This document shows, piece after piece, positions 1 to 64,000 of a stretch of DNA of 64,000 bases. The stretch lies in the UHGV virus genome UHGV-0015805; one strand, written 5' to 3'. The translations under genes and the position numbers were made by a program. Origin of the DNA: a virus. The notes beneath the pieces were generated by a model. It saw only the letters and a program-made list of their open reading frames with translations, was not told the origin of the DNA and made no database searches. Numbering within the stretch: position 1 is the stretch's first letter; every line of letters begins with the position of its first letter.

Positions 1-779
1 GCGTCGTTATCGTCGGTTGGCCCTGCTGTCAACTTTAGCTTGCCAACCATTGTCCCGCCTGATTTAAGCAATGCGGATGCTTGAAGCGCATTTGTCTTTC
101 CGTCAGAATATTCTTTGGTTACAGCATGATTAGACGCAGTAGGCGCGCCAACACTAATTGCTACATACTCAGACTGCGTGTCTGCTTTAACAAATGCAGC
201 AGTACCGTCTGTTGCGCCAGTCAATCTTGGTGCGTTTGTGCCTGTTGCCTCAATTGTTGCGCCGATATATAAAGGCGCCGGACCATCTGTGCTGATTTTA
301 TGAGCATTGATAATTGCATGCTCATTCATGTTGAGGTCTGTGTCAATTAGCCCATCACTACCAAGCAAACTGTGGTCGTCTACATATTTCTTTGTAGCTG
401 CGTCTTGGTCTGCCGTCGGGTCAAGTAGGTCTGTAATCTTGTGGTTGTTTAAGCTTGTCTCGGACTCAATTGCAAGACCTGTGTTGGTATTGCTAATCGA
501 ATGCACGCTGACGATAGACTTTCCATTCATGTTAAGATTGCCAGTCATGGGAACTGTACCGTCCGCCTTGAAATCACCGTTACTCCCGCCACCGCCTTGA
601 CTTGCTTGCTTAATCCATCCGCTACCTTCAGCATACTTATAAACATCGCCCGTGTCTATCTCATAGAACTCGTCGGCATTGTTTGCTTTAATGTCTGCCT
701 TGTTATCCGTGCTAAGCCCGCAATATTCAGCATATCTTTTATTTTCATAAAATGCAGGACGCTCTAATGTAATCGCCAT
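1..779 (-). CDS. tail fibre protein (N-terminal part; gene runs off the window start)
   Basis: Minus ORF starts at ATG 777-779, overlapping the upstream stop (TAATG), and is open to position 1. It is Gly/Thr/Ala-rich and fibre-like. Its N-terminus (MAITLERPAFYENKRYAEYCGLSTDNK...) is paralogous to the 779..973 ORF. It is absent from the ORF track only because it has no in-window stop. Confidence 0.55.
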   Translation of the reverse strand, partial: MAITLERPAFYENKRYAEYCGLSTDNKADIKANNADEFYEIDTGDVYKYAEGSGWIKQASQGGGGSNGDFKADGTVPMTGNLNMNGKSIVSVHSISNTNTGLAIESETSLNNHKITDLLDPTADQDAATKKYVDDHSLLGSDGLIDTDLNMNEHAIINAHKISTDGPAPLYIGATIEATGTNAPRLTGATDGTAAFVKADTQSEYVAISVGAPTASNHAVTKEYSDGKTNALQASALLKSGGTMVGKLKLTAGPTDDND

Positions 780-973
780 TAAATCACCTCCAATGCATTT
801 GGTTGTTCAACCCATTGCTTAGAATCGGCATCATAAAGAAAATATTTACTTGTATCAATTTCTTTGAATGCCGTTCCATTATCAACATTCTGCGGCTTCT
901 CGTCCGTAGACAGCCCGCTGAATCTTGCGCATCTGGGCGGCTCATAATAAGCAGGGCGAATTAAAGTAATCAA
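779..973 (-). CDS. small protein paralogous to the tail-fibre N-terminal domain
   Basis: TTG start at 971-973 with GGAGG RBS at 981-985. Sequence LITLIRPAYYEPPRCARFSGLSTDEKP...FKEIDTSKYFLYDADSKQWVEQ mirrors the N-terminus of the downstream fibre gene. Confidence 0.4.
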   Translation of the reverse strand: MITLIRPAYYEPPRCARFSGLSTDEKPQNVDNGTAFKEIDTSKYFLYDADSKQWVEQPNALEVI

Positions 974-1004
974 TAAATCGCCTCCTTGTAAATTGTAAAA
1001 ATTA

Positions 1005-1034
1005 AAGAGCCCGCAATTAAGCAGGCTCTTTTTG
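1005..1034 (-). terminator. hairpin terminator (AAGAGCC/GGCTCTT stem) spanning the stop of the 1017..1484 gene
   Basis: 7-bp stem at 1005-1011 and 1024-1030, flanked by T-runs on both strands. Confidence 0.35.
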
Positions 1035-1484
1035 ATTGTTGAAAATCCACATACCAACATATGACGCGCAAAATTCGTTTATATCCGAATATGCATATTC
1101 CGTCATGTCATAATTGCCATAGAAAATCGGCTCTTGCTCCTCGAACATTTGCAAATATCGTGCATCATTCGCAAGGTTGTTTTTCAGCGCGATATAATGC
1201 CCGTATTCATGACAAAGAGCAATAAGCATGCGCTTTTCGGTCGATTCTTTTATGCGGATTTCTTTGTGCTTTGGTATAATCTCGCCGTCTTCGCGATAAT
1301 GCGAAATAAACTTGATTTTGTATTCTGCCGTCAGTTCTGCATATTCATCATTGCCGACAAGCTGTTTGAATTGTTCAAGCGTCTTCGGCTTTTCTGTTGT
1401 CGATGGGAACAAGCTAATGATTGCTCCCGATACAAGGAACAGCACAAAGAATATTGCAAAGCTGATTAGAAATGTTTTACGCAT
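1017..1484 (-). CDS. putative membrane-anchored zinc metallopeptidase (HExxH)
   Basis: Likely start MRKTFLISFAIFFVLFLVSGAIISLF (N-terminal TM segment). HEYGH zincin motif in ...ALCHEYGHYIALKNN. Confidence 0.45.
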   Translation of the reverse strand: MRKTFLISFAIFFVLFLVSGAIISLFPSTTEKPKTLEQFKQLVGNDEYAELTAEYKIKFISHYREDGEIIPKHKEIRIKESTEKRMLIALCHEYGHYIALKNNLANDARYLQMFEEQEPIFYGNYDMTEYAYSDINEFCASYVGMWIFNNQKEPA

Positions 1485-3105
1485 TTTCTTTCTTATAGTA
1501 ATACAATCCATTGTCGAGGAAATTAGAGCCAATTACAATTGTACCTGCCTTATTAACAGCCAAACTGTTAATTTTCACAGATGTTTGTTGGATTGACCAA
1601 TTTATTCCGTCGTCACTTGCTGCAAAATTATTCCCATAATGAGCGATAAATCTTCCATCAAAAAACACGCACGAGCCAAACGGGACTGTTGCATCAGCAG
1701 TTCCAGCAATGCTCCAATTCACACCATCGCTGCTATATGCCACTTCTGTTCCGCTTCCTTTTATAACATAAACGCCATTTCCGTAAGAAATAAATGTAGA
1801 CGAAGTGCGCAAAGTATAGGTGGTATATTCAGGGAATGTTATCGTTGCAGTGTGAGCCGCCCAGTTGGTTGCATCTTCAGATATCCAAAACTTGTTTGTG
1901 CCATTTTCAAATAGAAAATACTTATCATTCGCCAATCCGCCATACGCGTTTAGCACATCGATGGTGCTAAGCTTTGCGTTAAAGCGAGCTGAACTTATCA
2001 ACGCACGCACAGGACGATAGCCGGAAATCCAAGATGTAGAATTCGCAGACATATCGCCAGATATTGTAGTTGCATAATCTTCATATGCAACACTGTTTAC
2101 TGGCGAGAGCCATGCAAAAGCGCCTGTTTGAATATTTTTTGAAAATCCACCAGTAATAGAGTAATAGGTCGTGCCAGATACATAATTTGACGTCCAAATT
2201 ATACTAAGCTCTCGCTTGCCAACAGACAACGCGCTCGGAGCATTAAGATGCACATCTGATTGCTTCTTGCCAGTATTTTCTATGTCCCAAGATTCTCCGT
2301 CTGTTGATTTTAAGTGATAAATACTACTTACCGCTCCCGATATCGCAGGAATTGCAAGAACATGAAAAGAGTCATCTTCACTATCGATAACTGCATTCGT
2401 AAACTTTTGACTGTCGGTATCTATTTGCTGCGAGGTAAACGAAATCTTTTCATACTGCAATACAATATCATCGCTTGCGCTTGCAATAATCCCAATTTCT
2501 CCTGAAACCGCGTTAATTGTGATAACGCCGTCAGCATATGCCGTGCTTGTAATGTCCGCGCCGCCCATTGTCACGGTTACGGTTGCGCCATTCATTGTAT
2601 ATCCCGCTTCTGCGGTCAATGTTGCAGTATAAGCAGAACCCTTGCGCACGCTCGTTGCGCTGTTGCTGCTTGTGCAGTTTGTCAGCGTATTTGTGACGCT
2701 GTAAAAGATATTTGTATAATCTTCTACATTCGACGCATCGCTGTCTTGGAAATTTGTTCCAATAGCAGTTGCCTTAAATTGAAAGTCGCTCTCGGGCAAT
2801 CCAACCGCAGTCAAATCAAGCTCTAATTGGTCGGACGGCAGAGTCCCATACAATTCAAAATCGCCGCCATCAACGCTCACGTAGCCATTATATCCAGTTA
2901 CAAAAGCGCCGTTATCGGTATTAGGAATGATGGTTAATGTATCGCCAGTTATTTTGATTTCTGGCGCGTAGAGCTTTGGTTGTTCTCCTCCGCCGCCTTG
3001 GTTAAGAGGGCACAAAATCGGTCTGCCAAATTCGTCCTTGCGGATTTCATAATCTTCAGAATCTACAAGATATTCTCCGCCAGGGACCTTGAACAATTTG
3101 CCCAT
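1477..3105 (-). CDS. tail fibre / receptor-binding protein with a BNR (Asp-box) beta-propeller-like C-terminus
   Basis: 542 aa. Asp-box repeats STDGESWD, SSDGVNWS, SDDGINWS and SEDATNWA. N-terminus GGEYLVDSEDYEI is shared with the 4560..5015 protein. Confidence 0.55.
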   Translation of the reverse strand: MGKLFKVPGGEYLVDSEDYEIRKDEFGRPILCPLNQGGGGEQPKLYAPEIKITGDTLTIIPNTDNGAFVTGYNGYVSVDGGDFELYGTLPSDQLELDLTAVGLPESDFQFKATAIGTNFQDSDASNVEDYTNIFYSVTNTLTNCTSSNSATSVRKGSAYTATLTAEAGYTMNGATVTVTMGGADITSTAYADGVITINAVSGEIGIIASASDDIVLQYEKISFTSQQIDTDSQKFTNAVIDSEDDSFHVLAIPAISGAVSSIYHLKSTDGESWDIENTGKKQSDVHLNAPSALSVGKRELSIIWTSNYVSGTTYYSITGGFSKNIQTGAFAWLSPVNSVAYEDYATTISGDMSANSTSWISGYRPVRALISSARFNAKLSTIDVLNAYGGLANDKYFLFENGTNKFWISEDATNWAAHTATITFPEYTTYTLRTSSTFISYGNGVYVIKGSGTEVAYSSDGVNWSIAGTADATVPFGSCVFFDGRFIAHYGNNFAASDDGINWSIQQTSVKINSLAVNKAGTIVIGSNFLDNGLYYYKKENA

Positions 3106-3109
3106 CTAA

Positions 3110-4546
3110 TCACTCCTTTGCATATAAATTAAATTCGAGCGTAAATGTTTTGTCATTTAACTTCTTATATTTTTGCGTTTTTATGTCAGAAAAATAAGAC
3201 TTTGTATAAGCGTCCATTGTGTCGAACGGTAGTCTTGATGCAGAGATACCGCCCATTTGCGATAGCATCGCCTGTATCTGCGCAATTGGAACGGACATAA
3301 CCTCTGCGGTATCGTCTACTATCTGTACAACAGACCAACCTGCGGGCAAATTCAAGTTGCCGTATGCCCACGTTGGATTTAATTGCTGTAAGAATGCGGA
3401 CTGCAATGTCTGGGCAGAATCGCTCTTTGCGACCATCCCATCAAGAGTATTAAACAAGCCCAAGAAGAACTGACTTGTCACTCCATATGCAGGAATAACA
3501 TTAAAGCATCCACAGGCATCTCCACCGTCGCCCTGATACATTACATATCCATTGTCCCACGTCGGCATAGAGCCAGTCGGGTCTTGCAAATTATATGCGG
3601 TTGTTACTGGGTCTCCATCTGCAACTGCGGGACCAAAAACATATGGCATACGAATCTTGTCTCCAATCACTACATTGTTTGAAGATTGTTTTTCGGTATA
3701 CCATTTAATATAATCTCGTGGTTCCATAAACAGAGGAGATCGGAAATTGTTACTCCATTCTGCGCTGTTTACACTACGCAATATTGCCGATTTTAACCCG
3801 GCGAATGTTTTCGCATCGCTTGTCTGAAAAGCAGGTATGTCACACACATGGTCGGAATCAACGAAATATGCCTTGCTCGCCCCACTGAACACATTGTTAA
3901 ACTGCGTTACATAATTTGTCATTAAATCCGAAGCGTATGAGTCTACTTGCGTTGCAACATCCGTCGATATGAAATTTATGTAAATTATCATATGCTCAAA
4001 TCCATCGTCAGCCCAAGAGAAAGCCGCTGCAGGGCTATAAATTCTGCATTCCAACCTATCAGGCGTTGCAATAACAACGCCGTTTCCTGTCGCGTCTCCA
4101 AAGTCGCGCAACGCATTGTAATCTGCCCCTGAAGAAGATGCGTCTAACGTGCCCACAATTCTTTCCCCTGTAGCATTGTGGGCATAATATCCTTTTGCAA
4201 GTGTAGCTGGCGTTACAGTATCATAAGAAATATCAATCAATGTAACACCGTTCACTTCGACTTTAGAGACCGCGGCATCTGCCGTTGCCTGAAAAACCAT
4301 AAGCGCCCAAAGTTCCTTAGTCGGCAAAGTGTCGAATGTCAATTTCTTAAACGCCGTATTGTTCCATGTCCCACTATCATATGCGAGAGTGCATGTGGAG
4401 CCATTGCAATATCCGAGATATCTTGCGGCATCTTCCTTCTGAACAAGCAGCTTGTCGAAATGTTGCCCGTTCGATGTGAACCCGATTTCAAAGCTTAGGC
4501 TCTCAGTTGTAAATGTCAGTCTGTCTTTCCAAGTCCAAGATAACAT
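3110..4546 (-). CDS. tail fibre / baseplate-associated structural protein
   Basis: 478-aa ORF in the fibre gene array with Gly/Ser/Thr/Asn-rich composition. No specific motif recognised. Confidence 0.45.
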   Translation of the reverse strand: MLSWTWKDRLTFTTESLSFEIGFTSNGQHFDKLLVQKEDAARYLGYCNGSTCTLAYDSGTWNNTAFKKLTFDTLPTKELWALMVFQATADAAVSKVEVNGVTLIDISYDTVTPATLAKGYYAHNATGERIVGTLDASSSGADYNALRDFGDATGNGVVIATPDRLECRIYSPAAAFSWADDGFEHMIIYINFISTDVATQVDSYASDLMTNYVTQFNNVFSGASKAYFVDSDHVCDIPAFQTSDAKTFAGLKSAILRSVNSAEWSNNFRSPLFMEPRDYIKWYTEKQSSNNVVIGDKIRMPYVFGPAVADGDPVTTAYNLQDPTGSMPTWDNGYVMYQGDGGDACGCFNVIPAYGVTSQFFLGLFNTLDGMVAKSDSAQTLQSAFLQQLNPTWAYGNLNLPAGWSVVQIVDDTAEVMSVPIAQIQAMLSQMGGISASRLPFDTMDAYTKSYFSDIKTQKYKKLNDKTFTLEFNLYAKE

Positions 4547-4559
4547 TTAATCGCCCCTC

Positions 4560-5015
4560 TCACATGGTAATTGTGGCAGTAAGTCCGCCACCATCATTTA
4601 TAGATTCTGAGTACGATGCGGAAGAGCCTGCCTCTAATGTGCCTGCAACTCCAAGCACGGTAACGCCCTGCCTAATATTTGCCGGAATAATCTTGGCAGA
4701 TTCAGTATCCGTAATTTTTGCAGTTCCGCCTGAATAATATCCCTCTGCGACCGATTTTGCAGACAGGTCGGATATTTCAATGTTTGCCTCGCCGTTGTTC
4801 GGCAAAGAGCCATATAATTTCCGCCCCTTTGAATATGCGGTCTTGTTCACGAGAATATCAAGGTCCGTTGCGGTTGCGTCATTGGTATTTGTGAGAGACT
4901 CAATCCCAGAAACATATTCGTCAGGGAACGAGATGAGAGTTACGCCGCCAGTTTTTTGGCGAATAGCAGTAGCGACCTTAGAAAGGTCAACACTATCGAC
5001 TAAATATTCTGCCAT
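4560..5015 (-). CDS. short tail fibre protein (shares the N-terminal EYLVDS domain)
   Basis: Probable start MAEYLVDSVDL at 5013-5015, overlapping the upstream stop (TGATG). Confidence 0.45.
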   Translation of the reverse strand: MAEYLVDSVDLSKVATAIRQKTGGVTLISFPDEYVSGIESLTNTNDATATDLDILVNKTAYSKGRKLYGSLPNNGEANIEISDLSAKSVAEGYYSGGTAKITDTESAKIIPANIRQGVTVLGVAGTLEAGSSASYSESINDGGGLTATITM

Positions 5016-5353
5016 CAGAAACTCACCCCATTTGCATTGGGCACAGTAGCCGCAGACCAAACGCCGTCTACTACGCGCAAAAACTTGCCGTTGTCTGCGG
5101 CTGTCACAGCAACAGCAGACATAGCAGACACATCCGACGCCGATAATGTAACAGCGCCCGTCTTATTGTTTACGCTTGCAACGGGGGCGCTTGTTAAATA
5201 GTCTGTCCCAGCAACAGCAGAAGAGATGTTGCCGTTTCCATCACCTTTAAGCAAGCCAGAGACAACAACCTTGTCCTGTTTTGCATCAACATCTTGTTTC
5301 CGCGGAATTGATAAAGCATCAACATATAAAGATAAGTTTTTCAAAATTATCAT
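5015..5353 (-). CDS. tail fibre-associated protein
   Basis: 112-aa ORF, coupled to its neighbours. Confidence 0.4.
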   Translation of the reverse strand: MIILKNLSLYVDALSIPRKQDVDAKQDKVVVSGLLKGDGNGNISSAVAGTDYLTSAPVASVNNKTGAVTLSASDVSAMSAVAVTAADNGKFLRVVDGVWSAATVPNANGVSF

Positions 5354-5424
5354 CTCCTTGCTTGTTTAAGAAAGTGCACCCCGCCCCGTTGTAAAGACGG
5401 GATGCAATAACATTGTTTGTTAAA

Positions 5425-7173
5425 TTAGCCGATAATAACAACGCGGTAGGTGTTAGCCGTCAAAGTACCAGTGCCATTAATAGTAATGGTAACATTGCCA
5501 TTAGAAGCAACAGTAACATCGGTCATGACCATAGCGCCACTGGCGACCTCATACACCTGAACGGTAACAGGGGTGGTAACGCCATGAGTGGCCTGAGCGA
5601 TAGTCCAAGTGAAAGCGCCACCAGATGCGGTCAGAGCCGTATTCTGAGCGGTGTATTTCTTCAGACCAGCGGGCAGAGCTTGCCAAGTAGGCGCACCAGT
5701 GCCAGAAGACACCAGATACTGGCCATTGGTGCCAGCGGCAGTAGGAGCATAGAAGCTGGGCGTCTTGGTGGCAGTGCCATTCAGAGTGATAGTGTTGGCA
5801 GTAGCGCCAGCATCAATACCAGCCAGCTTGGTGAAATCAGCGCTGGACAGAGCACCGTCCGCAGTACCAGAAGCAGCGCCCATCTTAATGCCATCAGTAC
5901 CGACGCTCAAGCCATTGCCAGCAACAACCTTGGCAGACACTTCATTTGTGTCGCTAATGGTGATACCATTGCCAGCCGTATACGCATCAACAAGGTCAGC
6001 AACATTGATATATACAGGCGCAGTCTGGTTCTGCAACACCAGCTTCAGGTATTTGCCCTCGGGCTGACCAGCGGGATTCTCAACAATCTCGCCGCTTTCA
6101 ACAAACAGGTCTTTGGGGATGTTGATAGCCTCGCCAACATTAGTGCCATCCTTGGTCAGGTGGTAAACCGCGGCATAATCAGTACTGGTTGCATCTTTCG
6201 TCAGGCTGTATACAGGCACATTGACTGTGGGAGCAGTAACCTTCAGACCAGCGTCGCTCAGCGTGGCGATGTTGCCCTCTGCGGGGTCAAGCTTAATGCC
6301 GACAGTGGGAGCGGTGGTAGTGCCGCCGACAGTGATGCCGCCATTGGTAGTAGCTGTCACAGATGCGACCTTCTCTTCAGCCAGAGTCTCGGCAGCAGCA
6401 GCATCAGCAGACGCCTGAGTAGCAAGAGCCTTTACGCCATACAGAGACAGCGTATCTTTATCATCCGTAGTCTGCCCCAGTTCCGCAGCGCCAATAGCAG
6501 CAGGGGTGATGGCCACAGCCTCAACGGCGGTCACATGCCCTGCGGCATCGACCGTAACTTTTGCCACATGGCTTGCATCGCCAGTAGCACCAACAGTTAC
6601 GCCTGACAGAGCGTGCCCAATAGTAAGCGTTTTGCCTGTACCGTTCACATCAACCCACTTATTGCCCGTAGCCATGGTAATAGTGTCGGTCTTAGCGGTT
6701 GCGGCAATGGTTGCATCATCTGCCTGTCCAGCCACAGCTGTAACTGCTTCGCTCTGCTTTTTAACTGCAACATTGCTAAATGCGTTCTGGTTAACTTCGC
6801 CACCGCCAGCAACAGCATTCTTGACTGCCGTGTCAAGTGCTTTCAGTGCCGCTTCGACGGTCATGTCGGCAGATACATAGCCATCCTCAACGGGCGTATA
6901 CCCAGCAAGGGTAAGCCCGATAACATTAGTAGTAGTTACATTGCCCGTTCCATCCAAACCAGTGATAACAGCGCCAGTAGTGCTGCCCTGATTATAAACA
7001 ACGCCGACAGGTCCCCAAGCAGTGCCGTTATAGCGATAAATAAATTTATCTGAGCTATTGTAGTAAATCTGACCTTCCTTCGGAGAGGCGGGGGCTGTGC
7101 TCAGAGGCTGAATCACGGCGTTCTGGAGTTCGTTCTGTAAAAGGTTAATTGATGCAAGATATTTAATTGCCAT
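5425..7173 (-). CDS. tail fibre protein
   Basis: 582 aa, Ala/Thr/Gly/Val-rich and repetitive. N-terminus MAIKYLASINLLQNELQNAV...YRYNGTAWGPVG is fibre-like. Confidence 0.55.
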   Translation of the reverse strand: MAIKYLASINLLQNELQNAVIQPLSTAPASPKEGQIYYNSSDKFIYRYNGTAWGPVGVVYNQGSTTGAVITGLDGTGNVTTTNVIGLTLAGYTPVEDGYVSADMTVEAALKALDTAVKNAVAGGGEVNQNAFSNVAVKKQSEAVTAVAGQADDATIAATAKTDTITMATGNKWVDVNGTGKTLTIGHALSGVTVGATGDASHVAKVTVDAAGHVTAVEAVAITPAAIGAAELGQTTDDKDTLSLYGVKALATQASADAAAAETLAEEKVASVTATTNGGITVGGTTTAPTVGIKLDPAEGNIATLSDAGLKVTAPTVNVPVYSLTKDATSTDYAAVYHLTKDGTNVGEAINIPKDLFVESGEIVENPAGQPEGKYLKLVLQNQTAPVYINVADLVDAYTAGNGITISDTNEVSAKVVAGNGLSVGTDGIKMGAASGTADGALSSADFTKLAGIDAGATANTITLNGTATKTPSFYAPTAAGTNGQYLVSSGTGAPTWQALPAGLKKYTAQNTALTASGGAFTWTIAQATHGVTTPVTVQVYEVASGAMVMTDVTVASNGNVTITINGTGTLTANTYRVVIIG

Positions 7174-7193
7174 AAATTATACACCATCCTAAA

Positions 7194-7646
7194 TTAGTTA
7201 AGATATGCTTTGCCACTAAATGCGGTCGAAAAAGCAATTGTAAGATTGTTCAGGTCGATATATTCGACACTACCAACAACAACAGTATCAGCACTGTCTA
7301 CTGTGGTCACAGACGGATATTTGCCGAGATTGTGCTGAATTTCCCACACAGACTCAGCGGATGCTTGTGTAAACACAAATGTCTTGTCGCCGTCACCGCT
7401 TCCACTCGTGGGCTTTAATGTCCTGTCAGGTTGAATGATATAGAGGTCGGCAGATGCTTCGCCTACAACTACAATTTTTTGACCGTAGTAATAGACAGTA
7501 TTAGACGAGCCAGGTGCTTCAGCCGTGGCTGCCGCAGCAACAGCTTCATCATAACTATTGAAATACGCATTGTATTCAACGGGCAATGCCGCAGTCATAG
7601 CTAACGGCACTGAAAAGTTTAGCTTTGGAAGATTTGCAATTGCCAT
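7194..7646 (-). CDS. tail fibre-associated / assembly protein
   Basis: 150-aa ORF between two fibre genes. Confidence 0.4.
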   Translation of the reverse strand: MAIANLPKLNFSVPLAMTAALPVEYNAYFNSYDEAVAAAATAEAPGSSNTVYYYGQKIVVVGEASADLYIIQPDRTLKPTSGSGDGDKTFVFTQASAESVWEIQHNLGKYPSVTTVDSADTVVVGSVEYIDLNNLTIAFSTAFSGKAYLN

Positions 7647-7660
7647 ATTGACCTCCTTTC

Positions 7661-10063
7661 TTAAATGGTAACGGTATATTTGTTCACAGTATCGTTGGCT
7701 TTTGCAAAGTCAATTCGATATACTTTATAGTTAATCGCGGTATAGCTAGCCGCGCCTTCAACATTCACAGTAGACGCAGTAAATGCAGCGGTTATGTCTG
7801 CATTAAGCCCGTTTACATCTTTGATGGATGTAACATTGCGCAATGTGGCTGGATATGCAATTACAACAGACTCTGCCCCAACAGGCACATTGACGGTAAA
7901 TGTGTTGCCATTTGCCAATGCTTTGCCAGATTTCTGAGCCAAGCCGCGAATAGACGCGCTACTAATTGCTGTGGACTTGTCGGCAAATGTCCCATAGAAA
8001 CTATTGCGATAACCACTAATAATGCCCGTCTGAGCAGTTTTAGTTGCGCCCTTAATCTGTCCCGCTGTATACGGTTTATTAAGCGCCGTGACAGGAATTT
8101 GCCCATCGCTGTATGTACCACTGACGGTAATTCGATATGCCGAACCATCAGGCACAATATATGCCGCGAATGTGCCCGATTGCGCATCTTTTGTTTCTGC
8201 CGTAACATTGTTGCTTACAGACCATGTGGTAATAGCCGCGCCTGTCGGAGTCGGACCATATTCATATTTGCCCGCATTAAATGTCGCGCTATAAGCAGGC
8301 GTGACACTTGTGCCGACCTCATATGCCTTAGCAGTGGCGCTTGATACAGTTACGGTGGGTTGTGTAATGGTCGGATTCTTATCTTCGCTGTATGCATCGT
8401 TCAGTATATCAAGCCAAGACTTATTGTCCGCTGGAACTGTAACTTTGCCACCAGTGGGTACATACTTGCCAAACTGGTAAGTAAATACAAGGTCGCCACT
8501 GAACATAACCTTGTCGGCAGAAATGGTATCGATAGAAGAACCCGGCTTAACCCACAAATTGCCGTCAGCATCGACGCCAACGGCAGATGTCATATCATCA
8601 GTCTTTGGCTCGGCTTTAACCCCGCCCAGCGTATCGGCTGTCGCGACAGGCAACTCGTATTGTTCTGGAATTGTCGGCTTGTCCGTTAAATCGTCATAAG
8701 AGCCGCTGAAATTGCTTGTGCCAGCGCCAATGTTTGCTCTTGCTTGCGCCTTTTCTTCGTCAGTAAAAGACTGGCTAAACACGCCCACATATTGCGACAA
8801 ATCAACGCCGTTAGTGCCAGCGTTAATCCACAACTGACTTGCCTCAGAATAGATATACAGGATTTTATCATTATCCATGTCGGTAATGGTTAAAATCAAT
8901 CCATCCCAATTCTTAGGCTGACGATCATAGTTGTCAACAATATATTGTGTAGCTACTGTCTGAACAGTATCTTTCGTGGCGTTGATTACTTCATCTTTGT
9001 TGCGAATTTGAACTGCAGTAATATCTGCAAGCTCGGCTTTTGTAGCATATGTGTTTGCAATATTGTTTCCATCCGCATCACCAGTTGCACGGGCAACTAC
9101 GGTTGTTCCGTCTGTAAGATTACTCGATAGTTGGTCGAGATTTTCTTGCACTTGCGCAATAGCGTTTGCCTGTGCCGTAGACACTGGCTTATCTTCATCG
9201 GATGTATTATCAACATTGCCAAGCCCAATATCCGCCTTAGATAATTCGATGACGCCCGTTTTGCTATTGACAGACTGTACGGGTGCAGCACTTGCGGCTT
9301 GCTCTTTATTCACATATCCCGCATCATTAGTCAGTTGACTAACATTTACAGGGATGTCAGACGTTTTTGCATAATCCGCCAATGCATCTTCTGTGATGAA
9401 CCCGTTGTCATTTTCAAGCTCAGATGTCTTTGTCGGAATCGTCGGTCGATTGATAAGGCTGTTATAGTTGCCGTCAAAATCGCTCGTTCCTGCTCCAATA
9501 TTTTCACGCGCCTGTTGTTTCTGCTCGTCGGTTAAGGACTGCTCGGCATATTTAACAGACTGCGTTTCAACAGCGCCTGTAAGCCCGTCTACGCTTGTCA
9601 CAGGATACGGTGGAGGATTGTCGGCACTATATTGCTTTACATTGTCAAGATTCCCAAGTCCAACAGTGTTTTTATCAATGGATAATTCGGCAATTTTATC
9701 AACAATTGGTTGCTCAATGCCGTTAATTTTGATTGCCGTAATTGCACCATCGCCACCGCCTTGGACTTCAGCCCAATAGATATTCTTGCCATCATTTGTC
9801 AAATACCAACCCTTGGTATCTTCGCTGATTTCAGGCAATGTCCCATCAGGCAACGGAACAGTGCTTTCTTCATACTTGCGTGTTGTCGGATTCCATATCA
9901 TCCAATAGCCGTTTGTCCCAGGCGTAGGCGGATGATTATTGATGTCTGTAATTGTCCGCTCTATCTGATAGAACTCACTTGGCAGGGCGTTGTTACAATC
10001 GCAGTGCTTTTGAGTGGGTTTCTTGCAATTCTTTTTGTTGCTTGCTTTGCTGTTGTTTGCCAT
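7661..10063 (-). CDS. large tail fibre protein with internal repeats
   Basis: 800 aa. Repeated modules QARENIGAGTSDFDGNYNSLINRPTIP and QARANIGAGTSNFSGSYDDLTDKPTIP. N-terminal Cys cluster CKKPTQKHCDC. Confidence 0.55.
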   Translation of the reverse strand: MANNSKASNKKNCKKPTQKHCDCNNALPSEFYQIERTITDINNHPPTPGTNGYWMIWNPTTRKYEESTVPLPDGTLPEISEDTKGWYLTNDGKNIYWAEVQGGGDGAITAIKINGIEQPIVDKIAELSIDKNTVGLGNLDNVKQYSADNPPPYPVTSVDGLTGAVETQSVKYAEQSLTDEQKQQARENIGAGTSDFDGNYNSLINRPTIPTKTSELENDNGFITEDALADYAKTSDIPVNVSQLTNDAGYVNKEQAASAAPVQSVNSKTGVIELSKADIGLGNVDNTSDEDKPVSTAQANAIAQVQENLDQLSSNLTDGTTVVARATGDADGNNIANTYATKAELADITAVQIRNKDEVINATKDTVQTVATQYIVDNYDRQPKNWDGLILTITDMDNDKILYIYSEASQLWINAGTNGVDLSQYVGVFSQSFTDEEKAQARANIGAGTSNFSGSYDDLTDKPTIPEQYELPVATADTLGGVKAEPKTDDMTSAVGVDADGNLWVKPGSSIDTISADKVMFSGDLVFTYQFGKYVPTGGKVTVPADNKSWLDILNDAYSEDKNPTITQPTVTVSSATAKAYEVGTSVTPAYSATFNAGKYEYGPTPTGAAITTWSVSNNVTAETKDAQSGTFAAYIVPDGSAYRITVSGTYSDGQIPVTALNKPYTAGQIKGATKTAQTGIISGYRNSFYGTFADKSTAISSASIRGLAQKSGKALANGNTFTVNVPVGAESVVIAYPATLRNVTSIKDVNGLNADITAAFTASTVNVEGAASYTAINYKVYRIDFAKANDTVNKYTVTI

Positions 10064-10446
10064 TAACTCTGAGCCTCCTCTTGGCAGTTACATACGCCAA
10101 TGAGGCTGTTGTTGACCCACCCATTGAATATTTCGCTGTGATAAACTCGACCGTCATTATTGATTCCTCGAAGTTGCATGGCATATCTTCCGCTGTATGG
10201 CAACATATCAGATGTAAGCAATGCCGAACAAATATTTCCACTGCGCCGCAAATTGATAATATTAAAATGCTCATCTCCACAGCAACACTGCTCATTTGCA
10301 TAATCAATGTCGAGCTTGTAATTCCACGATTCATCAGTGTCTACCGCCACAGTAATCATATCAACGCCATTATTTGCCTCAAATCCAATGTTGCGCGTGT
10401 CTTGCGTTACCTTTGTGCCATCAAGCGTAATATTCACATCAACCAA
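10063..10446 (-). CDS. hypothetical tail or baseplate protein
   Basis: 127-aa ORF, start overlapping the upstream stop. Confidence 0.4.
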   Translation of the reverse strand: MVDVNITLDGTKVTQDTRNIGFEANNGVDMITVAVDTDESWNYKLDIDYANEQCCCGDEHFNIINLRRSGNICSALLTSDMLPYSGRYAMQLRGINNDGRVYHSEIFNGWVNNSLIGVCNCQEEAQS

Positions 10447-10484
10447 CTCCTTTCCTATATATTAAGGCAAAAATATTGCCATTG

Positions 10485-11849
10485 TTATTCATTCAAGACC
10501 TTAATATCATATAGCGCGCCGACCTTTTTAACCCAAATCGAATGAGGCATATCAACAGATGCGCTCTCAATTGTCTCTGACCTAATAACATATGGATATG
10601 CCGCTTTTGCAGACCATGCTTTCAGAACAGCATAACTATAAGCCTTTTCTGTTTCGGACTGCGTTGTTGTCGCCATTGTTTTCAGAATAGCAAGTAAATC
10701 ATCGCTCGGATTTTCTTCAAATAAAATATCGCGGCTTGTAACGCTCCATGTACCAGTATCATATGCCAATGTCGAGCCAGCCGATCTAATATATCCAATA
10801 TATTTATGTCCGTCCGCATCGTGCTGAATATTAAGCTTGGTATATTCAACACCGTTTGCTTGAAATTTTATATCCCAATTAAGATTAGTCCCTGGTGCAG
10901 GAAATGTTGGTGTTGCATTCCAAGTCCACTGCAAAGGCGGATGCTTAACAACTTGCTCTTGCCAATAAACTTCTACCTTGTCGCCATTGATATTGGAACA
11001 AGTAACAATCGGTGTTGTATCGCTCGAAACAAATGAATGCCCCCAAATCTGCAATGTCCAATCTTCGGGTAAAACATATCCTTTATTCCATTTGACCCAC
11101 TGATTTGGATATAGCATCAATTCGCCATCTCCAAATTCAAGCGGAACTTTATTTGTTTCGCCCGGAATGCTCGACAGATTGCTTTGAATGCGGATATAGC
11201 CGCCTTTACATACATTTTCCAAAGAGAAATATTTATATGCAGTCGGCTCAGTAAATTGCACAAAAAATGTCTGACTTCCAGTGCTAATCTGTGTCCCATA
11301 CTTTGTCACGCCCAAGCATTCAACAGAATAAGACTGCCCGCTTCTTAACCCAGTAAATTGATAGGTTATTCTGCTTGTATCAGATGCGGCATATTGCGTC
11401 TTACTTGTAGAAATTAACACGCCCGTACTGTCATATAAGTTAAACAGATAAGTTGCCAACGGCTCATTTTGGTCTTGTGCATATTCAACGACCAAATTAA
11501 CTTGGCTTGTTGAAATAGTCGAATCAACAGACAAATTAAATGACGGTGTTGAATAACATCTAAGCAAGACCTTGTTCGATTCTGCCGATTCTTCGCCCGC
11601 AAGATTATATGTCTTGACAGACGCAACATAAACAGTTCCATTGTTCAATGTTCCTGCGGGAATTGTATGGGAATAATCCTGTGTTGTGACCTTTTGAGCA
11701 TAGACTTCTGACAAATCCGATTGTTTCAGAATCGTCAATTTATTAGCCTGTACTTGGTCGCCACCAGCAGGGACAGTAAATTCAATCTCTTGCGCATTGC
11801 TTGCATCAAATGCAACAGGGGCAATCAAATATGGCGTTTGTAATGCCAT
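10485..11849 (-). CDS. baseplate / tail structural protein
   Basis: 454-aa ORF in the tail module with beta-rich composition. Confidence 0.45.
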   Translation of the reverse strand: MALQTPYLIAPVAFDASNAQEIEFTVPAGGDQVQANKLTILKQSDLSEVYAQKVTTQDYSHTIPAGTLNNGTVYVASVKTYNLAGEESAESNKVLLRCYSTPSFNLSVDSTISTSQVNLVVEYAQDQNEPLATYLFNLYDSTGVLISTSKTQYAASDTSRITYQFTGLRSGQSYSVECLGVTKYGTQISTGSQTFFVQFTEPTAYKYFSLENVCKGGYIRIQSNLSSIPGETNKVPLEFGDGELMLYPNQWVKWNKGYVLPEDWTLQIWGHSFVSSDTTPIVTCSNINGDKVEVYWQEQVVKHPPLQWTWNATPTFPAPGTNLNWDIKFQANGVEYTKLNIQHDADGHKYIGYIRSAGSTLAYDTGTWSVTSRDILFEENPSDDLLAILKTMATTTQSETEKAYSYAVLKAWSAKAAYPYVIRSETIESASVDMPHSIWVKKVGALYDIKVLNE

Positions 11850-12316
11850 TAAATCACCCCAATCAAAGCAATTAGGCTACCGCCTGCGCCACTTCCAGTA
11901 GAACCCCAAACATTGAGCCCCCCAGTTTCACCAAGGTCATTAGGTTGATGTCGAACAACATTCACAACGCATTTTACAGATGCCGCGCCCCACTCAGAAG
12001 CAAAGCCTTTTGCTGTATTGCCATTAAAATACATGGGCGCAGTGTTTATGATTGTTCCGTCGGTCGTTTTGACTGTTGCAACAACGCAACTATATTTTAA
12101 TAAATCGGGCGCCGTAAGAACCACGGCACTTCCACCGCCAGCAGCATTATAATATAACCGTTGATTCGGCTTAGCTGGCAACGCCTTGTTTTTGAGTGTA
12201 CTAATATCCTGCGCATTCTTTGTTATTTGTTCCGAAACAGCAGGCGGCACGGTTGGATATAAATTGCTATACGCTCCATCTGTTCTCAGCTTAATTTGTA
12301 CTTCATAATTTGCCAT
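11849..12316 (-). CDS. tail structural protein
   Basis: Likely start MANYEVQ with GAGGGGG RBS. Gly-rich C-terminus. Confidence 0.45.
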   Translation of the reverse strand: MANYEVQIKLRTDGAYSNLYPTVPPAVSEQITKNAQDISTLKNKALPAKPNQRLYYNAAGGGSAVVLTAPDLLKYSCVVATVKTTDGTIINTAPMYFNGNTAKGFASEWGAASVKCVVNVVRHQPNDLGETGGLNVWGSTGSGAGGSLIALIGVI

Positions 12317-12330
12317 ATGTCCGCCCCCTC

Positions 12331-13068
12331 TCAAATAATTCCATAGATTGAATATACAATTGCATATGAAACGCATGTGCTTTGGCTAACTCTTGTTGTT
12401 CTGAAATCAACGCCGGTAGATGTGCGCTTAGCATATGCATAATAGCCCTTTTGACCCTCTTGGTTTGCATAGTTATAAATATATGCACAACCACTATTGT
12501 TATCTGTGTCTAAGTAAATAACCGCATCACCCGCCGATGTTCTTAAAACAATCAGGCTGTAATCGCTAATATTGTCAATTACAGCGCTTCCAACATCTGT
12601 GTTAAGCCCATCCTTAAGCAACACATTTGTCTGAACAGACGGCGTCAAATCAGTCAACTCCGCAATGTCAGCAGTTTGTGCATCAATCTTTGCTTGAACT
12701 TTGGGCGAAATCTTACAATAGCACGGATTCCATTGTGTGCCATCGTGCTCATACAGCTGCACGGATTGAAAATCGTCATTCTGCCAGTTTGTATAAACAA
12801 ATTGCAGGCTTCCTTTTGTTCCCGATGTTGGTACTTGAAACGACGGCTCATCAAGTCTATACTCTGGAAAGTTAATGTCCTCTCGCTCTTCGGCTTCAAC
12901 TATCTTTGTGGCAAGGTCATTAAATACACTTGCATTAACAACCTTGTCATCTAATGCAGTATCAGACAGCATGGCAATTGCCGTATCATAATCAGCGGCA
13001 ATCCATTTCGTTTTAAAATCGTCTTGCGCCTGTTTATTCGTAAAGCTTATATCTTGATATTTTACCAT
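12331..13068 (-). CDS. tail structural protein
   Basis: 245-aa ORF. Confidence 0.45.
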   Translation of the reverse strand: MVKYQDISFTNKQAQDDFKTKWIAADYDTAIAMLSDTALDDKVVNASVFNDLATKIVEAEEREDINFPEYRLDEPSFQVPTSGTKGSLQFVYTNWQNDDFQSVQLYEHDGTQWNPCYCKISPKVQAKIDAQTADIAELTDLTPSVQTNVLLKDGLNTDVGSAVIDNISDYSLIVLRTSAGDAVIYLDTDNNSGCAYIYNYANQEGQKGYYAYAKRTSTGVDFRTTRVSQSTCVSYAIVYSIYGII

Positions 13069-13388
13069 CAGACCTCACCTACAATCTGGAACCAATAATC
13101 GCCCTCTTCTTGCCCAAGAGGCTCTGTTTCAGAACAAATAATTGCAGGCGACCATCTGTCTGCGTAGTATTTTTCAAGCGCAGTCAACGCATCAAGCATA
13201 TCATTTAACAGGCTCGCTGTAATAATCTTTTTGTCATAGTCCGTAATTTGCAGGAGAATGTTTCTTGCTTCTGCAAAATTGCCCGTCTGCATAAGCGCTT
13301 GAAATTGGCTTAGTTTGCTTGCGTCCGCCGCCGTAATGTCTTGCATTGTCGGGAATGTATCAATGTCGTTAGGAAATTTTGTAGCCAT
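13068..13388 (-). CDS. hypothetical tail protein
   Basis: 106-aa ORF, start and stop coupled to neighbours. Confidence 0.4.
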   Translation of the reverse strand: MATKFPNDIDTFPTMQDITAADASKLSQFQALMQTGNFAEARNILLQITDYDKKIITASLLNDMLDALTALEKYYADRWSPAIICSETEPLGQEEGDYWFQIVGEV

Positions 13389-13391
13389 ATA

Positions 13392-14855
13392 TTACACCTC
13401 CTCATAATACGGATAATATGCAATCATTTCAATTTTCATTTCTGAAATCTCGCCATAATCGACCGAAAACGATTTAATCATCCATTGTTTTTCTTCTGTT
13501 TCGTCTCTTAATGCGTGAGAAACAAGAATATTCACATCAAGCCAAGGAATAGGGACTACAGATAACGCAACCGAATCTTTAAGTCTACATTTCCAGTATA
13601 GTTCAAGCTGCGCCCGCTCTTTTGCCAATTCGTCCGAAATGATGTTGTCATAATCGCCACCCGACAACACAACTCGAATAATGCCATTATCATATATATT
13701 AAACGGACTTTGTCTGTTGGTTTCCCGCACTACGGCATGAGCCTGAAGCCCGCCTAAATACAGCCAATACCAGTTGCCCGCAAATTTATGAATATGCATC
13801 ACATGATAGCCCGCTTCAAGTCGCAAAATATTCTCGTCCGCGCCATTGACTATATAGAACTCTCTTGGGTCTTTAGAGTTAGTGACGCTAACCCTAATAC
13901 CACCCCAAACATTGGGCGGCTCAAATGCGGACTCAAGATTAAATGCAATCAATGTATATTCGGGCAATGTAGAATCAGACAATGATGGTATCGTTAGAAC
14001 GATAGTCCCCTCTGATTCTGTTGCAGTTATTTCGGTCGGATAGTTATCGGTCGAATGCGTCTTGCCATACACCTCAATTGTATTCTTGACTTCTTCAAAC
14101 GAAACATCGTTTGATTCGGAAATCAATATATCATCCCACAAATCATCAGTAACCGCAATTGCTTCGTTTGCTCCACTTGGTATTCTGTTGTAATGGAACG
14201 TTCCGTTTACATCAAAATACATTTGATAATTAGGAACAATATCCCGCAACTTTGAAAGCATGTCATATACTGTTCCGCCCTGTTCGACCTGTATATCATA
14301 CGGCACTTCTTGTACGCCACCGAGGTCATTTACACATTCATCTACAATATAGCTTGTAAAGCCGCTCATTTCAAGCAATTGTATAATTGCCCCACGAACA
14401 TCAGAGCCTTGTGGCACAACTGTCGGAATACCCTCAAGATTGCCGTTTCTAAGCCCCGTCATTTTTGCCATAAGGTCAACGCCCTTGAACGACAGCTCAT
14501 TTGTTGATGCATCATACTGCCACGTCGGCTCATTGATTAAGTATATGCCTTGATTATACCACTGTATTTTGCCCGTGTAGGCGTTTTCATAGCCGACATA
14601 TGGTTGTATATACCTATTCAGCCAAATGCCACCCTCTGGCGAAATATCCACTGTATCGTCTGTTATAACCATAGACACATCACAGTTGCGCCTTAAATCG
14701 CTATCGGCATCGACCGAAACCGAACATTTGGTCAAATGCCCCGTAATATCTCTGATAACATTGTAGTCAAAATCAAGCAGGTCAATCCTCAGATATTTAT
14801 TGATATATGGTTGCTTTAAGATATCATAATCTTCGCTCTTAATATCAATCGCCAT
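13392..14855 (-). CDS. tail-tip protein (Tal-like, siphovirus tail endopeptidase-type position)
   Basis: 487 aa, second gene after the tape measure. Size and position typical of Tal. No catalytic motif identified. Confidence 0.4.
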   Translation of the reverse strand: MAIDIKSEDYDILKQPYINKYLRIDLLDFDYNVIRDITGHLTKCSVSVDADSDLRRNCDVSMVITDDTVDISPEGGIWLNRYIQPYVGYENAYTGKIQWYNQGIYLINEPTWQYDASTNELSFKGVDLMAKMTGLRNGNLEGIPTVVPQGSDVRGAIIQLLEMSGFTSYIVDECVNDLGGVQEVPYDIQVEQGGTVYDMLSKLRDIVPNYQMYFDVNGTFHYNRIPSGANEAIAVTDDLWDDILISESNDVSFEEVKNTIEVYGKTHSTDNYPTEITATESEGTIVLTIPSLSDSTLPEYTLIAFNLESAFEPPNVWGGIRVSVTNSKDPREFYIVNGADENILRLEAGYHVMHIHKFAGNWYWLYLGGLQAHAVVRETNRQSPFNIYDNGIIRVVLSGGDYDNIISDELAKERAQLELYWKCRLKDSVALSVVPIPWLDVNILVSHALRDETEEKQWMIKSFSVDYGEISEMKIEMIAYYPYYEEV

Positions 14856-14858
14856 ATA

Positions 14859-15770
14859 TCAGCCCTCCTTTGGAATCAGCCCCGCATCCTGCAAGTCGTC
14901 CTCTGAATTAACGTCCCCAATTTCGGTCCAGCCCGCATCAACTGTAATTGCCCCTCTTCCATAACTGTTATCATATGAAATTGTCGGCGGAGTTGTAATA
15001 ATACACAACCACTCTCTGCCATTGTCATCTTTCAGCACTTTCGGCTTCTTGTTGGTTAAGAATGCCTGCAATGCTTTTTCAGCCTGCGCCACTTTGCGAC
15101 CATCCATATATCTGGTTGCTTCAAAATCAGCAGGCACAACTCTTGTAGATACCGAGCCCGTCTGATAATTGGTCAATGCATTAGATACAACAACGGGATA
15201 TCTTCTGCCATAGGGCGTGAATGTGCCTATCTGCTGATTTGTGTTTGTTTCGCCAAAAGATACGCCGTAATACATGCGAAAAGCGGTCTCAGAATCGCAC
15301 AAAAACACACCTTTGAAATTGGAAAGAATTGTCTCTGTAATTTGCGTTCCTTCTGTACTTCCCGACACAGGAATAAATTGATATTCATACTCAACGCCAT
15401 TTGCGGTCAATGCGTCAATAAATGCTCCGCCAAGTGAGGACGGGTCGTTCTTAATATCAATTACTTTGATTGTAATCCAATCATATGTTCCGACAGGAGC
15501 ACGACGAATAACCATCTTGTCAATATCAAAAATAATCCTCGTAACACTGCCCGCCGAAATATTATCATCGAAATCGCAGTCCATGATTGTATCAACATCC
15601 CATTCAAGCGGAATGTCAAACGACGGCTCTTTATCCACATTCTTGCTTACATGCAGATGTGAAAATGTGCCTGCTTGAATTTTCGTCTTTGTGATGTTGT
15701 TTACATCTGTCGGAATAGGGTCTATACTATTCCCATCGGAGCAAAAATTATACCCCAAAAAAGAAATCAT
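14859..15770 (-). CDS. distal tail protein (Dit-like)
   Basis: 303 aa, immediately upstream of the Tal-like gene. Call is positional. AAAGGAG RBS. Confidence 0.35.
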   Translation of the reverse strand: MISFLGYNFCSDGNSIDPIPTDVNNITKTKIQAGTFSHLHVSKNVDKEPSFDIPLEWDVDTIMDCDFDDNISAGSVTRIIFDIDKMVIRRAPVGTYDWITIKVIDIKNDPSSLGGAFIDALTANGVEYEYQFIPVSGSTEGTQITETILSNFKGVFLCDSETAFRMYYGVSFGETNTNQQIGTFTPYGRRYPVVVSNALTNYQTGSVSTRVVPADFEATRYMDGRKVAQAEKALQAFLTNKKPKVLKDDNGREWLCIITTPPTISYDNSYGRGAITVDAGWTEIGDVNSEDDLQDAGLIPKEG

Positions 15771-15794
15771 TTAATTACTTGCTCCTTTCATAAG

Positions 15795-15824
15795 CCCGAA
15801 CAAAGGGCGAGACTATGCCCGCCC
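15795..15824 (-). terminator. intrinsic terminator after the lysin gene
   Basis: Minus-strand hairpin GGGCGggcauagucuCGCCC followed by UUUGUU. Confidence 0.4.
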
Positions 15825-15843
15825 TCGTTGAGCATTGTATATA

Positions 15844-16725
15844 TTATTTTCTGCCGCCACCAAAGTTCTTCAGCAAATCTGCAAGGTGCTTGACCTTTTT
15901 GGACTGTGCAATCCAGTATTCAGGGCTGTTCATTGCGCCCTGCTCTTTCATGTAATTGCATGCTTCATCAACCGTCTTGGAACGACCAATGCGATAATTA
16001 AATGTATTGTTAATCTGAATAAACAATTCAGGCAACCACTTAACATTATCAAGTTGGTTAATCCAATAGGTCGGAGATGCCATGAAGCCCTTTTCTGCCA
16101 GTTCGAGAACGGCAAGTGCAGCGTCGGCGATATAGCAGATATTACCATCGGTATTAGCCGTAATTCCGTTCGGGCTAACAGGACCTTTCTGCCACATAAT
16201 CATTGCATCATACTGCGGCTTAGCCTCACCGTACTGTGCCACCCACAGCGGATACTTAATGCGCTCGGCATAGAGCTTATTTCTCAAATGGTCGGGATTT
16301 GTATACAGCATAGGCAGATAGCCAGCATCTTCACAGATTTTCATAAATGCATTGCAAGATTCGGTCAGCTGCGTTCTGTTCTGACACAGCAACGCCGTGT
16401 TGTTATAATTTTCACAGTCAAGAGCTACATAAGACACATACTGTGCATACGGCTTAATCGCTTTCAAAAACTGCTTAGCTTCCTGCTTTGCTTCCTGCAC
16501 ATTGAATGCACAAAGAAAATGATAGAAGCCAATAGGCAGATGAGCATTGATACATTTCTGTGCATGCTCGTCCATTTTTCTATCTTTGAAGAAGCTCCCA
16601 TAACCGTTCAAATATCTGCCCTGCGAAGCCTTAATCATACACAGCTTAATTCCGTCCTGCTTCAGTGCATTTGCGTCATAAATAGTCTGATACAACGAAA
16701 CATCAATTGCGTTCATATTTGCCAT
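15844..16725 (-). CDS. GH25 muramidase (endolysin) with C-terminal tandem repeats
   Basis: N-terminus AIDVSLYQTIYDANALKQDGIKLCMIKASQG is the GH25 (Cpl-1-like lysozyme) signature. Two C-terminal repeats, SPTYWINQLDNVKWL and SPEYWIAQSKKVKHL, are likely wall-binding. RBS AACGGAGG. Confidence 0.7.
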   Translation of the reverse strand: MANMNAIDVSLYQTIYDANALKQDGIKLCMIKASQGRYLNGYGSFFKDRKMDEHAQKCINAHLPIGFYHFLCAFNVQEAKQEAKQFLKAIKPYAQYVSYVALDCENYNNTALLCQNRTQLTESCNAFMKICEDAGYLPMLYTNPDHLRNKLYAERIKYPLWVAQYGEAKPQYDAMIMWQKGPVSPNGITANTDGNICYIADAALAVLELAEKGFMASPTYWINQLDNVKWLPELFIQINNTFNYRIGRSKTVDEACNYMKEQGAMNSPEYWIAQSKKVKHLADLLKNFGGGRK

Positions 16726-16746
16726 AACTATTACCTCCGTTTATTC

Positions 16747-16986
16747 TTAAATAAGTATGAATGCTTGCGAAAAATCGCCCTGTGGGACGATTACTTTAAC
16801 AACAGTGCCATCGACAAGGGCTGATGAGTTCCCGCCGTACACGGGCAATTTATATGCCTTGCCGTTGACAGTAATGTTTGTATTCAAAGAGAGGGTCACA
16901 ATTCCATTGAAGATTTGTGTGCATTTTTGCATTTTTCTTTCAATCAGAATTGTAATTGCATCGAATAATTCTTTATACTCGTCCAT
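16747..16986 (-). CDS. hypothetical protein
   Basis: 79-aa ORF between the tape measure and the lysin. Confidence 0.35.
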   Translation of the reverse strand: MDEYKELFDAITILIERKMQKCTQIFNGIVTLSLNTNITVNGKAYKLPVYGGNSSALVDGTVVKVIVPQGDFSQAFILI

Positions 16987-16995
16987 TATACCCGA

Positions 16996-19884
16996 TTATC
17001 CCCTCTCGTAAGCATATTGAAGTGCAAGATTTTTCAGCCCGGTTACAAACTCTCTTGCATTTGTTACATTGGGCAATTCAAGGTTGTTGACATTCACAGT
17101 GGTGTTGCTGGAATTACCAAACTTAAAGCCCATTAAGCCCTTGAGCGCAGATACAAAATCACTCGGAGATGTGCTACCCCATGCAAACAAATTCTTAGTA
17201 ACGCCGCTTGTAAGTATGCCGTCACCACGATTAAGAATGCGCATTTCAGGACCGTTCTCTCCGACAAGGCTCATGCCGCCAGTTGCGCCAAGCGTGCCGT
17301 TTGCATAGCTCGACCACTTGCCTGTTGCGGCATCATAGGTCGAATTATCTTCAAGCAATTTGGCCAGCTCAACATTTGCATTATGCAACGCCTCGCGCTC
17401 GGCAGAGCTTGTAGATGTTGCCCACGCCGCGCTATTAGCTTGCATCTTGTCAAGAATGGTCTGTCTGACCTCTGCTTTTCTGCGAGCTTCAATGTCCGCC
17501 TTGCTTGCCTCTAAGCCTTTATTGCGATTATATTCGTCAAGCTTTGCCTGCGCCGCAGATATTGCATCCGCATCTTGCACATACTGGAATCGACCGTCTT
17601 TATATACAAGCTTTTTCTGCTCTCTTGCCTTAGCCATTTCATCGAGCAGTTTTTCATATTCAATTTGGTCGGACAGGGCATCATTAACTTCTTCAAGCCG
17701 CGACAGTTCAGAATCATACTTTTCGTTGATTTTATCAACGGCGTCCTCGACCGACTTAGTTGATTCTTCGACCAACTCTTGCATGCGCTTCTTTTCATAC
17801 GCATAAATCTTTTCAGAATATTGCCAATATTCTTCTTGATATTTGGACTTGCCCTTAAAGAATTTATCGACCATTTCAGTAAGCTCAGCGTAATACTGCT
17901 CTTCTGTAATTTCGTCCATTGCAAGTTGATGGTCTTTATATGCAAGCCAATCTGTAAATGCTTTTTTGTAGGTGTCTGTGGCGGAAGATGCGGCGCTCGA
18001 ACTGGAACTATATGTTGCGAGCAGTTGTTCCAGCCACGCAATTTCATCTTCGATATTTTTTATGTTCTGTTCTGCAGTGGCTACTAATGCGTCCTGTCGG
18101 GCTGCTTCAGCTTCGGCTTCTTCAGCTGTTGACAAAAGCTGTGTTTGCCCCATTAAACTCTGTCTTGTCCTGAATCTTAGTGCCTCTGCTTTTGCGGCTT
18201 CGGCGTGCGACAATGCCGTTTTCTGCGCCTGTAATTCCTCTTGTTTTTGCAATAGAACAAATTGCGTTAACTCCTTGCTTCCGCGCAACGCCGCCTTGCC
18301 TGCCGATGTCAACGCGCCCGCTTCGTCATAAAGTAGGTCATTAAGCCCAGGCAACGCTTCGTCTAATGCTTCTTGCGTTTCAGATTGCAATCCGCCATAA
18401 GTATTATAGTCCTGAACTGCCTTATTTAATGCATTTTGTGCTTTTGCGAGATTGTCGACATTATCTCGCTGGGCTTTTGTTATTCCTGCATTTTTGCCTG
18501 CTTGGGTGTTAAGGTTTGCAACAGTTTCTCCGAGCGATTGAGCCGCAACATTGGCTCTTTCTAATTTTCCTTCCGCGTTTTCAATCGCCTCGTCATACTG
18601 CCTTATCTCTTCAATAGTAGCGCTAACTTCTTTTGACATGAAGCTCGGGAATATCCCATATCGAAGAACATTCTCATAAAAGCGAATCAAATCGTCCGTG
18701 TCCATTAAAGAAACATCAACATCAAGGTTTTCGCCAAGCCCCGTTATATCAAATCCGAGCGCGTCTCTGTATCGTTTTAGCCTTTCTTGGAGCTCTTGCA
18801 TCTCAGCGCGTAGTTTATCGCCTGCAGATTCGCGAGATGCTTTTGACTCTATTATTTGCCCATAATAAGCCGTTTGCTTTTCTTGCAACGCCGCTTGAAG
18901 CGCCTCTTGCTTCATCGCTTCGATGCGTTTATAAATTGCACCAGTATCTTCTTTGATTTTACCAGTATGTTCGCCAATGCTGAGATTCAAGTCGGGGTAA
19001 ATTTTATTAAGTTGGTCTACGGCGCTTTTATACTTATACGCCTCACTCGTAGACATATTCTCAACCTTGTTAAGGTCTTCAATTACCCCAACCAAATATT
19101 TTGCTTGTTCGGCATTCGCCTTAGCAATATTTGTGGCATCTGTATAAGTGGCGTTAATTGTTTCTATGGACTTATTTATCTTGTTGATTGTGCCGTACTG
19201 CGCATCATAAGCATCTTTAACAAGCCCTATCATAACCGTTAGCGCCGCCATTGCAATGCCAACGACAGGCACAGACGCCTGCAATGCTTTTACGCCAGTT
19301 GTCGCGCCAGCCAAAACAGATGTAAATGCTTTTATCGATTTTATTGCGACTGGAATGACTTGCGCAATAATTCCGCCGAGCCCAGTAAAAACGCCACTCA
19401 GCAAAACAAATTGTGTTAAAGTTCTGCCTGCTTCGGTGTTCAATACTTTTAACGCGCCATTAGCCAAATTAAGCAAAGACTTAACCAATTCGCTATCAAT
19501 GGTTTTGTTTGCAAAATCTTCCCATGTTGCTTTTAATGCAGTTGTTTTTGCTTCAAGCGAATCAAGGACTTTTGCATTTTCTGCTGCGGCCGAACCCGAA
19601 GAATTGTATGCAAGCTCTGTTGCTTTTTGAACGCCCGAAAAGTTAGAAAGCAATGCAGCAAGATTCTGCGATTGCCTTGCTCCTGCCGCCTGTTGCAAGA
19701 AATAAGATTGCTCGTTCTTGCTAAGTGAATCCCACTTGGGGGCAAGGTCGGACATAACATCGTACAGCGACCTTAACTGCCCTGCCTCGTCTTTGACCGC
19801 AATTCCGTGCTTTGTATACCATGCAAGCAGGTTTTTACCTGTGCTTGATGATTCGTCTACAATTTGGTTAAAGCGACTCTGCAC
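16996..19884 (-). CDS. tail tape measure protein, exon 3 (C-terminal bulk; true 5' end at a 3' splice site near 19885-19950)
   Basis: 962-aa ORF, coiled-coil rich, with a TM-like stretch and a C-terminal peptidase-like region. The frame stays open upstream to an in-frame TAG about 19.93 kb. Confidence 0.65.
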   Translation of the reverse strand: MQSRFNQIVDESSSTGKNLLAWYTKHGIAVKDEAGQLRSLYDVMSDLAPKWDSLSKNEQSYFLQQAAGARQSQNLAALLSNFSGVQKATELAYNSSGSAAAENAKVLDSLEAKTTALKATWEDFANKTIDSELVKSLLNLANGALKVLNTEAGRTLTQFVLLSGVFTGLGGIIAQVIPVAIKSIKAFTSVLAGATTGVKALQASVPVVGIAMAALTVMIGLVKDAYDAQYGTINKINKSIETINATYTDATNIAKANAEQAKYLVGVIEDLNKVENMSTSEAYKYKSAVDQLNKIYPDLNLSIGEHTGKIKEDTGAIYKRIEAMKQEALQAALQEKQTAYYGQIIESKASRESAGDKLRAEMQELQERLKRYRDALGFDITGLGENLDVDVSLMDTDDLIRFYENVLRYGIFPSFMSKEVSATIEEIRQYDEAIENAEGKLERANVAAQSLGETVANLNTQAGKNAGITKAQRDNVDNLAKAQNALNKAVQDYNTYGGLQSETQEALDEALPGLNDLLYDEAGALTSAGKAALRGSKELTQFVLLQKQEELQAQKTALSHAEAAKAEALRFRTRQSLMGQTQLLSTAEEAEAEAARQDALVATAEQNIKNIEDEIAWLEQLLATYSSSSSAASSATDTYKKAFTDWLAYKDHQLAMDEITEEQYYAELTEMVDKFFKGKSKYQEEYWQYSEKIYAYEKKRMQELVEESTKSVEDAVDKINEKYDSELSRLEEVNDALSDQIEYEKLLDEMAKAREQKKLVYKDGRFQYVQDADAISAAQAKLDEYNRNKGLEASKADIEARRKAEVRQTILDKMQANSAAWATSTSSAEREALHNANVELAKLLEDNSTYDAATGKWSSYANGTLGATGGMSLVGENGPEMRILNRGDGILTSGVTKNLFAWGSTSPSDFVSALKGLMGFKFGNSSNTTVNVNNLELPNVTNAREFVTGLKNLALQYAYERG

Positions 19885-21377
19885 TGTAACAAGTGAGCGT
19901 GAAGCAGATGCCGCAGAACGAGTAATTTCGGTAATGCCAGTTAATACATAATTTATTTGCCAGAGGACGCCAACCCTCTAAGCGATTCTTGAAAAAATAT
20001 TTTATAAGAATTGTCCTTATCAAATAAATAATAAGGTATTCTTATCAAAGGAATGTTGTTTTCTTTGCAATAAGCATCTTTTATCTTATCATGCCTTTTA
20101 GTGCTTTCAAAAGTTTTTTGAGCGCGCTCAAATGATATGCGATTAAAACAACACGGTTTATAGTGACCTTGTCCGTCTATTTCCACAAGAATGCCACCAT
20201 CTACGATGTAGAAATCAAACGGTAACGGCAGTATATCCCTGCATTGATTTAATGAATATTGCCGCACATATTTAATATTAAGTTCTTGTAGAAGCTTTTC
20301 AAACATGTCCTCAAACCGCGACATGCTCTTAGCGCAAACAGAACACCTCGTTTTCCCATTTTGAAACGCCGCTATTGATGTATCAAATCGGTTGCCACAT
20401 TCGCAAATAAACGAAAGGGATGTCAATCTTCCACCTTGATACTCTTTGTCGTTGCAAAATCCAATACACTCTACGTTTGCGCCATGTGTACTTGCCCACC
20501 AATTCACATTGTAAATATAGTTCTTTCTATTTATCCGAACATCAAAACGAGACATTCCTTTGCCAGAATTTATTGCAGCTGCAGAAATAAATCCTCTATA
20601 TCCTTCGGCGTCCTCGACCTCTACCCTTTGAGCATACTTTAAATCTCTCGTATCTTCATCAGATATTATCTTATAGCCGTGTGCGGATATCATCTCTCCG
20701 TATATTCTTTTTTGTCTTTTTGACGCCCGAACTTTTGTTGCGCATGACACGCAAACGAAACGATTTCTACAAGATATCTCGTATACTTTTTTACGAAATA
20801 CATTTCCACAACCGCAACGAAGTTCAATTATGGCGCACCCGTTTCGACCAGTTGACCACGAGACAAACTCAGTGGTCGGCGCACATTTTGACAAAAGAAC
20901 ACGCATATTATGCTCGATGTTTGCGTAATTATATTTACCCCATATTGTTGGCGACTTACCAGCCTTTAAGTTGGAATAAGACGCATAACACCATATTCCG
21001 TCCTTTCTTTCGCAAAGCACATATTCGTTTGCATTGACATAATCACCAATTATTTTAAGTCCATGAGAGTTAAACAATTTTATAACTTCAGAATATTCTA
21101 ATTTTTTCAAGAATCCTCCCTCTTTCAATGGAGATTAGACCATATCTTTTTTACCTATGTTTCCCCGCGCTTGCGGGTATGCCTACTGAATTAGTAGGGC
21201 TTACTGGTCGTTGAACAGTTATCAATTACCTATTGATAACTTGCTGCGGATTATCCAATCTCTATATTTGTTACTATACAGCAGTCATTACTTGCTCCAC
21301 CGCATTATTACTAATACGGTTTAGTATATAGAGCTCTAAGGAACTTCCCGTCAATTTATAGGTTTTTAATTGACCTA
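19885..21377 (-). mobile_element. group I intron (TMP intron 2) carrying a HEG in its 3' part
   Basis: On the minus-strand RNA: P-like AAUUGACGGGAAG (plus 21344-21356), Q AAUCCGCAGC (21243-21252), R GUUCAACGACCAG (21199-21211), S AAGAUAUGGUCU (21137-21148). P7 is GACCA/UGGUC, co-varied relative to GACUA/UAGUC in the other introns. Confidence 0.55.
19953..21128 (-). CDS. intron-encoded PD-(D/E)xK (DUF559/Vsr-like) homing endonuclease with Cys-rich repeats
   Basis: C-terminus ILPLPFDFYIVDGGILVEIDGQGHY...KRHDKIKDAYCKENNIPLIRIPY. Repeated CxCGN / CxxC motifs. UUG start. Confidence 0.55.
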   Translation of the reverse strand: MKEGGFLKKLEYSEVIKLFNSHGLKIIGDYVNANEYVLCERKDGIWCYASYSNLKAGKSPTIWGKYNYANIEHNMRVLLSKCAPTTEFVSWSTGRNGCAIIELRCGCGNVFRKKVYEISCRNRFVCVSCATKVRASKRQKRIYGEMISAHGYKIISDEDTRDLKYAQRVEVEDAEGYRGFISAAAINSGKGMSRFDVRINRKNYIYNVNWWASTHGANVECIGFCNDKEYQGGRLTSLSFICECGNRFDTSIAAFQNGKTRCSVCAKSMSRFEDMFEKLLQELNIKYVRQYSLNQCRDILPLPFDFYIVDGGILVEIDGQGHYKPCCFNRISFERAQKTFESTKRHDKIKDAYCKENNIPLIRIPYYLFDKDNSYKIFFQESLRGLASSGK

Positions 21378-21695
21378 TTAACCTAAGCCAATGCTCTCTT
21401 CCATCGTATTTCCGCCAACAGACATTGCGGCAGACATATTTCCGAGGTTTCGAGCTAAATCTGCTGAAGAAACCGCCATATGGTTGCTGACATTATTGAC
21501 GCTATCAATGATATGAGAAGATTCATCAGCAGCAATATTAAATGCCTTCATCTGGGCAATGATAAACTCAGATGCTTCACCCGCCGAAAGTTGCTCATCG
21601 GCGATATTTTGGTACATAGCGGCAACTTTTGCTAATTCCGCAGCATCGGTTTCATTGAACCCGGCTTTCGCAAATTCGGTTGCGCTTTCCACCAT
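21378..21695 (-). CDS. tail tape measure protein, exon 2 (approximate boundaries)
   Basis: ...AELAKVAAMYQNIADEQLSAGEASEFIIAQMKAF... is TP901-type TMP N-terminal region-like. Flanked by intron core elements on both sides. Confidence 0.5.
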   Translation of the reverse strand: MVESATEFAKAGFNETDAAELAKVAAMYQNIADEQLSAGEASEFIIAQMKAFNIAADESSHIIDSVNNVSNHMAVSSADLARNLGNMSAAMSVGGNTMEESIGLG

Positions 21696-22252
21696 TTGGG
21701 ACTTTTATTCAATCTTTCTTGGAGTAATCAATAAATCCCCAATCGTTATGCTCTTTTTCTTCTCTTCTGTACCGCTCGGACACCCGCCTATCTTCTTCTT
21801 CCCATTTTCTGTATTGTTCGGGATTATTCTTCTTGGCAGCATCCTTATCAAAAGGAATTCCAAAAACAACATGCCTGAAGAAGCAAGCAACGCCATAGCA
21901 GACACAATAAAGCATCATCAAAGGAACCGCAATTAACAACATAATCAAGCCCACCTTTCTTTGTTGATGCCATTATAACACATAACTTTTAGATTGTCAA
22001 TACCTTTTTCGAAATATTCTGGACTATTTCTTCACCCTATTTAATTTGGAGGGGTCGAACTTATAAAGTCTCTTGACACATCCCTGTTCGGGACTTCGCG
22101 CCCAATCTACCATTGTTTGTCCCGAACAATATACAATATTCGTGACAAATTGCACTTAGGTCTTTCGACCATATGCTATCCCGCTTATTTTTAACAGTTT
22201 CCCACATTCACACTTGGGCTTATTTCATCCCTATGTTGTAGTTAAACAGGCT
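21696..22252 (-). mobile_element. group I intron (TMP intron 1), no HEG
   Basis: P AAUAAGCGGGAUAG (plus 22176-22189), Q AAGUCCCGAAC (22086-22096), R-like GUCAAGAGACUUUAUAAG (22060-22080), S AAGAAAUAGUCC (22021-32). Its 5' block (22208-22241) is near-identical to 40687-40720 of the TerL intron. Confidence 0.45.
21709..21954 (-). CDS. small intron-embedded ORF (single TM, charged C-terminus)
   Basis: 81 aa, MGLIMLLIAVPLMMLYCVCYGVACFF... Occupies the position where the other introns carry a HEG. Confidence 0.25.
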   Translation of the reverse strand: MGLIMLLIAVPLMMLYCVCYGVACFFRHVVFGIPFDKDAAKKNNPEQYRKWEEEDRRVSERYRREEKEHNDWGFIDYSKKD

Positions 22253-22720
22253 TTAGGTTTTACTGGGTTTTGAACAATTCTCTGTGCTGGTTTGCCATCC
22301 CATCACACGGGCTCCCGTCCATAGTTTACCCGTCTTCGCAACTTCTGCTCCCATGTCGGTTAGCTTGCTCACATATTCGTCCATTGATTCGCCGGACAAA
22401 TCTGTGACCTTTGCTAATTCGACCTGCGCGGCATTCATGGTGTAGACTTCAGAGACCATAGACTTAATAATATCTATGCTCTTCTCCATAATCATGTTCG
22501 CCGCTTGATATGTTAATTCAAAATTCTTCGCGCTGGACGAGGCTTCGTTCATGTTCTTCGACAGATTGCTTATTCCGTCAGATGCTTCCTTAGCCCCTTT
22601 TGCTTTGATATTGATATTGACATTTTTTGCCGCGTCATTCAATTTCTTTTGAATTTCGCTTGTACTTGTCTTTATCTCAATACCTACGCCAATATTCCAG
22701 CTCGTGTTTTTATTCGCCAT
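22253..22720 (-). CDS. tail tape measure protein, exon 1 (3' end approximate)
   Basis: N-terminal TMP-like sequence ...AAQVELAKVTDLSGESMDEYVSKLTDMGAEVAKTGK. The terminal residues with the stop fall inside the intron's conserved 5' block. Confidence 0.5.
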   Translation of the reverse strand: MANKNTSWNIGVGIEIKTSTSEIQKKLNDAAKNVNINIKAKGAKEASDGISNLSKNMNEASSSAKNFELTYQAANMIMEKSIDIIKSMVSEVYTMNAAQVELAKVTDLSGESMDEYVSKLTDMGAEVAKTGKLWTGARVMGWQTSTENCSKPSKT

Positions 22721-22734
22721 AATTCACCATCCTT

Positions 22735-23232
22735 TTATTTATGAATTTGGCTCCAACCCAAAAGAATGGCATCGCTTATATCATCATCGTTCTTACTGCT
22801 TGACGGAGACACCCAATTCAAGTCCAGTCCGAACAATTCGTTGGCTTTCTCCACGGACTTCCTTTTAAGAACATCTCGCTTCGTGCCATCTCTTGTGCCG
22901 TCAAAAATTCCTATATCGCTACGCCATTTCTGAGGAAGTACAAATTGAATCGGTACATGATGAGATGCGGCTATCCCAAGAACATATCCTTGAACAGCCC
23001 CAAGAATCATCAACACTTTAACATTTGCCGCCTTCAACGGCACTTCCTCTACGATTAACCTATCGGGTCGATAGGTCTTAATCAATTCAGACAATGGCGC
23101 ACCTTCATGTGTCAGCCTTTCTCGCCAACTATCTCCCTCGGGCTTAATACAGCCATAATGAATGAGCTTATCTTCATTGAAAACCGCATATCCCGTGCAA
23201 GATGTGCTGCAATCCAGTGATAATGTGATCAT
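22735..23232 (-). CDS. RuvC-like Holliday junction resolvase
   Basis: MITLSLDCSTSCTGYAVF (RuvC motif I-like) and DISDAILLGW (C-terminal acidic motif). Confidence 0.55.
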   Translation of the reverse strand: MITLSLDCSTSCTGYAVFNEDKLIHYGCIKPEGDSWRERLTHEGAPLSELIKTYRPDRLIVEEVPLKAANVKVLMILGAVQGYVLGIAASHHVPIQFVLPQKWRSDIGIFDGTRDGTKRDVLKRKSVEKANELFGLDLNWVSPSSSKNDDDISDAILLGWSQIHK

Positions 23233-23741
23233 ACTTCATAGTGAGATTGCTCGGGGTATTTGCCCGTGAATTTATAGGCAAGCCCCGCCTGTCTCATTCC
23301 TTCCTCAACCCATTGTTTTAAGCGCCGCTTGCTTACATATTTGTCAAGCATGCCCCATGCATTTCTGCGCTTAGTCCAAAATCCGCGACCAAATATTCTG
23401 CCCGCCTTGCCTTCAAAGATAATGTCAGCAAGCGCATAGGCAATATCTGTACCGTCTATGGCAGATGTATGTTGCCCACGGTCTCTTGTCCTAATTTTGC
23501 TTGAATCATAAAAATGCGTGCTATATAATGCGTCGGACTCAAATTTTTCTTCCGTTGACCATGCGTCAAGGAATTCAAATGTCCGCTCGTATACATCGGG
23601 GTGTCCCTTAGAATACACAGAGAAGCTTATCGCGTTCTTGTTATAGTCCGCAATTTTTTCTATTACATATTCAAGCACAGGCTTCAAGCGCTCTTTCATC
23701 TCGGCGCGTAATGCACCAAATGTGTTTACGGTTTGGCTCAA
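23229..23741 (-). CDS. hypothetical protein
   Basis: 170-aa ORF. Confidence 0.4.
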   Translation of the reverse strand: MSQTVNTFGALRAEMKERLKPVLEYVIEKIADYNKNAISFSVYSKGHPDVYERTFEFLDAWSTEEKFESDALYSTHFYDSSKIRTRDRGQHTSAIDGTDIAYALADIIFEGKAGRIFGRGFWTKRRNAWGMLDKYVSKRRLKQWVEEGMRQAGLAYKFTGKYPEQSHYEV

Positions 23742-24100
23742 CCCTTTTTGCCCTTCTTTGTGCTATTATTAGGAGATTTCAGAGCCTTCTGCAATTTCGG
23801 CAGAAATTCGGTAGACAACTGCATAATTGCCCGTGCAGTCGATTCGGTGTATTGCAATGCCTGACGAATCTGGTAATAATTCTTTACCTGTCCGCGCACA
23901 TCATCAATCACGCCATCAATCAACAGCCGCTCATGCCCGACCTCAGCAATCTTATCTTGCCCAATATCGGTGCAATAGCAAAGCATAAGCATATCAATAA
24001 TCTGTTGTCTATCGCTCCACACATTGCTTTTAACAACTTGGTCTACAATGTTCTGAATCTCCGCATATGTCAAATATTCTTTCGTAATATTATATTCCAT
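23738..24100 (-). CDS. hypothetical protein (tail chaperone position)
   Basis: 120-aa ORF. Confidence 0.4.
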   Translation of the reverse strand: MEYNITKEYLTYAEIQNIVDQVVKSNVWSDRQQIIDMLMLCYCTDIGQDKIAEVGHERLLIDGVIDDVRGQVKNYYQIRQALQYTESTARAIMQLSTEFLPKLQKALKSPNNSTKKGKKG

Positions 24101-24122
24101 TTATTCCGTGCTCCTGTTTAAT

Positions 24123-24488
24123 TCATCTAACTAAGGCGGTAATAATCGCTCCTGTTGCAGCTACAAGTGACGCAATCTGAATCCAATGCTCTTTTATCCA
24201 CAACACCGCGTCGAGCTTGCCTTTATCATCAACACGCCTAATAGCTTTTGTCAATGTATCAACATCGCCCTTAATGTCGCTGATTTGTTGTCCTTGTGTT
24301 GCCAAAGAGTCGCTGATTTTTGTCATTGTAATCTGCAAAGAAGATACCGCCTTATTCAAGTCGTCGCAGACCTGAATATTTTTATCAAGTAACTGCCCCA
24401 AATACGGTTGTGCCGTTTCAAGAGCCGTGACCCGATTTTCTACTTTTCCGAGCCGCCGTTCCAAATCTTCCATGTTGGCAACCGTCAC
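24123..24488 (-). CDS. coiled-coil protein with C-terminal TM segment (XhlA-like architecture?)
   Basis: N-terminus LERRLGKVENRVTALE is coiled coil. C-terminus IQIASLVAATGAIITALV is hydrophobic. Confidence 0.3.
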   Translation of the reverse strand: MTVANMEDLERRLGKVENRVTALETAQPYLGQLLDKNIQVCDDLNKAVSSLQITMTKISDSLATQGQQISDIKGDVDTLTKAIRRVDDKGKLDAVLWIKEHWIQIASLVAATGAIITALVR

Positions 24489-24784
24489 TTTCCTATTTTG
24501 TATTCCCCACCACTTGTTTTTCTGAGCTTTACATATGGCGGAATTTTATCTAATGTATTTTTAACCTTAATAACAGTGTCCGCGTCAAGATAAACATACA
24601 AATAGCCCTTACGCTCATACGCCACTTTATTGTAGCCAATTGGCGCAGCTGCGCTCATCTTAACCTTACAATCTTTGGGCATTGATTTCATGGGCTTATA
24701 ATCCTGTATTTTATCACAAAAATAAACAAATGGGCATTTGTCATTTCGGGCTAAACACATATCTTTTTTATTAAATTCGCACAT
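24485..24784 (-). CDS. hypothetical protein (start uncertain: M1, M9 or M32)
   Basis: The ORF's 5' end overlaps the MTP terminator. An internal ATG at 24689-91 is the more plausible start. Confidence 0.35.
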   Translation of the reverse strand: MCEFNKKDMCLARNDKCPFVYFCDKIQDYKPMKSMPKDCKVKMSAAAPIGYNKVAYERKGYLYVYLDADTVIKVKNTLDKIPPYVKLRKTSGGEYKIGK

Positions 24785-24830
24785 AATTAAAAAATAGGGA
24801 GGAATTATTTATAATAACCCCTCCCTTATT
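24783..24830 (-). terminator. intrinsic terminator after the major tail protein gene
   Basis: AGGGAGGgguuauuauaaauaauuCCUCCCU followed by AUUUUUUAAUU on the minus strand. Confidence 0.55.
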
Positions 24831-24834
24831 TTAT

Positions 24835-25893
24835 TTACTGCTCAACAGTAATATGCACAAATGCGGGGTCAACTTCCGTGCCAGTAAGCTTAACACTGAC
24901 AACTGCATCGCCCGCAGTTGCTTTAGCGGTGATAACGCCAGTGTTTGCCCCAACAGTAACAGCAGAGCCAGAATCGACCGTAAAGGTCAGGTCTGCGTTA
25001 TTCAGTTTCTTAGATGCGGTCATGCCACCAAACACGCCATAAACATCAATGGTCGTGCTCGTGCTGACTTTCATGGTAACATCAGACGGAACGGGCGCAA
25101 GTGCGCGAACATTCGCTTTCCAGTCTGCGCCGAAGATTTCCTCAGTCATAGTGCCATAGTACGGATCCTCTTCGCAGCTGTCGCCCTCGTCAACTGCAAG
25201 TGCAGAGCCAGACAGGGAAATATTACCCACAGAAGAAGACGTGAGAGAAATCTCGTTCGAGCCATCCAACTGGAAGCTCGGAATGTCAACAATCAGTCTG
25301 CCATATTTTGTGGCGGAACCAACGTCAGCAGTCTCGCCGCTAAACAGGTCGTTCAGAAGCACAATGTGCACAACCTTCGGCACATACTGTGTCTTGATTT
25401 TAAGAGAACGCGCGTTTGCATTCTGATAGAAATACTTAACACAATACTTGTCGCCAGCTTGCGCGCCACCAATGGTCAGAGTGCTACCTGTAACAGTACC
25501 AATGGTCCAGTTGGCATCAGCAGGCTTTTTATACCATGCGATAACAGAGCCGTCAAAAGCAACGGGCGCATTTGCAAGAGTAATCGTTCCGCCTGCAGCA
25601 ACAGTTTCGCCAGTAGCAGCAGACTCATAAAGAGTAATGCCGCCTTGGTTGATATCAACACCGAGGTTAAGCGCCATGTATTCAAGCGAGAACATAGCGT
25701 CAGTAATCGTCAGATTCAGAGCGCTGTCATGGAAGTATTTGCCCCAAAGCCCATTGGCAGCTCCTGCTCTAACTTCCTCATTCTCAATGGCGAAATTGAA
25801 TGTGCTTTCGGTAAGCGTCTTGCATACTGCAATCAGCTCATTGTTTGCAAACAGCAATGCTCTTGCAACCCCAGCAAGAAATTTCTTAGCCAT
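24835..25893 (-). CDS. major tail protein with C-terminal Ig-like (Big_2-like) domain
   Basis: 352 aa. C-terminus TFTVDSGSAVTVGANTGVITAKATAGDAVVSVKLTG is Ig-like. Followed by a strong terminator. Position upstream of chaperone-like ORFs and the tape measure. Confidence 0.5.
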   Translation of the reverse strand: MAKKFLAGVARALLFANNELIAVCKTLTESTFNFAIENEEVRAGAANGLWGKYFHDSALNLTITDAMFSLEYMALNLGVDINQGGITLYESAATGETVAAGGTITLANAPVAFDGSVIAWYKKPADANWTIGTVTGSTLTIGGAQAGDKYCVKYFYQNANARSLKIKTQYVPKVVHIVLLNDLFSGETADVGSATKYGRLIVDIPSFQLDGSNEISLTSSSVGNISLSGSALAVDEGDSCEEDPYYGTMTEEIFGADWKANVRALAPVPSDVTMKVSTSTTIDVYGVFGGMTASKKLNNADLTFTVDSGSAVTVGANTGVITAKATAGDAVVSVKLTGTEVDPAFVHITVEQ

Positions 25894-26738
25894 TATATTC
25901 CTCCTATATTATTTTTATTTAGGAAATTGTCAAATTTGCTTTGCATCTCATTCCCATAAGACGCATCGTTTGTAACAGCCCGAATTGCCGAACTGCCACC
26001 CATAGACCGTGTGTAAGCATCCACATCGGTAATATATGAATCAAATGCCCCGCGCTTCTTCCGATAGACCCAGTGGTCAATATCTCCACCACCAAAAGCC
26101 GCTATGGAGGTCGTTGCGATATATTGCACTTCACCGACAACTTCGGCAAAAACCAGCGAGAATTCCCGCATAGTCATTTCTTTTATGTCGGCGCGTTTAA
26201 TCCCTGTGTGTGATGTTAGAATCGCCATCTTGCGCTCAGTGTTCGGAATTTCAAGATTTTTATTCCTTAATTCGTCAGTCTCGCGCATAGCCTTCTTAAA
26301 ATCTGGGTCAATGTATCTATCGTCATAATCAACGAAGTTTTGATATAAAATTATTTTTGAAATGTCGTCAAACTGTTGGCAACTGATAGTTATGTCAAGA
26401 TCACTATCGCGTATTGCGGGCTTGCCCCTTTTATCCAATATAATCTGCGGATTTTTTATCCCTAAACAAATCGCACAAATTGTCCCCAAATTAAGGGGAT
26501 AGACATTCGATTGTGGGAATAAAACATCTGTCAAAAATTTCAAATAAGGCATCTGAATTATCTCAACAGACGGGCTTGAGTTCTTATCAATCATGAGAAT
26601 TTGCGCGCAAGTTGTAAATAATTCACTGTGCTTCATCTTGACTGGCGTAATAAGAACTTCTTTGCCATCGCCCAAATCATACGGAACAGGCTCATCAAAT
26701 TGAAAGTATTGTTCCCGCAATATTTCGCGGTCAATCAT
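25893..26738 (-). CDS. hypothetical structural protein
   Basis: 281-aa ORF. Confidence 0.4.
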   Translation of the reverse strand: MIDREILREQYFQFDEPVPYDLGDGKEVLITPVKMKHSELFTTCAQILMIDKNSSPSVEIIQMPYLKFLTDVLFPQSNVYPLNLGTICAICLGIKNPQIILDKRGKPAIRDSDLDITISCQQFDDISKIILYQNFVDYDDRYIDPDFKKAMRETDELRNKNLEIPNTERKMAILTSHTGIKRADIKEMTMREFSLVFAEVVGEVQYIATTSIAAFGGGDIDHWVYRKKRGAFDSYITDVDAYTRSMGGSSAIRAVTNDASYGNEMQSKFDNFLNKNNIGGI

Positions 26739-27309
26739 CGCAGCCCTCGTCTATGCCTGTATCGCCCATATTCGTTGCCAAATACAGTACATAGCCAGTG
26801 AATGTCTTTTGATTTCCGACCACAGACTTTGCCCCGCAATAGCGAGATAAATCATCGTCAAGCATAAGTTTGCCAACCCCGCCAATTGTCACGCCATTAA
26901 GTACGGACAAGATGGAATTGATAAAAACATCACCCCTTGCAACAGGAATGCCGTTATATTCGACCAACGACATTTGCCCGCCATAAAGGAAATCAAAGGC
27001 ATAAATAACAGAGGATACATACGCCCCCTCGGGCTGAACCATATAGTCATACAGTTTGAACACACATTTTGATTGAGGTAATGCGTCCTCAATCAAATTT
27101 GTTAGAAAAATGCTATACTTTTCTTGCGGACCACTTCGCCAAAGCATGTCAAGCTTTTCACTTGTTGTTAAATTTGGCTTGTTCAGCGCATCATAATCGT
27201 TGTATTTTAGCATCTTCCACAAATTTTCGGCTTCGACCGATTTATCTGTTGCAAGATAATTGATAATGTTGTATAATGAAGGCGGCAATGCAGCCAAGCT
27301 ATTAAACAT
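26731..27309 (-). CDS. hypothetical structural protein
   Basis: 192-aa ORF. Confidence 0.4.
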   Translation of the reverse strand: MFNSLAALPPSLYNIINYLATDKSVEAENLWKMLKYNDYDALNKPNLTTSEKLDMLWRSGPQEKYSIFLTNLIEDALPQSKCVFKLYDYMVQPEGAYVSSVIYAFDFLYGGQMSLVEYNGIPVARGDVFINSILSVLNGVTIGGVGKLMLDDDLSRYCGAKSVVGNQKTFTGYVLYLATNMGDTGIDEGCDD

Positions 27310-27321
27310 CTAACCCCCTCC

Positions 27322-28599
27322 TTATCCAAACATTCCTACGGTCTTAACGGCAAAAACTTTCTCGGCGGAAATGTCCGTTCCTGTAATTTTTGCCGATACG
27401 GTCATTTCGATAGGTTGCTTTGCAATCTTCTTGCATATCATAAGATATTTTAAATCGTCGATTTTATCAATCGCAACAAATTCTCTGTCCGCATCAGCAA
27501 TTGCAACAACCACATCTTCTAAGTCCGTTCTTGTCACGCCAGCATATTCAACAGCAATGTTAAACGAAATATTATCATTCTGCCGAATCTTTTCAAACAG
27601 CGGGTTTGTAACAATGTTTGCCGATTGTTTTTCAATATCGGCTATCATCACAGTGATAGATGCCGACACATTTTCATTGCCACTGAGCTGCGCCGTAATA
27701 GTGGCAGAGTCGCCCACTGCGCCAACGGCAGCATATTGCCCGTTCTCGTCAATTGTAACAACGCTTGTGTTGCTGGACGACCATTTGATGTTGCGCTCAA
27801 CTTCTTCTCCATTCAGCACGACTGTCGCGGTCAATTTTGCGCCTGCACCAGTCACGACCGAAATATCATCAGAATTGATAGAAATACTGTAATCAAACTT
27901 ACCATTGTCTGCAATCTGCGTGTCAATGTTATCTCCATCATGCAACTCATCGAGATAAAGGTCTAAATAAAGCAGCGAAGGAATACCCTCATCTGCATTA
28001 TTCAGTGCATTTTGATACGCATTAAGCTTAAATACACGAGCACCGATAATATATCTTGTATTCAGCCTTAACAGCCGCCAAGTTTCTTCAGAGCCCTGCA
28101 CCATAACAGTTAAGTGATTGTTCGGCGTAATAACATATCTGCCGACCTGATTCATTGGAGAGCCAGCATCATATTCAACAATACAAGGCATGCTAACCAC
28201 AGCGCCGTTCAGCGGGTCAATAATTCTCAACGCATTATTGCATCTGCGAATATTCACCGCTTTGGGCAAGCCGCCAAATGGGTTAGAGCTTGTAGCAAGC
28301 CAAGTGTTGCCGTCAAATTTATATTGCAATCCGCGTGGTACTCTGTGATAAATATCCTTAAAAATGAGCTTCAAGAAATCACGAGCGTCTCTTGCACCAC
28401 TCGTTACATCGTCAACCGTAGTGTCAATCCACGCCTCAATAGGATAAAAATCTTCCGAGCCAATGTCCCACTGTTCAAGCAACGCTCCGCCATTTGCGGG
28501 CGATAAAGCAGATGTATTGTCCCACTGGTCGTCAATAAAAGCCTGCATTAAGTCCCTATATTGATTGTTCGGTGTGGCTGTGTAATACTGCAATGCCAT
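27322..28599 (-). CDS. structural protein with Big_2 (bacterial Ig-like) domain
   Basis: VVTGAGAKLTATVVLNGEEVERNIKWSSSNTSVVTIDENGQYAAVGAVGDSATITAQL is a Big_2 signature. Confidence 0.45.
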   Translation of the reverse strand: MALQYYTATPNNQYRDLMQAFIDDQWDNTSALSPANGGALLEQWDIGSEDFYPIEAWIDTTVDDVTSGARDARDFLKLIFKDIYHRVPRGLQYKFDGNTWLATSSNPFGGLPKAVNIRRCNNALRIIDPLNGAVVSMPCIVEYDAGSPMNQVGRYVITPNNHLTVMVQGSEETWRLLRLNTRYIIGARVFKLNAYQNALNNADEGIPSLLYLDLYLDELHDGDNIDTQIADNGKFDYSISINSDDISVVTGAGAKLTATVVLNGEEVERNIKWSSSNTSVVTIDENGQYAAVGAVGDSATITAQLSGNENVSASITVMIADIEKQSANIVTNPLFEKIRQNDNISFNIAVEYAGVTRTDLEDVVVAIADADREFVAIDKIDDLKYLMICKKIAKQPIEMTVSAKITGTDISAEKVFAVKTVGMFG

Positions 28600-28602
28600 G
28601 TA

Positions 28603-28845
28603 TTACACCTCCCTATCACCAATCAAATGAAAAACTACTGCCCTCACAGTATCGTGCGAAACATCGTGCCCCATCTCATGTAACCCACGAACGGTCGCAT
28701 AAGACTCTAAATCACCTTGCCCGCGCAACTTTACGCACAAGCGAGACAAATACTTCAAATATGCCACAAATTTTTCATCTGTGTCAGCATCTTCAAACAG
28801 CCCCAAAATTTTATAGAAAGCGTCTGCTCTTTTATCTTTGCTCAT
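28603..28845 (-). CDS. hypothetical protein
   Basis: 80-aa ORF. Confidence 0.4.
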   Translation of the reverse strand: MSKDKRADAFYKILGLFEDADTDEKFVAYLKYLSRLCVKLRGQGDLESYATVRGLHEMGHDVSHDTVRAVVFHLIGDREV

Positions 28846-28854
28846 AACGCCTCC

Positions 28855-29286
28855 TCATAAATCTATGCTGTCTAAATTTGCCGCAAGATATGCATTTATC
28901 TGTCTTGCATTTTCTTCGCGCAGTTTGTCGATAACATTCTGTTTTTCTTTGAAATTTTGGGCTTCACTGTTAAATACAAATGATGAATTACTCTTTAATT
29001 TCAAAGCAATCTGCGCAGCATTGTTGTTTTCTCTCTGCCACCAAGTAATGACAAAGAAATTGGCAAGAATAGAAACTTCCTGCTCATTCAGGTCTGCAAT
29101 AAACGTCCGAGCTTCCTCGTCGTATTGCAAAGACTTTAAGCATTCATAGAACTGCGGGACCGCAACCATAAGCAATCCGTCGCAATATTTTTCAAACCCG
29201 TCAATGCTTGAATCAAAGAGCTTTTTTAGCTTATAATCTTCAATGACTGCAAGCGCACGGGTCTCAATCGTGTCAAATGAGGTCAA
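28855..29286 (-). CDS. hypothetical protein (head-tail connector region)
   Basis: 143-aa ORF. Confidence 0.4.
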   Translation of the reverse strand: MTSFDTIETRALAVIEDYKLKKLFDSSIDGFEKYCDGLLMVAVPQFYECLKSLQYDEEARTFIADLNEQEVSILANFFVITWWQRENNNAAQIALKLKSNSSFVFNSEAQNFKEKQNVIDKLREENARQINAYLAANLDSIDL

Positions 29287-29925
29287 TTATTTCACCTCGT
29301 TCTCGTCCGCTCCAACATCTGCCAAAAAGTCAATTTTGCTCAGTCTGCCAATCTGTTGCGTGATGTTCGCGTCGACCTCTTCGCCATTAGAGACCTTTTC
29401 AAGAATCATATTCTCGATAATGCCCTTCTGAGAATCCGAGCAATTCTTGTATGTTTCAATAATGCTCTTTGCGTCCAACTCAAACAAATGCGACAAATCA
29501 GCATCAGAAAGCAAATATCTGTACACCTCGGTCAGATTATGTTGTTCAACAAATTCTGCGTCGGCAATATAAACACTGCCGCTTCTAATGCATTCACTCA
29601 TATTGTTTACAATGATTGCCGCTTCGGTCTCAAGAAAATCACGGTAGTTAAACTGCCCCTCGATTTTCCAAATCATCGTGCCACGCAGAACAAGCGTTCC
29701 TGGCACAAGATTAACAAATCGAATGGTCTTTGTTTTGGTGTTTTGCGGTGCTTCAGCCGCTTGCACTGCGTAAGCAACTGGCGCAGGCTGTGCTTTCAAA
29801 GCCTCCTGCATTGCCGCAATTTGAGCCTGTAATTCCTTTACCTGTTTTTCAAGCAGGGCAGATGTGTCATTGGCGGTTTTATTCGTAGTCTTGGGCTTGT
29901 TAGACCCAGTGGTTTTTCCTGCCAT
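29287..29925 (-). CDS. hypothetical head-associated protein
   Basis: 212 aa. N-terminus QVKELQAQIAAMQEALKAQ is coiled coil. Confidence 0.4.
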   Translation of the reverse strand: MAGKTTGSNKPKTTNKTANDTSALLEKQVKELQAQIAAMQEALKAQPAPVAYAVQAAEAPQNTKTKTIRFVNLVPGTLVLRGTMIWKIEGQFNYRDFLETEAAIIVNNMSECIRSGSVYIADAEFVEQHNLTEVYRYLLSDADLSHLFELDAKSIIETYKNCSDSQKGIIENMILEKVSNGEEVDANITQQIGRLSKIDFLADVGADENEVK

Positions 29926-30000
29926 GTTTATCTCCTTTTATTCCATTTGTTCTTAAATATACAGGAGCGGACTATTAAGCCCGCCCCTATAATGCATTAC

Positions 30001-30855
30001 TTACTGAATGGTATAAACGCCAGCATAAGCAGAAGAAGCATATGCAAACGCATAGCTGATTCTCTGCGTGAAGTTGCTGGTGATGTCGGCATTCATATAG
30101 AAATCATTGCTGTTCGTCAGTTTCGTAGACAGAACGCCCTTCAGCAGTTTGTCCTGAGACGGAGAAACAACATAAATCTTGTTGTCGGGCAGAACGAGCT
30201 GACCGTCAGCGCCAACAGCGTTGTCAAGCTTCAGCACATCAAAGCCCATGATGCTTCTCATAAGCTCAACCTTGCCGTCGCCTTCGCCATCAACATTCAG
30301 ACGATAGCCAGAAGTGCTGTCAGGGATAACATTCATAAGAGCAGTAGCAGAGCCTGCGAACACAGGACGCACACCGCCATTGCGATACTGCACAGTTTCG
30401 CCCATCTTGACAAGCGTCTTGAGGTCGAACGCGCCAGTAACACTCAGAGCACCTGCAGGAATGGTAGCCAGACCAGCAGTCAGAATGTTCAGAGCATCGC
30501 CATACATTGCGGCATTGATGGACGCCACAACCCACATCAGCATTTCGCCAATATCTTCCTTGCCCGCAAGAACATTGTACATCTTAGCAAAGACTGTAAC
30601 AATGCGTTCCTCGGGAGCAACAGTCACATCGGTGGAATAACCGTGCTGTCTAAACGAGGTCCTTTCAGAACGCCCACCTTTTGAAATCAAGTAGTAGCCT
30701 CTTGCAGGCACGCGGAACTTAACCACATCACCAGCGTTTTCAGTACGCATGTCAGCGAACAGGTTAAACTGCGGCAGAATGGTCTGCGGAATAATTGCAC
30801 GGACGGTCGCATTTGCAATCGAAAGTGCAGCAATAATGTTCACATAAAGGCGCAA
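30001..30855 (-). CDS. major capsid protein, exon 2 (3' portion)
   Basis: 284 aa, UUG as first sense codon. HK97-fold MCP-like composition and position. Preceded by intron P7/P9 elements. Confidence 0.5.
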   Translation of the reverse strand: MRLYVNIIAALSIANATVRAIIPQTILPQFNLFADMRTENAGDVVKFRVPARGYYLISKGGRSERTSFRQHGYSTDVTVAPEERIVTVFAKMYNVLAGKEDIGEMLMWVVASINAAMYGDALNILTAGLATIPAGALSVTGAFDLKTLVKMGETVQYRNGGVRPVFAGSATALMNVIPDSTSGYRLNVDGEGDGKVELMRSIMGFDVLKLDNAVGADGQLVLPDNKIYVVSPSQDKLLKGVLSTKLTNSNDFYMNADITSNFTQRISYAFAYASSAYAGVYTIQ

Positions 30856-32299
30856 CCCCTTATGCAGTCTTGTTTCCGTGCGAAACAGACCTCTCGTATT
30901 TTCATACGATGTTCAGACTATATCTTCTTCTTATATATCAATTCTTAAATAATGATGCTCAGTATCGACCAAATACTGCACCCCTTGTTTAATTTGTTCT
31001 TTTGTGGGGACATTTCCCTTGCTCAAAAACCTCAAGACTTTTATCCCTTTGCGCATAGAATAAAAGTCTCTGCGTTTGTCTTGTTCTTTTTTGTTTTTGT
31101 GCCAAAAATACCCATCAAATTCAACATCAATTTTAACATCACCAATAACAAGTAGACAATCATAAATCACTTTATCAAACGGATAAGATGGGAAGCAATT
31201 TTCTTCTCCATACATTTCAATCAAAAGAGCCACCATTTCTTTCTCTGCTTTAGAGCTTGGGATGGTCCCATTGTTAATCATTGTCGCCCAGGATTTATGT
31301 CGCACCTCTGGACTCGATTGGGAACTTTCACCGCCATATCTCTCAACGCAAGTTTTCTTGGCTTTTTTAATTACCCCATCTGATTTAGCAGGGTTGTCTA
31401 CTCCATATTTCTCAAGACATGTTTTCTTAATTTTGTTCTGAATTTCTGGCGACTGCGAAACATTATTAACGCCATACTTTTTTATAATGGTATTTTTTGC
31501 CTTTTCTTTGAATTGTTGAACATGAAACGGCGCAACAGCCCCATATCTTTCGCGCATAGTACGACTTGCTTTTTCTTTAACCTCTTTGTTTCCAAGCGAA
31601 CACTCGATCCCATATTTTTTAATGTTTGTCCGTTTTATTTTTTCGGCAAATCTCGGAGACTGAATCGCTGCTACAACGCCATATTTAGTTTTCATAGTTT
31701 CACGCATTTTAATATTGCCACAGTCTTTACAAGCAGATTTATTGGATTCTTTTATGGAGCTATAATAGTTGTCTATAGTCTTTGTGAAAATTTTATGGCA
31801 ATAGTCACATTCTACTTGTATTTTCTCTTTTGAACCATGGGTAACAAGTTCTGCTGGAACCTCTATCCAATCTTTACAACTCGTAAATGTATATCCAATA
31901 GACTCATAATATTTACGATTATTTGGATTCCATTTAATTTTTATGTATTGCCCTGGTACAATCATAATATCACTCAATTCTTGGTCTGTTTTTGATATAT
32001 AAGAGTTACATTTTTCTTCCCGCATTAGCTTCGGGTTTTACTCCCCCTCAAGGGGATAGTCGTTGGGGGTTTCTCATATGCATTTGTCACATTTTATAGT
32101 GCATCAATACACTTAGAGCTTTCCCTGCGAAAGACCCATTTACATTCACTTAGGATTTAACCATATGAATATCCTCTAACTTTTTTCTGTTTTCACAGCC
32201 ATTCAGCTTGCCTTTTCAAGCTACTGTTTAGGCATAGAGGCTTTAGGGATTCAACGCATTTAACGTAAAGTCTTTACATTTTGCAATATAAAGAGGGCT
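30856..32299 (-). mobile_element. group I intron in the capsid gene with HEG in the P8 region
   Basis: R CAACGACUAUCCCC (plus 32052-32065) and S AAGAUAUAGUCUGAAC (30915-30926) bracket the HEG. P9-like hairpins CGUAUgaaaAUACG and GUUUCgcacGGAAAC before exon 2. Confidence 0.5.
30931..32025 (-). CDS. intron-encoded DUF559/Vsr-like (PD-(D/E)xK) homing endonuclease with tandem KYG DNA-binding repeats
   Basis: C-terminus PFDKVIYDCLLVIGDVKIDVEFDGYFWH...RRDFYSMRKGIKVLRF. Five or more repeats of the form K.KYGV.N..QSPE...KIKKT. Confidence 0.55.
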   Translation of the reverse strand: MREEKCNSYISKTDQELSDIMIVPGQYIKIKWNPNNRKYYESIGYTFTSCKDWIEVPAELVTHGSKEKIQVECDYCHKIFTKTIDNYYSSIKESNKSACKDCGNIKMRETMKTKYGVVAAIQSPRFAEKIKRTNIKKYGIECSLGNKEVKEKASRTMRERYGAVAPFHVQQFKEKAKNTIIKKYGVNNVSQSPEIQNKIKKTCLEKYGVDNPAKSDGVIKKAKKTCVERYGGESSQSSPEVRHKSWATMINNGTIPSSKAEKEMVALLIEMYGEENCFPSYPFDKVIYDCLLVIGDVKIDVEFDGYFWHKNKKEQDKRRDFYSMRKGIKVLRFLSKGNVPTKEQIKQGVQYLVDTEHHYLRIDI

Positions 32300-32542
32300 T
32301 CAAATTCTTACCCACTGAACAGACGGATGGTTAATCCACGCATCCTGCTCAAGCCCTTCACGAGCAACGCCAGACTTGCGCTCAACCTCAGACATAAAAG
32401 CGGTCTGAAGCAGACCCTTCTTCTCAGAGGAGCGCTCTTTATCTACAACATAAGACATTGCTGCTTCATAGAAATCAGTGTTCCCAGCAGCAAACTTAAT
32501 CAGTTCTTGATTCGTCAGCATATTATAATATTCTCCTTTCAA
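32300..32542 (-). CDS. major capsid protein, exon 1 (putative; 3' end inside the intron)
   Basis: 80-aa ORF immediately upstream of the intron. MCP N-arm-like sequence. Could instead be a separate small protein. Confidence 0.35.
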   Translation of the reverse strand: MKGEYYNMLTNQELIKFAAGNTDFYEAAMSYVVDKERSSEKKGLLQTAFMSEVERKSGVAREGLEQDAWINHPSVQWVRI

Positions 32543-32552
32543 AGTTTCTTAA

Positions 32553-33104
32553 TTAGTGATAGTTCGCCATGCAGCGCAGGAGAACAGCGGGAACTTCCTC
32601 GAAACCGCACTTAATGGTCGTCAGACCCTCAATGCGGAAGTAAGCGCCAGACTCAGGAGCATCAGCTGCGGGTGCAGCATACTTGCCGTCAGCAGCAGGA
32701 GCAACATACTTGCCAATGTCGCCAACTACGGGCAGAGTGCCAGCGGCAAACAGTTCTTTAGTGATTTCAAAGCAGTCAACACCGCCCATGACAGCCCGCA
32801 GGCTCATCGGCTTGCCAGCTTCATTGTAGAAGTAGCGCGGGTCGTCGTGAATCTGCGTCTCGAGCGTGTAACCAAGCTCGGGGCTCTCAACGAGCCAAAC
32901 ATTATCAGCGCCAGCCGTTGCGGGCTTAACCGCATAGTCGTAACCCTGCACTGCGCCAGTAGTCGCATTCTTGCGAATGCCATCAAGAGTGACAAGCTGA
33001 CCATTATCAAGGTCGCCGTCTGCATATACGCCGCACATAGTCAGCGCATCATTGTCCCACGCCATCAAGTGCGAGGAAATCAGAATGCCATGATTCTTAG
33101 CCAT
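32553..33104 (-). CDS. hypothetical head protein
   Basis: 183-aa ORF. Confidence 0.4.
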   Translation of the reverse strand: MAKNHGILISSHLMAWDNDALTMCGVYADGDLDNGQLVTLDGIRKNATTGAVQGYDYAVKPATAGADNVWLVESPELGYTLETQIHDDPRYFYNEAGKPMSLRAVMGGVDCFEITKELFAAGTLPVVGDIGKYVAPAADGKYAAPAADAPESGAYFRIEGLTTIKCGFEEVPAVLLRCMANYH

Positions 33105-33122
33105 ATTATTTAATCTCCTATC

Positions 33123-34784
33123 TTAATAATTTTCTTTGATTCTGTCCCATACATTCATGGTAGACATATCTTTCTTTTGAATTTCAATCGGTTTAGAGAA
33201 AGCGAAGATTTTATCTGCGTCTTTCTTTGCCGCCTTTTTGAACGCATTAAAGCACTGTGCCTTAACCTTATTACCAAAAGCATCAATCTCGTCCTTGCCA
33301 CAAGCAAGTCCCTCGGCACGCAGTTCCTGATATTTGTCGGCATCAAGATAATCCTTGACTTCATCCAAAATATCTTCAACGCGCTTAGCAATCTCTTTTT
33401 CTTCAATCGCCGCCTTGTATGCTTTCAGTTCGTCAAGCTCTTTTCTCAACTCGTCGATTTCGGCATCTTTCTGCATAATAATTGCGTCTTTTTCGTCGGG
33501 CTCATCTTCAGACTTGCCCTCTTCACCCATGAGATGTTTGAACTCTTCAGGGCAAGAGAACCGCTTAATATCATCGGTTTCGACAAACTCAATGTCAACT
33601 TTGACCATTTCATCGTCCATGAACAGCCCATCTTCCGTATAGCTAAAATTGATACGGAATCTGTCGCCGTCATCATTTCTGACAATCACAAACTTTTTAT
33701 TATCCTGTTCAAAAATGCCGTCAATGTACCAACGCCAATCATAATTTCTTGCACGAAGCTCATCATTGATTTTCGTCCACATAAGATTGAGGTCAACAGC
33801 CGCAAATGCAACTTCTTTGCTCATTTTTTCATCGTCCTCCTTTCCCTCTTCGTTCAAATCTAATTCATCATAGATTTCTTTTAATTTATTCAAAACCTCC
33901 TGCTCGTCATTCTGTTTAGCATAAGCCAAAGCAGAAGCAAGAGCACGAGTTGAATAACGCCATTCGCCGTCGAACAGCCCCATTACGGGGTAGCCAAGCT
34001 TAGTCACCTCTCTGTCCTCCCAGCCTTCCTCAAGATTGAGACAGACCTTTGGTGCGAGAGATTTATAATTCTTCTCTTTAATCAAATCTTGCTTGGCCTT
34101 GTTTCCATCCCACTCACCAGTATAAACGGCGTCTTTAGAAGTGTTGATGGGATGAGATACATATTTCTTTTCAGCCATAGATTGTTTCCTCGTTTCAACA
34201 AATTTGGTTAGATTAGATACGGCATTTGTAGCACTGGCAAAATAAGCATCAGCCTCTTCTGCTGTGAACCGCACCATCTGTATATCTGCATCAGGACATG
34301 AACCGTTCACCTTTTTCCCAAGACAAGTTAGTCCAAAGATATCAAATGCTATAACCTCATGTTCGTCATCATCTTCTGTGTCAACTGTCATTTCCACAGA
34401 ACTATTACGCAAATTGTCAAATTCAAAAATATCGTTAAAATCTTTTCCATATTTTTTACTGACAACCGAATAAGCATATGCCTTGGTCACACCTGCATCT
34501 TCAACAAACTCAATGTCTTGTTCTATAGGAAAATAGCCATATATAATTTCATCGTATTCATGACTCATTGCATCGCCAAATCGCACCTTAGCCACAAGGA
34601 AATTGCCAAGAATGGTGCCAGCATATTCCCGCAATACATCATCGTTAATGTTCAGCTCGTGTGCGTTTGGTTTGGTGCTAAGAAAGCAACACTTATACAC
34701 GGCGAATTTATGCTCTGGATAGGCATCTGTCCAATGAGGAATTTCTACGGCGTCCTCCATTTGAAACCTTACATTTTTTCTCAA
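33123..34784 (-). CDS. head morphogenesis protein (scaffold-like acidic coiled-coil C-terminus; possible protease/scaffold fusion)
   Basis: 553 aa. The C-terminal third is very acidic coiled coil (EEGKEDDEKMSKE...DELRKELDELKAYKAAIEEKEIAK). Sits between portal and capsid. Confidence 0.35.
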   Translation of the reverse strand: MRKNVRFQMEDAVEIPHWTDAYPEHKFAVYKCCFLSTKPNAHELNINDDVLREYAGTILGNFLVAKVRFGDAMSHEYDEIIYGYFPIEQDIEFVEDAGVTKAYAYSVVSKKYGKDFNDIFEFDNLRNSSVEMTVDTEDDDEHEVIAFDIFGLTCLGKKVNGSCPDADIQMVRFTAEEADAYFASATNAVSNLTKFVETRKQSMAEKKYVSHPINTSKDAVYTGEWDGNKAKQDLIKEKNYKSLAPKVCLNLEEGWEDREVTKLGYPVMGLFDGEWRYSTRALASALAYAKQNDEQEVLNKLKEIYDELDLNEEGKEDDEKMSKEVAFAAVDLNLMWTKINDELRARNYDWRWYIDGIFEQDNKKFVIVRNDDGDRFRINFSYTEDGLFMDDEMVKVDIEFVETDDIKRFSCPEEFKHLMGEEGKSEDEPDEKDAIIMQKDAEIDELRKELDELKAYKAAIEEKEIAKRVEDILDEVKDYLDADKYQELRAEGLACGKDEIDAFGNKVKAQCFNAFKKAAKKDADKIFAFSKPIEIQKKDMSTMNVWDRIKENY

Positions 34785-34819
34785 TGTTCATCCTCCTTTC
34801 CTCAAGGATAGCAAATATA

Positions 34820-34999
34820 TTAAAGCTCAATGCCGTTATCGGCACAGAACTTCAACATCTTTTTAGTGCGCTTGAACCACAAGCTACCATCATCATCTTT
34901 CCACTCAGGAATGTTACCTGCCTGATGCGCCATAAACGCCAAATTGCCATCAAGGCATACATATTTACTCACATCGGCAGGTGTGCCAAGTAGAATCAT
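34820..34999 (-). CDS. small protein, paralogue A of a 60-aa family
   Basis: Start MILLGTPADVSKYVCLDGNLAFMAHQAGNIPEWKDDDGSLWFKRTKKMLKF with AAGGAG RBS. Paralogous to 36722..36907. Confidence 0.4.
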   Translation of the reverse strand: MILLGTPADVSKYVCLDGNLAFMAHQAGNIPEWKDDDGSLWFKRTKKMLKFCADNGIEL

Positions 35000-35000
35000 G

Positions 35001-35516
35001 TTAGTTGGACTCCTTGAGAATCCAGAAGTCAGGAACATCGTGGTCATAAGCGCCGATTCTTTCATCGCCATAAATGACCATCTTATCATTGAGCAAAATT
35101 ACCTGCTCGACGATTTCATTTACATCCTCCAGCATATCCAGCAAATCGGCATAAACATGGATATCGTTGTTATCAAGCGCAATTTTGCATGCGCCCATAA
35201 ACATTATCTGGAAATCAATGACGCGTCGTTCAACCTCAGCAATAATGTCGCTGGCTCTGTCATAATCCTCAGCGCCACTTGGCGTCTCGCCATAGATGAC
35301 GGCGATATTATAGCGCTCAAGGCATCTCTCTGCGATTTTATCTGCCAGCGCTAACGGCCAATGGGCAATCCCGTGATGGATTAAATTTGCAGACTGATTG
35401 CAAGCAAATTTTACACCTAAGACCGAAACGCACCTATCTGTAACTCTGTTGAGAACAAAGCACTGTTTGATTAACTCCATAAGAGCGGACTGTGTGTTAT
35501 TAGATACAATCGTCAT
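35001..35516 (-). CDS. hypothetical protein (possible nucleotide-hydrolase-like)
   Basis: 171-aa ORF, fold not identified. Confidence 0.35.
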   Translation of the reverse strand: MTIVSNNTQSALMELIKQCFVLNRVTDRCVSVLGVKFACNQSANLIHHGIAHWPLALADKIAERCLERYNIAVIYGETPSGAEDYDRASDIIAEVERRVIDFQIMFMGACKIALDNNDIHVYADLLDMLEDVNEIVEQVILLNDKMVIYGDERIGAYDHDVPDFWILKESN

Positions 35517-36555
35517 TGGAATTATCTCCTAATATATTATTTATTTTTGCCTTAAAAGAACCATCCATAATTTCAACATAGCTCAACGCAAGATATTTAT
35601 AGCCACAAGATTTGGCATATTCCATTTTATAGTTATCACGCCATTGCAAATCTTTTAGCCATTCGCCTTGCGTCTTGTCTCCAAGCCAACACTTTGGAGC
35701 ACATGGCAAATAATGCTGTATGCCATGCACCTCTATAATAATATTGTGCCCTACTATTTCATTATCAAACGGCATTCTACTGCCCGTATTCGGATTTATT
35801 GGTACAATAGCGCAAGCGTACTCATGCAATGTCTGCAACCCAAGACACTTATTGATATAGTGTTTAACGGCAAGCTCTATGCTTGAATCGGTCATCTCGC
35901 CCAGGCAATCAGGGCACATTAAATCATAAACCCTTGAATATAAAGCAAGTGCACTTGTCTTATATTCCTTTCCGCACTTAGGACATATAATATAAACGTC
36001 CCTATGGCTTTTTGCAGTAAGCTCATTCGGAGCGCGGTCGTTTTTGTCACTCCAAATATTAGAAAGTTCTACGTCTGGATATTTAGATATCAACGAATCC
36101 ATTAAGCTACCATTTTCTCTTATTGAATTTAACGACCTTTTGTACGCAACATATTCCTTTATAGATTTGAACCCATGCTTCTTACACTCATTACACGCCG
36201 TTATCTTGCCAGATGTCAAATCATATACAGCCACTTCAATGGTGTTCCCACATTTGCATCTACACTTCCATAAAAATCCATTCTTAGTAACTATATATGT
36301 GTTCTCGATTGCGACTAATGTCCCAAATGTTCTGCCTTGCAAATTGGCCGTTCGTCTTATGGATGAATCTTTATCTCTAATGCACCCACAGCTAAGAGAT
36401 GCTCCGCTTTTAAGGTGTGTGCCCATAACAGATTTAATATTGCCACACGAACATCTACATATCCATCTAATATGCCCAGCAGAGTTCTCTTCGTCCTTAT
36501 GCAATACTTGCCATTCTCCAAATTCCAGCCCAGTCAAATCTTTGAATTTCCCCAT
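35500..36555 (-). CDS. free-standing DUF559/Vsr-like homing endonuclease with zinc-finger-like repeats
   Basis: C-terminus RMPFDNEIVGHNIIIEVHGIQHY...RDNYKMEYAKSCGYKYLALSY. CRCSCGN, CRCKCGN, ICPKCGK and CPDCLG motifs. Own GGAGGU RBS. No intron core elements in the flanks. Confidence 0.5.
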   Translation of the reverse strand: MGKFKDLTGLEFGEWQVLHKDEENSAGHIRWICRCSCGNIKSVMGTHLKSGASLSCGCIRDKDSSIRRTANLQGRTFGTLVAIENTYIVTKNGFLWKCRCKCGNTIEVAVYDLTSGKITACNECKKHGFKSIKEYVAYKRSLNSIRENGSLMDSLISKYPDVELSNIWSDKNDRAPNELTAKSHRDVYIICPKCGKEYKTSALALYSRVYDLMCPDCLGEMTDSSIELAVKHYINKCLGLQTLHEYACAIVPINPNTGSRMPFDNEIVGHNIIIEVHGIQHYLPCAPKCWLGDKTQGEWLKDLQWRDNYKMEYAKSCGYKYLALSYVEIMDGSFKAKINNILGDNSNDDCI

Positions 36556-36721
36556 ATAATATCAACCTCCGTTAAAAGTTAATATTAAGCGGTAATCCAA
36601 GTATTAACGGTACTTGAAAACACCCGTCGGTGCTGTCCCGCTGTTCATCCTCATTCAAGCATCTCACGGCTTGCATATTCCCAAATAAAACCTTTTGATG
36701 TTTTTCGCTTTCCTTAATATA

Positions 36722-36907
36722 TCAAGGCTCATAACTAATATCCGCTAAAAACCTCAATAACTTTTTAGTGCGCTTGAACCACAGAAAGCCGTCAGCGTCT
36801 TTATACTTAGGCGGGATTCCTGCGGCATGTGCACCATTCGCAATAGGTCCGTCGAGACAGATATACTGGTCAAGTTCATCGTCTTTTGGACTTCCAAGAA
36901 TAATCAT
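36722..36907 (-). CDS. small protein, paralogue B of the 60-aa family
   Basis: MIILGSPKDDELDQYICLDGPIANGAHAAGIPPKYKDADGFLWFKRTKKLLRF. Confidence 0.4.
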   Translation of the reverse strand: MIILGSPKDDELDQYICLDGPIANGAHAAGIPPKYKDADGFLWFKRTKKLLRFLADISYEP

Positions 36908-36923
36908 ATCTTACCCCTGCTTC

Positions 36924-38492
36924 TTAATCGGCATACAATTCGCGGCTTGCCTCGGTCGCAGCATCTACCGCTCCTTCTTCGCGCGGTCTGCCACCTTCTG
37001 ATTCCTGCGAAGTTGTATTGATGTTTACCATAAGTTGGCTATATTGCTCAAGCCATCCAGTGTTCTTGCTCTCTCTCAAAGCCGCCTCAAACAATGCGGG
37101 GTTCTGCCCTAAAACAGATGCCCAAGCAGATGGCGGCAAAACAATGCCCCTGTCTGCCAATTTGTTAATTTGGTCAAATCTTTGAGTGCGATCATATCTA
37201 TATGTCGCGCCGTCAAATGTAAACTTGAACTTATACTTCTTTGTCATTTGATTAACAAAGAAATCCATAAAGTTGTTAAACTGTGCATACATTGGACGCA
37301 TGGTTTGATAAACTTCGTTCTGTTGCGCCTCAAGTTCCGCCGCGCTTACTCTGTCAGTAGAATAAATAACGCGACTAATGCCAGTGCCACTTGCAGCAGT
37401 TGTAGCAACCTGGTCTTTATACATGTCGCCGTTTTTATCCTCAAACTGGAACAGTTTGTTATCTTCGGTCGGCATTGCCCCCAATTTAACAAGAGAACCG
37501 AATCCCGCCTTTGCCTTTGCCATAAGCTGCCCAAGCAGTTTAAGGTTAATTGCAAACTGGTCTTTTTGTTCGCCCGATTTTGCACCATCATAAAGCCTGA
37601 TTGTGCCGACAAGAATTGCATATGCAGAAATCAGGTCTTTATTATATTGCAGGCGCTCAACTTCTTCGTCTCGAAGAATATTCTTGACAAAAGATGCCAA
37701 GAACGGTACGGGAGAAAATGTTGATGGGTCCATTTTGAAAGTATAGGCTCCAAGAACAGGTGACGCATCTGCCCACAAAGCATATGTGCCAGTTCGCTTA
37801 TTTAATGGCGCAGACGGTTTATAATCAATGCCAGGAGATTCCATGACTCGCTCATACATCTTGCGTACAGCGGGGTCAAATTCGCCAATGTCGACGCCCG
37901 GTTGCATAAAGTATGTCATGTCCATTGAGTAAAGTAAGCCCTTTTCCCAATAGCCCGTAATCATACATCTGTCCTGCGGCATCATCTGCAATGCATACCG
38001 CATTTTCTTATTGCCATTGCCAGGCTTTGATTTGCGGAACCATGTGAAATATGTTTCGCGCCGCATAACATTCATCAGAACATTATGGAATTCTTTCTTG
38101 TAATCAAAGTTAAGAAGAAAGTCCTCGACCCGCGCTTTATCTTTTACATATTCAGCGCTTTCATAGTCCGCCTTTGTATATGCATTTGTGCACACATAAG
38201 ACAGGTCAAGCGCCAAAGAATTTACATAAGAATACAGGGTGCGCTTGAATATCATGTTGAATTGAGCCGCGAACTCATTATACATTTGCAGATTTTCAGG
38301 ACACGAATTAAAATCAACCAATGCCTTTTGAATGGCATCATAAGACGGGACGCCTTTTATTGTATTCAAATTCTGCAAAAGTTCATTTGATAAAAATGGC
38401 GAATAGTAATTAGAATCCATAAAGGCAAGCCCCTCAGAAAACTTTATAATGTCCTCAAGCTCTTCTCTTTCAAGCCTTTCTTTTCCGTTCAC
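36924..38492 (-). CDS. portal protein
   Basis: 522 aa, immediately after the terminase large subunit. Size and position are typical. Acidic C-terminus. Confidence 0.5.
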   Translation of the reverse strand: MNGKERLEREELEDIIKFSEGLAFMDSNYYSPFLSNELLQNLNTIKGVPSYDAIQKALVDFNSCPENLQMYNEFAAQFNMIFKRTLYSYVNSLALDLSYVCTNAYTKADYESAEYVKDKARVEDFLLNFDYKKEFHNVLMNVMRRETYFTWFRKSKPGNGNKKMRYALQMMPQDRCMITGYWEKGLLYSMDMTYFMQPGVDIGEFDPAVRKMYERVMESPGIDYKPSAPLNKRTGTYALWADASPVLGAYTFKMDPSTFSPVPFLASFVKNILRDEEVERLQYNKDLISAYAILVGTIRLYDGAKSGEQKDQFAINLKLLGQLMAKAKAGFGSLVKLGAMPTEDNKLFQFEDKNGDMYKDQVATTAASGTGISRVIYSTDRVSAAELEAQQNEVYQTMRPMYAQFNNFMDFFVNQMTKKYKFKFTFDGATYRYDRTQRFDQINKLADRGIVLPPSAWASVLGQNPALFEAALRESKNTGWLEQYSQLMVNINTTSQESEGGRPREEGAVDAATEASRELYAD

Positions 38493-38513
38493 ACCGCACC
38501 TCCTTTCTGTCCA

Positions 38514-39494
38514 TTAATATACAAGTTGTAAATCGTCAATATCATAATCTTCATCGTCATTGGTCAGGCGTTTATTCCATTCCATTTCGATTTTATCGAT
38601 TACAATATTGACATAAGACATAACAACAACGCGGTCTTTGGTCGCCTTATTGTCTTCTTTAAGATATAGATTGTCTCCCTTTATTTCTGTGTTAAGCTTG
38701 ATTGCTTCCTGAATAAGCAGGTCTGTCTCGCCATAAGGGGCAAGCTTGTCTGCTAATTCTTCTGAGGTCAATTTGAAGTATTCGCCCGAATCTTCAAGCT
38801 CTTGCTGTTTGTCCGCCATAGATACAAGCATCTTTATGTCGTTACATTCAAGATGCTTTCTAAGTGCAAGCCACCAAACACCATTCTTTTGTGCCGAGCC
38901 CTGTGCAGGAATAATGCATGGGACAGCATCTTTATCAACCGTCCGCATACGCAAATCGGCAAGCTTTGATTCTGTTACGAGGTGATAGTTAAAATTCTGA
39001 GCGACTGTCAATCCTCGTGAATCCCACATATAGCCGCGCCTTGGATGCGTCCTTTTTTCGGTCATAAGGTTATATAGTGTTTCGCCGCCCGCTCTAAGGT
39101 CGTTTACAATAAAGTCTGCGTTATAGTCCCAAAACAGCTCTCTAACGCGCCATTGCGCGCCTGTACTGTCTGAGGCGGGCCATTGTTCCATATATTCAAG
39201 ACTACGGATGAACCGACCGTTTTTCCAGACAGCCGACCAGCACTCAATAATTGTATTATCGTTGCCGTATCCCGTCTTAAATGTTGTGTTCGCAAATGCG
39301 TAGTCAACGCCAACAAGCCGTATTTCGTCCGCTTGTTTTTCTCTGAACGGCGGCTTTGTGTTCGCCAATACCTGTGTATCGGTAGGCGGAACATATGCCT
39401 CTGGAATTTCTTGATTGTCCTTAAAATTCTTTAGGCTAAAGAATGCACCTTCGGGACTACCCTGTGTTTCATTTTCCATCTCCATTGAAAACAT
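38514..39494 (-). CDS. terminase large subunit, exon 2 (nuclease domain)
   Basis: LVGVDYAF (first catalytic Asp motif of the terminase RNase-H-like nuclease), further acidic motifs, acidic C-terminal tail. Confidence 0.55.
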   Translation of the reverse strand: MFSMEMENETQGSPEGAFFSLKNFKDNQEIPEAYVPPTDTQVLANTKPPFREKQADEIRLVGVDYAFANTTFKTGYGNDNTIIECWSAVWKNGRFIRSLEYMEQWPASDSTGAQWRVRELFWDYNADFIVNDLRAGGETLYNLMTEKRTHPRRGYMWDSRGLTVAQNFNYHLVTESKLADLRMRTVDKDAVPCIIPAQGSAQKNGVWWLALRKHLECNDIKMLVSMADKQQELEDSGEYFKLTSEELADKLAPYGETDLLIQEAIKLNTEIKGDNLYLKEDNKATKDRVVVMSYVNIVIDKIEMEWNKRLTNDDEDYDIDDLQLVY

Positions 39495-40745
39495 TTTTTT
39501 AAACTATTTTTTTTGAGGTTAATTATATATATTGCCAGTGAAATCCATATGCGATCCGTTGTTGCCCGCGACAACACTTGGAAATTGAGGACGGGTCCTT
39601 GTTCAAGGCACGACCCGCCTCAGCCACGGATTCATAAGTAACTCCCGTTTCGACACACATCAGCTTCTTCCCACCAATGTTAAGATGTGCAATCCGCGAT
39701 TGATCTCGCATCTCCTCTGTCCAAATTCGATTTTTATTATATCTTCTAAGATGCTCTTTTACGCTTTCTGGACATTTGTGCCCTACTCCGTTCCTCTTAC
39801 CTTTCATCCTCTCCGACCTACGACGGCATATTTCTTCCGAAAGCTTCCATGTTTTGCCTTTTACATTTTGGTTGCCCATTATACTTTGGCTTATTTTATT
39901 TCTTGTTTCTTCGGAATGTTTTTTGCCGAACATGTGATTATCTTTCCCGCATTTTATTTGTTCCGGGTGTTCTTTAAAACGTTTTTTAGCTATTTCGCTC
40001 ATTCTCTTCTTGTCTTCTTCTCTGTGACGATATCCTTTTGTGCTTTCTGCTATCGGACATATATTGTATCCGACATCTCTGTCGGCACTATCATAAAAAT
40101 CTATCCAATACTGCTCGCGTTGTGTTAAATTTTCGTGCGATACGCCTCTTTCCAACACTTCAACACTAAAGTTATCAAATCCATACTTTTTAATAGCCAT
40201 GCAGATACGCCTATTTGTATCTTCGCGTAAGTATTGTTTCATACGAGTATAAAAATCCACCGTCTGCCCGACATAAACCTTCCCGTTTATTAGGTTTCGC
40301 CATAAATAAATGCAACTAAAAGAAAATTTCTTTTTATCATTAACCTCAAAAATATTCATGCTATAAAATCCTTCCTGCAATAAAGATTATTATTCAAGAA
40401 CAAATGGGGTAATTTGTTCGTTTGCAGACGAACAAAAACAATTTGCAACTTGCTGTCCCCCATTGTTCTTTTAAGCACAGGTCGCTACTCCTCGTTTCTC
40501 TCGTTTTTTTGAGAGACTGCATGTTTCCATGCAGATAAGACTATATCTTCACTTTGCTTTTATGCAAAGGCATACCACTTCCACAACCAATCGCTTGTTG
40601 TGTACTCCCTTACGGGATAGTCGTTGAACGTTCCTCTATTCAAAGCTTCGCTGCTGATTGCCCAATTTTTATCATTTTCTCGCATATCACACTTAGCCTT
40701 ATTTCATGCTTATGTTGTAGCTGATAAAACTCTAAGGGTGTTCCA
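39495..40745 (-). mobile_element. group I intron in the terminase gene with a GIY-YIG HEG in a 3' extension
   Basis: Q AAUCAGCAGC (plus 40650-40659), R GUUCAACGACUAUCCC (40614-40629), S AAGAUAUAGUCU (40538-40549), P9 GNRA hairpin CUGCAUGgaaaCAUGCAG (40517-40534), P8 CACAACaagcgauugGUUGUG. Confidence 0.55.
39523..40359 (-). CDS. GIY-YIG homing endonuclease (I-TevI/Seg-like) with NUMOD3-type repeats
   Basis: MNIFEVNDKKKFSFSCIYLWRNLINGKVYVGQTVDFYTRMKQYL (GIY...YVG...R motif). GKKHSEETRNKISQS is a NUMOD3-like repeat. RBS AGGAAGGA. Confidence 0.7.
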   Translation of the reverse strand: MNIFEVNDKKKFSFSCIYLWRNLINGKVYVGQTVDFYTRMKQYLREDTNRRICMAIKKYGFDNFSVEVLERGVSHENLTQREQYWIDFYDSADRDVGYNICPIAESTKGYRHREEDKKRMSEIAKKRFKEHPEQIKCGKDNHMFGKKHSEETRNKISQSIMGNQNVKGKTWKLSEEICRRRSERMKGKRNGVGHKCPESVKEHLRRYNKNRIWTEEMRDQSRIAHLNIGGKKLMCVETGVTYESVAEAGRALNKDPSSISKCCRGQQRIAYGFHWQYI

Positions 40746-41594
40746 GCAATTCAATATGTTTAATGCGAACCTTTTCAAATCCGCTTTGGACATTTTCTTC
40801 TTTGCCTTTCGGTAGTCCGCCCATGTTCGGCTTCCTTCTTGAATTGCAGTATAAATGTCCTCTGCCATAGGAATGTACTTCTCGTGCTTTGATGTATAAT
40901 AGCCCTCAACGCATTTTCTGTATTCTCTGATAAACCATTCCCACTCATACCGAGTAGATGAAATATAGCAAGATTTTGCTGCCTTTATCCACCTATCTGT
41001 TTTATACTTAGGGTCAAGTGTAAATGGCGCAGGACGCTCATGCCCCATTGGCTCAAATACTGAGTCAAGAATTGCTTTCTTCAGCAATCGCGTCTCTTCA
41101 TATATCGTAAATGTAGAACGCATACCACGGGCGTTTTCAGAACACACAGCGACCGTTGTCGTTGATTCATTTAATGTGTTCGTTAAGACGAAAACACCCT
41201 CATCAAGCATTTTAACTGTCAAATAGCCCTTCTCATACAAATACTTCAAATATGGCGAATATTTCTTAATGATTTCTTTTATCATCTTATCTCTTACAAG
41301 TCTTGCGGACTGCGGGATAGAAGATGATGTAACAACAATTTCTGAATGCGGATATAAACTCATTGCACAAAATGCAGCAACGCCAACAATAAAAGACTTC
41401 GCCGTTGAACGAGACGAAAAATCCCAATATTCGTCGGCAACGCCGATCATGTGCAATTTCAGCTTCTGCACAGGATATAGCTTAATACCAAGGACCTCTT
41501 CAGCAAATAAGTCCCAATTCCTGCGATAATAAGTTATCCACTTTTTGACATTTTCGGACTTGCGGAATTGTTCGTTTTCTCTTGCGGTCGGCAT
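40710..41594 (-). CDS. terminase large subunit, exon 1 (ATPase domain; last ~15-20 codons are intron read-through)
   Basis: LYPVQKLKLHMI and a P-loop-like SSRSTAKSF. Walker B-like TFTIYEE. AAGGAG RBS. Start overlaps the TerS-like stop. Confidence 0.55.
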   Translation of the reverse strand: MPTARENEQFRKSENVKKWITYYRRNWDLFAEEVLGIKLYPVQKLKLHMIGVADEYWDFSSRSTAKSFIVGVAAFCAMSLYPHSEIVVTSSSIPQSARLVRDKMIKEIIKKYSPYLKYLYEKGYLTVKMLDEGVFVLTNTLNESTTTVAVCSENARGMRSTFTIYEETRLLKKAILDSVFEPMGHERPAPFTLDPKYKTDRWIKAAKSCYISSTRYEWEWFIREYRKCVEGYYTSKHEKYIPMAEDIYTAIQEGSRTWADYRKAKKKMSKADLKRFALNILNCWNTLRVLSATT

Positions 41595-42484
41595 TACAAC
41601 TGCTCCTTAGGAATATTGGGGTAGTTCTTCGTCCCCGCAATCATATTCTGCATTGACCGCATCCAATCATTATATATTTTCTCATAGCCCTTAACATCCT
41701 TATACCGCTCCTCATCCGTCAATTCAGCAGGCTCAGTATTCTCAAATTTCCATGCCAAGTGGTCTATGTATCTATCTTCGTCCGATTTTGTATTGTCTCT
41801 GAAATCATCTATGCGCAACAATTTCATCCATTTCAGGATTTCATCAGTTGTAGATTTTGTTTCTTCGCCCGCTTCGCTTTCTTTCTTAAAGCGCAAATTG
41901 CATTTGCATAAAGACCTATATGCCTTTTCCGCCGAAACAGATATGGCTTCGAGGTCGCGCGTGTAGTCCAAATATTCTCTTTCAAGCCAATCCCAATCAT
42001 CGGCTGTATAATCGCCCCAACGCGCTCTATACTTGTTTGCGTCTGCGAGATGGCGGTCAATATCCTTAACTTCGCCACCAACGCCCGTCTTTATCATGTC
42101 GGACAACATGGCATCTGATTGCCAAAAGCCCTCATATACGCGATTTAAGTTAGCAAGCGAAATCAAGTAGAATGTGATTAAATCACCCGTTTTGTCGTTT
42201 TCATACATTTCAGATGCAGCATACCACGCCTCCAAAATGAACGGAACGCCCATCTGCGCCAAAACAAGCCACAGTGCCGCCATCGGCTTTTCTACCTTAT
42301 CTGTGTAGTCTTTAAGTAATCTTTTGCCACACCTGCGGCACACAAAAAATTGCATGTTGGGAACGGATGTCGTTGAGTAAAAATCGCTTATTGGCTTTCT
42401 TGACCCACAGGCAACGCACAGCCGCACATTCCTGCTATCCGCCCTAATGCTTTTGGTCGGAGCTTTCTTTTTTGCTGTCGGCAC
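41594..42484 (-). CDS. TerS-like DNA-binding protein with N-terminal zinc ribbon (function tentative)
   Basis: CVACGSRK...CRRCGKR. Positioned directly upstream of and coupled to terL. 296 aa is large for a small subunit. Confidence 0.3.
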   Translation of the reverse strand: MPTAKKKAPTKSIRADSRNVRLCVACGSRKPISDFYSTTSVPNMQFFVCRRCGKRLLKDYTDKVEKPMAALWLVLAQMGVPFILEAWYAASEMYENDKTGDLITFYLISLANLNRVYEGFWQSDAMLSDMIKTGVGGEVKDIDRHLADANKYRARWGDYTADDWDWLEREYLDYTRDLEAISVSAEKAYRSLCKCNLRFKKESEAGEETKSTTDEILKWMKLLRIDDFRDNTKSDEDRYIDHLAWKFENTEPAELTDEERYKDVKGYEKIYNDWMRSMQNMIAGTKNYPNIPKEQL

Positions 42485-42546
42485 CGCCCCACCTCCATTT
42501 ATTCAATTGCAAAAGAAAGAAGAGCGAGAAAACCCGCTCTTCAAAC

Positions 42547-43740
42547 TTAATTCAAATAGTATATCTTATTCAATTCTCGTCCAAGCTCGCTGTACAATGC
42601 GAAGTAAGCGCCCGCACGAGAATTCTTTAGAATCTTCTTAGCGTATGTGTCCGTTCCACAAATTGACGGCACACGAATAACTTCGCGGTTTCCAACCGCT
42701 CCGACACCAGCCGCCTTTGTTTCGCTTCTATGCAAGTGTCCTGCATACAGGCAGTCAATCTCAATGTCATACAGATTTTCATAATAATCCATAAGACTTA
42801 CAAGGTCGCCTGTCTCGCCATGAGCGAACAACAAGTTCGACCCATAAAGATTAGTAAAGAAAACATCACCATAAGGCTCAACATTCACGCCATAAACATC
42901 AACAAGCCTCAAATCCATAAAAGCATGAATAACCTTTGCGAGCGATTCTTCTGGAAATTCAGGCGTCTGTGTCAATACTCTTGACACATCATGGTTACCG
43001 GAAATGATGGCGAACCGAATCGGAACGCCAAGCCGCTTATTCGCTTCTACGAGCCACTGGCTCATAAATTCAGCAAACTCAATAGTAGAATCAATAACTC
43101 CATGCCGCAACTTCTGAAGCGAACTCATGCGCAGAATGTTCTCAACGGCATCGCCCGCACTGACCACGAACAACTGGTCGTAATCAAAGCGGTCGTTTTC
43201 CATCATTGCAAGCAAATGCCACATTCGTGTCTTGAACACATCTTTGTCGTACTTATTAACGGTCTCGCCGTAAAGCCCCTTAATTTCAAAGGTCGAATCA
43301 AAATGCTCATCAGAAATAATCAACAGCCCTGTTGTTTCAGCGGGATAGGTATAATCCATGTGAACGGGCTGAATCTTCGGCAACTTGCCAATTGCTTCTT
43401 CAATCTGTTCCGTCAGAAGCTCTTGCCTTGCAACCTTTCTGAAGTATTCTTGGTGCTCGAGATTCGCAGTTTCAATCTTCTTGCGCTCTTTGATTAGTGC
43501 GTCAGTAGCATCTTTGAGTTCGTCAATATGTTCATCAGTTCCTTCAATTACATCATTTCTAACATTTTGAACAAATTGATTAAAGAACACACTGCATCTT
43601 CTTAAATTTTCACGGGCATACATATCGCCGTCGCCAACGACCGCCTCTGCCCATTCATTATAATCAATCAATCCTTCGGAGAGAGCATCTGTAGCTCTCC
43701 CCGCATACTGGATTAACGATTCTCCGTTTTTCCGTTTCAT
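42547..43740 (-). CDS. calcineurin-like metallophosphoesterase (Mre11/SbcD-type fold)
   Basis: Motifs LIISDEHFD (D-x-H), SAGDAVEN (GD), ISGNHD (GNHD), AHGETGD and AGHLH. 397 aa. Confidence 0.55.
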   Translation of the reverse strand: MKRKNGESLIQYAGRATDALSEGLIDYNEWAEAVVGDGDMYARENLRRCSVFFNQFVQNVRNDVIEGTDEHIDELKDATDALIKERKKIETANLEHQEYFRKVARQELLTEQIEEAIGKLPKIQPVHMDYTYPAETTGLLIISDEHFDSTFEIKGLYGETVNKYDKDVFKTRMWHLLAMMENDRFDYDQLFVVSAGDAVENILRMSSLQKLRHGVIDSTIEFAEFMSQWLVEANKRLGVPIRFAIISGNHDVSRVLTQTPEFPEESLAKVIHAFMDLRLVDVYGVNVEPYGDVFFTNLYGSNLLFAHGETGDLVSLMDYYENLYDIEIDCLYAGHLHRSETKAAGVGAVGNREVIRVPSICGTDTYAKKILKNSRAGAYFALYSELGRELNKIYYLN

Positions 43741-43751
43741 TCAACACCTCG

Positions 43752-44006
43752 TTAGTTAGGCTCGTCGTAAGTCAACGCCCGGTCGCTGTCGCTGACGCCC
43801 TGCGTGGTCATATCGACCACAACGCCAAATGCGGACAGAAGAGCGAAAATAGCATTGATAACATCAACCACAGCCGCACTCGCCGTGTCCGTATCATAAT
43901 CAATGCCAAGCGCTCTAAGCACCTGACCGACCAAAAGGAACAGGGCAGGAATAATCGTCAGCCAAAAATACTTATTCTTCAGTCTGACCTTCCAGTTAAT
44001 TTTCAT
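43752..44006 (-). CDS. holin (phiLC3 / Phage_holin_1-like)
   Basis: MKINWKVRLKNKYFWLTIIPALFLLVGQV... with two hydrophobic segments and C-terminus TTQGVSDSDRALTYDEPN, typical of this holin family. RBS AAAGGGG. Confidence 0.5.
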   Translation of the reverse strand: MKINWKVRLKNKYFWLTIIPALFLLVGQVLRALGIDYDTDTASAAVVDVINAIFALLSAFGVVVDMTTQGVSDSDRALTYDEPN

Positions 44007-44169
44007 TTGTATTGAACCCCTTTCTTAAATGCCACAAATGGCATAATTTTTATCGTCCAAAATGGGCTTCTTCCCATAGTGAATACCCTTGTTTTGAACT
44101 GCCTATGTTTGAACATTTATATAATAATTGATTTACGAACTAATTTCAGCCGCGACAAAAACAGAATTT

Positions 44170-46737
44170 TTATTCATCTGCCCTGTCGTGTCGTCTTGCT
44201 ATGTCCCACTTGTTTTTGCACTCGACACAACACACAATTTGCTTGTCTTTGTTGTTGCCCTTTGCTTTGAATCGCCGCCCGCAAATCGGACAAATCTGCC
44301 CAAGGTCTTTTGTATTATTTTTCAAATTTCTTACAATCACATCGCCAAAGCATGCCCACAACATTTTTTTATGACTGTTCGGACGAACAGTGTATAAGTA
44401 TGCAACAAGCGAATTTACAACGAAATCTAAATCCCACCTACACTCATTGAGTATCTGTGTGCGAATTTTTCTGTAAATATACAAATCCTCGTCCGCAGAT
44501 ACATTCTCGGGCACTTCAATTGTTCCAACCCGCATCTGCCAATAATCGTAGGATTTAATTGCTTGGCAATTATCACTTATCATAAATCCCGCATCGACAT
44601 TCATTAGCATGCGATAATCAAGCTGCCCCAAATTTTTATTATACTTTAATCTGCTGGACACAATTGCCGCCGCAATTCTATTCATTGCAGATTGATTGGG
44701 CGGCTCGACCTGTGATTTCTCTGGGTGCTTCGGGTCATACATTTTATCCTTGGCATAAATGAAAAAGTTAGGCAATTTGGATTTTGTGTGCTTCTTGATT
44801 ATCTTGTCGGCAAATTTCGGTCGTGTCAAGAAGAACAGCGTCTTGCTGCCATCAATTCGGAAGTTTGTTTCCATTGTTAGCCATTTGATAGCAAGGTCGG
44901 CTTCTTCCCTGTCCGCTTCATCGTTATTATGGACAATTGTAATTAAATTGCTTATCGGACCTATATTGCCCGATGTGTAAGCAAGCGACATTCCACGGTA
45001 TATTGTTTCAGGCGTTAATTCTCCACCTTGCGCCTTTTTCATTTCGTAGTAAAGCGGAACAACGCCATTCATTGTTCTTTTTGCAACTTTAAGTAGGTTG
45101 GAATCTTTAATTACTAATAATTTGTCACCGTCGCAATCGAACGCCAGCATTTTACTCACAGTGTCATAGCTACTTGTGTAAATGCATTTTGATTGACCCA
45201 ACCACTTATCTAAATATTCGTTTCGCCTGTTTTTCTTAATTGCCCATTCTTTTCCAAGAGACGGCGACCGCAATAACATCAATTCGCTATCAGCGGGAAA
45301 TTGATTTGTATACACATCCCCATCCGCCAACTCATCATATGGGCTTTTCTCGCCCGTCGTCATCCAACGCAAGAACGGAAGTGGATTCGGCGCAACAAAC
45401 AAATATTTGCCATTTACTCTAACCTTGCCCGCCTTTGCCTGCTTAACCAAGCTTTTCTTTGTTTGCCGAAGAATTTCTTTTGAATACTCGTCTCTGAACA
45501 ATTCAGGATAGATGCTTAACGCTTCCTGTAAGCTACTCTTGTCCTTGTTCCAATCGTCGGCACCAAGCAGCCTCATTGTTGTGCGATAATCAATGCCGAT
45601 TTTCTCAATGTCCTCGTTTGACCGTCTCACAAGCCTGTCGATTTCGGGTTGCGTAATAGAAGACAATTGCTGAAGCATCTGATAATTGATTCGAGAGGAC
45701 TTTATGTTTTCCTCTTCCATGTTGCAGTAATTGACTGTGCATCCGTTCTTCTCAAATTCGCCGCAATATTCGTCCCAACTTGAATAGAACTTTTTCAGCT
45801 TCATTTGGCTCAAGCAGAAAATAACCTTAATATTTTCTTCAACAAGATTGTGTTCTTTGCCCCAAGCATCTTTGACAGTCCATTTATCAGGTGGGCACTC
45901 TTCTCTTAGCCACTGTTGCAAAGGAAACTGTGTGAGCAAGCCCTTAATCCATGGTGCCCGGCACATTCTCGTCATCTCGCCATCAACAATACCCCAACCA
46001 TCTGTACACGGGATGTCAACATCCATTGTTTTGCGATTGACCTCATATGTCTCATAATTGATGTAATCAACAAGCGCTGAAAATTTTGTTTCAAAATCAT
46101 CGACAACTATTGCCCGACGAATATCAAAGCCGTCCCATTGGTCCGTGGCAGAATTTGTGAGAGCTGCATAAGCAGCAAATTTATTTGAATTGATGCCACC
46201 CAGCGCATTTATCTTGTCAACCGTCAGCCCACAAAACAATCGCCCCTGAATTCTCTTATAAGAGGATTCTTTTATTGCAATCATCCGCTTTGTGCGAATC
46301 TGCCCTGCCGACGCCGTATAAAATACATATTTCTCACCATTCAATATAAAGCCATTAAAAATTATGCTCTTCAGCACTTGGAAGAAATACACGTTCACCA
46401 TTATCAACTCATCGCTAAGCTGATAATCAGGCATATTCAATGCACGAGTCAATTCAGAATCGAATAGATTGATAACAAATTTGTCTTTCAGACAATTTGG
46501 GTCAACCGTCCTGTGAATGTCCTGCTCCAAAGACCTGTCTAAAAACTCGGTCAATTTTGCCTTGTACTTCTTTATAACGCGGTTTACACACGCTTTTCGC
46601 CATTTCTGCGTGTCGGAATTCCACCTTTTTCTTATTTTGTATAGCTTAACGAGCTTTTTATGAACTTCTTTTTCTTCGGGCGTATATAATGCGTCTGTGC
46701 CGATTGAATAGATGTAATGAAATTTTTCAAGAGGCAC
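44170..46737 (-). CDS. large DxDGD-motif protein with C-terminal zinc ribbon (candidate YonO-like single-subunit RNA polymerase, or primase-like)
   Basis: 855 aa. AFDCDGDKLLVIKD lies in the middle third. C-terminus CPICGRRFKAKGNNKDKQIVCCVECKNKW. Heads the late block. Confidence 0.45.
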   Translation of the reverse strand: MPLEKFHYIYSIGTDALYTPEEKEVHKKLVKLYKIRKRWNSDTQKWRKACVNRVIKKYKAKLTEFLDRSLEQDIHRTVDPNCLKDKFVINLFDSELTRALNMPDYQLSDELIMVNVYFFQVLKSIIFNGFILNGEKYVFYTASAGQIRTKRMIAIKESSYKRIQGRLFCGLTVDKINALGGINSNKFAAYAALTNSATDQWDGFDIRRAIVVDDFETKFSALVDYINYETYEVNRKTMDVDIPCTDGWGIVDGEMTRMCRAPWIKGLLTQFPLQQWLREECPPDKWTVKDAWGKEHNLVEENIKVIFCLSQMKLKKFYSSWDEYCGEFEKNGCTVNYCNMEEENIKSSRINYQMLQQLSSITQPEIDRLVRRSNEDIEKIGIDYRTTMRLLGADDWNKDKSSLQEALSIYPELFRDEYSKEILRQTKKSLVKQAKAGKVRVNGKYLFVAPNPLPFLRWMTTGEKSPYDELADGDVYTNQFPADSELMLLRSPSLGKEWAIKKNRRNEYLDKWLGQSKCIYTSSYDTVSKMLAFDCDGDKLLVIKDSNLLKVAKRTMNGVVPLYYEMKKAQGGELTPETIYRGMSLAYTSGNIGPISNLITIVHNNDEADREEADLAIKWLTMETNFRIDGSKTLFFLTRPKFADKIIKKHTKSKLPNFFIYAKDKMYDPKHPEKSQVEPPNQSAMNRIAAAIVSSRLKYNKNLGQLDYRMLMNVDAGFMISDNCQAIKSYDYWQMRVGTIEVPENVSADEDLYIYRKIRTQILNECRWDLDFVVNSLVAYLYTVRPNSHKKMLWACFGDVIVRNLKNNTKDLGQICPICGRRFKAKGNNKDKQIVCCVECKNKWDIARRHDRADE

Positions 46738-46902
46738 TATCAGCCCTCCTCTGCGTCATACATATCATCGCCCAAATCATCTATAATGTCAAAGTAATCA
46801 AGGTCAAAATCAATTTCTTCTGGTGTTGTTTCAAGCCGCGACCTTCTTGCTCTGAGCCACTCTTCTTCAAATTCAAGCGATTTGTCGGAATAAAACCGCA
46901 TA
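46738..46902 (-). CDS. small acidic protein coupled to the 855-aa gene
   Basis: 54 aa with GGAGGG RBS. Its stop abuts the ATG of the 855-aa gene. DFDLDYFDIIDDLGDDMYDAEEG. Confidence 0.35.
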
Positions 46903-46978
46903 ATACCCTCCTCTCTTGCTTTATATTCTTAGTATGTAGAGGTAATTATAAAAAGTCAATAATTTTTCAAATTTCCTA

Positions 46979-47007
46979 TTGACAAGTTCGCATATTTATG
47001 ATATAAT
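46979..47007 (+). promoter_or_regulatory. consensus sigma70-type promoter TTGACA-17-TATAAT
   Basis: TTGACA at 46979-84, 17-nt spacer, TATAAT at 47002-07. Confidence 0.6.
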
Positions 47008-47036
47008 CATTTTAACGAATGGTTAGGAGAAATAAA

Positions 47037-48179
47037 ATGTTTGGTAAATTAAAAACAGAAAAGGAAATACTTGAGCGCCAAGTCGCTTCGCTTGAATCAA
47101 CGAAAGCAAAACTAAACGCCGAAACCAACGAACTCAACGAACGCCTGAAACTTCTGCGTGATTCAATCGAAACACAAGAAGTTCTGTCAGACTTTGGAAT
47201 TAAGACTATCATACCCAATAATTTATCTTGCTCTGAACTTGAAAGCAAGAAAGCAACCGTCCTAATGCAGATACAAGAACTTGCAGGCAGCGATTATTCC
47301 ACAAGAAAGCTACTTCCTGCAGACGGACTGTGGAGAGTCGACGAGTGTTATACAATCGAAAGCTCAAGAGCAAAAGGCAACGATTTACAAAAAGCTGTTG
47401 CGACCGGATGCCTGTATGCATTTAACGCTTATGTGGAGCAGAAAGAAAAGACTTGCTCTGTCAGTTCTCTTGCGCTTGCGATAAAACATGCAACCGACCG
47501 CTTTAATACTCTACAACGCAAAACAAAAATGGTAGGCGTTTCATTAAACTCAAGATATGCAAGCCTGCGTATTGAACTTATGCGCCTTAATGTCCTTATC
47601 AAAGAACAGGCAAAAGCAGAACGGATTAAACTCAGAGAAGAAAAGCGCCTATTAAAAGAACAGGAACAACTGCTGCTTGAAATTGAAGCCGAAACAAGAA
47701 AGCTCAAAGAAGAACGCCTATCAATGGAACTTGCATATGGTCGCACGCTCAACGACGAAGAGGCAAGAGTCTTAAAGCAAAACATAACCAACATTGACCG
47801 CAGAATTGCAAGCTTGCAGTACAGAGCAAGAAATAAAAAAGCGGGATTTGTGTATGTTATTTCTTCACCGTCCTTGCCCAGAATTCAGAAAATTGGCGTT
47901 ACAAGGAGATTGTCTCCTTATACGCGCGTGCGAGAGCTCAGCTCGTCCTCACTTCCTGAGCCGTTTGCGCTTAATGCTTATTGCTTCTGTGATGATGCAT
48001 TTGACATTGAATCTAAGATGCATGCACATTTCGACTCTAAGCGCGTATCGCCAAACAGAGAATTCTTCTATATCACTGTTGAAGAGGCAGTTGACGCATT
48101 AAAGAACATATACGGACAAGAAGTCCGATATGGAAATAAAGACCTTGAAGAATTGGAGGAAAGCAATGAAAAAATCTGA
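47037..48179 (+). CDS. DUF4041-like coiled-coil / T5orf172 (GIY-YIG-like) domain protein
   Basis: AGGAGA RBS. N-terminal two thirds coiled coil. C-terminus GFVYVISSP...IQKIGVTRRLSPYTRVRELS...PEPF...HAHF...REFF matches the T5orf172 pattern. Confidence 0.55.
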   Translation: MFGKLKTEKEILERQVASLESTKAKLNAETNELNERLKLLRDSIETQEVLSDFGIKTIIPNNLSCSELESKKATVLMQIQELAGSDYSTRKLLPADGLWRVDECYTIESSRAKGNDLQKAVATGCLYAFNAYVEQKEKTCSVSSLALAIKHATDRFNTLQRKTKMVGVSLNSRYASLRIELMRLNVLIKEQAKAERIKLREEKRLLKEQEQLLLEIEAETRKLKEERLSMELAYGRTLNDEEARVLKQNITNIDRRIASLQYRARNKKAGFVYVISSPSLPRIQKIGVTRRLSPYTRVRELSSSSLPEPFALNAYCFCDDAFDIESKMHAHFDSKRVSPNREFFYITVEEAVDALKNIYGQEVRYGNKDLEELEESNEKI

Positions 48180-48426
48180 AACAACCAAACCCAAGGACGA
48201 TATGGTGCAGCATCCATCTCATTACACGCAAGGCGGAATTGAATGTCTTGACGCAATAAAAGCTGCAACCGTAGACAAACAAGGAATTGAAGCCGTCTGT
48301 GTTGCCAATGTAATAAAATATACATGGCGCTTTAAAAAGAAAAACGGGCTACAAGACATTGATAAAGCGCTGTTCTATCTAAAATACCTCAGAAAAGAGG
48401 TGGCAGACCGAACCGGACATAAATAA
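48166..48426 (+). CDS. DUF3310-like phage protein
   Basis: VQHPSHYTQGGIECLDAIKAA matches the DUF3310 signature (HY..G.IE..D.I). GGAGG RBS. Confidence 0.5.
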   Translation: MKKSETTKPKDDMVQHPSHYTQGGIECLDAIKAATVDKQGIEAVCVANVIKYTWRFKKKNGLQDIDKALFYLKYLRKEVADRTGHK

Positions 48427-48436
48427 AATCGAAATT

Positions 48437-48477
48437 AAAGCCGTTGGACTTAACTGGTCTGACGGCTTATTTTTTTG
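48437..48477 (+). terminator. intrinsic terminator
   Basis: AAAGCCGU...ACGGCUU stem followed by UUUUUUU. Confidence 0.5.
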
Positions 48478-48586
48478 TGCATAGCCGTAAATGCCATTAT
48501 TTTTCGATTTGAGAACATTTGTTTATCGGGTATATACTTACTATCCCTATACTGTTTAATCGCCGTGTTGGCAAATTTTTTGGCAC

Positions 48587-49612
48587 TTATGACCGTTTCT
48601 TGCCCTTCTTCTTATCAAACCATCTTGGCGGCTCATCTGTCATATTATAGTCAATAAATTCTTCGCGGTCCTGCTTTTCAAATTCTGTATCAAGCTGTTT
48701 TGTCTTGCGGACTTTGATTTGCGCCCGTTCTTGAATATTATCTAACGCAACAATACGCTGATAGAGTCGCTTAATCTCTTCTCGTAGGAAAGATTCTTCT
48801 GCGCCCCAAATAACATTGACAACGCGCATATCAGAATAATCTTCGGCTTCAAACTCGGCTCTGACCATGTTGCGCAGATTGATTTCAAATAAATGCCACT
48901 TTTCTTCAGGCATCCAACCAAGTGAGCCGTCAGACATAAGAAAATCTTCACCCTCTACGCTTCTTAATGCTCTGCCCCAAACAGCTTGGCACCGTTTTTC
49001 AAGGTTTGAGCCAATTGGAACATTCTTGGCAATCTTGTATTCAATGCCGTCCTCTTTTGATTTAATGATTGTGTACAGTCTAAAACCATAGCGATGCATG
49101 ATAACATGCCGCTCGTTCATGTTTTGAATCCGGCGCTTAGTCCATCTTGACAAAATGTGGTAGACGGTCTTGCTCATGTCGTTCATGTATAAAATGTCCT
49201 CGCCGTCTGATACTTCTTTCAGACGGTCGATATTGACACAATACTTAAAATTATCATTGACCTCGCCGAACAATTGAAGCAATTCCAAGTTGCTGACATA
49301 AAGGGATTCTTTGGGGTAGGGCAGAAGAGCAGAATACAAAACAGCGTCAAACAAAAGCTGCTGTTTTGGCACGCCTGTAATTTTAGATTGGACCAAGGCA
49401 GATGCGGCTTCGTCATAAACTTTGACAATGTTATATCTGTCTGCGCCTTCGACCTTTTCAAAATCACAGTATGCTTCAAGGTCTTTGAAAAATGTTTTCT
49501 TTTGATTTCCACCAGATTGCTTGACGCCCAATGTCTTGCATAGATTGGCATATGACGCGGTACTTCCCTCAAGGTCTTTAAGCTTGACAATTTGGTCTTT
49601 TGTAAATTTCAT
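48587..49612 (-). CDS. hypothetical protein with N-terminal HTH-like segment (first gene of the late block)
   Basis: 341 aa. SYANLCKTLGVKQSGG is HTH-like. Basic C-terminus. Confidence 0.45.
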   Translation of the reverse strand: MKFTKDQIVKLKDLEGSTASYANLCKTLGVKQSGGNQKKTFFKDLEAYCDFEKVEGADRYNIVKVYDEAASALVQSKITGVPKQQLLFDAVLYSALLPYPKESLYVSNLELLQLFGEVNDNFKYCVNIDRLKEVSDGEDILYMNDMSKTVYHILSRWTKRRIQNMNERHVIMHRYGFRLYTIIKSKEDGIEYKIAKNVPIGSNLEKRCQAVWGRALRSVEGEDFLMSDGSLGWMPEEKWHLFEINLRNMVRAEFEAEDYSDMRVVNVIWGAEESFLREEIKRLYQRIVALDNIQERAQIKVRKTKQLDTEFEKQDREEFIDYNMTDEPPRWFDKKKGKKRS

Positions 49613-49651
49613 TAAATCGTCCTTTCTGTCAGAAGTGCTCTGACAAGCATG

Positions 49652-49680
49652 AGTATATCAAGTTAATTCTGCAATGTCAA
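49652..49680 (-). promoter_or_regulatory. late-block promoter TTGACA-17-TATACT (minus strand)
   Basis: -35 TTGACA = plus 49675-49680 (rc), 17-nt spacer, -10 TATACT = plus 49652-49657 (rc). Confidence 0.5.
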
Positions 49681-49689
49681 GGGTTTTAA

Positions 49690-50990
<1,301 letters not shown>

Positions 50991-50992
50991 CA

Positions 50993-51021
50993 TTGAATCA
51001 GCCCGCCGCGGGTGATACAAT
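50993..51021 (+). promoter_or_regulatory. early promoter TTGAAT-17-TACAAT
   Basis: TTGAAT 50993-98, 17-nt spacer containing a CCCGCCGCGGG hairpin, TACAAT 51016-21. Confidence 0.45.
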
Positions 51022-51053
51022 AAAGCCAGAAAGAAACGAAAGGAGGCGAAAAC

Positions 51054-51158
51054 ATGAGCACCAAAACAGAACGCGAGCTTGCAGCAATCCGCGAAACGCT
51101 AGCAATGATTGCCGCGATACTGTCCGAGATTGCCGAGACAATCAAAAAGCAGTAAACC
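51054..51158 (+). CDS. small protein (34 aa)
   Basis: AGGAGG RBS at 51041. MSTKTERELAAIRETLAMIAAILSEIAETIKKQ. Confidence 0.4.
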
Positions 51159-51245
51159 AAAGCAGGACAGCAGGGGCGGACACAGCACCCGCCCCGAGCC
51201 CCTGCACCAAAAAAAACAAAAAAAAAGAATAGGAGAAAAAGAAAA

Positions 51246-51698
51246 ATGAAAAACACACGTACAGCCAAAAAAATCATAGATGAAATTATTGCATATTTTA
51301 AGGAGCACGAAGACACCTACAACGCCGCAGCGGAGGAGCTCGACGCATACAACGGATATCTTGAAGACGATCGCTATTATAATATGGACGAGCTCGACGA
51401 GCTTTATAACGGTACAGAGCCGAGCGAAATTCTTTCCCGCGCTTTTTACGGCTACGACGAAGAGACCTGGACGACCGACGCAAGCGGAAATAAAGAGTAT
51501 GGGCAATTTAATCCAAACCGCGAATATTTCCGATATAACGGATACGGCAATTTTGTATCCGCCGATTATAAAGACTATACGGGACTACTTGACCATTATA
51601 TTATCGAGAGCATGCTCGAAAATCGAAATTATATTGACACTATCGACGACACGCCCGAGCTTTCCGCTTTGTTTGACGAGCTCGAAAATGCAGATTGA
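51246..51698 (+). CDS. highly acidic Tyr/Asp/Glu-rich early protein
   Basis: 150 aa, strong negative charge. RBS AGGAGAAAAAGAAAAATG. Confidence 0.5.
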   Translation: MKNTRTAKKIIDEIIAYFKEHEDTYNAAAEELDAYNGYLEDDRYYNMDELDELYNGTEPSEILSRAFYGYDEETWTTDASGNKEYGQFNPNREYFRYNGYGNFVSADYKDYTGLLDHYIIESMLENRNYIDTIDDTPELSALFDELENAD

Positions 51699-51734
51699 AA
51701 AATCAATTTTCAAATTTTGAGGAGGTTTTCAAAA

Positions 51735-51857
51735 ATGGAATTTTTCGCCCTTTGCTTGCTCGGCGGGTTTGTGCCTGGCTGCCTGATTTTTGGCATCCTG
51801 CACGAGCTGCGCAAAAATGACAGACAAGCTCGAAACGGTCAAGGCGCGCGGCGCTGA
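51735..51857 (+). CDS. small membrane peptide (40 aa)
   Basis: GAGGAGG RBS. MEFFALCLLGGFVPGCLIFGILHELRKN... Confidence 0.35.
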   Translation: MEFFALCLLGGFVPGCLIFGILHELRKNDRQARNGQGARR

Positions 51858-51894
51858 AAATTGAAATTGAAAAATCAAAAAGGAGATTGCAAAA

Positions 51895-52473
51895 ATGAAA
51901 TATAGAGCTTATCAGATTGCGCCCGAATATCAAGAAAGCCCGTTGAACGATGATTTTAACAATTTGGAATGCATGGAAATTTACGGAAATACAAGTTATT
52001 TGCGGCATACCTCACAAACATTTGAGAGCATTCTTGACGCCTTAAATTATGACAATTTCGACGCGCTCGACATTTCAGAAACTGACGAAAAGCTGCTACA
52101 TGAACTATCGGAGAAATATGCATACGCAGGACGCAACGAGGAAATTATAGCCGCAACATTATCTATTGTAACTGGGCAAGAATGGAAGTACAAAAAAATT
52201 CGCGGCAGCTGTCAAAGCGACTGGAATATTATCTATTATTGCCCGGAGTTGTGGAGCGGAGAAGCTTTGCGCGCGTTTGAAATAGAATACTTCAACGAAG
52301 GCACAGAGTGGAGAGTGCAGGATGAAAACGGCGAAGACGTATATATTTATGTGCACGAATACGGGCAGGAAAAGAATGAAATATCGAAGGCGCTCGGCGT
52401 AAATACTGCGGATATTGTTTTATACTGGTTTGACGGCTGGACAAAAACAGAAAAATATAGAATGGAGGATTAA
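51895..52473 (+). CDS. hypothetical acidic early protein
   Basis: 192 aa. RBS AAAGGAG. Confidence 0.5.
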   Translation: MKYRAYQIAPEYQESPLNDDFNNLECMEIYGNTSYLRHTSQTFESILDALNYDNFDALDISETDEKLLHELSEKYAYAGRNEEIIAATLSIVTGQEWKYKKIRGSCQSDWNIIYYCPELWSGEALRAFEIEYFNEGTEWRVQDENGEDVYIYVHEYGQEKNEISKALGVNTADIVLYWFDGWTKTEKYRMED

Positions 52474-52476
52474 AAA

Positions 52477-52707
52477 ATGATCATACTAAACCGTAAAGCC
52501 GGAGAGGATGCCCGGCGCTACGGGTCCGCACGTTGGCCCGGCTCGTTTCCGATGCTATCAAAAATGCCGGAAGGCTCCCGTCTTGTAGCTGTCCGCACTG
52601 ATACAGGCGACATTATAGCCGAGACACGGGAGCAGGACCCCGCGCAAATTATAGCGCTGCTCACGCCTTTTTACACCGACACAACCGCGCGCCGCTATTG
52701 CATATAA
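52477..52707 (+). CDS. hypothetical protein
   Basis: 76-aa ORF directly after the previous gene. Confidence 0.4.
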   Translation: MIILNRKAGEDARRYGSARWPGSFPMLSKMPEGSRLVAVRTDTGDIIAETREQDPAQIIALLTPFYTDTTARRYCI

Positions 52708-52722
52708 TCCGCGGATGCTTAA

Positions 52723-52760
52723 GCCCTTGCAGTGATGCAGGGGCTTTTCTTTTTTTTCTT
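52723..52760 (+). terminator. intrinsic terminator
   Basis: 9-bp stem GCCCUUGCA/UGCAGGGGC with GUGA tetraloop, then UUUUCUUUUUUUUC. Confidence 0.55.
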
Positions 52761-53039
52761 CAATCAGTGAATGACCGACCAGTTATCAAATACCGAGCAG
52801 GGCGTTTTCTTTTTTCTCCAGACCCTGTTTGTGCCAATTCTGGAACTCTATTTTTTTTGCGTGCGCACGAATATCCCCATATAATACATATATATGTATA
52901 TACATACAATATGGCATATGCATAAACACTATTATTTTAAGCTATAAGCGCATGAAACAATATAGGTATATAGATACTACCCCATTACTATAAAACACGC
53001 ATACAGCAAAAAAAATAATATGATCTATGACAATTTTAA

Positions 53040-53450
53040 TTATATGAATCCAGCACTTAAATTAGAAAATTGATTTTTGATTTTGATTTTGCAAATGCGA
53101 AAACAAAAAAAGAAAAGAAAGAACCAAAGAAAAGAAATTATAAATTTAGTTTTATTATTTATTATTATATATAATAATTATTATAATAAATTAAATTATA
53201 TAATTATAATATTAAAATTAAAATATTAAATATAATAATAAATATATAATATCAATTATCTAATATCAAATAACACAATAATAATATATAAATACCGAAA
53301 TACAAAATAGAAAATAGAATTTGAGTTTTGAAAATGGAAATTCAAAAATTATTTTTGAAAATTTGAAAATAGTATTGACAAAGCAAAATTAAAATGCTAT
53401 AATTCAAAATGAAAAATGAAAATTGAAATTCGGAAATGGAAATTAGAAAG
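53040..53450. repeat. AT-rich region with GAAAAT(N)GAAAT iteron-like repeats upstream of the DHH gene
   Basis: Multiple copies of GAAAATGGAAATT, GAAAATTGAAATT and GGAAATGGAAATT, and TTGATTTTTGATTTTGATTTTG. Similar motifs at 51686-51890. Confidence 0.4.
53375..53403 (+). promoter_or_regulatory. consensus promoter TTGACA-17-TATAAT
   Basis: TTGACA 53375-80 and TATAAT 53398-403. Confidence 0.6.
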
Positions 53451-55090
53451 TGAAAATTGAAAAACGAATTAAGAAACCCGAATCTGAAATTGATTTTGGG
53501 AATTTGGTTTTTGAACATTTGATTGCCTGTGGAGTTGCCGAGCCCGAGAAATGGATTTCAGCGGGCGAGTCCGATATTCAAAATCCAATTTTAGATGAGC
53601 CGACCAAGCAGGGAATTGCAATCTTGAAATCTGCAATTGAAAATCAAAAAACGATTTCGGTTTTAGCCGACGCAGACTTTGACGGCATTTTGTCCTCAGC
53701 GGTCATGTGTGATTTTTTGAAAAAACAAAATGCAAGATTCAATCTTGTCACACATAAAGGCAAAAAGCATGGGATTACAAAAGAAGCCGCAAAGCAAATT
53801 TGGGATTACAAAACCGAGTTGTTGATTGTGCCCGATGCTGGAACAGACCCAAACAAGAATGCTGAAATTTTGTGCAATAGCGGTTGCACAATTTTAGTTC
53901 TCGACCATCACAAGTCGACAAAGAAAAATCCATATGCGACAATTGTAAATCCGTTTTTGCAGAAGAGCGATTTGGTCAATCGTGATTTGTCTGGCACATG
54001 TGTGACTATAAAATTCATTATAGCATATTGCAATGCAAATAATATCAGCCCGCCGTATTATTGGGACATTGGTGCAGCAAGTATTGTTTCGGATATGTGT
54101 TCGATTCGTGGAATTGAAAATATTGCAATTCTACGCACCGGGCTTAAAAGAGTGGAAAATGAGTTTTTGCAATTTCTATATGACCGTCTTGCAAAAGGAG
54201 ACCGAAGTGCAAAGTCAATCGGATGGAGCATTGCCCCAATTGCTAATGCGTTGACAAGAGTTGAAGATTCAGATATTGAGTTATTCATTCGGGCATTCCT
54301 TGGCGAGATTGATTTCTCAGACGCAATCCATGCAGGACGGACGGCTAAAACAGTACAGGCAAATGCAACGAAAGCAATGTCCGAAGATTCGCCGCCTAAA
54401 GAAGCGGGACCGTTTATAGTTAGCTTTGTTAACAAGCAATGGGCGCCATATACCGGGCTATATGCGAACAGTATTTTAGGCAATTACCACAAGCCCACAT
54501 TAGTCTTGCGAGAGCAATCTGACAAATCATATTCAGGCTCAATGCGTGCGCCCAATGAAATTATGGACTTGCTTAATTCATCTAAGTTGTGTAGAGTGCA
54601 AGGGCATGATGCAGCTGCGGGCATCACAATTAAAAAGCAGGACTATGACAAGCTAATCGAATGGGCAAAGTATCAAAATGAGCTTTTGGCTGATACTTTA
54701 GAATTTTGTGATTGTGATTTGGAGCTTAAAGATATTGACATTGCATTGGTCGAAAAATTATTAGAGCAGACCAAGTGTATGTGTAATGATGTGCCTGCAC
54801 CCGTGTTTCATATTGTGCTTGACAGCCCAAAAGTGACCGTTTATCGCAAGAGAACAAACACAATTAAGTTTGAATCGGGAGGCTTTGATTTTCTATACTT
54901 CATGGCATCAAATGATATAGCAGAACAAGCCGAAACACATGCTTATGGCTCGTGCCAAGTTGAGTGCTTATTTGAATTGAGCATTAACGAATACATGAGC
55001 AAAAAGAAAATTCAAGCAATTGTTAGGAAGTTTGAAATTTCACACAGGACAGACATTGGCAATATTGATTGGGATGATATTTTTAAGTGA
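53450..55090 (+). CDS. DHH-DHHA1 family phosphoesterase (RecJ-like exonuclease or nanoRNase-like)
   Basis: GTG start. ADADFDGILS (DxD), LVLDHHKS (DHH), QGHDAAAGI (GGGH-AAG-like DHHA1 motif). Confidence 0.6.
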   Translation: MKIEKRIKKPESEIDFGNLVFEHLIACGVAEPEKWISAGESDIQNPILDEPTKQGIAILKSAIENQKTISVLADADFDGILSSAVMCDFLKKQNARFNLVTHKGKKHGITKEAAKQIWDYKTELLIVPDAGTDPNKNAEILCNSGCTILVLDHHKSTKKNPYATIVNPFLQKSDLVNRDLSGTCVTIKFIIAYCNANNISPPYYWDIGAASIVSDMCSIRGIENIAILRTGLKRVENEFLQFLYDRLAKGDRSAKSIGWSIAPIANALTRVEDSDIELFIRAFLGEIDFSDAIHAGRTAKTVQANATKAMSEDSPPKEAGPFIVSFVNKQWAPYTGLYANSILGNYHKPTLVLREQSDKSYSGSMRAPNEIMDLLNSSKLCRVQGHDAAAGITIKKQDYDKLIEWAKYQNELLADTLEFCDCDLELKDIDIALVEKLLEQTKCMCNDVPAPVFHIVLDSPKVTVYRKRTNTIKFESGGFDFLYFMASNDIAEQAETHAYGSCQVECLFELSINEYMSKKKIQAIVRKFEISHRTDIGNIDWDDIFK

Positions 55091-55102
55091 GGAGGCAATA
55101 GG

Positions 55103-55399
55103 ATGATTACATTGAAACAGCACAGAGGCATGTCTATGCAAGCAAGCATCGACACATATGTTCGCCTGTTCTGGACGAAGCATAGGAACTGCCAAGTAAT
55201 TGTTGTGCTCGAAACATCATATGATGGCGAGTTGTGGTCGAACTTTAACGCAATTGCATTCCCGCTTATTGAAGCAAGTGGCGATGTGCGTGTTGGTTGG
55301 TTGAATGACATTCTTGACGGAGAGGATTATGTCCGAATTCTTGGTATTCAAGATATTCAATCAATTGATGTGTATGGCGGCTTGCCCGAGGAGGTTTGA
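55103..55399 (+). CDS. hypothetical protein
   Basis: 98 aa. GAGGAGG RBS. Confidence 0.5.
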   Translation: MITLKQHRGMSMQASIDTYVRLFWTKHRNCQVIVVLETSYDGELWSNFNAIAFPLIEASGDVRVGWLNDILDGEDYVRILGIQDIQSIDVYGGLPEEV

Positions 55400-55524
55400 A
55401 TGTTGTTCAAAGATAAATTTGAAATCAAACCAACACAATTCTTAGACGGGCACACAGACCCGAACAGTTTTGATTTAATTAAGTGGTATGACCACAAGCC
55501 GATGAAAGTATTGAGCATTACATA
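55399..55524 (+). CDS. small ORF (41 aa)
   Basis: GGAGG RBS. Start overlaps the upstream stop (TGAATG). Confidence 0.3.
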
Positions 55525-55703
55525 GCAGAAAGAAATCACAACAACTCGCTCATGTTATTCCGTCGCTATATTGCGATATAATGAGAAAGAGCCGTGTTGG
55601 GAAATTGAATCTGTCGGCATGCGATTGATGGAAGATTGGGAAGATGGGCTTGATAAGTATATATTAAAGTGGTGTGAATTTATGGATGCTTGCAGAGGTG
55701 GAT

Positions 55704-56087
55704 ATGAAGAGTGATAATAAACGACCACTGATAAGCTGCATTGCGTTTGTTTGCAAGAATACAGAATCAGCCAAAAGAACAATAAAACATCTCGAGAATG
55801 AATATGGGTTTGATTTAATATGGCGCGAAGGAAGGCGGTGGCGGCTGGAATCTGCAAATGGGCAATTTGTTGAGATATGGACATACGGACCGTTTAACAC
55901 GATGCGTGCGAGTAGATACCACATTGTTTTTGTCGAAGAGTGCGTTTATGCCAAAATGTATGAGAAAGCATGTTGCAATACATGGCGCGTTGACAATGTT
56001 ATTTCAAGCATTATTCCGACGCCGTTTAGATTTGACAACCCGCGTTCTGATAATATTCTTAATTTTGATAAGGAGCGAGACACATGA
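55704..56087 (+). CDS. hypothetical protein
   Basis: Likely start MKSDNKRPLISC with GAGGTGG RBS. The track ORF is 55674..56087. Confidence 0.4.
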   Translation: MKSDNKRPLISCIAFVCKNTESAKRTIKHLENEYGFDLIWREGRRWRLESANGQFVEIWTYGPFNTMRASRYHIVFVEECVYAKMYEKACCNTWRVDNVISSIIPTPFRFDNPRSDNILNFDKERDT

Positions 56088-56218
56088 ACAGTGATGATTT
56101 AACTGATTTTCTGTTAAGCATGTCGCTGGAAGATGTTCTAAAAGCGACCGCGCAGATTCGCAAGGACATACAGAGAGTTTTATGCTGTGACGCGAAAGTA
56201 GGTGATAATAAACGATGA
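56084..56218 (+). CDS. small ORF (44 aa)
   Basis: AAGGAG RBS. ATGA overlap with the upstream gene. Confidence 0.3.
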   Translation: MNSDDLTDFLLSMSLEDVLKATAQIRKDIQRVLCCDAKVGDNKR

Positions 56219-56484
56219 CAACTTCTATTGCCATGTATTGTTTGTCGAAGCGGGCGGTTGTCGGGGTGTTCCCATATACAGAAGAGCTTAAACAAAGACT
56301 CAAGAAAGAGTATGATTTGATTCCGAACAAAGAGGATTATGAATTTTTGTATGTTGGGTTTGACTATTCAAACTTGGAAGAATGGTGCAGAGAAAGATTA
56401 AAGGAAGTAGATGTGGGTAAAGGAGCCGCAAAGCAGAGAATTGCGCATGAGTGCAGATTTGACGGAAGCCCTTCAGGCATCTGA
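56215..56484 (+). CDS. hypothetical protein
   Basis: 89 aa. Its C-terminal 25 aa are paralogous to the remnant at 56858-56938. Confidence 0.45.
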   Translation: MTTSIAMYCLSKRAVVGVFPYTEELKQRLKKEYDLIPNKEDYEFLYVGFDYSNLEEWCRERLKEVDVGKGAAKQRIAHECRFDGSPSGI

Positions 56485-56535
56485 CGAATTTATAAGAAAG
56501 TTGATAAATATGATAGATAAAGGAGATTTTATAAA

Positions 56536-56859
56536 ATGATTTATTCAATTTCAAGCGACAAGCTATACACTATTTGGATTGAGGACGAATTTAAGGGCGA
56601 AAAGATATACGACGTTGAGTTTCTTTCTTTTGATGAGGAAATCGCACAGAAACATCTTGAAGAGCGCACAAAAGAAATTCCTAGCGCAAAATTTTCAATG
56701 CGAGTATTTTCTGTTGGGGGGATGCGAAAGTTGTCTGGCGAAACATATTATAAAGCAGTCGGAATTGCAAAAGTATTAGAAGAAGAAGAGGAAAAGGAAC
56801 GCATGGCATATTGGGAAGCGCATCCGCAGGAATATATGGACGCGTGTGTGTGGGGCTGA
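56536..56859 (+). CDS. hypothetical protein
   Basis: 107 aa. AAAGGAG RBS. Confidence 0.5.
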   Translation: MIYSISSDKLYTIWIEDEFKGEKIYDVEFLSFDEEIAQKHLEERTKEIPSAKFSMRVFSVGGMRKLSGETYYKAVGIAKVLEEEEEKERMAYWEAHPQEYMDACVWG

Positions 56860-56938
56860 TAGAGAAAGGCTAAAAGAAGCAGATGCAGGCGAGGAAGCTG
56901 CAAAGCGGAAAATTTCGCGCGAGTGTAGCTTTGAATAG
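56858..56938 (+). pseudogene. frameshifted remnant of a paralogue of the 56215..56484 gene C-terminus
   Basis: Translates to DRERLKEADAGEEAAKRKISRECSFE*, versus ERLKEVDVGKGAAKQRIAHECRFDGS in the intact gene. No start codon and out of frame with the upstream gene. Confidence 0.4.
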
Positions 56939-56988
56939 AGTTTCCTTGCGGCGTTTGACTAATTTATAAAAAGAGGTGAAATAAATTA

Positions 56989-57093
56989 TGCTTAAACTTG
57001 AACGCATGGATGAACAATGGTATGAAGTCGTCATAGATACGAAGAAGCCGATAGATATTGATTCTGTTATTAAGTTGAAGAGCGCGATGTGAT
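56989..57093 (+). CDS. small ORF (34 aa)
   Basis: AGAGGTG RBS. Stop overlaps the GTG start of the next gene. Confidence 0.3.
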
Positions 57094-57319
57094 TCCAGAT
57101 TTGTGTGTCCATGAGTTGCGTAATGGAGACAAAATTATCGTTTCTCGGCAAACCGTAAAAGATAAATTACGCATTGGTGATAGGTGGAAACAATATCCAT
57201 ATATGACCTGTGTAAGCAATATATATGAGCCGCACAGATGGTGGCAATTTTGGAAATGGCGCAAGATTGTTGGCTATGCCGTGAGGTGTGATAAGGAGGA
57301 TGGGTATGTGGTTGAATAA
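57089..57319 (+). CDS. hypothetical protein
   Basis: 76 aa, Trp-rich. Confidence 0.4.
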   Translation: MIPDLCVHELRNGDKIIVSRQTVKDKLRIGDRWKQYPYMTCVSNIYEPHRWWQFWKWRKIVGYAVRCDKEDGYVVE

Positions 57320-57662
57320 AGTTATAAACAAAATTCGCAACATAGATAAAATCGATGAGTTAACATGCGAATTAAAAGCCAAAGACAGGGACATTACGTG
57401 CTATCAAAGAGCAATTGAGATATTAAAGGGCGAAGTTAAGAAGCTAACAGCAGAGCGTTCTGGCGAACCAGGTTGTGCTCTTGGTTCGTGGTGTGATGAT
57501 TGCAAACATCTTAAACATGCCACGATGCCCAACGAGCAATATATGATACATAATGCACATGATTGTTTTGTCGATGCTTATGCTATATCGCGAGAACTTT
57601 ATCATATTAAATATTGCGGCAAACATACACATGAATTTTGTAAAGAATGGGAGGCGAAATAA
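57303..57662 (+). CDS. Cys/His-rich small protein
   Basis: AAGGAGG RBS. Motifs CALGSWCDDCKH...HDCF...CGKHTHEFCKEW. Confidence 0.45.
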   Translation, partial: GMWLNKVINKIRNIDKIDELTCELKAKDRDITCYQRAIEILKGEVKKLTAERSGEPGCALGSWCDDCKHLKHATMPNEQYMIHNAHDCFVDAYAISRELYHIKYCGKHTHEFCKEWEAK

Positions 57663-57664
57663 TT

Positions 57665-58021
57665 TTGAGGGTTAATAGCAAAGAAGAATATAAATATATA
57701 GATGGATATATTGTACGAACTAAATCCAATGACCGCTTTTATGGCGTAGATGAAATGCGTGAAGCTATGGCTGACGCATATCTAAACAGCGGAGTTTGCG
57801 TTCGGGCAGAAATGAACGAAGATGAAACAAAGCATTATTGCCAATATGATTTTAAGTGCAAGTGTTGGGCGGGCGGATATGAATTCTCGCCGCTCCATGA
57901 TTGTTGTACAGTAAGCACTAAGAAACTAAATGATATGTCAGAAGAAATAATTGGGCTTCGGCGCGAATTAGAGGGCATTAAGCTTAATATCTGCTTAAAG
58001 GAGTGGAGGAAACACAGATAA
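57665..58021 (+). CDS. Cys-rich small protein (paralogous C-terminus to the previous gene)
   Basis: TTG start after GGGAGG. CQYDFKCKCW...HDCC...CLKEW. Confidence 0.4.
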   Translation: MRVNSKEEYKYIDGYIVRTKSNDRFYGVDEMREAMADAYLNSGVCVRAEMNEDETKHYCQYDFKCKCWAGGYEFSPLHDCCTVSTKKLNDMSEEIIGLRRELEGIKLNICLKEWRKHR

Positions 58022-58068
58022 AATCAACGAGCTTGTGGAAGCCGTAAATGAATTGAGAGGTAACAAGA

Positions 58069-58428
58069 ATGAATGAGATATTAAATGCCAAAATCACCAG
58101 TACAAAACTTGGCGAAGATTACGGATGCTTAACCGCCTATGTTATCATGGAAGGCAATGGGTGGGGTTGTGGTTATGGTGGATATGTTCTTGACAGATGG
58201 TGCGCAGAGCCAGGCAGGTACGAATCCCGTGATGGTTATGGTGCAATTATCGAGCTCATGAAAACGGTCGGCGTTGAATCATGGGAAGAACTAAAAGGCA
58301 AGTGTGTCAGAGCCAAATTCGACAGCCCGTTTGGGAAAGTTGTTGCTATTGGTAATTTATTCAAAGACCAATGGTTTTCATTTGAAGAATATTTTGAGGG
58401 AATAAGAAATGGAGAGTGTGTCAAATGA
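58069..58428 (+). CDS. hypothetical protein
   Basis: 119 aa. GWGCGYGGY glycine/aromatic cluster. Confidence 0.45.
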   Translation: MNEILNAKITSTKLGEDYGCLTAYVIMEGNGWGCGYGGYVLDRWCAEPGRYESRDGYGAIIELMKTVGVESWEELKGKCVRAKFDSPFGKVVAIGNLFKDQWFSFEEYFEGIRNGECVK

Positions 58429-58760
58429 AACTGTTTATAGGACATTACTGCGATGATATTTTAGACACCCTTATTCAAGATGCGGTCAAGAATAATGGCG
58501 CAATTATTTGCCCAAGCTACATGCACATTAAGACTATTCTTGCAAGGATTAAAGGCATCACAGGCAAACAAATTCCTGTATATTCTGTCACAGATGGTAA
58601 TATACAGATTGACAATCCAAGTAATGTTTATGTGTATAAAATTGATGAATGCATTTCTGCACTGCTTGGATGTTCTATGGCAGGCGCAAGTATTGGCATT
58701 GATGCGCCAGATGGATTTTGTACTCAAAAAGATATAAAGAAATTTTCAAAAAACCCTTGA
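58425..58760 (+). CDS. hypothetical protein
   Basis: 111 aa. ATGA overlap with the upstream gene. Confidence 0.45.
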   Translation: MKLFIGHYCDDILDTLIQDAVKNNGAIICPSYMHIKTILARIKGITGKQIPVYSVTDGNIQIDNPSNVYVYKIDECISALLGCSMAGASIGIDAPDGFCTQKDIKKFSKNP

Positions 58761-58785
58761 CAAATGAAATTGGCCATGCTATAAT
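58757..58785 (+). promoter_or_regulatory. consensus promoter TTGACA-17-TATAAT
   Basis: TTGACA 58757-62 and TATAAT 58780-85. Confidence 0.55.
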
Positions 58786-58872
58786 AAATAATGTCAAGTG
58801 GCTGGCTTGACAAGAATTCATTTTTCTCCTCCTTTTTCGATATATTATTCTGCGGGTAAAACCGCAGGATAT

Positions 58873-58946
58873 GCTGTAATAGCTCAACGGAAGAGCAATC
58901 GGCTTATAACCGATAGACGATAGTTCGACACTATCTTACAGTACCA
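58873..58946 (+). tRNA. tRNA, anticodon UAU (Ile, AUA-decoding) with encoded CCA
   Basis: Manual fold. Acceptor GCUGUAA/UUACAGU. D arm GCUC-AACGGAA-GAGC. Anticodon arm AUCGG-CUUAUAA-CCGAU. Variable loop AGAC. T arm GAUAG-UUCGACA-CUAUC. U8, A14, G18G19, U33, A37, U54U55C56 and G53-C61 all present. 3' ACCA. Confidence 0.7.
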
Positions 58947-59322
58947 GACGGGCATTTTGAAGCATTTGCTTCAGCGCAAATCAGCTGCGTGCCCGGTATA
59001 GATAATGCGTAGTGCATGTCGGATATGCAGATTGTGATGGCGAAGTAATGCTGATTGATTCTAAGCAGGCACAATCACATAAGACAACCCGAGGGTTGGA
59101 GGGGCACGTAGTAAGATTAAAAGGACCTGCCTTGTATGGGACACCCACGAAGCGAGTAATTACTTTCCTTCGTTTATAGTAATTATTCTAATGTGGTACA
59201 AGTTATTATGTAGCAGAGCAACACAGTCTTACTACAAATAGGATGTGCTAAGGAGTAGAAGTAACGACCTCTGTCTACTGTGTAGGGAATCTTATGTAAA
59301 TATTAAAAAAAGAGGTGCGGGC

Positions 59323-59535
59323 ATGGTAGTATTTGCAATGTATCGAAGCACATATTTGTATGGATGCGGATTTTACACAAAGACATTTTACTCGTTGTCC
59401 GAAGCGGCGCGATTTTACGTCATGAACTTTGAGAGAGTTGCAAATATCAAATGTGCTCACAAACAACGCAAAATTCTTTGTGATAAAATTCAATCGCTTA
59501 TGGACAGGCGTAAACATTTTGAAATGAACGCTTAG
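59323..59535 (+). CDS. hypothetical protein
   Basis: Likely start MVVFAMYRST with AAGAGGTG RBS. The track ORF is 59245..59535. Confidence 0.35.
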   Translation: MVVFAMYRSTYLYGCGFYTKTFYSLSEAARFYVMNFERVANIKCAHKQRKILCDKIQSLMDRRKHFEMNA

Positions 59536-59682
59536 CTCAAAGGGAGAGCGCCGATAGAAATTCAGCGACGAGGCTGACGGGAGGATGAAAGTTCGAGTCT
59601 TTCAGTGTTCACTCGGATAGACTATGCGATATTAAGAAGTTTGCAGATAGCGTGATTTGTGAACAGATGCATAGTCCACATT

Positions 59683-59737
59683 AACTGCTCTGTTATTTGA
59701 CGAAATTTCAGAGCAGTTATTTTTTTATATTTTTTTG
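59683..59737 (+). terminator. strong intrinsic terminator
   Basis: 10-bp stem AACUGCUCUG/CAGAGCAGUU followed by UUAUUUUUUUAUAUUUUUUU. Confidence 0.6.
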
Positions 59738-59746
59738 AAAAAGGTA

Positions 59747-59775
59747 TTGACAAGTGGAATTGTATATGATATAAT
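59747..59775 (+). promoter_or_regulatory. consensus promoter TTGACA-17-TATAAT
   Basis: TTGACA 59747-52 and TATAAT 59770-75. Confidence 0.55.
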
Positions 59776-59845
59776 GAAATCACAGTAAAGGAAGCAATGG
59801 TTTTCAACAAAAAAAACAAAATGTAATGAAAGAGAGGAGGGTTTT

Positions 59846-60031
59846 ATGAAAATCATTACGAAATACTTCTACCCGAACCGTGTAGAAATCACGGAGCGCA
59901 GAACAACGACCAATGAGGTAGAGAGTATAAAAGAGTGGGGCAAATCTGTGTGCGCGAGATTCCACAAAACGAAGAGAGGCGAAGATGCAATGTCATATAA
60001 CCGAATCACATATGTGTTTCCAAGGAAGTGA
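59846..60031 (+). CDS. hypothetical protein
   Basis: 61 aa. GAGAGGAGGG RBS. Confidence 0.45.
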   Translation: MKIITKYFYPNRVEITERRTTTNEVESIKEWGKSVCARFHKTKRGEDAMSYNRITYVFPRK

Positions 60032-60037
60032 AATAAA

Positions 60038-60280
60038 ATGAAAATTAAACGAATGCGATTTATGACGCGGCGGGAATGGGTGGCAAAGTATCGACCTGAA
60101 AGAATAGATGAAAATGCCTGTGGTGGCATCATGGGGTGTCCGGGTTGGGTCGAAAAGACAAAAAATATACATTGTTATGTAGGCGATTCGCCTTATGGGG
60201 ATACCAAGCTATGCAACAAATGTTGGGATGATCCTGTAAAAATCGACGGTAAATATATACTTGTAAGAAAGGAGGATTAA
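60038..60280 (+). CDS. Cys-rich small protein
   Basis: 80 aa. CGGIMGCPGW...CNKCWDDP. Confidence 0.45.
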   Translation: MKIKRMRFMTRREWVAKYRPERIDENACGGIMGCPGWVEKTKNIHCYVGDSPYGDTKLCNKCWDDPVKIDGKYILVRKED

Positions 60281-60285
60281 AGAAA

Positions 60286-60651
60286 ATGATTAAAGCAGAA
60301 GATAAAGCAAAAATTGCAAGCCTGCCCGCTCAAGAGCTTATTGCATTTGCCATTGCACAGGTACAGTTGAATGAAAGCCTCGAGCGAGAAAATCAATGTC
60401 TGAAAAAATCAATGGAATACAGAGAAGCAATTAACGGCAATTTGATTGATTTGCAGAGGCAGCTTGACAAAAGCCGTGCAGACATTCAAAGATTGCAGCT
60501 GCTTGTCGGCTATCTGTGCAAGAAGAGCGGGCTGACAAGGCTCGGTATTACAGAGGAAGACTTCAGGGAAACATGTGACGGTCATAGGGTTGGCATTAGA
60601 GATTCAGAAAACTTTGGCGGAGACAAAATTATTGAAATTGTAGTAAAATAA
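60286..60651 (+). CDS. coiled-coil protein
   Basis: 121 aa. AAGGAGG RBS. Confidence 0.45.
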   Translation: MIKAEDKAKIASLPAQELIAFAIAQVQLNESLERENQCLKKSMEYREAINGNLIDLQRQLDKSRADIQRLQLLVGYLCKKSGLTRLGITEEDFRETCDGHRVGIRDSENFGGDKIIEIVVK

Positions 60652-60667
60652 GAAAGGAACAAAAAAA

Positions 60668-61276
60668 ATGAAAGAAGAAAGAAAGTATGCCGTTATCGTT
60701 ACTTTGATTGCTGTACTGTTATGTGCTCTGACGATTTTTGTCGGGGTTAAGATTTGCGACCTTATCAACGAGCGTGACGCGCTGAAGGAGCGGGTATCCG
60801 ATATTGTAACGACCGAAGAGCCGACCGAGGAAGAATCTTCTGGGCTTGTGGAAATTCCGACAGATACCACATTTGATACAGCCGACCTAACCTTTGTGGA
60901 AGAAAGCACGAACGGCGTTGGCGACAAGGTGAAAGTATACAAAGACAAAGACGACAATGAATTCACCGTGAATGAAGAAGGTCGACTTATTCGTACAATG
61001 AGCAAGCCAGGCGCATGGAGCGACGATGCTGCAATGGATGCAGATGCACTGCTCGATGTTGCACATGCATATATGGTTGACACATATGGCGCGGACTTTG
61101 CCCCGTTTGCTTATACTGCAACGCACCGCAACAGAACAACAGACAACCACCAGTCTTTTATCATTGAATACAGAAATGCAGCTGAGGACCAATTTTATTT
61201 TATTTGCATTTGGGATAACGGTGTTGTACTGTGGTCTCAGTTTAGCAACACAGCAGATGTTCAGACCGCAGAGTAA
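60668..61276 (+). CDS. membrane-anchored protein with acidic extracytoplasmic domain
   Basis: N-terminal TM segment YAVIVTLIAVLLCALTIFVGV followed by an acidic Thr/Glu-rich domain. Confidence 0.45.
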   Translation: MKEERKYAVIVTLIAVLLCALTIFVGVKICDLINERDALKERVSDIVTTEEPTEEESSGLVEIPTDTTFDTADLTFVEESTNGVGDKVKVYKDKDDNEFTVNEEGRLIRTMSKPGAWSDDAAMDADALLDVAHAYMVDTYGADFAPFAYTATHRNRTTDNHQSFIIEYRNAAEDQFYFICIWDNGVVLWSQFSNTADVQTAE

Positions 61277-61293
61277 GGAGTAAACAAATAAAC

Positions 61294-61575
61294 ATGGACA
61301 GAAAAGAACTGACAAAAAGATATAGAGAAGAAACAAGCTGCACATGGAATGAAGCGCAGACCGCAGTTGATACGGTGCTCGGGCTGATGATTACGGCCTG
61401 TGAGACGGGCGAAGGCGTGAATATTTATGGCTTGGGGCAGACAGAATATCGCAACATGGAGCCGCGAAAATCAAGGAATCCTCGGACTGGCGAACAGCTT
61501 GTAGCCCCAGCTCGTGTGAAGATTGTATTCAATCTTTCTAAGAATATCAAAGATGCTGCAAAAAAGTTGAAATAA
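61294..61575 (+). CDS. HU/IHF-family DNA-binding protein
   Basis: GLGQTEYRNMEPRKSRNPRTGEQLVAPARVKIVFNLSKNIKDAAK carries the HU beta-arm RNPxTGE signature. 93 aa. Confidence 0.65.
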   Translation: MDRKELTKRYREETSCTWNEAQTAVDTVLGLMITACETGEGVNIYGLGQTEYRNMEPRKSRNPRTGEQLVAPARVKIVFNLSKNIKDAAKKLK

Positions 61576-61590
61576 ATTTTCAAAAAGCTA

Positions 61591-61619
61591 TTGACAAACC
61601 GCTCGACGTGCTGTATAAT
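61591..61619 (+). promoter_or_regulatory. consensus promoter TTGACA-17-TATAAT
   Basis: TTGACA 61591-96 and TATAAT 61614-19. Confidence 0.55.
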
Positions 61620-61649
61620 GTACTTAACAAATGACGGAGGACAAATAAA

Positions 61650-62486
61650 ATGACGAAGTTTAATGAGTATCTTATCAGCCTGAGAGCAGAAAAGAAAGCT
61701 GCAAACACAATTGCAAGATATGCCGATGCAATTGCAAATTTCTTTGCATTTGTAAATAAGGACGCAGAGCGCGTTGAGAAATATGATGTTCTCGCATGGA
61801 TGGAAAGCATGTCCGATGCTTCCTCTGCGACGGTTAATATTAAGCTTAACGCGCTCAACTCTTATTTCAAGTTTCTGTGTGAATGTGAAACAATCGAGAA
61901 GAATCCTGTGGCGAATGTAAAGCGCCCGAGCATCCATTCTAAGCCAAAGGAATTCATGAGCGCCGATATGGTGTCCGCTCTTATTAAAGCTGCAACAAAC
62001 GCCCGTGATAAGGCGCTGATTTCCTGCTATGCAACTACCGGGCTTAGATTCAATGAGCTTGCGAGCATCACGCTTGAGCAATATGAACAAATGCGCAAAG
62101 ACGGCGCAAACAAAATTGCTATGACAGGGAAGGGCGGCAAGGAATTCTTCGCGTTCTTCAGCGACGCAAATATTGCGGCAATTGAACAATATTTGCCAAA
62201 GAGAAAAGACGGATGCGAATATTTGTTTACTTCCACATGGGGCGGCAAAATCAATAACGCCAATTTCGACAAGACGCTGAAGGTTGTTGGGCGAAAAGCG
62301 GGGTTGCCATTTGAGATTTCTGCGCATTCGCTGAGAGCGGCGTGTGCATCCATTATGTCCGAGAACGGTGTACCTGTTGCGGTTATTCGTGATGTACTGC
62401 ATCATTCGTCTATTTCTACTACAAGCAGATATATCAAGACAAATGAGAAGGCAGTCAATGCGGCTGTATCGGCTATGACATTCTAA
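61650..62486 (+). CDS. tyrosine recombinase / phage integrase family (XerC/D-like)
   Basis: N-terminal SAM-like domain. TGLRFNELASI. AHSLRAACAS (HxLR). LHHSSISTTSRY (catalytic Tyr region). 278 aa. Confidence 0.7.
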   Translation: MTKFNEYLISLRAEKKAANTIARYADAIANFFAFVNKDAERVEKYDVLAWMESMSDASSATVNIKLNALNSYFKFLCECETIEKNPVANVKRPSIHSKPKEFMSADMVSALIKAATNARDKALISCYATTGLRFNELASITLEQYEQMRKDGANKIAMTGKGGKEFFAFFSDANIAAIEQYLPKRKDGCEYLFTSTWGGKINNANFDKTLKVVGRKAGLPFEISAHSLRAACASIMSENGVPVAVIRDVLHHSSISTTSRYIKTNEKAVNAAVSAMTF

Positions 62487-62502
62487 TGATATAGGAGGGC
62501 AT

Positions 62503-62769
62503 ATGTGGGATATCATCAATGAGCTTAATTTACCGTATGATGAAATTGCGGCGCTGCTAATTGAAATTTTGTCAGAATCAAAGGATGAAATCGACGCAGA
62601 TTGCCGCAGATGGCTATCGGACAACGACCGATGTCAAAAGTGCGGGCAAGAGCTTGAATACCAAGAGCATAAAGAATATCACTATGAATTGGACGGCGCT
62701 CCATTTGAATCACATATTGAGGCGTTCTGTCTAAGCTGTGATAGATTTAATTTTCAGGAGGACATGTGA
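62503..62769 (+). CDS. zinc-ribbon small protein
   Basis: CQKCG...CLSCD. GGAGGG RBS. Confidence 0.45.
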   Translation: MWDIINELNLPYDEIAALLIEILSESKDEIDADCRRWLSDNDRCQKCGQELEYQEHKEYHYELDGAPFESHIEAFCLSCDRFNFQEDM

Positions 62770-63014
62770 TGAGATATTATAGCGATAAGCTGTGCAAGCT
62801 GTTTGACGATGAGACAAAGCTGTTTGAAGCTGAACGAGCATATGACAAAGAGCAGGCAGATAGAGCCGCAAGAGAGCAGACGCGCAACGACAAGTGGGAA
62901 GAAATCAAGAAGTGCAGGGATAAATATCTGCGTCTTATGAGTGAGTTCAGAGAAAAATATCCAAATGATCCTCGCGCTCATTCTCTTCTGTACTCTTTCC
63001 TGTATGAGTTTTAA
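62766..63014 (+). CDS. hypothetical protein
   Basis: 82 aa. ATGTGATG overlap. Confidence 0.4.
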   Translation: MMRYYSDKLCKLFDDETKLFEAERAYDKEQADRAAREQTRNDKWEEIKKCRDKYLRLMSEFREKYPNDPRAHSLLYSFLYEF

Positions 63015-63019
63015 TTCGT

Positions 63020-63268
63020 ATGGACAGACGAGTGCATATTGAGTTGTTTAAGCCGAACCCGTTGACCGTAAATTGCAAGGGGTGCAAATATCTTGAGCGA
63101 TTAAATTCGGGTGGCGAATTTGAATACTGCGCATTCATGTATCGAACTGGCATGAAGCGGTCAAGCGGTGTGGGCAAGGACAACTGTGATAAATATTCAA
63201 CTGAAAAGCGGACGAACTATAAGAACAATTTTGCATGGAGGAACGCAGGAAATGGTAAAGCTGAATAA
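63020..63268 (+). CDS. hypothetical Cys-containing protein
   Basis: 82 aa. CKGCKY...C...C. Confidence 0.4.
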   Translation: MDRRVHIELFKPNPLTVNCKGCKYLERLNSGGEFEYCAFMYRTGMKRSSGVGKDNCDKYSTEKRTNYKNNFAWRNAGNGKAE

Positions 63269-63401
63269 AGTGTATAATGAAATTGCCAAGTATGAGAGAT
63301 TGAAGGTCGAGACTGAGCGGCAAAGCCATATTGTTGCCGCTTTGATTCGGGCATATAATGAGCAAAATCCTGATGCAAAGATTGCCCGGAGCACGAAGTG
63401 A
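63252..63401 (+). CDS. small ORF (49 aa)
   Basis: Likely start MVKLNKVYNEIAKY with GGAGGAA RBS. Confidence 0.3.
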   Translation: MVKLNKVYNEIAKYERLKVETERQSHIVAALIRAYNEQNPDAKIARSTK

Positions 63402-63562
63402 GAAAGAAGAAAGTCGCGGCGGATATGTCCACATGTGTCAATTGTGGCAAGCAATTTGAACAGGTCGGCGCAGAATTGCGTGTTGCAGGCGGAGTTGCTT
63501 GTTCTGGCAAGTGCTTTGTATGCAAGGTAGACGAACTTGATAAGGCGGGTGAGCAGAAATGA
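63398..63562 (+). CDS. small zinc-ribbon ORF (54 aa)
   Basis: GTG start overlapping the upstream stop. CVNCGK...CSGKCFVC. Confidence 0.3.
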   Translation: MRKKKVAADMSTCVNCGKQFEQVGAELRVAGGVACSGKCFVCKVDELDKAGEQK

Positions 63563-63930
63563 ATGGCGAAGTAATTGTTCGGAAGAACGGCATGACGGTG
63601 CTTTCATTATACTCTGAGTCCATACTTGCAAAGTTTCTTATGGCATATGCTATGCCCGATTCTTTTACCGAGCTCGACCTTGAATATGTTTGTAGCGTGA
63701 AAGAATTGATGTGGCAACAGAATGAAGAATTGCAAAAACAGAAAACCAAGGAATATATTGTATTGGGCGGACTGACCGCAGTTGATGATAGGCGGACTAT
63801 CGCAGACCGCATTCTGCTCGTAGAAGAGCAAATTGAGGATGTTATGGTTGCCATTCATCAAGTCGATTTAATCTTGCTTATGGTTGAATCGATGGATGAG
63901 AATGATACTATGGAGGTCGGACTGTCTTGA
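63559..63930 (+). CDS. hypothetical protein
   Basis: 123 aa. ATGA overlap. Confidence 0.45.
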   Translation: MNGEVIVRKNGMTVLSLYSESILAKFLMAYAMPDSFTELDLEYVCSVKELMWQQNEELQKQKTKEYIVLGGLTAVDDRRTIADRILLVEEQIEDVMVAIHQVDLILLMVESMDENDTMEVGLS

Positions 63931-64000
63931 CACCGCTTTATGCTATATCTGCAATTGTCATTGGTTTTATTCTCGGGCTTTTGTTTATGTCGATTTTATA
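63927..64000 (+). CDS. membrane protein, 5' fragment (runs off the window end)
   Basis: TTG start overlapping the upstream stop. LTPLYAISAIVIGFILGLLFMSIL is hydrophobic. Confidence 0.25.
   Translation, partial: MTPLYAISAIVIGFILGLLFMSIL

Follow-up and report, generated by a model that had tools for sequence, protein, structure and literature searches.

A tape measure gene with two very probable group I introns, one carrying a predicted homing endonuclease gene and the other a gene for a small membrane protein, in an uncultured SPbeta-like siphophage

The tape measure locus

The window (the whole 64,000-nucleotide stretch of viral DNA that was analysed, UHGV-0015805) derives from an uncultured SPbeta-like siphophage. 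The nearest cultured relatives of the phage are Enterocloster phages; a megablast search of the region against deposited phages gave no match and no detectable DNA similarity. All features of the tape measure locus are on the minus strand (Table 1). A preliminary description had placed tape measure-like sequence in three orfs (22253..22720, 21378..21695 and 16996..19884), and these coordinates proved exact, with all three orfs on the same strand. The ends of the predicted exons differ from the ends of the orfs: the splice sites are located at 22328/22327, 21702/21701, 21386/21385 and 19947/19946, and exon 3 begins 62 nt ahead of the first start codon in its orf.

Table 1. Features of the tape measure locus in window coordinates, in order of transcription.
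Feature	Coordinates	Strand	Remarks
Tape measure exon 1	22328..22720	-	131 codons; ends ACGGGU, the final U being the 5′ splice-site nucleotide
Intron 1	21702..22327	-	626 nt; divergent group I, extended P5 domain, without P7.1/P7.2
Intron 1 internal guide sequence	22316..22307	-	GGGA-GCCCGU
Intron 1 P2	22307..22283	-	
Intron 1 P4	22267..22262	-	
Intron 1 P5a-c	22250..22180	-	
Intron 1 R	22079..22067	-	
Intron 1 P8	22055..22034	-	
Intron 1 S	22033..22021	-	
Intron 1 P9	22018..21999	-	
Predicted sigma-70-type promoter	21972..22000	-	TTGACA, 17 nt, TATAAT, TG extension; inside intron 1
Cargo gene	21709..21942	-	77-aa small membrane protein; RBS GAAAGGUGG at 21959..21951
Intron 1 terminal G	21702	-	
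Tape measure exon 2	21386..21701	-	316 nt; ends AUUGGCU
Intron 2	19947..21385	-	1439 nt; group I, IA2-like type
Intron 2 internal guide sequence	21382..21369	-	GUUAAUA-GGUCAAU
Intron 2 P3	21363..21358 with 21158..21153	-	
Intron 2 P	21357..21344	-	
Intron 2 P5a-c	21333..21260	-	
Intron 2 Q	21253..21243	-	
Intron 2 P6a	21239..21219	-	
Intron 2 R	21216..21204	-	
Intron 2 P7.1	21198..21182	-	
Intron 2 P7.2	21177..21164	-	
Intron 2 S	21148..21137	-	
Intron 2 P9	21134..21116	-	
Intron 2 P9.1 stem	21115..21101 with 19998..19984	-	
Predicted homing endonuclease gene	19953..21110	-	385 aa, UUG start; RBS GGAGG inside the 3′ strand of P9
Intron 2 P9.2	19979..19962	-	
Intron 2 terminal G	19947	-	
Tape measure exon 3	16996..19946	-	2951 nt including the stop codon; starts UAUUAAC

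Joined in order, the three exons encode a tape measure protein of 1219 aa with no internal stop. In an alignment of 25 homologues, both junctions are ungapped relative to uninterrupted proteins (the first reads VAKTG-SQMVE), and in tblastn comparisons with the cultured Enterocloster and SPbeta phages, single alignment pieces cover residues 23-403. Other solutions for the second junction (G-C, GF and GLGC) were rejected because of a three-residue gap relative to the homologues; the correct junction is GGCU-UAUUAAC. The middle orf alone matches PF10145 (phage minor tail/tape measure protein) only at profile positions 19-119, whereas the joined product matches positions 4-201 in one stretch (76.5 bits, cutoff 33.2), indicating one domain split three ways. 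The joined product also matches TIGR01760 (tape_meas_TP901; 5e-28, 98.1 bits, cutoff 28.8) and so belongs to the TP901-type tape measure family; the single PF10145/TIGR01760 domain bridges both junctions. All coding parts of the locus are under purifying selection. For the exons in their predicted frames, dN/dS is 0.05-0.23 (0.05 for exon 1 in comparison with the relative L008), a range that holds even with inclusion of the 21 exon 3 codons upstream of any start codon.

Intron 2 and its predicted homing endonuclease

The P, Q, R and S strings of intron 2 are present verbatim as first described. The Rfam scan that the preliminary description had suggested matched RF00028 to 21116..21433 on the minus strand above the gathering score (52.1 bits against 50), and the E value of 2.4e-10 for the whole window puts the match far beyond chance; the score of L008, a relative with an orf-less form, is 54.2 bits. 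P1 (AUUGGCU/AGGUCAAU) has a U·G pair at the 5′ splice site, P10 (GUUAAUA/UAUUAAC) has 7 bp, and together with the terminal G they define the same junction as protein homology. The core contains P3, P4 (with a bulged A), P5, P6 and P7 but no P8: J8/7 comes immediately after P3′ (AUAGGU), and the Rfam alignment deletes all 59 P8 positions. With this helix missing, the P3-P8 core is incomplete, so autonomous activity cannot be taken for granted.

The P7 of intron 2 (GACCA/UGGUC) had been put forward as a compensatory double change that argues for function. The covariation from U-A to C-G is genuine, but the variant is a common natural one, carried by at least 120 viral contigs; its apparent uniqueness (6 of 81 matches) arose from the search pattern used. 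The change says little beyond P7 being a helix. Nearly all other introns of the GACCA type retain P8, among the matches listed. Better evidence of selection on the fold of intron 2 itself is a compensatory change in P3, from ACCUAU/AUAGGU to ACCUGU/ACAGGU, in the relative L043. This double change fits only ACCURU/AYAGGU, for which reason models that rescue P8 (P3′ as GUAGG and P8 as CCCGC/GCGGG) were rejected.

A DUF559-like endonuclease gene had been noted in the 3′ extension of intron 2. The gene does lie there, in the loop of P9.1, the stem of which (approximately 15 bp) is predicted by folding, but its product does not match the DUF559 HMM of Pfam (PF04480). Its start codon is the UUG at 21110, not 21128. 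Sequence searches of Pfam, NCBIfam and PDB gave nothing significant, and the identity of the protein rests on fold comparison and on matches (E down to 7e-43) to PHROG families annotated as homing or intron-encoded nucleases. The N-terminal part contains two zinc ribbon-like CxxC modules, and the C-terminal part, in an AlphaFold model with a mean pLDDT of 88, has a Vsr-like (EDxHD-type) nuclease fold. Among 41 homologues, D305, E316, D318, H322 and D347 are invariant, and H346 is nearly so. On the strength of the modelled fold, the protein is annotated as a Vsr-like (EDxHD-type) homing endonuclease. It would presumably cut intron-less tape measure alleles near GGCU-UAUUAAC, and the predicted intron-less allele around this target reads ...GAAGAGAGCATTGGCTTATTAACTGGCATTACC.... 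An orf-less form of the intron is found at the same site in L008, L025, L036 and L088. Intron 2 is probably mobile, or was so until recently.

Intron 1

P, Q, R and S elements had also been described for intron 1; they are present but divergent (AAAACCCAGUAAAACC, AGAUUGGGCGCGAAG, GUGUCAAGAGACU and GAAGAAAUAGUCC). The window copy is below the Rfam gathering score (15.6 bits, E about 1), and scans of the relatives L001-L003 at the gathering threshold gave no match. The best homologue, L033, is aligned full length by Rfam with the same helices (27.8 bits, E=0.0027). Intron 1 was accordingly validated by comparative evidence in place of an Rfam score.

Intron 1 is found in about 35 loci, always at the same codon of the tape measure gene. 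In the window, its guide sequence forms P1 with exon 1 (ACGGGU/GCCCGU, with a U·G pair) and pairs with exon 2 (GGGA/UCCC), and the intron ends with G at 21702. In relatives, the corresponding pairings are CCGG[U/C]/GCCGG with UCUGA/UCAGA, or CCGGG/CCCGG with UCAGG/UCUGA. Three versions of the guide sequence thus match three versions of the flanking exon sequences. Across 22 intron sequences, 90.3% of cells are paired, compared with 34-48% when the partners are slid, and 29 of the 69 pairs have compensatory changes, compared with 2-13 when slid; none of 500 shuffles reached the covariation score. P7 occurs with G-C, C-G and A-U pairs, and the covariation extends over the P3-P9 core, arranged in group I topology with its P3/P7 pseudoknot. 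P1, P2, P6a, P7 and P8 were recovered independently by RNAalifold. P4 is weak (61% of cells paired, with non-standard pairs in many relatives), and P3 of the window lineage is in a shifted register (GAAUU/AAGUUC) relative to most relatives.

Three pairings were replaced or dropped in the course of modelling. A UGG/CCA mini-hairpin gave way to the 7-bp P2 of RNAalifold, which covaries. RNAalifold also paired columns 91-93 with 330-332 at long range, but P5a (CCUUGCC/GGCAAGG), which covaries, was preferred. The 3′ strand of P3 was initially placed at AAGGGC upstream of P4′, a position rejected because covariation (GCUC/GAGC, CCCC/GGGG) puts this strand after P7.

One or both introns might be relics with impaired splicing, as in a decaying prophage, or might depend on a protein cofactor supplied in trans. 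Three features point in this direction: the absence of P8 from intron 2, the long-range helix that closes the orf of intron 1 (in the window lineage 6 bp long, no better than shuffles, compared with 8-19 bp in relatives), and the nucleotide at position -1, where many relatives of intron 1 have C or G in place of U. Against it, several diverged relatives share the P8-less intron and yet have intact exons under purifying selection, the compensatory change in P3 occurred inside the P8-less lineage, and the contigs are viral genomes of 57-92 kb from many samples. Either form of this reading, impairment or cofactor dependence, is considered improbable.

The gene carried by intron 1

Intron 1 was correctly described as having no homing endonuclease gene, but it is not empty: a predicted promoter and a 77-codon orf (21942..21709) had been overlooked. 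The promoter matches the consensus at 12 of 12 positions and is the only perfect one within 19800..22800; its -35 box and TGn -10 element are kept in all relatives of intron 1. The orf ends with a stop codon 7 nt short of the 3′ splice site; all family members examined have it, and it is under purifying selection (dN/dS 0.09-0.13 in four subfamilies). Throughout the family, the protein has 60-110 aa and bears no mobility signature. No Pfam, PHROG or PADLOC family was matched, and a profile search with the protein found only unnamed proteins of its own family. The evidence shows a genuine and conserved gene that is located in the intron in all cases.

The tape measure gene might instead be permanently split by a cassette of the accessory-gene (moron) type, the N-terminal 131-155 aa and the remainder being separate proteins, with no intron 1 at all; this is very hard to sustain, even given the low Rfam score of the window copy, the complete promoter-RBS-orf unit and an in-frame ATG 6 nt downstream of the start of exon 2, because this ATG is not preceded by an RBS, the guide sequence exists in three versions that covary with the exons on both sides, strong covariation extends over 14 helices in group I topology, L033 is aligned full length by Rfam, and the terminal G and the U·G pair are exactly at the junction defined by protein homology.

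Predicted splicing and the role of the cargo gene

The locus is, very probably, a single tape measure gene with two group I introns, of which intron 2 encodes a homing endonuclease and intron 1 a membrane protein. The gene would be transcribed as one minus-strand pre-mRNA carrying both introns. The guide sequence of each intron is predicted to form P1 with the final bases of the exon upstream, placing the U·G pair where cleavage occurs, and P10 with the initial bases of the exon downstream. Each intron would then be excised by two guanosine-dependent transesterifications, ending at its terminal G, to leave an mRNA that encodes the single 1219-aa protein. The ligated junctions predicted from the sequence are ...GAAGACGGGU-UCCCAAAUGG... 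for exons 1 and 2 (as a junction read, GAAGACGGGU-UCCCAAAUGGUG) and ...GCAUUGGCU-UAUUAACUGG... for exons 2 and 3 (as a junction read, GCAUUGGCU-UAUUAACUGGCAUU).

The cargo of intron 1, consisting of a putative host-type promoter, an RBS and a membrane protein gene, occupies the 3′ position equivalent to that of the endonuclease gene in intron 2, and it could be transcribed independently of the late operon. As a speculation that is more likely wrong than right, intron 1 may be a domesticated intron that houses an accessory gene with its own promoter, for use in the lysogen for example, and the small protein may act in the manner of superinfection exclusion at tape measure-mediated DNA entry, linked to the matching tape measure allele.

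Comparison with known systems

The presence of two introns in one tail gene had been called unusual, an assessment at odds with the tape measure genes of Bacillus cereus-group prophages, which have group I introns (TMP-IVS1, TMP-IVS2 and TMP-IVS3; Tourasse and Kolsto 2008) at three sites, with two per gene in E33L and KBAB4 (PMC2504315). The two-intron gene of the window is a new example of this known kind, described in 2008. It shares with the B. cereus introns the use of several sites in the tape measure gene, IA-type ribozymes, forms with and without endonuclease genes, and guide sequences adapted to the site (PMC2504315). It differs from them in belonging to an SPbeta-like clade of phages, in the gene carried by intron 1, which does not encode a homing endonuclease, and in the lack of P8 in intron 2.

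The orf142 gene of Staphylococcus phage Twort is interrupted by three group I introns. Its product is the tail tube protein, and exon skipping has been documented (PMC11878797). Both orf142 and the window gene are phage tail structural genes broken by group I introns that self-splice (a prediction for the window), but the gene and the host are different, and skipping of exon 2 in the window would shift the frame (393+2951 nt is not a multiple of three).

The prototype of the EDxHD (Vsr-like) homing endonucleases is I-Bth0305I (PMC3239194; PDB 3R3P). The endonuclease of intron 2 has only 18% identity to it, with no match at the sequence level, and has the two zinc ribbon-like CxxC modules at its N-terminus where I-Bth0305I has NUMOD repeats. 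The orf of I-Bth0305I is in P5 and its target is recA, whereas the orf of intron 2 is in P9.1 and its predicted target is the tape measure gene.

IStrons combine a group I intron with an IS transposase, and they resemble intron 1 as group I ribozymes with cargo other than a homing endonuclease gene that make an insertion harmless to the host gene (PMC4227781). The cargo described there is a mobility gene, in contrast to the membrane protein gene of intron 1, which is always at one site.

The greatest novelty of the locus is the accessory gene carried by intron 1; no report of a promoter-driven accessory gene in phage introns was found in the searchable literature. About 35 introns stably carry this new kind of cargo, a promoter-driven membrane protein gene under purifying selection, with no homing endonuclease gene. 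Should the promoter prove active, self-splicing introns would offer accessory genes a safe place within essential operons. The P8-less intron lineage, residing in a gene under purifying selection, is a natural test of whether P8 is dispensable. The main consequence of the two-intron structure is for annotation: throughout this gut phage clade, several short orfs are called in place of the tape measure gene, and Rfam fails to detect one of the introns (intron 1).

Tape measure gene

[quoted passage not shown] Only the middle ORF, taken singly, has a clear family match, to positions 19-119 of the 201 positions of PF10145 (phage minor tail/tape measure); the joined pieces match positions 4 to 201 in one unbroken stretch and are therefore one domain cut in three, and the joined product matches TIGR01760 (tape_meas_TP901) with 98 bits. 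Both junctions were set by alignment with 25 metagenome homologues; uninterrupted homologues read VA[KR]TG-S[EQ]-MVEAATEF and EE.[LI]G[LM][LMF]TG..EITR at these points. If U is to precede the 5′ cut and G the 3′ cut, the homologue junctions allow a single exon/intron solution in the window, in which the joined protein reads VAKTG/SQMVESATEF and EESIG(L)/LTGITEITRS (slashes mark the junctions) and the spliced reading frame of 3660 nt encodes 1219 aa with no internal stop. The TMP genes of cultured relatives are uninterrupted and give one continuous alignment over the two junctions, with identities of 34% (Enterocloster bolteae phages) and 29% (SPbeta YomI). Relative to the closely related loci L008, L036 and L043, dN/dS is 0.05 in exon 1, 0.23 in exon 2 and about 0.1 at the start of exon 3, the last figure taking in 21 codons upstream of any start codon, which would not be translated without splicing.

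Coordinates of the tape measure locus and other features of the window
Feature	Coordinates	Strand	Basis or note
TMP exon 1	22720..22328	-	homologue alignment
Intron 1	22327..21702	-	homologue alignment, U/G at cuts
TMP exon 2	21701..21386	-	homologue alignment
Intron 2	21385..19947	-	homologue alignment, U/G at cuts
Closing stem of intron 2 ORF loop, GAUUCUUGAAAAAAU	21115..21101	-	
Closing stem of intron 2 ORF loop, AUUUUUUCAAGAAUC	19998..19984	-	
TMP exon 3	19946..16996	-	homologue alignment
Nuclease-like ORF	30931..32025	-	DUF7487 match
Nuclease-like ORF	35500..36555	-	DUF4379 treble-clef zinc finger match
ORF flanking third intron	38514..39494		
GIY-YIG + NUMOD3 endonuclease ORF	39523..40380	-	
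Third group I intron	40517..40786	-	Rfam, 81.6 bits
ORF flanking third intron	40710..41594		
YonO-like RNA polymerase, 855-aa ORF	44170..46737	-	PF05183 (RdRP-like) match, single-subunit type
Nuclease-like ORF	47019..48179	+	T5orf172 match
tRNA-Ile (anticodon UAU)	58873..58946	+	above Rfam threshold
tRNA-Phe (GAA)	59526..59612	+	below Rfam threshold

Intron 1 and its cargo gene

The spacer between exons 1 and 2 of the window scores only 15.6 bits (E about 1) in Rfam. A conserved 25-nt motif from it recovers about 35 loci in viral, metagenome and genome collections, and all true matches occupy one and the same codon position in a tape measure gene. The internal guide sequence (IGS) covaries with both flanking exons in three versions: P1 (exon 1/IGS) and P10 (IGS/exon 2) are ACGGGU/GCCCGU and GGGA/UCCC in the window lineage, CCGG[U/C]/GCCGG and UCUGA/UCAGA in a second group, and CCGGG/CCCGG and UCAGG/UCUGA in a third.

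The group I fold derived from 22 distinct sequences of about five lineages comprises P1, P2, P3 (pseudoknotted with P7), an A-rich J3/4, P4, P5 with a large extension (P5a around two hairpins, a hairpin with a GAAA cap, and an optional hairpin that the window has and its closest relatives lack), P6, P6a, J6/7 GUCAA, P7, P8, J8/7 GAAGAA and P9. Across the 22 sequences, 90.3% of cells are paired on this structure versus 34-48% with slid partners, compensatory changes occur in 29 of the 69 pairs versus 2-13 with slid partners, and the covariation score was reached by none of 500 shuffles. RNAalifold, unaided, recovers P1, P2, P6a, P7 and P8, and Rfam aligns the homologue L033 over its full length with the same helices (27.8 bits, E=0.0027). 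The weak points are P4, paired in only 61%; P3, the register of which is shifted in the window lineage (GAAUU/AAGUUC); and the helix closing the 3′ loop, of only 6 bp in the window versus 8-19 bp in relatives, where it is strong and covaries.

At about 16 loci with intron 1 homologues (among them L001-L005, L010, L014, L022, L027, L029, L030, L035, L038, L041 and L042), exon 1 ends at the 5′ splice site with C or G, not U; the guide changes too, giving a Watson-Crick pair in place of the near-universal U·G wobble.

Directly 3′ of P9 lies a putative promoter, TTGACA-17 nt-TATAAT with a TG extension, which matches at 12 of 12 positions and is the only perfect match in the 3-kb region; it is followed by an RBS and a 77-aa ORF, the stop of which lies 7 nt short of the 3′ splice site. 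This arrangement is shared by every family member examined, with the -35 box and the TGn -10 box conserved. The ORFs of the family are 60-110 aa long and encode one, two or three hydrophobic segments together with a charged tail that closes with DN[DA][YFW]G[IVF][IY][DE]; within four subfamilies their dN/dS is 0.09-0.13. The only proteins recovered by a profile search are unnamed and have these same sizes, and both of the distant homologues that were checked lie between TMP exon 1 and the remainder of the gene. The cargo is a real gene and not a nuclease, in keeping with the earlier reading that this spacer contains no homing endonuclease gene (HEG).

YonO-type polymerase transcribes the late genes of SPbeta, and the window encodes a YonO-like enzyme; a host-type promoter within a late gene therefore suggests that the cargo gene may be expressed independently of the late programme. 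This polymerase, together with the YomU/YomW/YomX/YomN neighbours found in relatives, marks the phage as SPbeta-like.

Intron 2 and its predicted endonuclease

The sequences given in the preliminary description for P, Q, R and S of the second spacer occur verbatim, and the Rfam group I model matches 21116..21433(-) with 52.1 bits (cutoff 50; E=2.4e-10). The guide, 5′-GUUAAUA/GGUCAAU-3′, has the textbook form: the 3′ half base-pairs with AUUGGCU, the end of exon 2, forming a U·G pair at the site of cleavage, and the 5′ half base-pairs with UAUUAAC, the seven bases that open exon 3. The core has an IA2-type layout, with P3 ACCUAU/AUAGGU (compensatorily changed to ACCUGU/ACAGGU in L043, which is 87% identical), P4 with a bulged A, a three-way P5a/b/c extension, P6a, P7 GACCA/UGGUC, P7.1 and P7.2 between P7 and P3′, and then P9. 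This P7 is present as described; at least 120 viral contigs have the same form, and it is therefore a common variant and no peculiarity. P8 is absent, P3′ leading directly into J8/7 and all 59 P8 positions being deleted in the Rfam alignment; among the matches listed, almost all GACCA-type introns have P7.1-GUA-P7.2-GAAR-P3′-P8, so that the loss of P8 in this lineage stands out. Another GACCA-type intron, at 3601..3663 (+) of locus L241, has an R-to-S segment of only 63 nt, seemingly too short for P8, and may be a second P8-less lineage.

Downstream of P9 comes a 1.1-kb loop with a closing stem of about 15 bp, then P9.2 and, eight bases further, the terminal G. The ORF in this loop is the HEG already noted in the 3′ extension; it starts at UUG 21110 (homologue P0063 begins MKKL), encodes 385 aa, and has its RBS, GGAGG, within the 3′ strand of P9. 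Sequence searches of Pfam, NCBIfam and PDB gave nothing significant. Matches with E down to 7e-43 are to PHROG families whose annotation is homing or intron-encoded nuclease. The family of at least 584 proteins shares two CxxC...CxxC modules, invariant D305, E316-x-D318-G-x-x-H322 and D347, and nearly invariant H346. Foldseek agrees with a Vsr-like nuclease, and the label DUF559-like is therefore correct at the level of the fold, though not as a Pfam sequence match; more precisely, the protein is a predicted Vsr-like, EDxHD-type homing endonuclease, differing from the described enzymes of this type (PMC3239194) in its DNA-binding half.

In four related loci (L008, L025, L036 and L088) the same intron occupies the same site with a 13-nt hairpin, GGCUAAUAAAGCC, in place of the ORF; such a pair of forms, with and without the HEG, is what the homing cycle predicts. 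Upstream of the point where the HEG is inserted (window 22800..21122), DNA identity to L008, L025 and L036 is 91-93%; directly 3′ of it, in exon 3 (19984..19237), identity drops to about 80%, and a recombination boundary appears to lie at intron 2/HEG.

Precedents

Two introns in one tail gene were initially thought unusual. The tail-tube gene orf142 of phage Twort, which has three introns, is one precedent for a tail gene with multiple introns. Exon skipping in orf142 is described in PMC11878797. In prophages of the B. cereus group, group I introns, among them IA1/IA2 ribozymes and forms with and without HEGs, occupy three sites in TMP genes, some of which have two introns (Tourasse and Kolsto, PMC2504315). 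The two-intron TMP gene is therefore a further example of something known; it varies in two features: intron 1 has a cargo that is not a HEG and is equipped with a putative promoter, a combination for which no report in a phage group I intron was found in the open-access literature, and the core of intron 2 lacks P8.

Homologue alignment places further ends of TMP ORFs in the clade, for example after NQQAG, YMESLN and RLQEN (L001 6733..8223 and the equivalents in L002-L004; proteins P0002, P0009, P0021, P0036 and P0039), with HEG-like ORFs of the zinc-ribbon kind, about 360 aa long, coming next. Multiple introns are thus the rule in the clade, and the breaks with their HEG-like ORFs imply a minimum of four or five intron sites for the TMP family; Rfam at its gathering threshold detected none of these further introns in L001-L003.

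Other putative mobile elements

Genes for selfish nucleases are unusually numerous in the window. Its best Rfam match is a third group I intron, with a P5 extension similar to that of intron 1 and a GIY-YIG endonuclease ORF after it; the ORFs on either side resemble two halves of one gene and have no Pfam match. The DUF7487 family also has a member adjoining the tube gene in L002, with a weak match to DUF559. The same intron-containing TMP gene is found on a contig (L019, SFEA01000039.1) binned in a 'Bacteroidales' metagenome-assembled genome; it is probably a mis-binned phage contig, because the nearest cultured relatives infect Firmicutes.

Follow-up and report, generated by a model that had tools for sequence, protein, structure and literature searches.

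A putatively mobile group I intron in the major capsid gene of a gut phage, with a 5′ splice site predicted to follow G

The window analysed here, the whole 64,000-nt stretch of the virus genome UHGV-0015805, carries on its minus strand a capsid gene that is split by a 1,480-nt insertion (32310–30831) and specifies a 346-aa product. Exon 1 (32521–32311, minus strand, 211 nt) encodes residues 1–70 and the first base of codon 71; it starts at the ATG that follows an AAGGAG ribosome-binding box (32538–32533, minus strand) and is collinear with nucleotides 1–211 of the intronless alleles L001 and L155, in agreement with the protein alignment. Exon 2 (30830–30001, minus strand, 830 nt including the stop codon), delimited by the same two alleles, encodes residues 71–346. 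The joined exons form a 1,041-nt ORF with a single, terminal stop, and the protein is 100% identical to that of intronless L155, the 22 positions at which L155 differs from the window exons being all synonymous. The 1,480-nt block is missing to the nucleotide from both intronless alleles, and L001 reads CAGTGGG/CTGCAC across the insertion point (the slash marks the junction). These boundaries correct the sequence-only reading of the window, which had set the junction 25 nt upstream of its actual place, taking exon 1 to be an 80-aa ORF and exon 2 to begin at TTG 30855. The 80-aa ORF adds 7 codons upstream of the start and reads 3 codons into the intron, and the 284-aa ORF that begins at the TTG opens with 25 nt of intron tail. 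A first junction guess, with exon 1 ending GGGU, exon 2 running from GUUGCG and a product of 355 aa, was ruled out by its 9-residue excess over the homologues.

The gene order on the minus strand is portal (36924–38492, phrog_2739), a YonD_N-like 553-aa gene, a 183-aa gene, the capsid gene and the tail genes. Pfam searches with the separate exon products, the fused protein and one homologue retrieved no capsid family, and the capsid profile found no match among the PDB sequences, so that the capsid identity was found by fold comparison only. The AlphaFold model of the spliced product (pLDDT 74.6) was compared by Foldseek, and 49 of the best 50 PDB matches were phage, satellite or PICI capsid proteins; the other was an encapsulin shell protein, which has the HK97 fold too, and the Foldseek probability was 1.0 for all of the best 50. 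The capsid homologues are listed with PF27364 in the database; 360 of them, mostly 346–350 aa long, extend over both exons, and hundreds are 346-aa intronless proteins. Enterocloster phage PMBT24 has a distant homologue that carries the annotation major capsid protein, and the nearest cultured relatives are Enterocloster phages, with 35% capsid identity; megablast of the region against GenBank phages gave no match. The modelled fold and the position in the head-morphogenesis module support the assignment of the split gene as a predicted HK97-fold major capsid gene.

The same DNA could be taken for three genes, the 80-aa ORF, an endonuclease ORF and the 284-aa ORF, with a free-standing homing endonuclease between structural genes and no intron. 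Indeed, gene callers annotate separate genes on the public contigs, and free-standing endonuclease genes are common in phages. However, the intronless alleles join both outer ORFs as one 346-aa protein of identical sequence, the HK97 fold requires both parts, the flanks of the endonuclease gene make a covarying ribozyme core, and ORF-less insertions occur at the same codon elsewhere (L036/L213 and L191). Nor does exon 2 alone amount to a full-length capsid protein, an objection that the sequence-only reading had itself foreseen, since it matches only residues 71–346 of such proteins. We thus regard the absence of an intron as scarcely credible.

The insertion in the capsid gene shows the layout of a subgroup IA group I intron (32310–30831, minus strand, 1,480 nt, with a boundary ambiguous by one G). 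It starts with UAAGAAUUUG and ends with AUUAUUG, the terminal G being 30831, and the frame of exon 1 meets a UGA three codons inside it. A terminal G was found in 13 of 13 family members, in which the boundary was set by intronless alleles or by the reading frame. The R element, CAACGACUAUCCCC, lies at 32065–32052 as first proposed; the S element, AAGAUAUAGUCUGAAC, is likewise present, at 30926–30911, although the range given for it earlier, with 30915 as its lower bound, was 4 nt short. We counted pairs for 96 named pairs over nine relatives, with slid partners and 500 shuffles as controls. As a result, 94.5% of the pair cells held standard pairs, against 35–48% with the partners slid, and compensatory change on both sides was found for 55 of the 96 pairs, a score that 0 of the 500 shuffles attained.

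On the 5′ side of the core, all helices lying on the minus strand, P1 (32313–32295) pairs the exon GGG (32313–32311) and the intron U32310 with the guide sequence GCCC (32298–32295); it was read from the sequence, and the GGG/U ... GCCC arrangement is identical in 13 family members. P2 is the hairpin UCUUUAUAU / AUGUAAAGA (32294–32271; helix 1 in the pair counts), in which both sides change in 6 of 9 pairs. The 5′ strand of P3, UUACGU (32268–32263), has its partner AUGUAA at 32011–32006 (helix 2), with compensatory change at 4 of 6 pairs; six compensatory versions of P3 and three of P7 were seen among the relatives, and both helices are 100% paired. P4 (UGCG / CGCA), P5 (CCC / GGG) and a P5 extension of ~105 nt together occupy 32258–32126 and covary as helices 3–8, and the extension includes the conserved loop UAUGGUUAAAUCCUAAG. 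A comparison of the J4/5 and J5/4 columns gave UCUUU for J5/4, which lacks the usual AA; two U·U mismatches lie in inner P4. P6 and P6a (GGG..CUC / GAG..CCC; 32125–32067) covary as helices 9–10.

The 5′ strand of P7, GACUAU (32061–32056), lies within R, and its partner AUAGUC (30921–30916) lies within S; in this helix (11) a C–G pair is replaced by U–A or A–U in relatives. Between P7 and the 3′ strand of P3 stand the extra hairpins P7.1 (CCCC / GGGG) and P7.2 (CCCG / CGGG), hallmarks that place the intron in subgroup IA. They span 32055–32019, with the sequences CCCCUUGAGGGG and CCCGAAGCUAAUGCGGG; pairing reaches 88.9% in P7.1 (helix 12) and 100% in P7.2 (helix 13), with one and four compensatory pairs, respectively. 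P8 (32003–30930; helix 14) is a 12-bp stem, CUUAUAUAUCAA (32003–31992) with UUGAUAUAUAAG (30941–30930), that closes around the endonuclease gene, bearing out the earlier placement of the gene in P8; ORF-less relatives have short P8 hairpins at its place. The P9-like hairpins noticed ahead of exon 2 proved to be three, P9 (30908–30895), P9.1 (30890–30867) and P9.2 (30864–30843; together helices 15–17), with the tail GUGAACAUUAUUG after them. One pair of P9.2 differs between the window and L007, U–A in one and C–G in the other.

The Rfam model RF00028 matched the window copy with 28.8 bits (E = 6.5e-5) through its 3′ part alone, below the 50-bit gathering threshold, since the 1.1-kb ORF interrupts the model. 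With Rfam missing the window copy at that threshold, the intron structure was judged on natural ORF-less relatives and by pair counting. The covariance-model search proposed in the sequence-only reading reached 71.3 bits in the ORF-less homologue L023 and 33 bits in L191, a site-A copy that also lacks the ORF; some ORF-less relatives (L036 and L013) gave no match at the gathering threshold. The R and S elements, the covariation from P1 to P9.2, the terminal G, the exact absence from intronless alleles and the RF00028 match in the ORF-less homologue together support the view that the insertion is a group I intron. Its elements, covarying helices and nucleotide-exact absence go far beyond chance, and, with the fold match, they uphold the original proposal of such an intron in a major capsid gene.

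The sub-threshold Rfam score, the atypical J5/4 without AA and the two U·U mismatches in inner P4 would also suit a decaying relic that no longer splices, which would make the capsid allele a pseudogene of a defective phage. This is very improbable, as the allele was found in many samples on phage contigs of 30–75 kb with the exons and the endonuclease ORF intact, the helix changes are compensatory rather than random, and the exon differences between carriers are almost all synonymous.

The ORF enclosed by P8 (32025–30931, minus strand) encodes 364 aa as listed. Its true start is probably ATG 31965 (residue M21), which gives 344 aa, rather than ATG 32025, which falls in the P7.2 loop; the homologues align from about residue 20 only, and residues 1–18 of the model have pLDDT below 50. 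The KYG repeats pointed out earlier are indeed present, as six K/R-Y-G repeats, and the protein matched the Pfam family DUF7487 (4.8e-37, 128.5 bits against a cut-off of 27) and phrog_12131, 'homing endonuclease'. It also carries a CxxC...CxxC four-cysteine motif, and the nuclease domain is C-terminal. The match to DUF559 (PF04480) was weak (0.0022, 18.3 bits, below the family cut-off of 20.6), and many endonuclease homologues carry PF04480 and PF18741. D289, E302, D304, W308, H309, D316 and R319 are invariant in 40 homologues. The family profile matched two PDB entries, the 'mobile intron protein' 3R3P (E = 7.9e-4) and the DUF559 structure 3HRL (E = 3.2e-3). A profile was needed here, as phmmer with the single endonuclease sequence found no match among the PDB sequences, and Foldseek with the full-length model returned only weak matches to restriction-enzyme folds. 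The profile matches and the invariant residues support the putative assignment to the PD-(D/E)xK superfamily as a Vsr/DUF559-like member, in line with what had been proposed from the sequence. The closest solved relative would be I-Bth0305I, at a marginal E-value.

We then considered the 5′ splice site. In all 13 family members examined, the inserted element starts with a U that wobble-pairs with the guide, and the exon ends in GGG; the frame is thus restored only by splicing after G. Indeed, the G/U...G/ junction leaves the ORF continuous, and a cut after the wobble U breaks it, in 11 of 11 capsid-gene copies tested. The rule that the last exon base is U would not hold for the window, where the guide-paired U is the first base of the insertion. 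Furthermore, six site-A lineages retain Ala71 (GCN), a residue shared by 106 of 107 homologues. We infer that the 5′ splice site follows G32311, which forms a G–C pair with the guide, and that the U·G wobble is made by the first intron base, U32310. The predicted spliced junction would be ...CAGUGGG/CUGCACUU..., against ...GUGGGUCUGCAC..., with an extra U, for the canonical cut, and the predicted junction peptide across W70–A71 is ...EGLEQDAWINHPSVQWAALSIANATVR, within the region ...HPSVQW-AALSIANATVR. A model with the junction shifted one base leftward was rejected.

Such a G-ended 5′ exon would contradict the rule of cleavage after U. The cleavage site follows the U of the U·G pair in 'virtually all' introns (PMC2504315), and this pair at the 5′ splice site has been called 'completely conserved' (PMC11835236). 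Our search of the literature for natural introns whose 5′ splice site does not follow U retrieved no precedent, only statements of the rule. We lean, if only slightly, towards a natural clade of td-like subgroup-IA introns, marked by a U-rich J5/4 and a GCCC guide abutting P2, that would cut after a Watson–Crick-paired G, the wobble having moved to the first base of the intron.

The alternative is that the canonical site is used, with the cut after the wobble U (32310) as in the group I introns characterised so far, and that the frame is rescued at the 3′ end or not at all. The U·G pair is strict in 13 of 13 family members and stands at the place of U(−1)·G in td-like introns, and in many copies the P10 pairs begin at the second base of exon 2, which fits the canonical geometry. 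The frame might be rescued by a 3′ splice site one base past the last G; this was rejected, as the intron would then end in C or U, although a terminal G is universal, and Val71 would stand where 106 of 107 homologues have Ala. Moreover, the base past the last G is C or U exactly as in the intronless alleles, as expected only if it is exonic. A 3′ splice site after a G in the P9.2 loop, with a 7-residue insertion (VLYVNII), would be in frame for the A and B introns. However, it is out of frame in L023, with its 19-nt tail, and was rejected; in addition, the whole endonuclease gene would fall within the 'exon' of L013, and the P9.2 changes are compensatory, without sign of coding constraint. 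Finally, a cut after U that retains the extra base, without rescue, was rejected for its +1 frameshifted message, which meets a stop after ~22 codons in an essential gene. We thus consider use of the canonical site unlikely.

The cut after G would matter beyond this locus, as textbooks take the U·G pair of the 5′ splice site to be invariant and intron databases even use it as a filter. Judged by reading frames, the family appears to restore its frames at several independent sites only by cutting one base upstream of this pair. If true, the 5′ splice site would be chosen by some means other than the canonical wobble receptor, such as the helix length from P2, and pipelines requiring U would mis-annotate or discard such introns. 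Should cDNA confirm it, the family would offer a natural system in which to study cleavage-site positioning by a group I ribozyme, and automated intron-boundary and protein annotation would be off by one base for its members.

The td intron of phage T4, of subgroup IA2, shares much of this layout. Its short P1 (GGGU with GCCU or GCCC) stands directly before P2 without J1/2, it has P7.1 and P7.2, and the intron begins UAA, the splice site being GGGU/UAA with the wobble U as the last exon base; its ORF, I-TevI (GIY-YIG), lies in P6. The window resembles td in the short P1 abutting P2, the UAA start, P7.1/P7.2 and an endonuclease ORF looped out of the core, whereas it differs in the single U assigned to the intron (GGG/UAA), in the ORF lying in P8 rather than P6, and in the U-rich J5/4. 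Were the window read like td, the guide-paired U would close exon 1, and the mRNA would be frameshifted.

As for the endonuclease, I-Bth0305I (EDxHD family, PDB 3R3P) is encoded by a group I intron in the recA gene of a Bacillus phage. The two share an intron-encoded Vsr-like nuclease domain and an invariant E...D...H...D, though the similarity (E = 7.9e-4) is seen with profiles only; the window protein differs in its N-terminal DUF7487 KYG repeats and four-cysteine motif, and in host gene and phage.

A capsid gene reliant on RNA self-splicing is a striking arrangement, but one with precedents: group I introns occur in the capsid genes of lactococcal phage Tuc2009 and mycobacteriophage LittleE, and RT-PCR together with N-terminal sequencing through the junction has proven that the LittleE intron is spliced (PMC3706429). 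Likened by arrangement, these phages and the window each have an intron with a homing endonuclease in a siphovirus major capsid gene, and intronless relatives exist. The capsid-gene intron itself is thus one more case of this arrangement. In LittleE, exon 1 ends in U and an HNH endonuclease lies on the opposite strand, whereas in the window the endonuclease is Vsr-like and lies in P8 and exon 1 is predicted to end in G, and the capsid gene has two alternative insertion sites. The sequence-only reading had passed over these precedents, as well as the end of exon 1 in G rather than U. The Jug phages from gut metagenomes also have essential genes split by group I introns and endonuclease genes, whose presence varies in close relatives; they are Bacteroides phages of 360–400 kb with mostly short introns (~200 nt), and the passages of PMC12880540 that describe them report neither capsid-gene introns nor splice-site anomalies.

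Taken as a whole, the locus very probably holds a mobile self-splicing subgroup-IA group I intron within codon 71 of the HK97-fold capsid gene of an uncultured SPbeta-like gut phage. Comparison shows a complete catalytic core in the RNA, with P3–P8 including the P7 guanosine site, P7.1/P7.2 and P9–P9.2, and it requires the late transcript to lose exactly 1,480 nt (32310–30831) to encode the 346-aa capsid protein. The RNA would fold and excise itself via two transesterifications, and the in-frame UGA may free ribosomes ahead of the core. The P8 loop would encode an endonuclease of 344–364 aa, with DUF7487 repeats and a zinc-type four-cysteine motif that presumably bind DNA, and with a Vsr/DUF559-like nuclease part probably related to I-Bth0305I. 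In co-infection this enzyme may cut intronless capsid alleles, and repair would copy the intron in, a homing process that would account for 0, 1 or 2 introns in one gene among close phages.

Alleles of the capsid gene that are >90% identical have no intron, the A intron only, the B intron only, or both, and intron presence is discordant with exon similarity. L003, L007 and L010 carry the intron of the window at 97% identity. Such variable presence among near-identical genomes is as expected for homing by the putative endonuclease, and it points to intron mobility in gut phages: a single gene has two insertion sites, and of the 68 IMG/VR loci of this capsid family 16 are split. In L045, where the junction was taken from a gapped protein alignment, a possible third capsid site was seen; its endonuclease is of the HNH type, and its exon ends in AAUGG and lacks a wobble.

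Three ORFs are listed in window 32542..30001, a part in which every gene is on the minus strand; they encode 80 aa (32542..32300), 364 aa (32025..30931) and 284 aa (30855..30001). Searching with a provisional fusion of the first and third ORFs gave 360 homologues, the majority of them spanning the full query at 346-350 aa. Our first guess at the junction was rejected, since it left nine residues too many in the homologue alignment; the true join is ...HPSVQW|AALSIANATVR.... Because the intronless contig L001, from a related phage and encoding P0001 (a protein 97% identical), reads CCGTCTGTTCAGTGGG|CTGCACTTTCG uninterrupted at the join, we placed exon 1 at 32521..32311 (211 nt, with an ATG behind an AAGGAG box), the inserted element at 32310..30831 (1,480 nt) and exon 2 at 30830..30001 (830 nt), all on the minus strand and with an insertion boundary ambiguous by one G. 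Joined, the exons form an ORF of 1,041 nt with a single terminal stop that encodes the protein of the intronless contig L155 at 100% identity, with 22 synonymous differences in the DNA. The two elements singled out by the sequence-only reading are both present, CAACGACUAUCCCC at 32065..32052 and AAGAUAUAGUCUGAAC at 30926..30911.

The sequence libraries searched (Pfam with the exon products and the fusion, and a profile against PDB sequences) did not name the host protein, which was instead identified by an AlphaFold model for which 50 homologues were used (pLDDT 74.6). Its best 50 PDB fold matches are HK97-fold shell proteins, all with probability 1.0, including the T7, HK97, SaPI1, actinophage and other phage, satellite and PICI capsids, plus one encapsulin. 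The gene order on the minus strand (portal at 36924-38492, two genes, the capsid gene, then tail genes) and an Enterocloster phage PMBT24 protein, 35% identical and annotated as major capsid protein, join these predicted-fold matches in supporting the earlier proposal of a major capsid gene. The neighbouring genes in L001 encode the SPbeta-type domains YonD_N, YomX_C, YomW and YomU.

The helices of the inserted RNA were read by hand and then checked on relatives found by scanning IMG/VR for patterns and by looking up contigs; some of these relatives lack the ORF and measure about 380-435 nt. The structure comprises P1 (GGGU / GCCC), P2 (UCUUUAUAU / AUGUAAAGA), P3 (UUACGU / AUGUAA), P4 (UGCG / CGCA), P5 (CCC / GGG, with a ~105-nt extension), P6 (GGG..CUC / GAG..CCC), P7 (GACUAU / AUAGUC), P7.1 and P7.2 (subgroup IA), a 12-bp P8 (CUUAUAUAUCAA / UUGAUAUAUAAG), P9, P9.1 and P9.2, and the 3' tail GUGAACAUUAUUG. 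When nine distinct family members were aligned with their looped-out ORFs removed, the 96 pairs of this structure were standard in 94.5% of cells, as against 35-48% with partners slid by 1-3 columns, and 55 of the 96 pairs had changed on both sides, with six compensatory versions of P3 and three of P7; none of 500 shuffles reached the observed covariation score.

A whole-window Rfam scan missed the capsid intron and found two other group I introns. In the covariance-model check that the sequence-only reading had proposed, a permissive scan matched RF00028 (the Rfam group I model, gathering threshold 50 bits) over the 3' part only (28.8 bits, E = 6.5e-5), as expected for a core from which 1.1 kb of coding sequence loops out. 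L023, an ORF-less homologue in a tail-tube gene that is 75% identical to the capsid intron over the 5' 300 nt, scored 71.3 bits, and L191, an ORF-less copy at the position of the window's intron, scored 33 bits. The family thus forms a genuine, if divergent, group I lineage, one that Rfam detects poorly. On the AT-rich viral contig L131 (2575-2651), a RAGATH-18 RNA (67 bits), unrelated to the capsid intron, lies near family-related intron-like sequence.

We then examined the endonuclease ORF, whose placement in the P8 loop by the sequence-only reading was confirmed, with its last codons overlapping the 3' strand of P8. The listed ATG (32025) falls within the P7.2 loop. Since homologues align only from about residue 20 onward, their consensus start MxxxxQxIxxKWN matches M21-IVPGQYIKIKWN, and residues 1-18 are modelled at pLDDT below 50, the true start is likely the ATG at 31965. 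The KYG repeats correspond to DUF7487 (4.8e-37), and the protein carries four invariant cysteines (CxxC...CxxC) and, in its C-terminal domain, the invariant residues D289, E302, D304, W308, H309, D316 and R319. Its own DUF559 score is below cut-off; many homologues carry PF04480 and PF18741, one is named very-short-patch-repair endonuclease by one source, and the best solved relatives of the family profile are the I-Bth0305I catalytic domain (3R3P, 'mobile intron protein', E = 7.9e-4) and the DUF559 structure 3HRL. These homologue domains and profile matches make the label DUF559/Vsr-like, PD-(D/E)xK-type reasonable, and the enzyme likely belongs to the EDxHD group, on a marginal score. In L013 (6960-8330) and L016, the tail-tube gene corresponding to window 24835-25893 holds a closely related intron whose P8 is a short hairpin. 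Because the DUF7487 endonuclease gene of this intron lies after P9.2 in the 3' tail, not in P8, the endonuclease gene would have moved within, or independently invaded, the same ribozyme scaffold.

Among the window and contigs from other samples, the capsid gene occurs in four states: without an intron (L001, L155), with an intron at site A, inside codon 71, only (window, L003), with a homologous intron encoding a 374-aa paralogous endonuclease at site B, after nt 365 within ...SKG|G... (L008, L009, L011, L012), or with both (L007, L010). Of 68 IMG/VR loci of the capsid family, 16 are interrupted, whether at A, at B or two bases beyond B. Since the window exons are closer to an intronless allele (22 differences) than to other intron-A carriers (53-63 differences), intron gain or loss is recent and independent of exon lineage; such a pattern is expected for homing driven by the putative endonuclease. 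The vacant site B (window 30676-30691, minus strand) reads TTG ATT TCA AAA GGT GGG in the window and L155, and CTT GTG AGY AAG GG|T GGT in site-B carriers and other empty alleles. The window/L155 changes, mostly synonymous (one Val/Ile), remove the GGG pairing with the intron guide sequence, and this allele may resist the site-B intron or the endonuclease it encodes. In L045 (2270-3620), a more distantly related capsid homologue carries an intron with an HNH endonuclease at yet another, third position, ..NG|YDV.. (corresponding to ..MG|FDV..); by a gapped alignment, its exon 1 apparently ends AAUGG, paired with CCAU and lacking a wobble pair.

The last exon base is a U wobble-paired with a guide G in 'virtually all' group I introns (PMC2504315), and this rule, called 'completely conserved', was imposed as a filter in a 2025 intron database (PMC11835236). 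Exon 1 of the capsid gene has GGG as its final bases; the partner U of the guide G opens the inserted element, and the guide sequence GCCC abuts P2 directly. The arrangement GGG|U ... GCCC ... G|(C/U) was found in 13 of 13 family members examined (six capsid site-A lineages, four at site B, one two bases downstream of B, and two at tail-tube sites), and the GGG|U junction is the only one that keeps the frame open in the 11 capsid-gene copies, a cut after the wobble U breaking it. The strict conservation of the U·G pair nevertheless makes a canonical cut, with the frame rescued otherwise, hard to dismiss. We considered three such rescues, all of which were rejected. Moving the 3' site one base past the last G needs a terminal C or U and gives Val where 106 of 107 homologues have Ala; that base is C where intronless alleles have C and U where they have U, and is exonic because it tracks them exactly. 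A 3' site in the P9.2 loop (a 7-residue insertion) keeps the frame in A and B but breaks it in L023, would put the endonuclease gene of L013 inside an exon, and ignores compensatory changes in P9.2. Keeping the extra U leads to a stop after about 22 codons. With these rescues rejected, we lean somewhat towards cleavage after the G-C pair, which would shift the U·G wobble by one position, into the intron.

The J5/4 sequences of this family are rich in U (CUUU, GUUU or AUUU), without the AA that is usual and present in three other introns, namely the two Rfam-detected window introns and a site-C intron of L007; in the latter and in the window intron next to the portal gene, a U before the splice site was confirmed. 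The family also lacks a J1/2 spacer, as does the td intron. Both the U-rich J5/4 and the missing J1/2 may be related to the putative displaced splice site.

It is highly probable that a mobile group I intron carrying an endonuclease in P8 interrupts the capsid gene, and the overall finding of a capsid gene with intron and endonuclease was correct. As first stated it is precedented and not new in kind, because capsid-gene group I introns are documented in Tuc2009 and in mycobacteriophage LittleE, the latter backed by RT-PCR and protein sequencing (PMC3706429), gut phages rich in introns are known too (PMC12880540), and intron endonucleases of the Vsr-like (EDxHD) type already form an established family (PMC3984707). 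What could possibly be new is the family-wide displaced splice site which, if true, would make this a variant form.

Other introns were noted as well. The L007 site-C intron (6764-8176; GCGAGU|UAAUGG..GCCCGC, J5/4 CAAU) is canonical, encodes a 361-aa DUF7487 endonuclease and splits the next-but-one gene after the capsid gene, whose window homologue (28855-29286) is intact. The two window Rfam hits fall at 40517-40786 and 21116-21433. The former belongs to a canonical intron (39504-40778, minus strand; RF00028, 81.6 bits) in the gene just upstream of the portal, terminase-like by position alone (exons 41594..40779 and 39503..38514, minus strand), with P1 GCGGAU / GUUCGC, a U before the splice site, a terminal G at 39504, and a GIY-YIG + NUMOD3 endonuclease (40380..39523) in its 3' tail. 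The latter (52.1 bits; region 19953-21433, minus strand) is inside a PhageMin_Tail (tape-measure-like) gene and is followed by a 391-aa ORF matching PHROG homing/HNH endonuclease families. The window also encodes tRNA-Ile (anticodon UAU) and tRNA-Phe (anticodon GAA), at 58873-58946 and 59526-59612.

Follow-up and report, generated by a model that had tools for sequence, protein, structure and literature searches.

The gene for the large terminase subunit (TerL) in the virus genome UHGV-0015805 is, with a probability that we put at about 0.9, interrupted between codons 272 and 273 by a mobile IA-type group I intron that encodes a GIY-YIG homing endonuclease, and both splicing and homing are predicted from the sequence. 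The window, i.e. the whole stretch of 64,000 nucleotides that was analysed, apparently comes from an uncultured, tailed, gut-derived phage. The features of the locus are collected in Table 1.

In the proposed mechanism TerL would be transcribed as one pre-mRNA, in which the internal guide would pair both with the last bases of exon 1 (P1, including U40779-G40770) and with the opening bases of exon 2 (P10). Attack of a guanosine cofactor on the 5' splice site would free exon 1, which would then attack after G39492, and ligation of the exons would restore a TerL of 597 aa. In a mixed infection the product of the homing endonuclease gene (HEG) would cleave TerL alleles that lack the intron close to this site, and the intron would be copied in when the break is repaired from the allele that has it, i.e. 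homing would take place. We infer splicing, cleavage by the HEG product, the position of the cleavage and the timing of expression. It is a reasonable inference that TerL is expressed only after splicing, since the unspliced gene contains no intact TerL ORF; "late" expression is assumed from the role of the gene.

Table 1. Predicted features of the interrupted TerL gene. Paired strands of a helix are separated by a slash.
Feature	Position	Strand	Remarks
TerL exon 1	40779..41594	(-)	codons 1-272, final ...K-A-D, last base U40779; N-terminal region and ATPase domain
Complete group I intron	39492..40778	(-)	1287 nt, U40778 to terminal G39492; Rfam match, intron-less alleles, P1/P10, terminal G
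P1	40765..40784	(-)	exon GCGGAU|UU (40784-40777), GAAA loop (40776-40773), internal guide AGGUUCGC (40772-40765)
Ribozyme core	40517..40758	(-)	P3-P9; Rfam, covariation
P3	40758-40753/40576-40571	(-)	
P4	40748-40743/40657-40652	(-)	
P5	40738-40736/40663-40661	(-)	long P5 extension
Q, AAUCAGCAGC	40659-40650	(-)	
P6	40651-40649/40630-40628	(-)	with P6a
R, GUUCAACGACUAUCCC	40629-40614	(-)	
P7	40622-40618/40543-40539	(-)	
P7.1	40617-40606	(-)	
P7.2	40602-40582	(-)	
P8 hairpin	40569-40552	(-)	
P8	40569-40564/40557-40552	(-)	
S, AAGAUAUAGUCU	40549-40538	(-)	
P9, CUGCAUG-GAAA-CAUGCAG	40534-40517	(-)	GAAA loop
Peripheral 3' hairpins before the ORF	40398..40516	(-)	P9.1, P9.2; MFE and centroid folds
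HEG	39523..40359	(-)	278 aa and stop; GIY-YIG/NUMOD3; 3' of P9-P9.2
Intron 3' tail	39492..39522	(-)	31 nt, A/U-rich, ending ...AAAAAAAUG, terminal G39492
TerL exon 2	38514..39491	(-)	codons 273-597 and stop, first residues F-S-M-E-M-E-N; linker and RNase-H-like nuclease domain

The interrupted terminase gene

Three ORFs lie on the minus strand at the locus, 40710..41594 (294 aa), 39523..40380 and 38514..39494 (326 aa). An earlier reading of the letters alone (the sequence-only reading) had taken the two outer ORFs for parts of a terminase large subunit. Judging by the predicted fold and the gene neighbourhood they are indeed halves of one TerL, and the identity is taken from these two sources because profiles and PDB sequence searches barely recognise the protein. 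The Pfam search gave zero matches for both halves and for the joined window protein, and among 39 homologues of the joined protein TerL_ATPase was found in only 2 and Terminase_6C in only 1. PDB sequence searches, whether started from the single protein or from a profile of 39 sequences, returned nothing meaningful for the joined TerL. Nevertheless, the joined protein has 294 homologues at E <= 0.001, and hundreds of homologues are uninterrupted and span both halves; among the 120 of these matches that were listed, most are about 600-625 aa long and cover 95-100% of the query.

The AlphaFold model of the joined TerL has a pLDDT of 84.9, and the top 36 matches of its Foldseek search against the PDB are all large terminases, full-length as well as single-domain. 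T4 gp17 comes first (4e-15), followed by the Sf6 (gp2), D6E, HK97, P74-26 and G20c terminases, and the matches include separate ATPase-only and nuclease-only structures. The whole-chain TM-scores are low (0.28-0.42), which is expected of a flexible domain arrangement. Moreover, a portal gene (phrog_2739) is located immediately downstream. In other words, this TerL belongs to a divergent clade that is recognised by fold and context and not by sequence profiles.

A Walker-A-like motif, SRSTAKS, occurs at residue 61 and a Walker-B-like motif, IYEE, at residue 164. R62 and K66 of the former, E167 of the latter, and D335, D403, D458 and D558 are invariant in the TerL alignment, and the Walker-like motifs and the acidic nuclease residues probably have the functions that these names imply. 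Exon 1 was delimited by protein alignment to intact homologues, DNA alignment to the intron-less alleles L001-L003, the motif positions and a fold match to terminase ATPase domains; exon 2 was delimited by alignment to homologues, conserved residues and a Foldseek fold match. The earlier description of an ATPase half and a nuclease half is approximately right, as in the model the junction of residues 272 and 273 falls within a helix situated between the two domains.

The ribozyme core and the predicted splice sites

The Rfam model Intron_gpI (RF00028) matches positions 40517-40786(-) over its full length (1-253) with 81.6 bits and an E-value of 3.5e-19, well above the gathering score of 50. 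The core elements Q, R, P8, S and P9 were all found on the minus strand where the sequence-only reading had placed them, in the same order. P7.1 and P7.2 are present and P2 is missing from the window intron, which indicates a subgroup IA-type intron. A consensus of six related introns recovers P3-P9 including the P3/P7 pseudoknot (49 pairs in 10 helices). In this alignment 96.4% of the cells are paired, compared to 36-47% in slid controls, changes on both sides are seen in 25 of the 49 pairs, and none of 500 shuffles reaches the observed values of pairing or covariation; these figures come from six sequences only, from which the structure was itself partly derived. Among the population copies L092 carries two compensatory double changes in P9, and of all segments the core varies least across the population, with 6.1% variable columns against 9-15% in the exons. 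The Rfam score and the covarying helices bear out the proposal that the spacer is a group I intron, with a signature that by its sequence is far beyond chance.

Two further hairpins are predicted between P9 and the ORF, and we named them P9.1 and P9.2 ourselves from the folds. P9.1 (UCUCUC/GAGAGA, 40516-40497) is present in the window and in the IMG/VR contig L004 and, according to the alignment, not in the Enterocloster phage CB457P1 (see below). P9.2 is long and branched, with an outer stem formed by 40468-40457 and 40409-40398.

The ends of the intron were located by comparison with alleles that do not have it. A block of 1287 nt is missing at the same two points in L001, L002 and L003, which are otherwise colinear with the window and whose proteins are 96-99% identical to the window TerL; L086 has an intron of equal length at the identical site. 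Intact homologues read ...MSxxD|FxME..NE across the junction, where D-F is nearly invariant, and alignment of the translated join to them places the splice site at D|F, residues 272/273. The in-frame join gives a 597-aa protein, colinear with the homologue P0001 and with L001-L003. The predicted ligation is ...AAA GCG GAU|UUU UCA AUG..., i.e. it joins codon 272 (Asp, GAU) to codon 273 (Phe, UUU), so that the junction would read ...GCGGAU-UUUUCAAUGG, also written ...AAAGCGGAU-UUUUCAAUGGAG, within the ligated-exon sequence AAAGCGGATTTTTCAATGGAG. The corresponding intron-less sites are GTCGCGGATTTTCGCGCAGAG (L002-type) and CTATCAGATTTTCGCATGGAG (L001-type), and 9 differences between intron-less and intron-bearing alleles lie no more than 9 nt from the insertion site.

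The P1 hairpin is present in the MFE fold and contains a wobble pair, U40779-G40770, at the splice site. In P10, A40775-G40771 can form 4-5 bp with the first bases of exon 2. The exon sequences differ among four introns (window, L086, L073 and CB457P1), and P1 and P10 follow these differences. The cmscan alignment places P1 two bases out of register; a 5' splice after U40777, which would follow from that register, was rejected, as no in-frame 3' site preceded by G then gives the sequence of the homologues. A 3' site after G39504, in the TAG upstream of the ATG, was likewise rejected, as it would insert F-K-K-M, which is missing from all homologues. An intein was also dismissed, given that the insert is out of frame with the exons, has its own stop codons and carries the ribozyme signature.

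With these ends, the exons do not coincide with the ORFs as had been supposed: exon 1 stops at 40779, so that the 294-aa ORF runs on into the intron for its last 22 codons, and exon 2 starts at 39491, where its reading FSMEMENE... begins with U39491. The G (39492) of the apparent ATG of the second ORF is the terminal G of the intron. The spacer of 1.25 kb between the ORFs described earlier has to be replaced by an intron of 1287 nt (40778..39492). The 3' splice site is about 1 kb from P9. A partner for the 3' tail was sought with RNAduplex and with folds of ORF-deleted mini-introns from three HEG-bearing introns, and nothing consistent was obtained; apart from the P10 of 4-5 bp, no conserved pairing that brings the tail to the core was found.

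One could also suppose that the ribozyme is a decayed relic and that TerL is made as two polypeptides, i.e. the ATPase half with a 22-residue intron-encoded tail and the nuclease half from M39494, which would associate without a covalent link, as happens where a free-standing endonuclease gene divides another gene. Each half is indeed a complete ORF with its own start and stop codon, the second has its ATG right at the beginning of exon 2, the break falls between domains, and there is a free-standing HNH endonuclease gene elsewhere in the window. We nevertheless consider this very improbable, since the core keeps its high score, its low variability and its compensatory changes, P1 and P10 track the exons, and the join is exactly in frame at the nearly invariant D-F. 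Moreover, a Shine-Dalgarno-like motif is missing ahead of the ATG at 39494 (the sequence there is AAUAGUUUAAAAAAAUG), and in L073 and L074 this site holds introns without an ORF.

The endonuclease gene and the probable mobility of the intron

The ORF within the intron matches the Pfam families GIY-YIG (PF01541; 42.4 bits, cut-off 22.6) and NUMOD3 (32.1 bits, cut-off 20.4), in agreement with the class assigned to it in the sequence-only reading. Its most likely start is ATG 40359 rather than the TTG at 40380, and its homologues in L086 and CB457P1 begin at the corresponding point. A Shine-Dalgarno-like AGGAAGGA is found at 40376-40369, before the HEG. The distance of 28 nt to the nuclease ORF is correct, as the HEG stop codon ends at 39523 and the ATG is at 39494. 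The protein belongs to phrog_314 (E 1e-41) and aligns to the I-TevI catalytic domain (1LN0/1MK0) with E 5e-4 at low sequence similarity, with CIY, YVG, the Arg of FYTRM, the Glu of REQYW and GYNI in register. The protein may also share the layout of I-TevI-type enzymes (catalytic domain, linker with NUMOD3 and a putative C-terminal helix-turn-helix); its C-terminal matches are below the cut-offs (I-HmuI_NUMOD-like 18.3, cut-off 27; NUMOD1 17.2, cut-off 22.8); the C-terminus also matches a small PDB protein, 8b6e (E 2e-4). From these alignments the ORF is predicted to be an intact I-TevI-like GIY-YIG/NUMOD3 endonuclease gene. For an enzyme of this type a cut some 20-25 bp ahead of the insertion site, on its upstream side, would be expected. 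It is intact in 9 of 10 population copies, the exception being the frameshifted L095.

The exact product of the exon-1 ORF was found on 23 metagenome contigs, which stem from independent samples in ENA, Logan and NCBI and of which several reach 72-85 kb, and L004 has the same split arrangement. The window is itself metagenomic and might in principle be an assembly chimera or a defective, non-viable genome; the identical arrangement in all these contigs effectively refutes this, and we give it practically no weight.

Comparison of the window with L004 points to recent movement of the intron. The introns differ at 6 of 1287 positions (99.5% identity) and the exons at 72 of 1794 (96%; Fisher p 2e-11), i.e. 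the intron is closer than the exons, which indicates recent lateral transfer. Intron-plus and intron-minus alleles share one 90% protein cluster. Some intron-plus genomes, on the other hand, show an HEG divergence of about 7%, so by their sequences recent transfer does not account for every copy. This divergence between haplotypes suggests long co-residence and would suit an intron that still splices but has lost its mobility, the endonuclease being inactive or retargeted and inheritance vertical only. The frameshift in L095 and the ORF-less derivatives at the same site (L073, L074) point the same way, and the differences around the insertion site could make the intron-less alleles poor targets. 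Such a loss appears unlikely to us, as the HEG is mostly intact with its catalytic positions conserved, and unless the intron was transferred recently, it is difficult to see why the introns of the window and L004 are more alike than their exons.

The site 272/273 is also occupied in more distant relatives, namely in L073 and L074, whose TerL proteins are about 50% identical at the protein level, and in L086, where TerL is 56% and the HEG 47% identical. Cultured relatives are remote: in a megablast search of the region against 50,697 phage records only 58-66 nt of the intron core were matched, in PhiPA3 and Av-05, and by this comparison there is no close isolate among these records. A scan of bacterial genomes for the host returned only four MAG contigs with discordant labels (Tenericutes, Butyricimonas, Clostridia and Gastranaerophilales), which are probably phage contigs binned with bacteria and hence give no host assignment.

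Related introns and implications

A TerL group I intron with an HEG is a familiar kind of phage mobile element, with precedents in PH15, Bastillevirinae and Twort-like phages. The td (I-TevI) and nrdD/sunY (I-TevII) introns of T4 are likewise self-splicing introns in essential phage genes with a GIY-YIG HEG aboard; we take both introns to be of subgroup IA2 and I-TevII to be of the GIY-YIG family. In sunY, too, the ORF follows the core on its 3' side and the 3' splice site is far away, and the td ORF sits in the P6 region. The T4 host genes are nucleotide-metabolism genes, whereas the host gene in the window is a packaging gene.

In Staphylococcus phage PH15 (NC_008723, ph2/ph3) the annotation gives TerL as a CDS joined from two pieces, which enclose a homing endonuclease ORF and are followed by a portal gene, and its HEG (GIY-YIG, SegB-like) is 34% identical to that of the window over 94% of the length. 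PH15 is a 44-kb Rockefellervirus of Staphylococcus with a shorter HEG (209 aa), and it is likened here by annotation and HEG only. Bastillevirinae and Twort-like phages have TerL genes split by one to three group I introns, mostly of IA type (PMC11878797; PMC6409932, with reference to Kwan 2005 and Gu 2013). PMC11878797 reports that splicing of its introns was confirmed experimentally, and TerL is listed among the genes of the tested phages. The endonucleases in these TerL introns are phrog_559 "HNH/VSR-like" enzymes, usually nested inside the core, whereas the TerL intron of the window has a phrog_314 GIY-YIG enzyme after the core, and a phrog_559 enzyme is found in its tape-measure intron.

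The window contains two more group I introns and one free-standing HNH endonuclease gene. For the 560 nt that separate two tape-measure fragments, a sensitive Rfam scan yielded no more than 15.6 bits (E 0.21).

The nearest cultured relatives by TerL (about 41% identity) are the Enterocloster bolteae phages CB457P1, CB457P2 and CB473P1-P3 (OP172753-OP172757), in which TerL is interrupted as well. The group I intron of CB457P1 (93.6 bits) has a core homologous to that of the window and the same layout, i.e. core, GIY-YIG HEG (35-37% identical) and then a 38-nt tail. It differs in its location at codon boundary 403/404 and in the presence of P2, and CB457P1 has a second TerL interruption at residues 158/159. 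The TerL pieces are annotated in GenBank as "hypothetical protein", and a literature search on Enterocloster phage introns found no paper describing them. Each of the boundaries 272/273 and 403/404 is immediately preceded by a GAU codon for Asp, and the 5'-exon hexamer UUGGAU and the guide GUCCA are the same in L086 and CB457P1. We tentatively suggest, with more doubt than conviction, that one intron and GIY-YIG lineage colonised both boundaries, 272/273 (window, L004, L086) and 403/404 (CB457P1). If true, the two boundaries would document how an intron moved in nature to a look-alike site of the same gene, through reverse splicing or through retargeting of its endonuclease.

The finding does not change current knowledge of how such elements work. 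It has practical consequences, however: gene callers split this TerL into two "hypothetical" ORFs and an endonuclease, as in the deposited Enterocloster phage genomes, and TerL-based phage detection, phylogeny and completeness estimates miss or mis-size the clade if introns are left out of the gene models. In the surrounding phage population TerL is interrupted at no fewer than four sites (residues 66-70, 158/159, 272/273 and 403/404), with three introns per genome, and an apparently gut-associated clade, with cultured relatives on Lachnospiraceae such as Enterocloster, joins the short list of intron-dense phage groups. Matched intron-plus and intron-minus alleles, intact and decayed HEG copies and ORF-less derivatives at one site provide material for a study of the homing cycle, and since genomes 87-97% identical at the DNA level differ in the presence or absence of introns, such a population could be used to follow how introns home and turn over in phages of the human gut.

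Boundaries and structure of the terminase intron

The sequence-only reading had TerL, the gene of the large terminase subunit, split by a group I intron with a GIY-YIG homing endonuclease gene (HEG), and proposed an Rfam search as a check. Scanning the whole window at gathering thresholds returned a match to Intron_gpI over the full model, at 81.6 bits against a threshold of 50, and the core elements it had named (Q, R, a P8 hairpin, S and a P9 with a GAAA loop) were all found in place. The observation is thus confirmed and its interpretation supported, with corrected boundaries. Judging from the sequence, we consider it very probable (roughly 0.9) that TerL carries a mobile group I intron which works now or did so until recently.

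Features of the window in and around its introns and mobile elements
Feature	Position	Strand	Basis or match
ORF with exon 1	40710-41594	-	294 aa
Endonuclease ORF	39523-40380	-	
ORF with exon 2	38514-39494	-	326 aa
Intron_gpI match	40517-40786	-	E 3.5e-19
P1	40784-40765	-	MFE fold
Q element	40659-40650	-	place as named by sequence-only reading
R element	40629-40614	-	place as named by sequence-only reading
S element	40549-40538	-	place as named by sequence-only reading
P9 with GAAA loop	40534-40517	-	place as named by sequence-only reading
Small hairpin after P9	40516-40497	-	fold
Long branched hairpin after P9	40468-40398	-	fold
ORF overlapping TerL start	41594-42484	-	296 aa; phrog_3314, function unknown
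Tape-measure intron	21116-21433	-	Rfam, 52.1 bits (threshold 50)
ORFs around tape-measure intron	19953-21128, 16996-19884, 21378-21695	-	
Gap between apparent tape-measure fragments	21695-22253	-	~560 nt
Third group I intron	~32310-30880	-	Rfam, 28.8 bits, E 0.001, below threshold
HEG ORF nested in third intron	30931-32025	-	364 aa, phrog_12131
ORF after third intron	30001-30855		phrog_4088, function unknown
HNH endonuclease ORF	35500-36555	-	351 aa, phrog_374/559
Block around HNH ORF	35318-36644	-	1.3 kb
tRNA gene	58873-58943	+	Rfam, 66.7 bits

The earlier reading also suggested aligning the translated join with intact TerL proteins, and this placed the splice site at D|F in the consensus ...K-x-M-S-x-x-D|F-x-M-E-x-x-N-E...; the first ORF carries ...KKKMSKAD and the second begins (M)FSMEMENE. 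The intron-less allele on the related contig L001 (protein P0001, 597 aa, 96-97% identical to the window TerL) reads ...TCA GAT TTT CGC ATG GAG... at the junction, the window ...GCG GAT|[intron]...ATG|TTT TCA ATG GAG. TerL is also uninterrupted in the IMG/VR relatives L002 (99% amino acid identity) and L003 (97%), and in blastn comparisons with both the intron block is absent between the same two points. When a terminal G is demanded, an exon 1 end at U40779 and an intron end at G39492 are the only consistent solution. The split itself stood and the boundaries first given did not: the intron is 1287 nt long, so that the final 22 codons of the '294-aa ORF' are read through from the intron and the '326-aa ORF' opens with a fortuitous 'ATG' whose G closes the intron.

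The MFE fold independently yields P1 GCGGAU|UU-GAAA-AGGUUCGC, in which U40779 pairs with G40770; in the cmscan alignment P1 is two bases out of register. P1 and P10 track the exon sequences in four introns, i.e. those of the window, the related loci L086 and L073, and the Enterocloster bolteae phage CB457P1.

Exon pairings of four related introns
Intron	P1	P10
Window	GCGGAU/GUUCGC	UUUU(C)/(G)AAAA
L086	UGGAU/GUCCA	UUUC/GAAA
L073	UUAGAU/GUCUGG	UUCA/UGAA
CB457P1, other site	UGGAU/GUCCA	CUCAG/CUGAG

Given six related cores (those of the window, L073, CB457P1/L082, L066, L074 and L061), RNAalifold recovers P4, P5, P6/P6a, P7, P7.1, P7.2, P8 and P9, with pairing kept through double changes in 21 of 43 pairs; the window P8 coordinates were corrected by eye from sequence. 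Once P3 was added as a pseudoknot strand, standard pairs made up 96.4% of 279 cells, against 36-47% when the partners were slid by 1-3 columns. Both sides had changed in 25 of 49 pairs and none of 500 shuffles reached the observed values, in a test on six sequences from which the structure was itself partly derived. The presence of P7.1 and P7.2 suggests an intron of the subgroup IA type, which phages usually carry (PMC11878797). The window lacks P2, whereas L073, L066 and CB457P1 have it. Beyond the two hairpins after P9 lie the endonuclease ORF, which runs from ATG 40359 to its stop at 39523, and a tail of 31 nt rich in A and U, for which a search found no conserved pairing partner.

The interrupted gene and the nested endonuclease

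The terminase identity of the host gene is the least secure part of the interpretation. Neither half matches any Pfam family, their PHROG matches are families of unknown function, and neither the joined protein nor a 39-sequence profile found a match by sequence in the PDB; only two of the 39 homologues reach TerL_ATPase and one Terminase_6C. At E <= 0.001 there are 294 homologues of the joined protein. Most of the 120 that were listed have ~600-625 aa and cover 95-100% of the query, so the two halves are parts of one protein. An AlphaFold model of the join, built from the 39 homologues (mean pLDDT 84.9), was searched against the PDB with Foldseek, and the best 36 matches are all large terminases. 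The matches include T4 gp17 (E 4e-15), Sf6 gp2, D6E, HK97 and phiV-1 terminase and, as single domains, the P74-26 ATPase and the G20c, Sf6 and RB49 nucleases. Invariant R62 and K66 fit a Walker A-like SRSTAKS, E167 a Walker B-like IYEE, and D335, D403, D458 and D558 acidic nuclease residues, roles that we infer. A portal gene lies directly downstream (phrog_2739, E 3e-28). From the modelled fold and the gene neighbourhood we take it to be a divergent TerL gene. SPbeta-like Bacillus phages are among its distant relatives (~25% identity). The 296-aa ORF that shares one base with the start of TerL may, judged by position, encode the small terminase subunit; its L001 orthologue has a weak Pfam YonG_N match.

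The spacer ORF had been read as a GIY-YIG/NUMOD3 endonuclease, and both Pfam domains score above their cut-offs (42.4 bits against 22.6 and 32.1 against 20.4); it matches PHROG 314 'homing endonuclease' (E 1e-41). Over its first 100 residues it can be aligned with the catalytic domain of I-TevI (1LN0/1MK0, E 5e-4), with the GIY (CIY), YVG, Arg, Glu and GYNI positions in register. The start at ATG 40359 agrees with the N-termini of the L086 and CB457P1 enzymes (MNIFEV / MKIFDI / MKIWEV) and has a Shine-Dalgarno-like AGGAAGGA 9 nt upstream; the stop codon ends 28 nt before ATG 39494, as first reported. The upstream sequence AAGGAUUUUAUAGC (40373-40360, minus strand) has GGAUUUU in common with the ligated junction GCGGAU|UUUUCA, a likeness that recalls the sunY/I-TevII idea, quoted in a review (PMC3984707), of an endonuclease gene that invaded the intron at a site resembling its own target. 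There is also a likeness between the strand and loop of P9.1, UCUCUCAAAAAAAC (40516-40497), and the post-ORF tail CCUCAAAAAAAAUAG (39518-39504), both on the minus strand. These short A/U-rich matches may be due to chance.

Distribution of the intron among related phages

The same intron is found on the 56-kb IMG/VR contig L004, where identity to the window is 95.7% and 96.3% in the exons, as against 99.8% in the ribozyme, 99.6% in the HEG and 100% in the tail. This amounts to 6 differences in 1287 intron positions and 72 in 1794 exon positions (Fisher p 2e-11), which indicates that the intron was transferred laterally in recent times. Intron-less L002 and the window show 53 differences over 1794 exon positions, 9 of them within 9 nt of the insertion site (binomial tail 3e-9) and the next nearest at -33 and +285. 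These flanking differences could be short co-conversion tracts, P1/P10 adaptation or target-site immunity.

The exact exon-1 ORF product occurs on 23 contigs (15 of them 50-200 kb), at least one sample being labelled gut metagenome, and the 326-aa split form and the 597-aa intact form of TerL fall in one 90% cluster. Over ten copies with the intron, variation is lowest in the ribozyme: 6.1% of its columns vary, compared with 12% for the HEG and 9-15% for the exons. The P9 of L092 shows two double substitutions that are compensatory, and the HEG of L095 is frameshifted. The same D|F site is occupied in L086 by a HEG-bearing intron of identical length (94.6 bits; TerL 56% and HEG 47% identical) and in L073 and L074 by ORF-less introns (68.5 and 70.6 bits; TerL ~50% identical).

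A tblastn search of related loci with the joined TerL found interruptions near residues 66-70, 158/159, 272/273 and 403/404. The nearest cultured phages by TerL infect Enterocloster bolteae (~41% identity); TerL is in three pieces in five of them, annotated 'hypothetical protein' in CB457P1, and intact in PMBT24. The CB457P1 interruption at 403/404 is a group I intron (93.6 bits) whose core aligns well with that of the window and whose GIY-YIG HEG is 35% identical to the window's (37% in four sister phages); the same intron lineage is therefore present at two sites of the TerL family. Both sites, 272/273 and 403/404, directly follow a GAU codon, and in both L086 and CB457P1 the exon hexamer is UUGGAU and the guide is GUCCA. 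The inserts near 66-70, 158/159 and 403/404 are ~0.3-1.6 kb long (L057, L061, L062, L066, L075-L078, L080, L082); most have no Rfam match at the gathering threshold, and these may be introns in which ORFs are nested, or elements of another kind. Genes downstream of TerL also hold group I introns in L066, L061 and L074.

Other mobile elements and known terminase introns

A second group I intron of the window splits the tape-measure gene: fragments on both sides match phrog_4211 'tape measure', and a 391-aa phrog_559 'HNH endonuclease' ORF follows the core, a layout like that of the TerL intron. The same phrog_559 is found in Bastillevirinae TerL introns (PMC11878797). Within the gap between two apparent tape-measure fragments lie an S-like AAGAAATAGTC (22022-22032) and a stretch that matches Intron_gpI weakly (15.6 bits, E 0.21); the gap could be one more intron, degenerate or atypical, or nothing. 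The third intron escapes Rfam at threshold because its HEG ORF is nested inside the core, with CAACGACUA and P7.1/P7.2-like hairpins upstream (~32065-32030) and an S element AAGAUAUAGUC (30926-30916) and a hairpin downstream. Its host gene apparently starts at ATG 32520, breaks off at ~32312 and resumes in the ORF after the intron. The block around the 351-aa HNH ORF gave no group I signal even at E <= 1 and is replaced by ~200 nt in L002 and L004; the ORF, located between two small genes of the head module, appears to be a free-standing homing endonuclease gene. Two insertions of ~1.1 kb are absent from the window, one inside the portal gene of L004 (5770-6917; window ~37736-37758) and one in L002 (8369-9507; window ~34806-34814) just upstream of a 553-aa ORF (33123-34784). 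Mobile-element content varies between genomes of this phage group. The tRNA gene has the anticodon loop CUUAUAA in the cmscan alignment.

A TerL intron of this kind is already known from other phages. Terminases are among the conserved phage protein-coding genes suited as homing-endonuclease targets, according to a review that also describes how homing co-converts flanking markers (PMC3984707). In RefSeq, the TerL of Staphylococcus phage PH15 is likewise annotated as two joined pieces, with a homing endonuclease inside that is 34% identical to ours. One to three group I introns occur in 5 of 52 Bastillevirinae TerL genes, with splicing experimentally confirmed according to the authors and TerL among the genes of the phages tested (PMC11878797), and TerL introns are also known from Twort-like phages (PMC6409932). 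Three points are modestly unusual here: the TerL intron has its GIY-YIG enzyme behind the core, the TerL clade is divergent, and the phage group is dense in introns.
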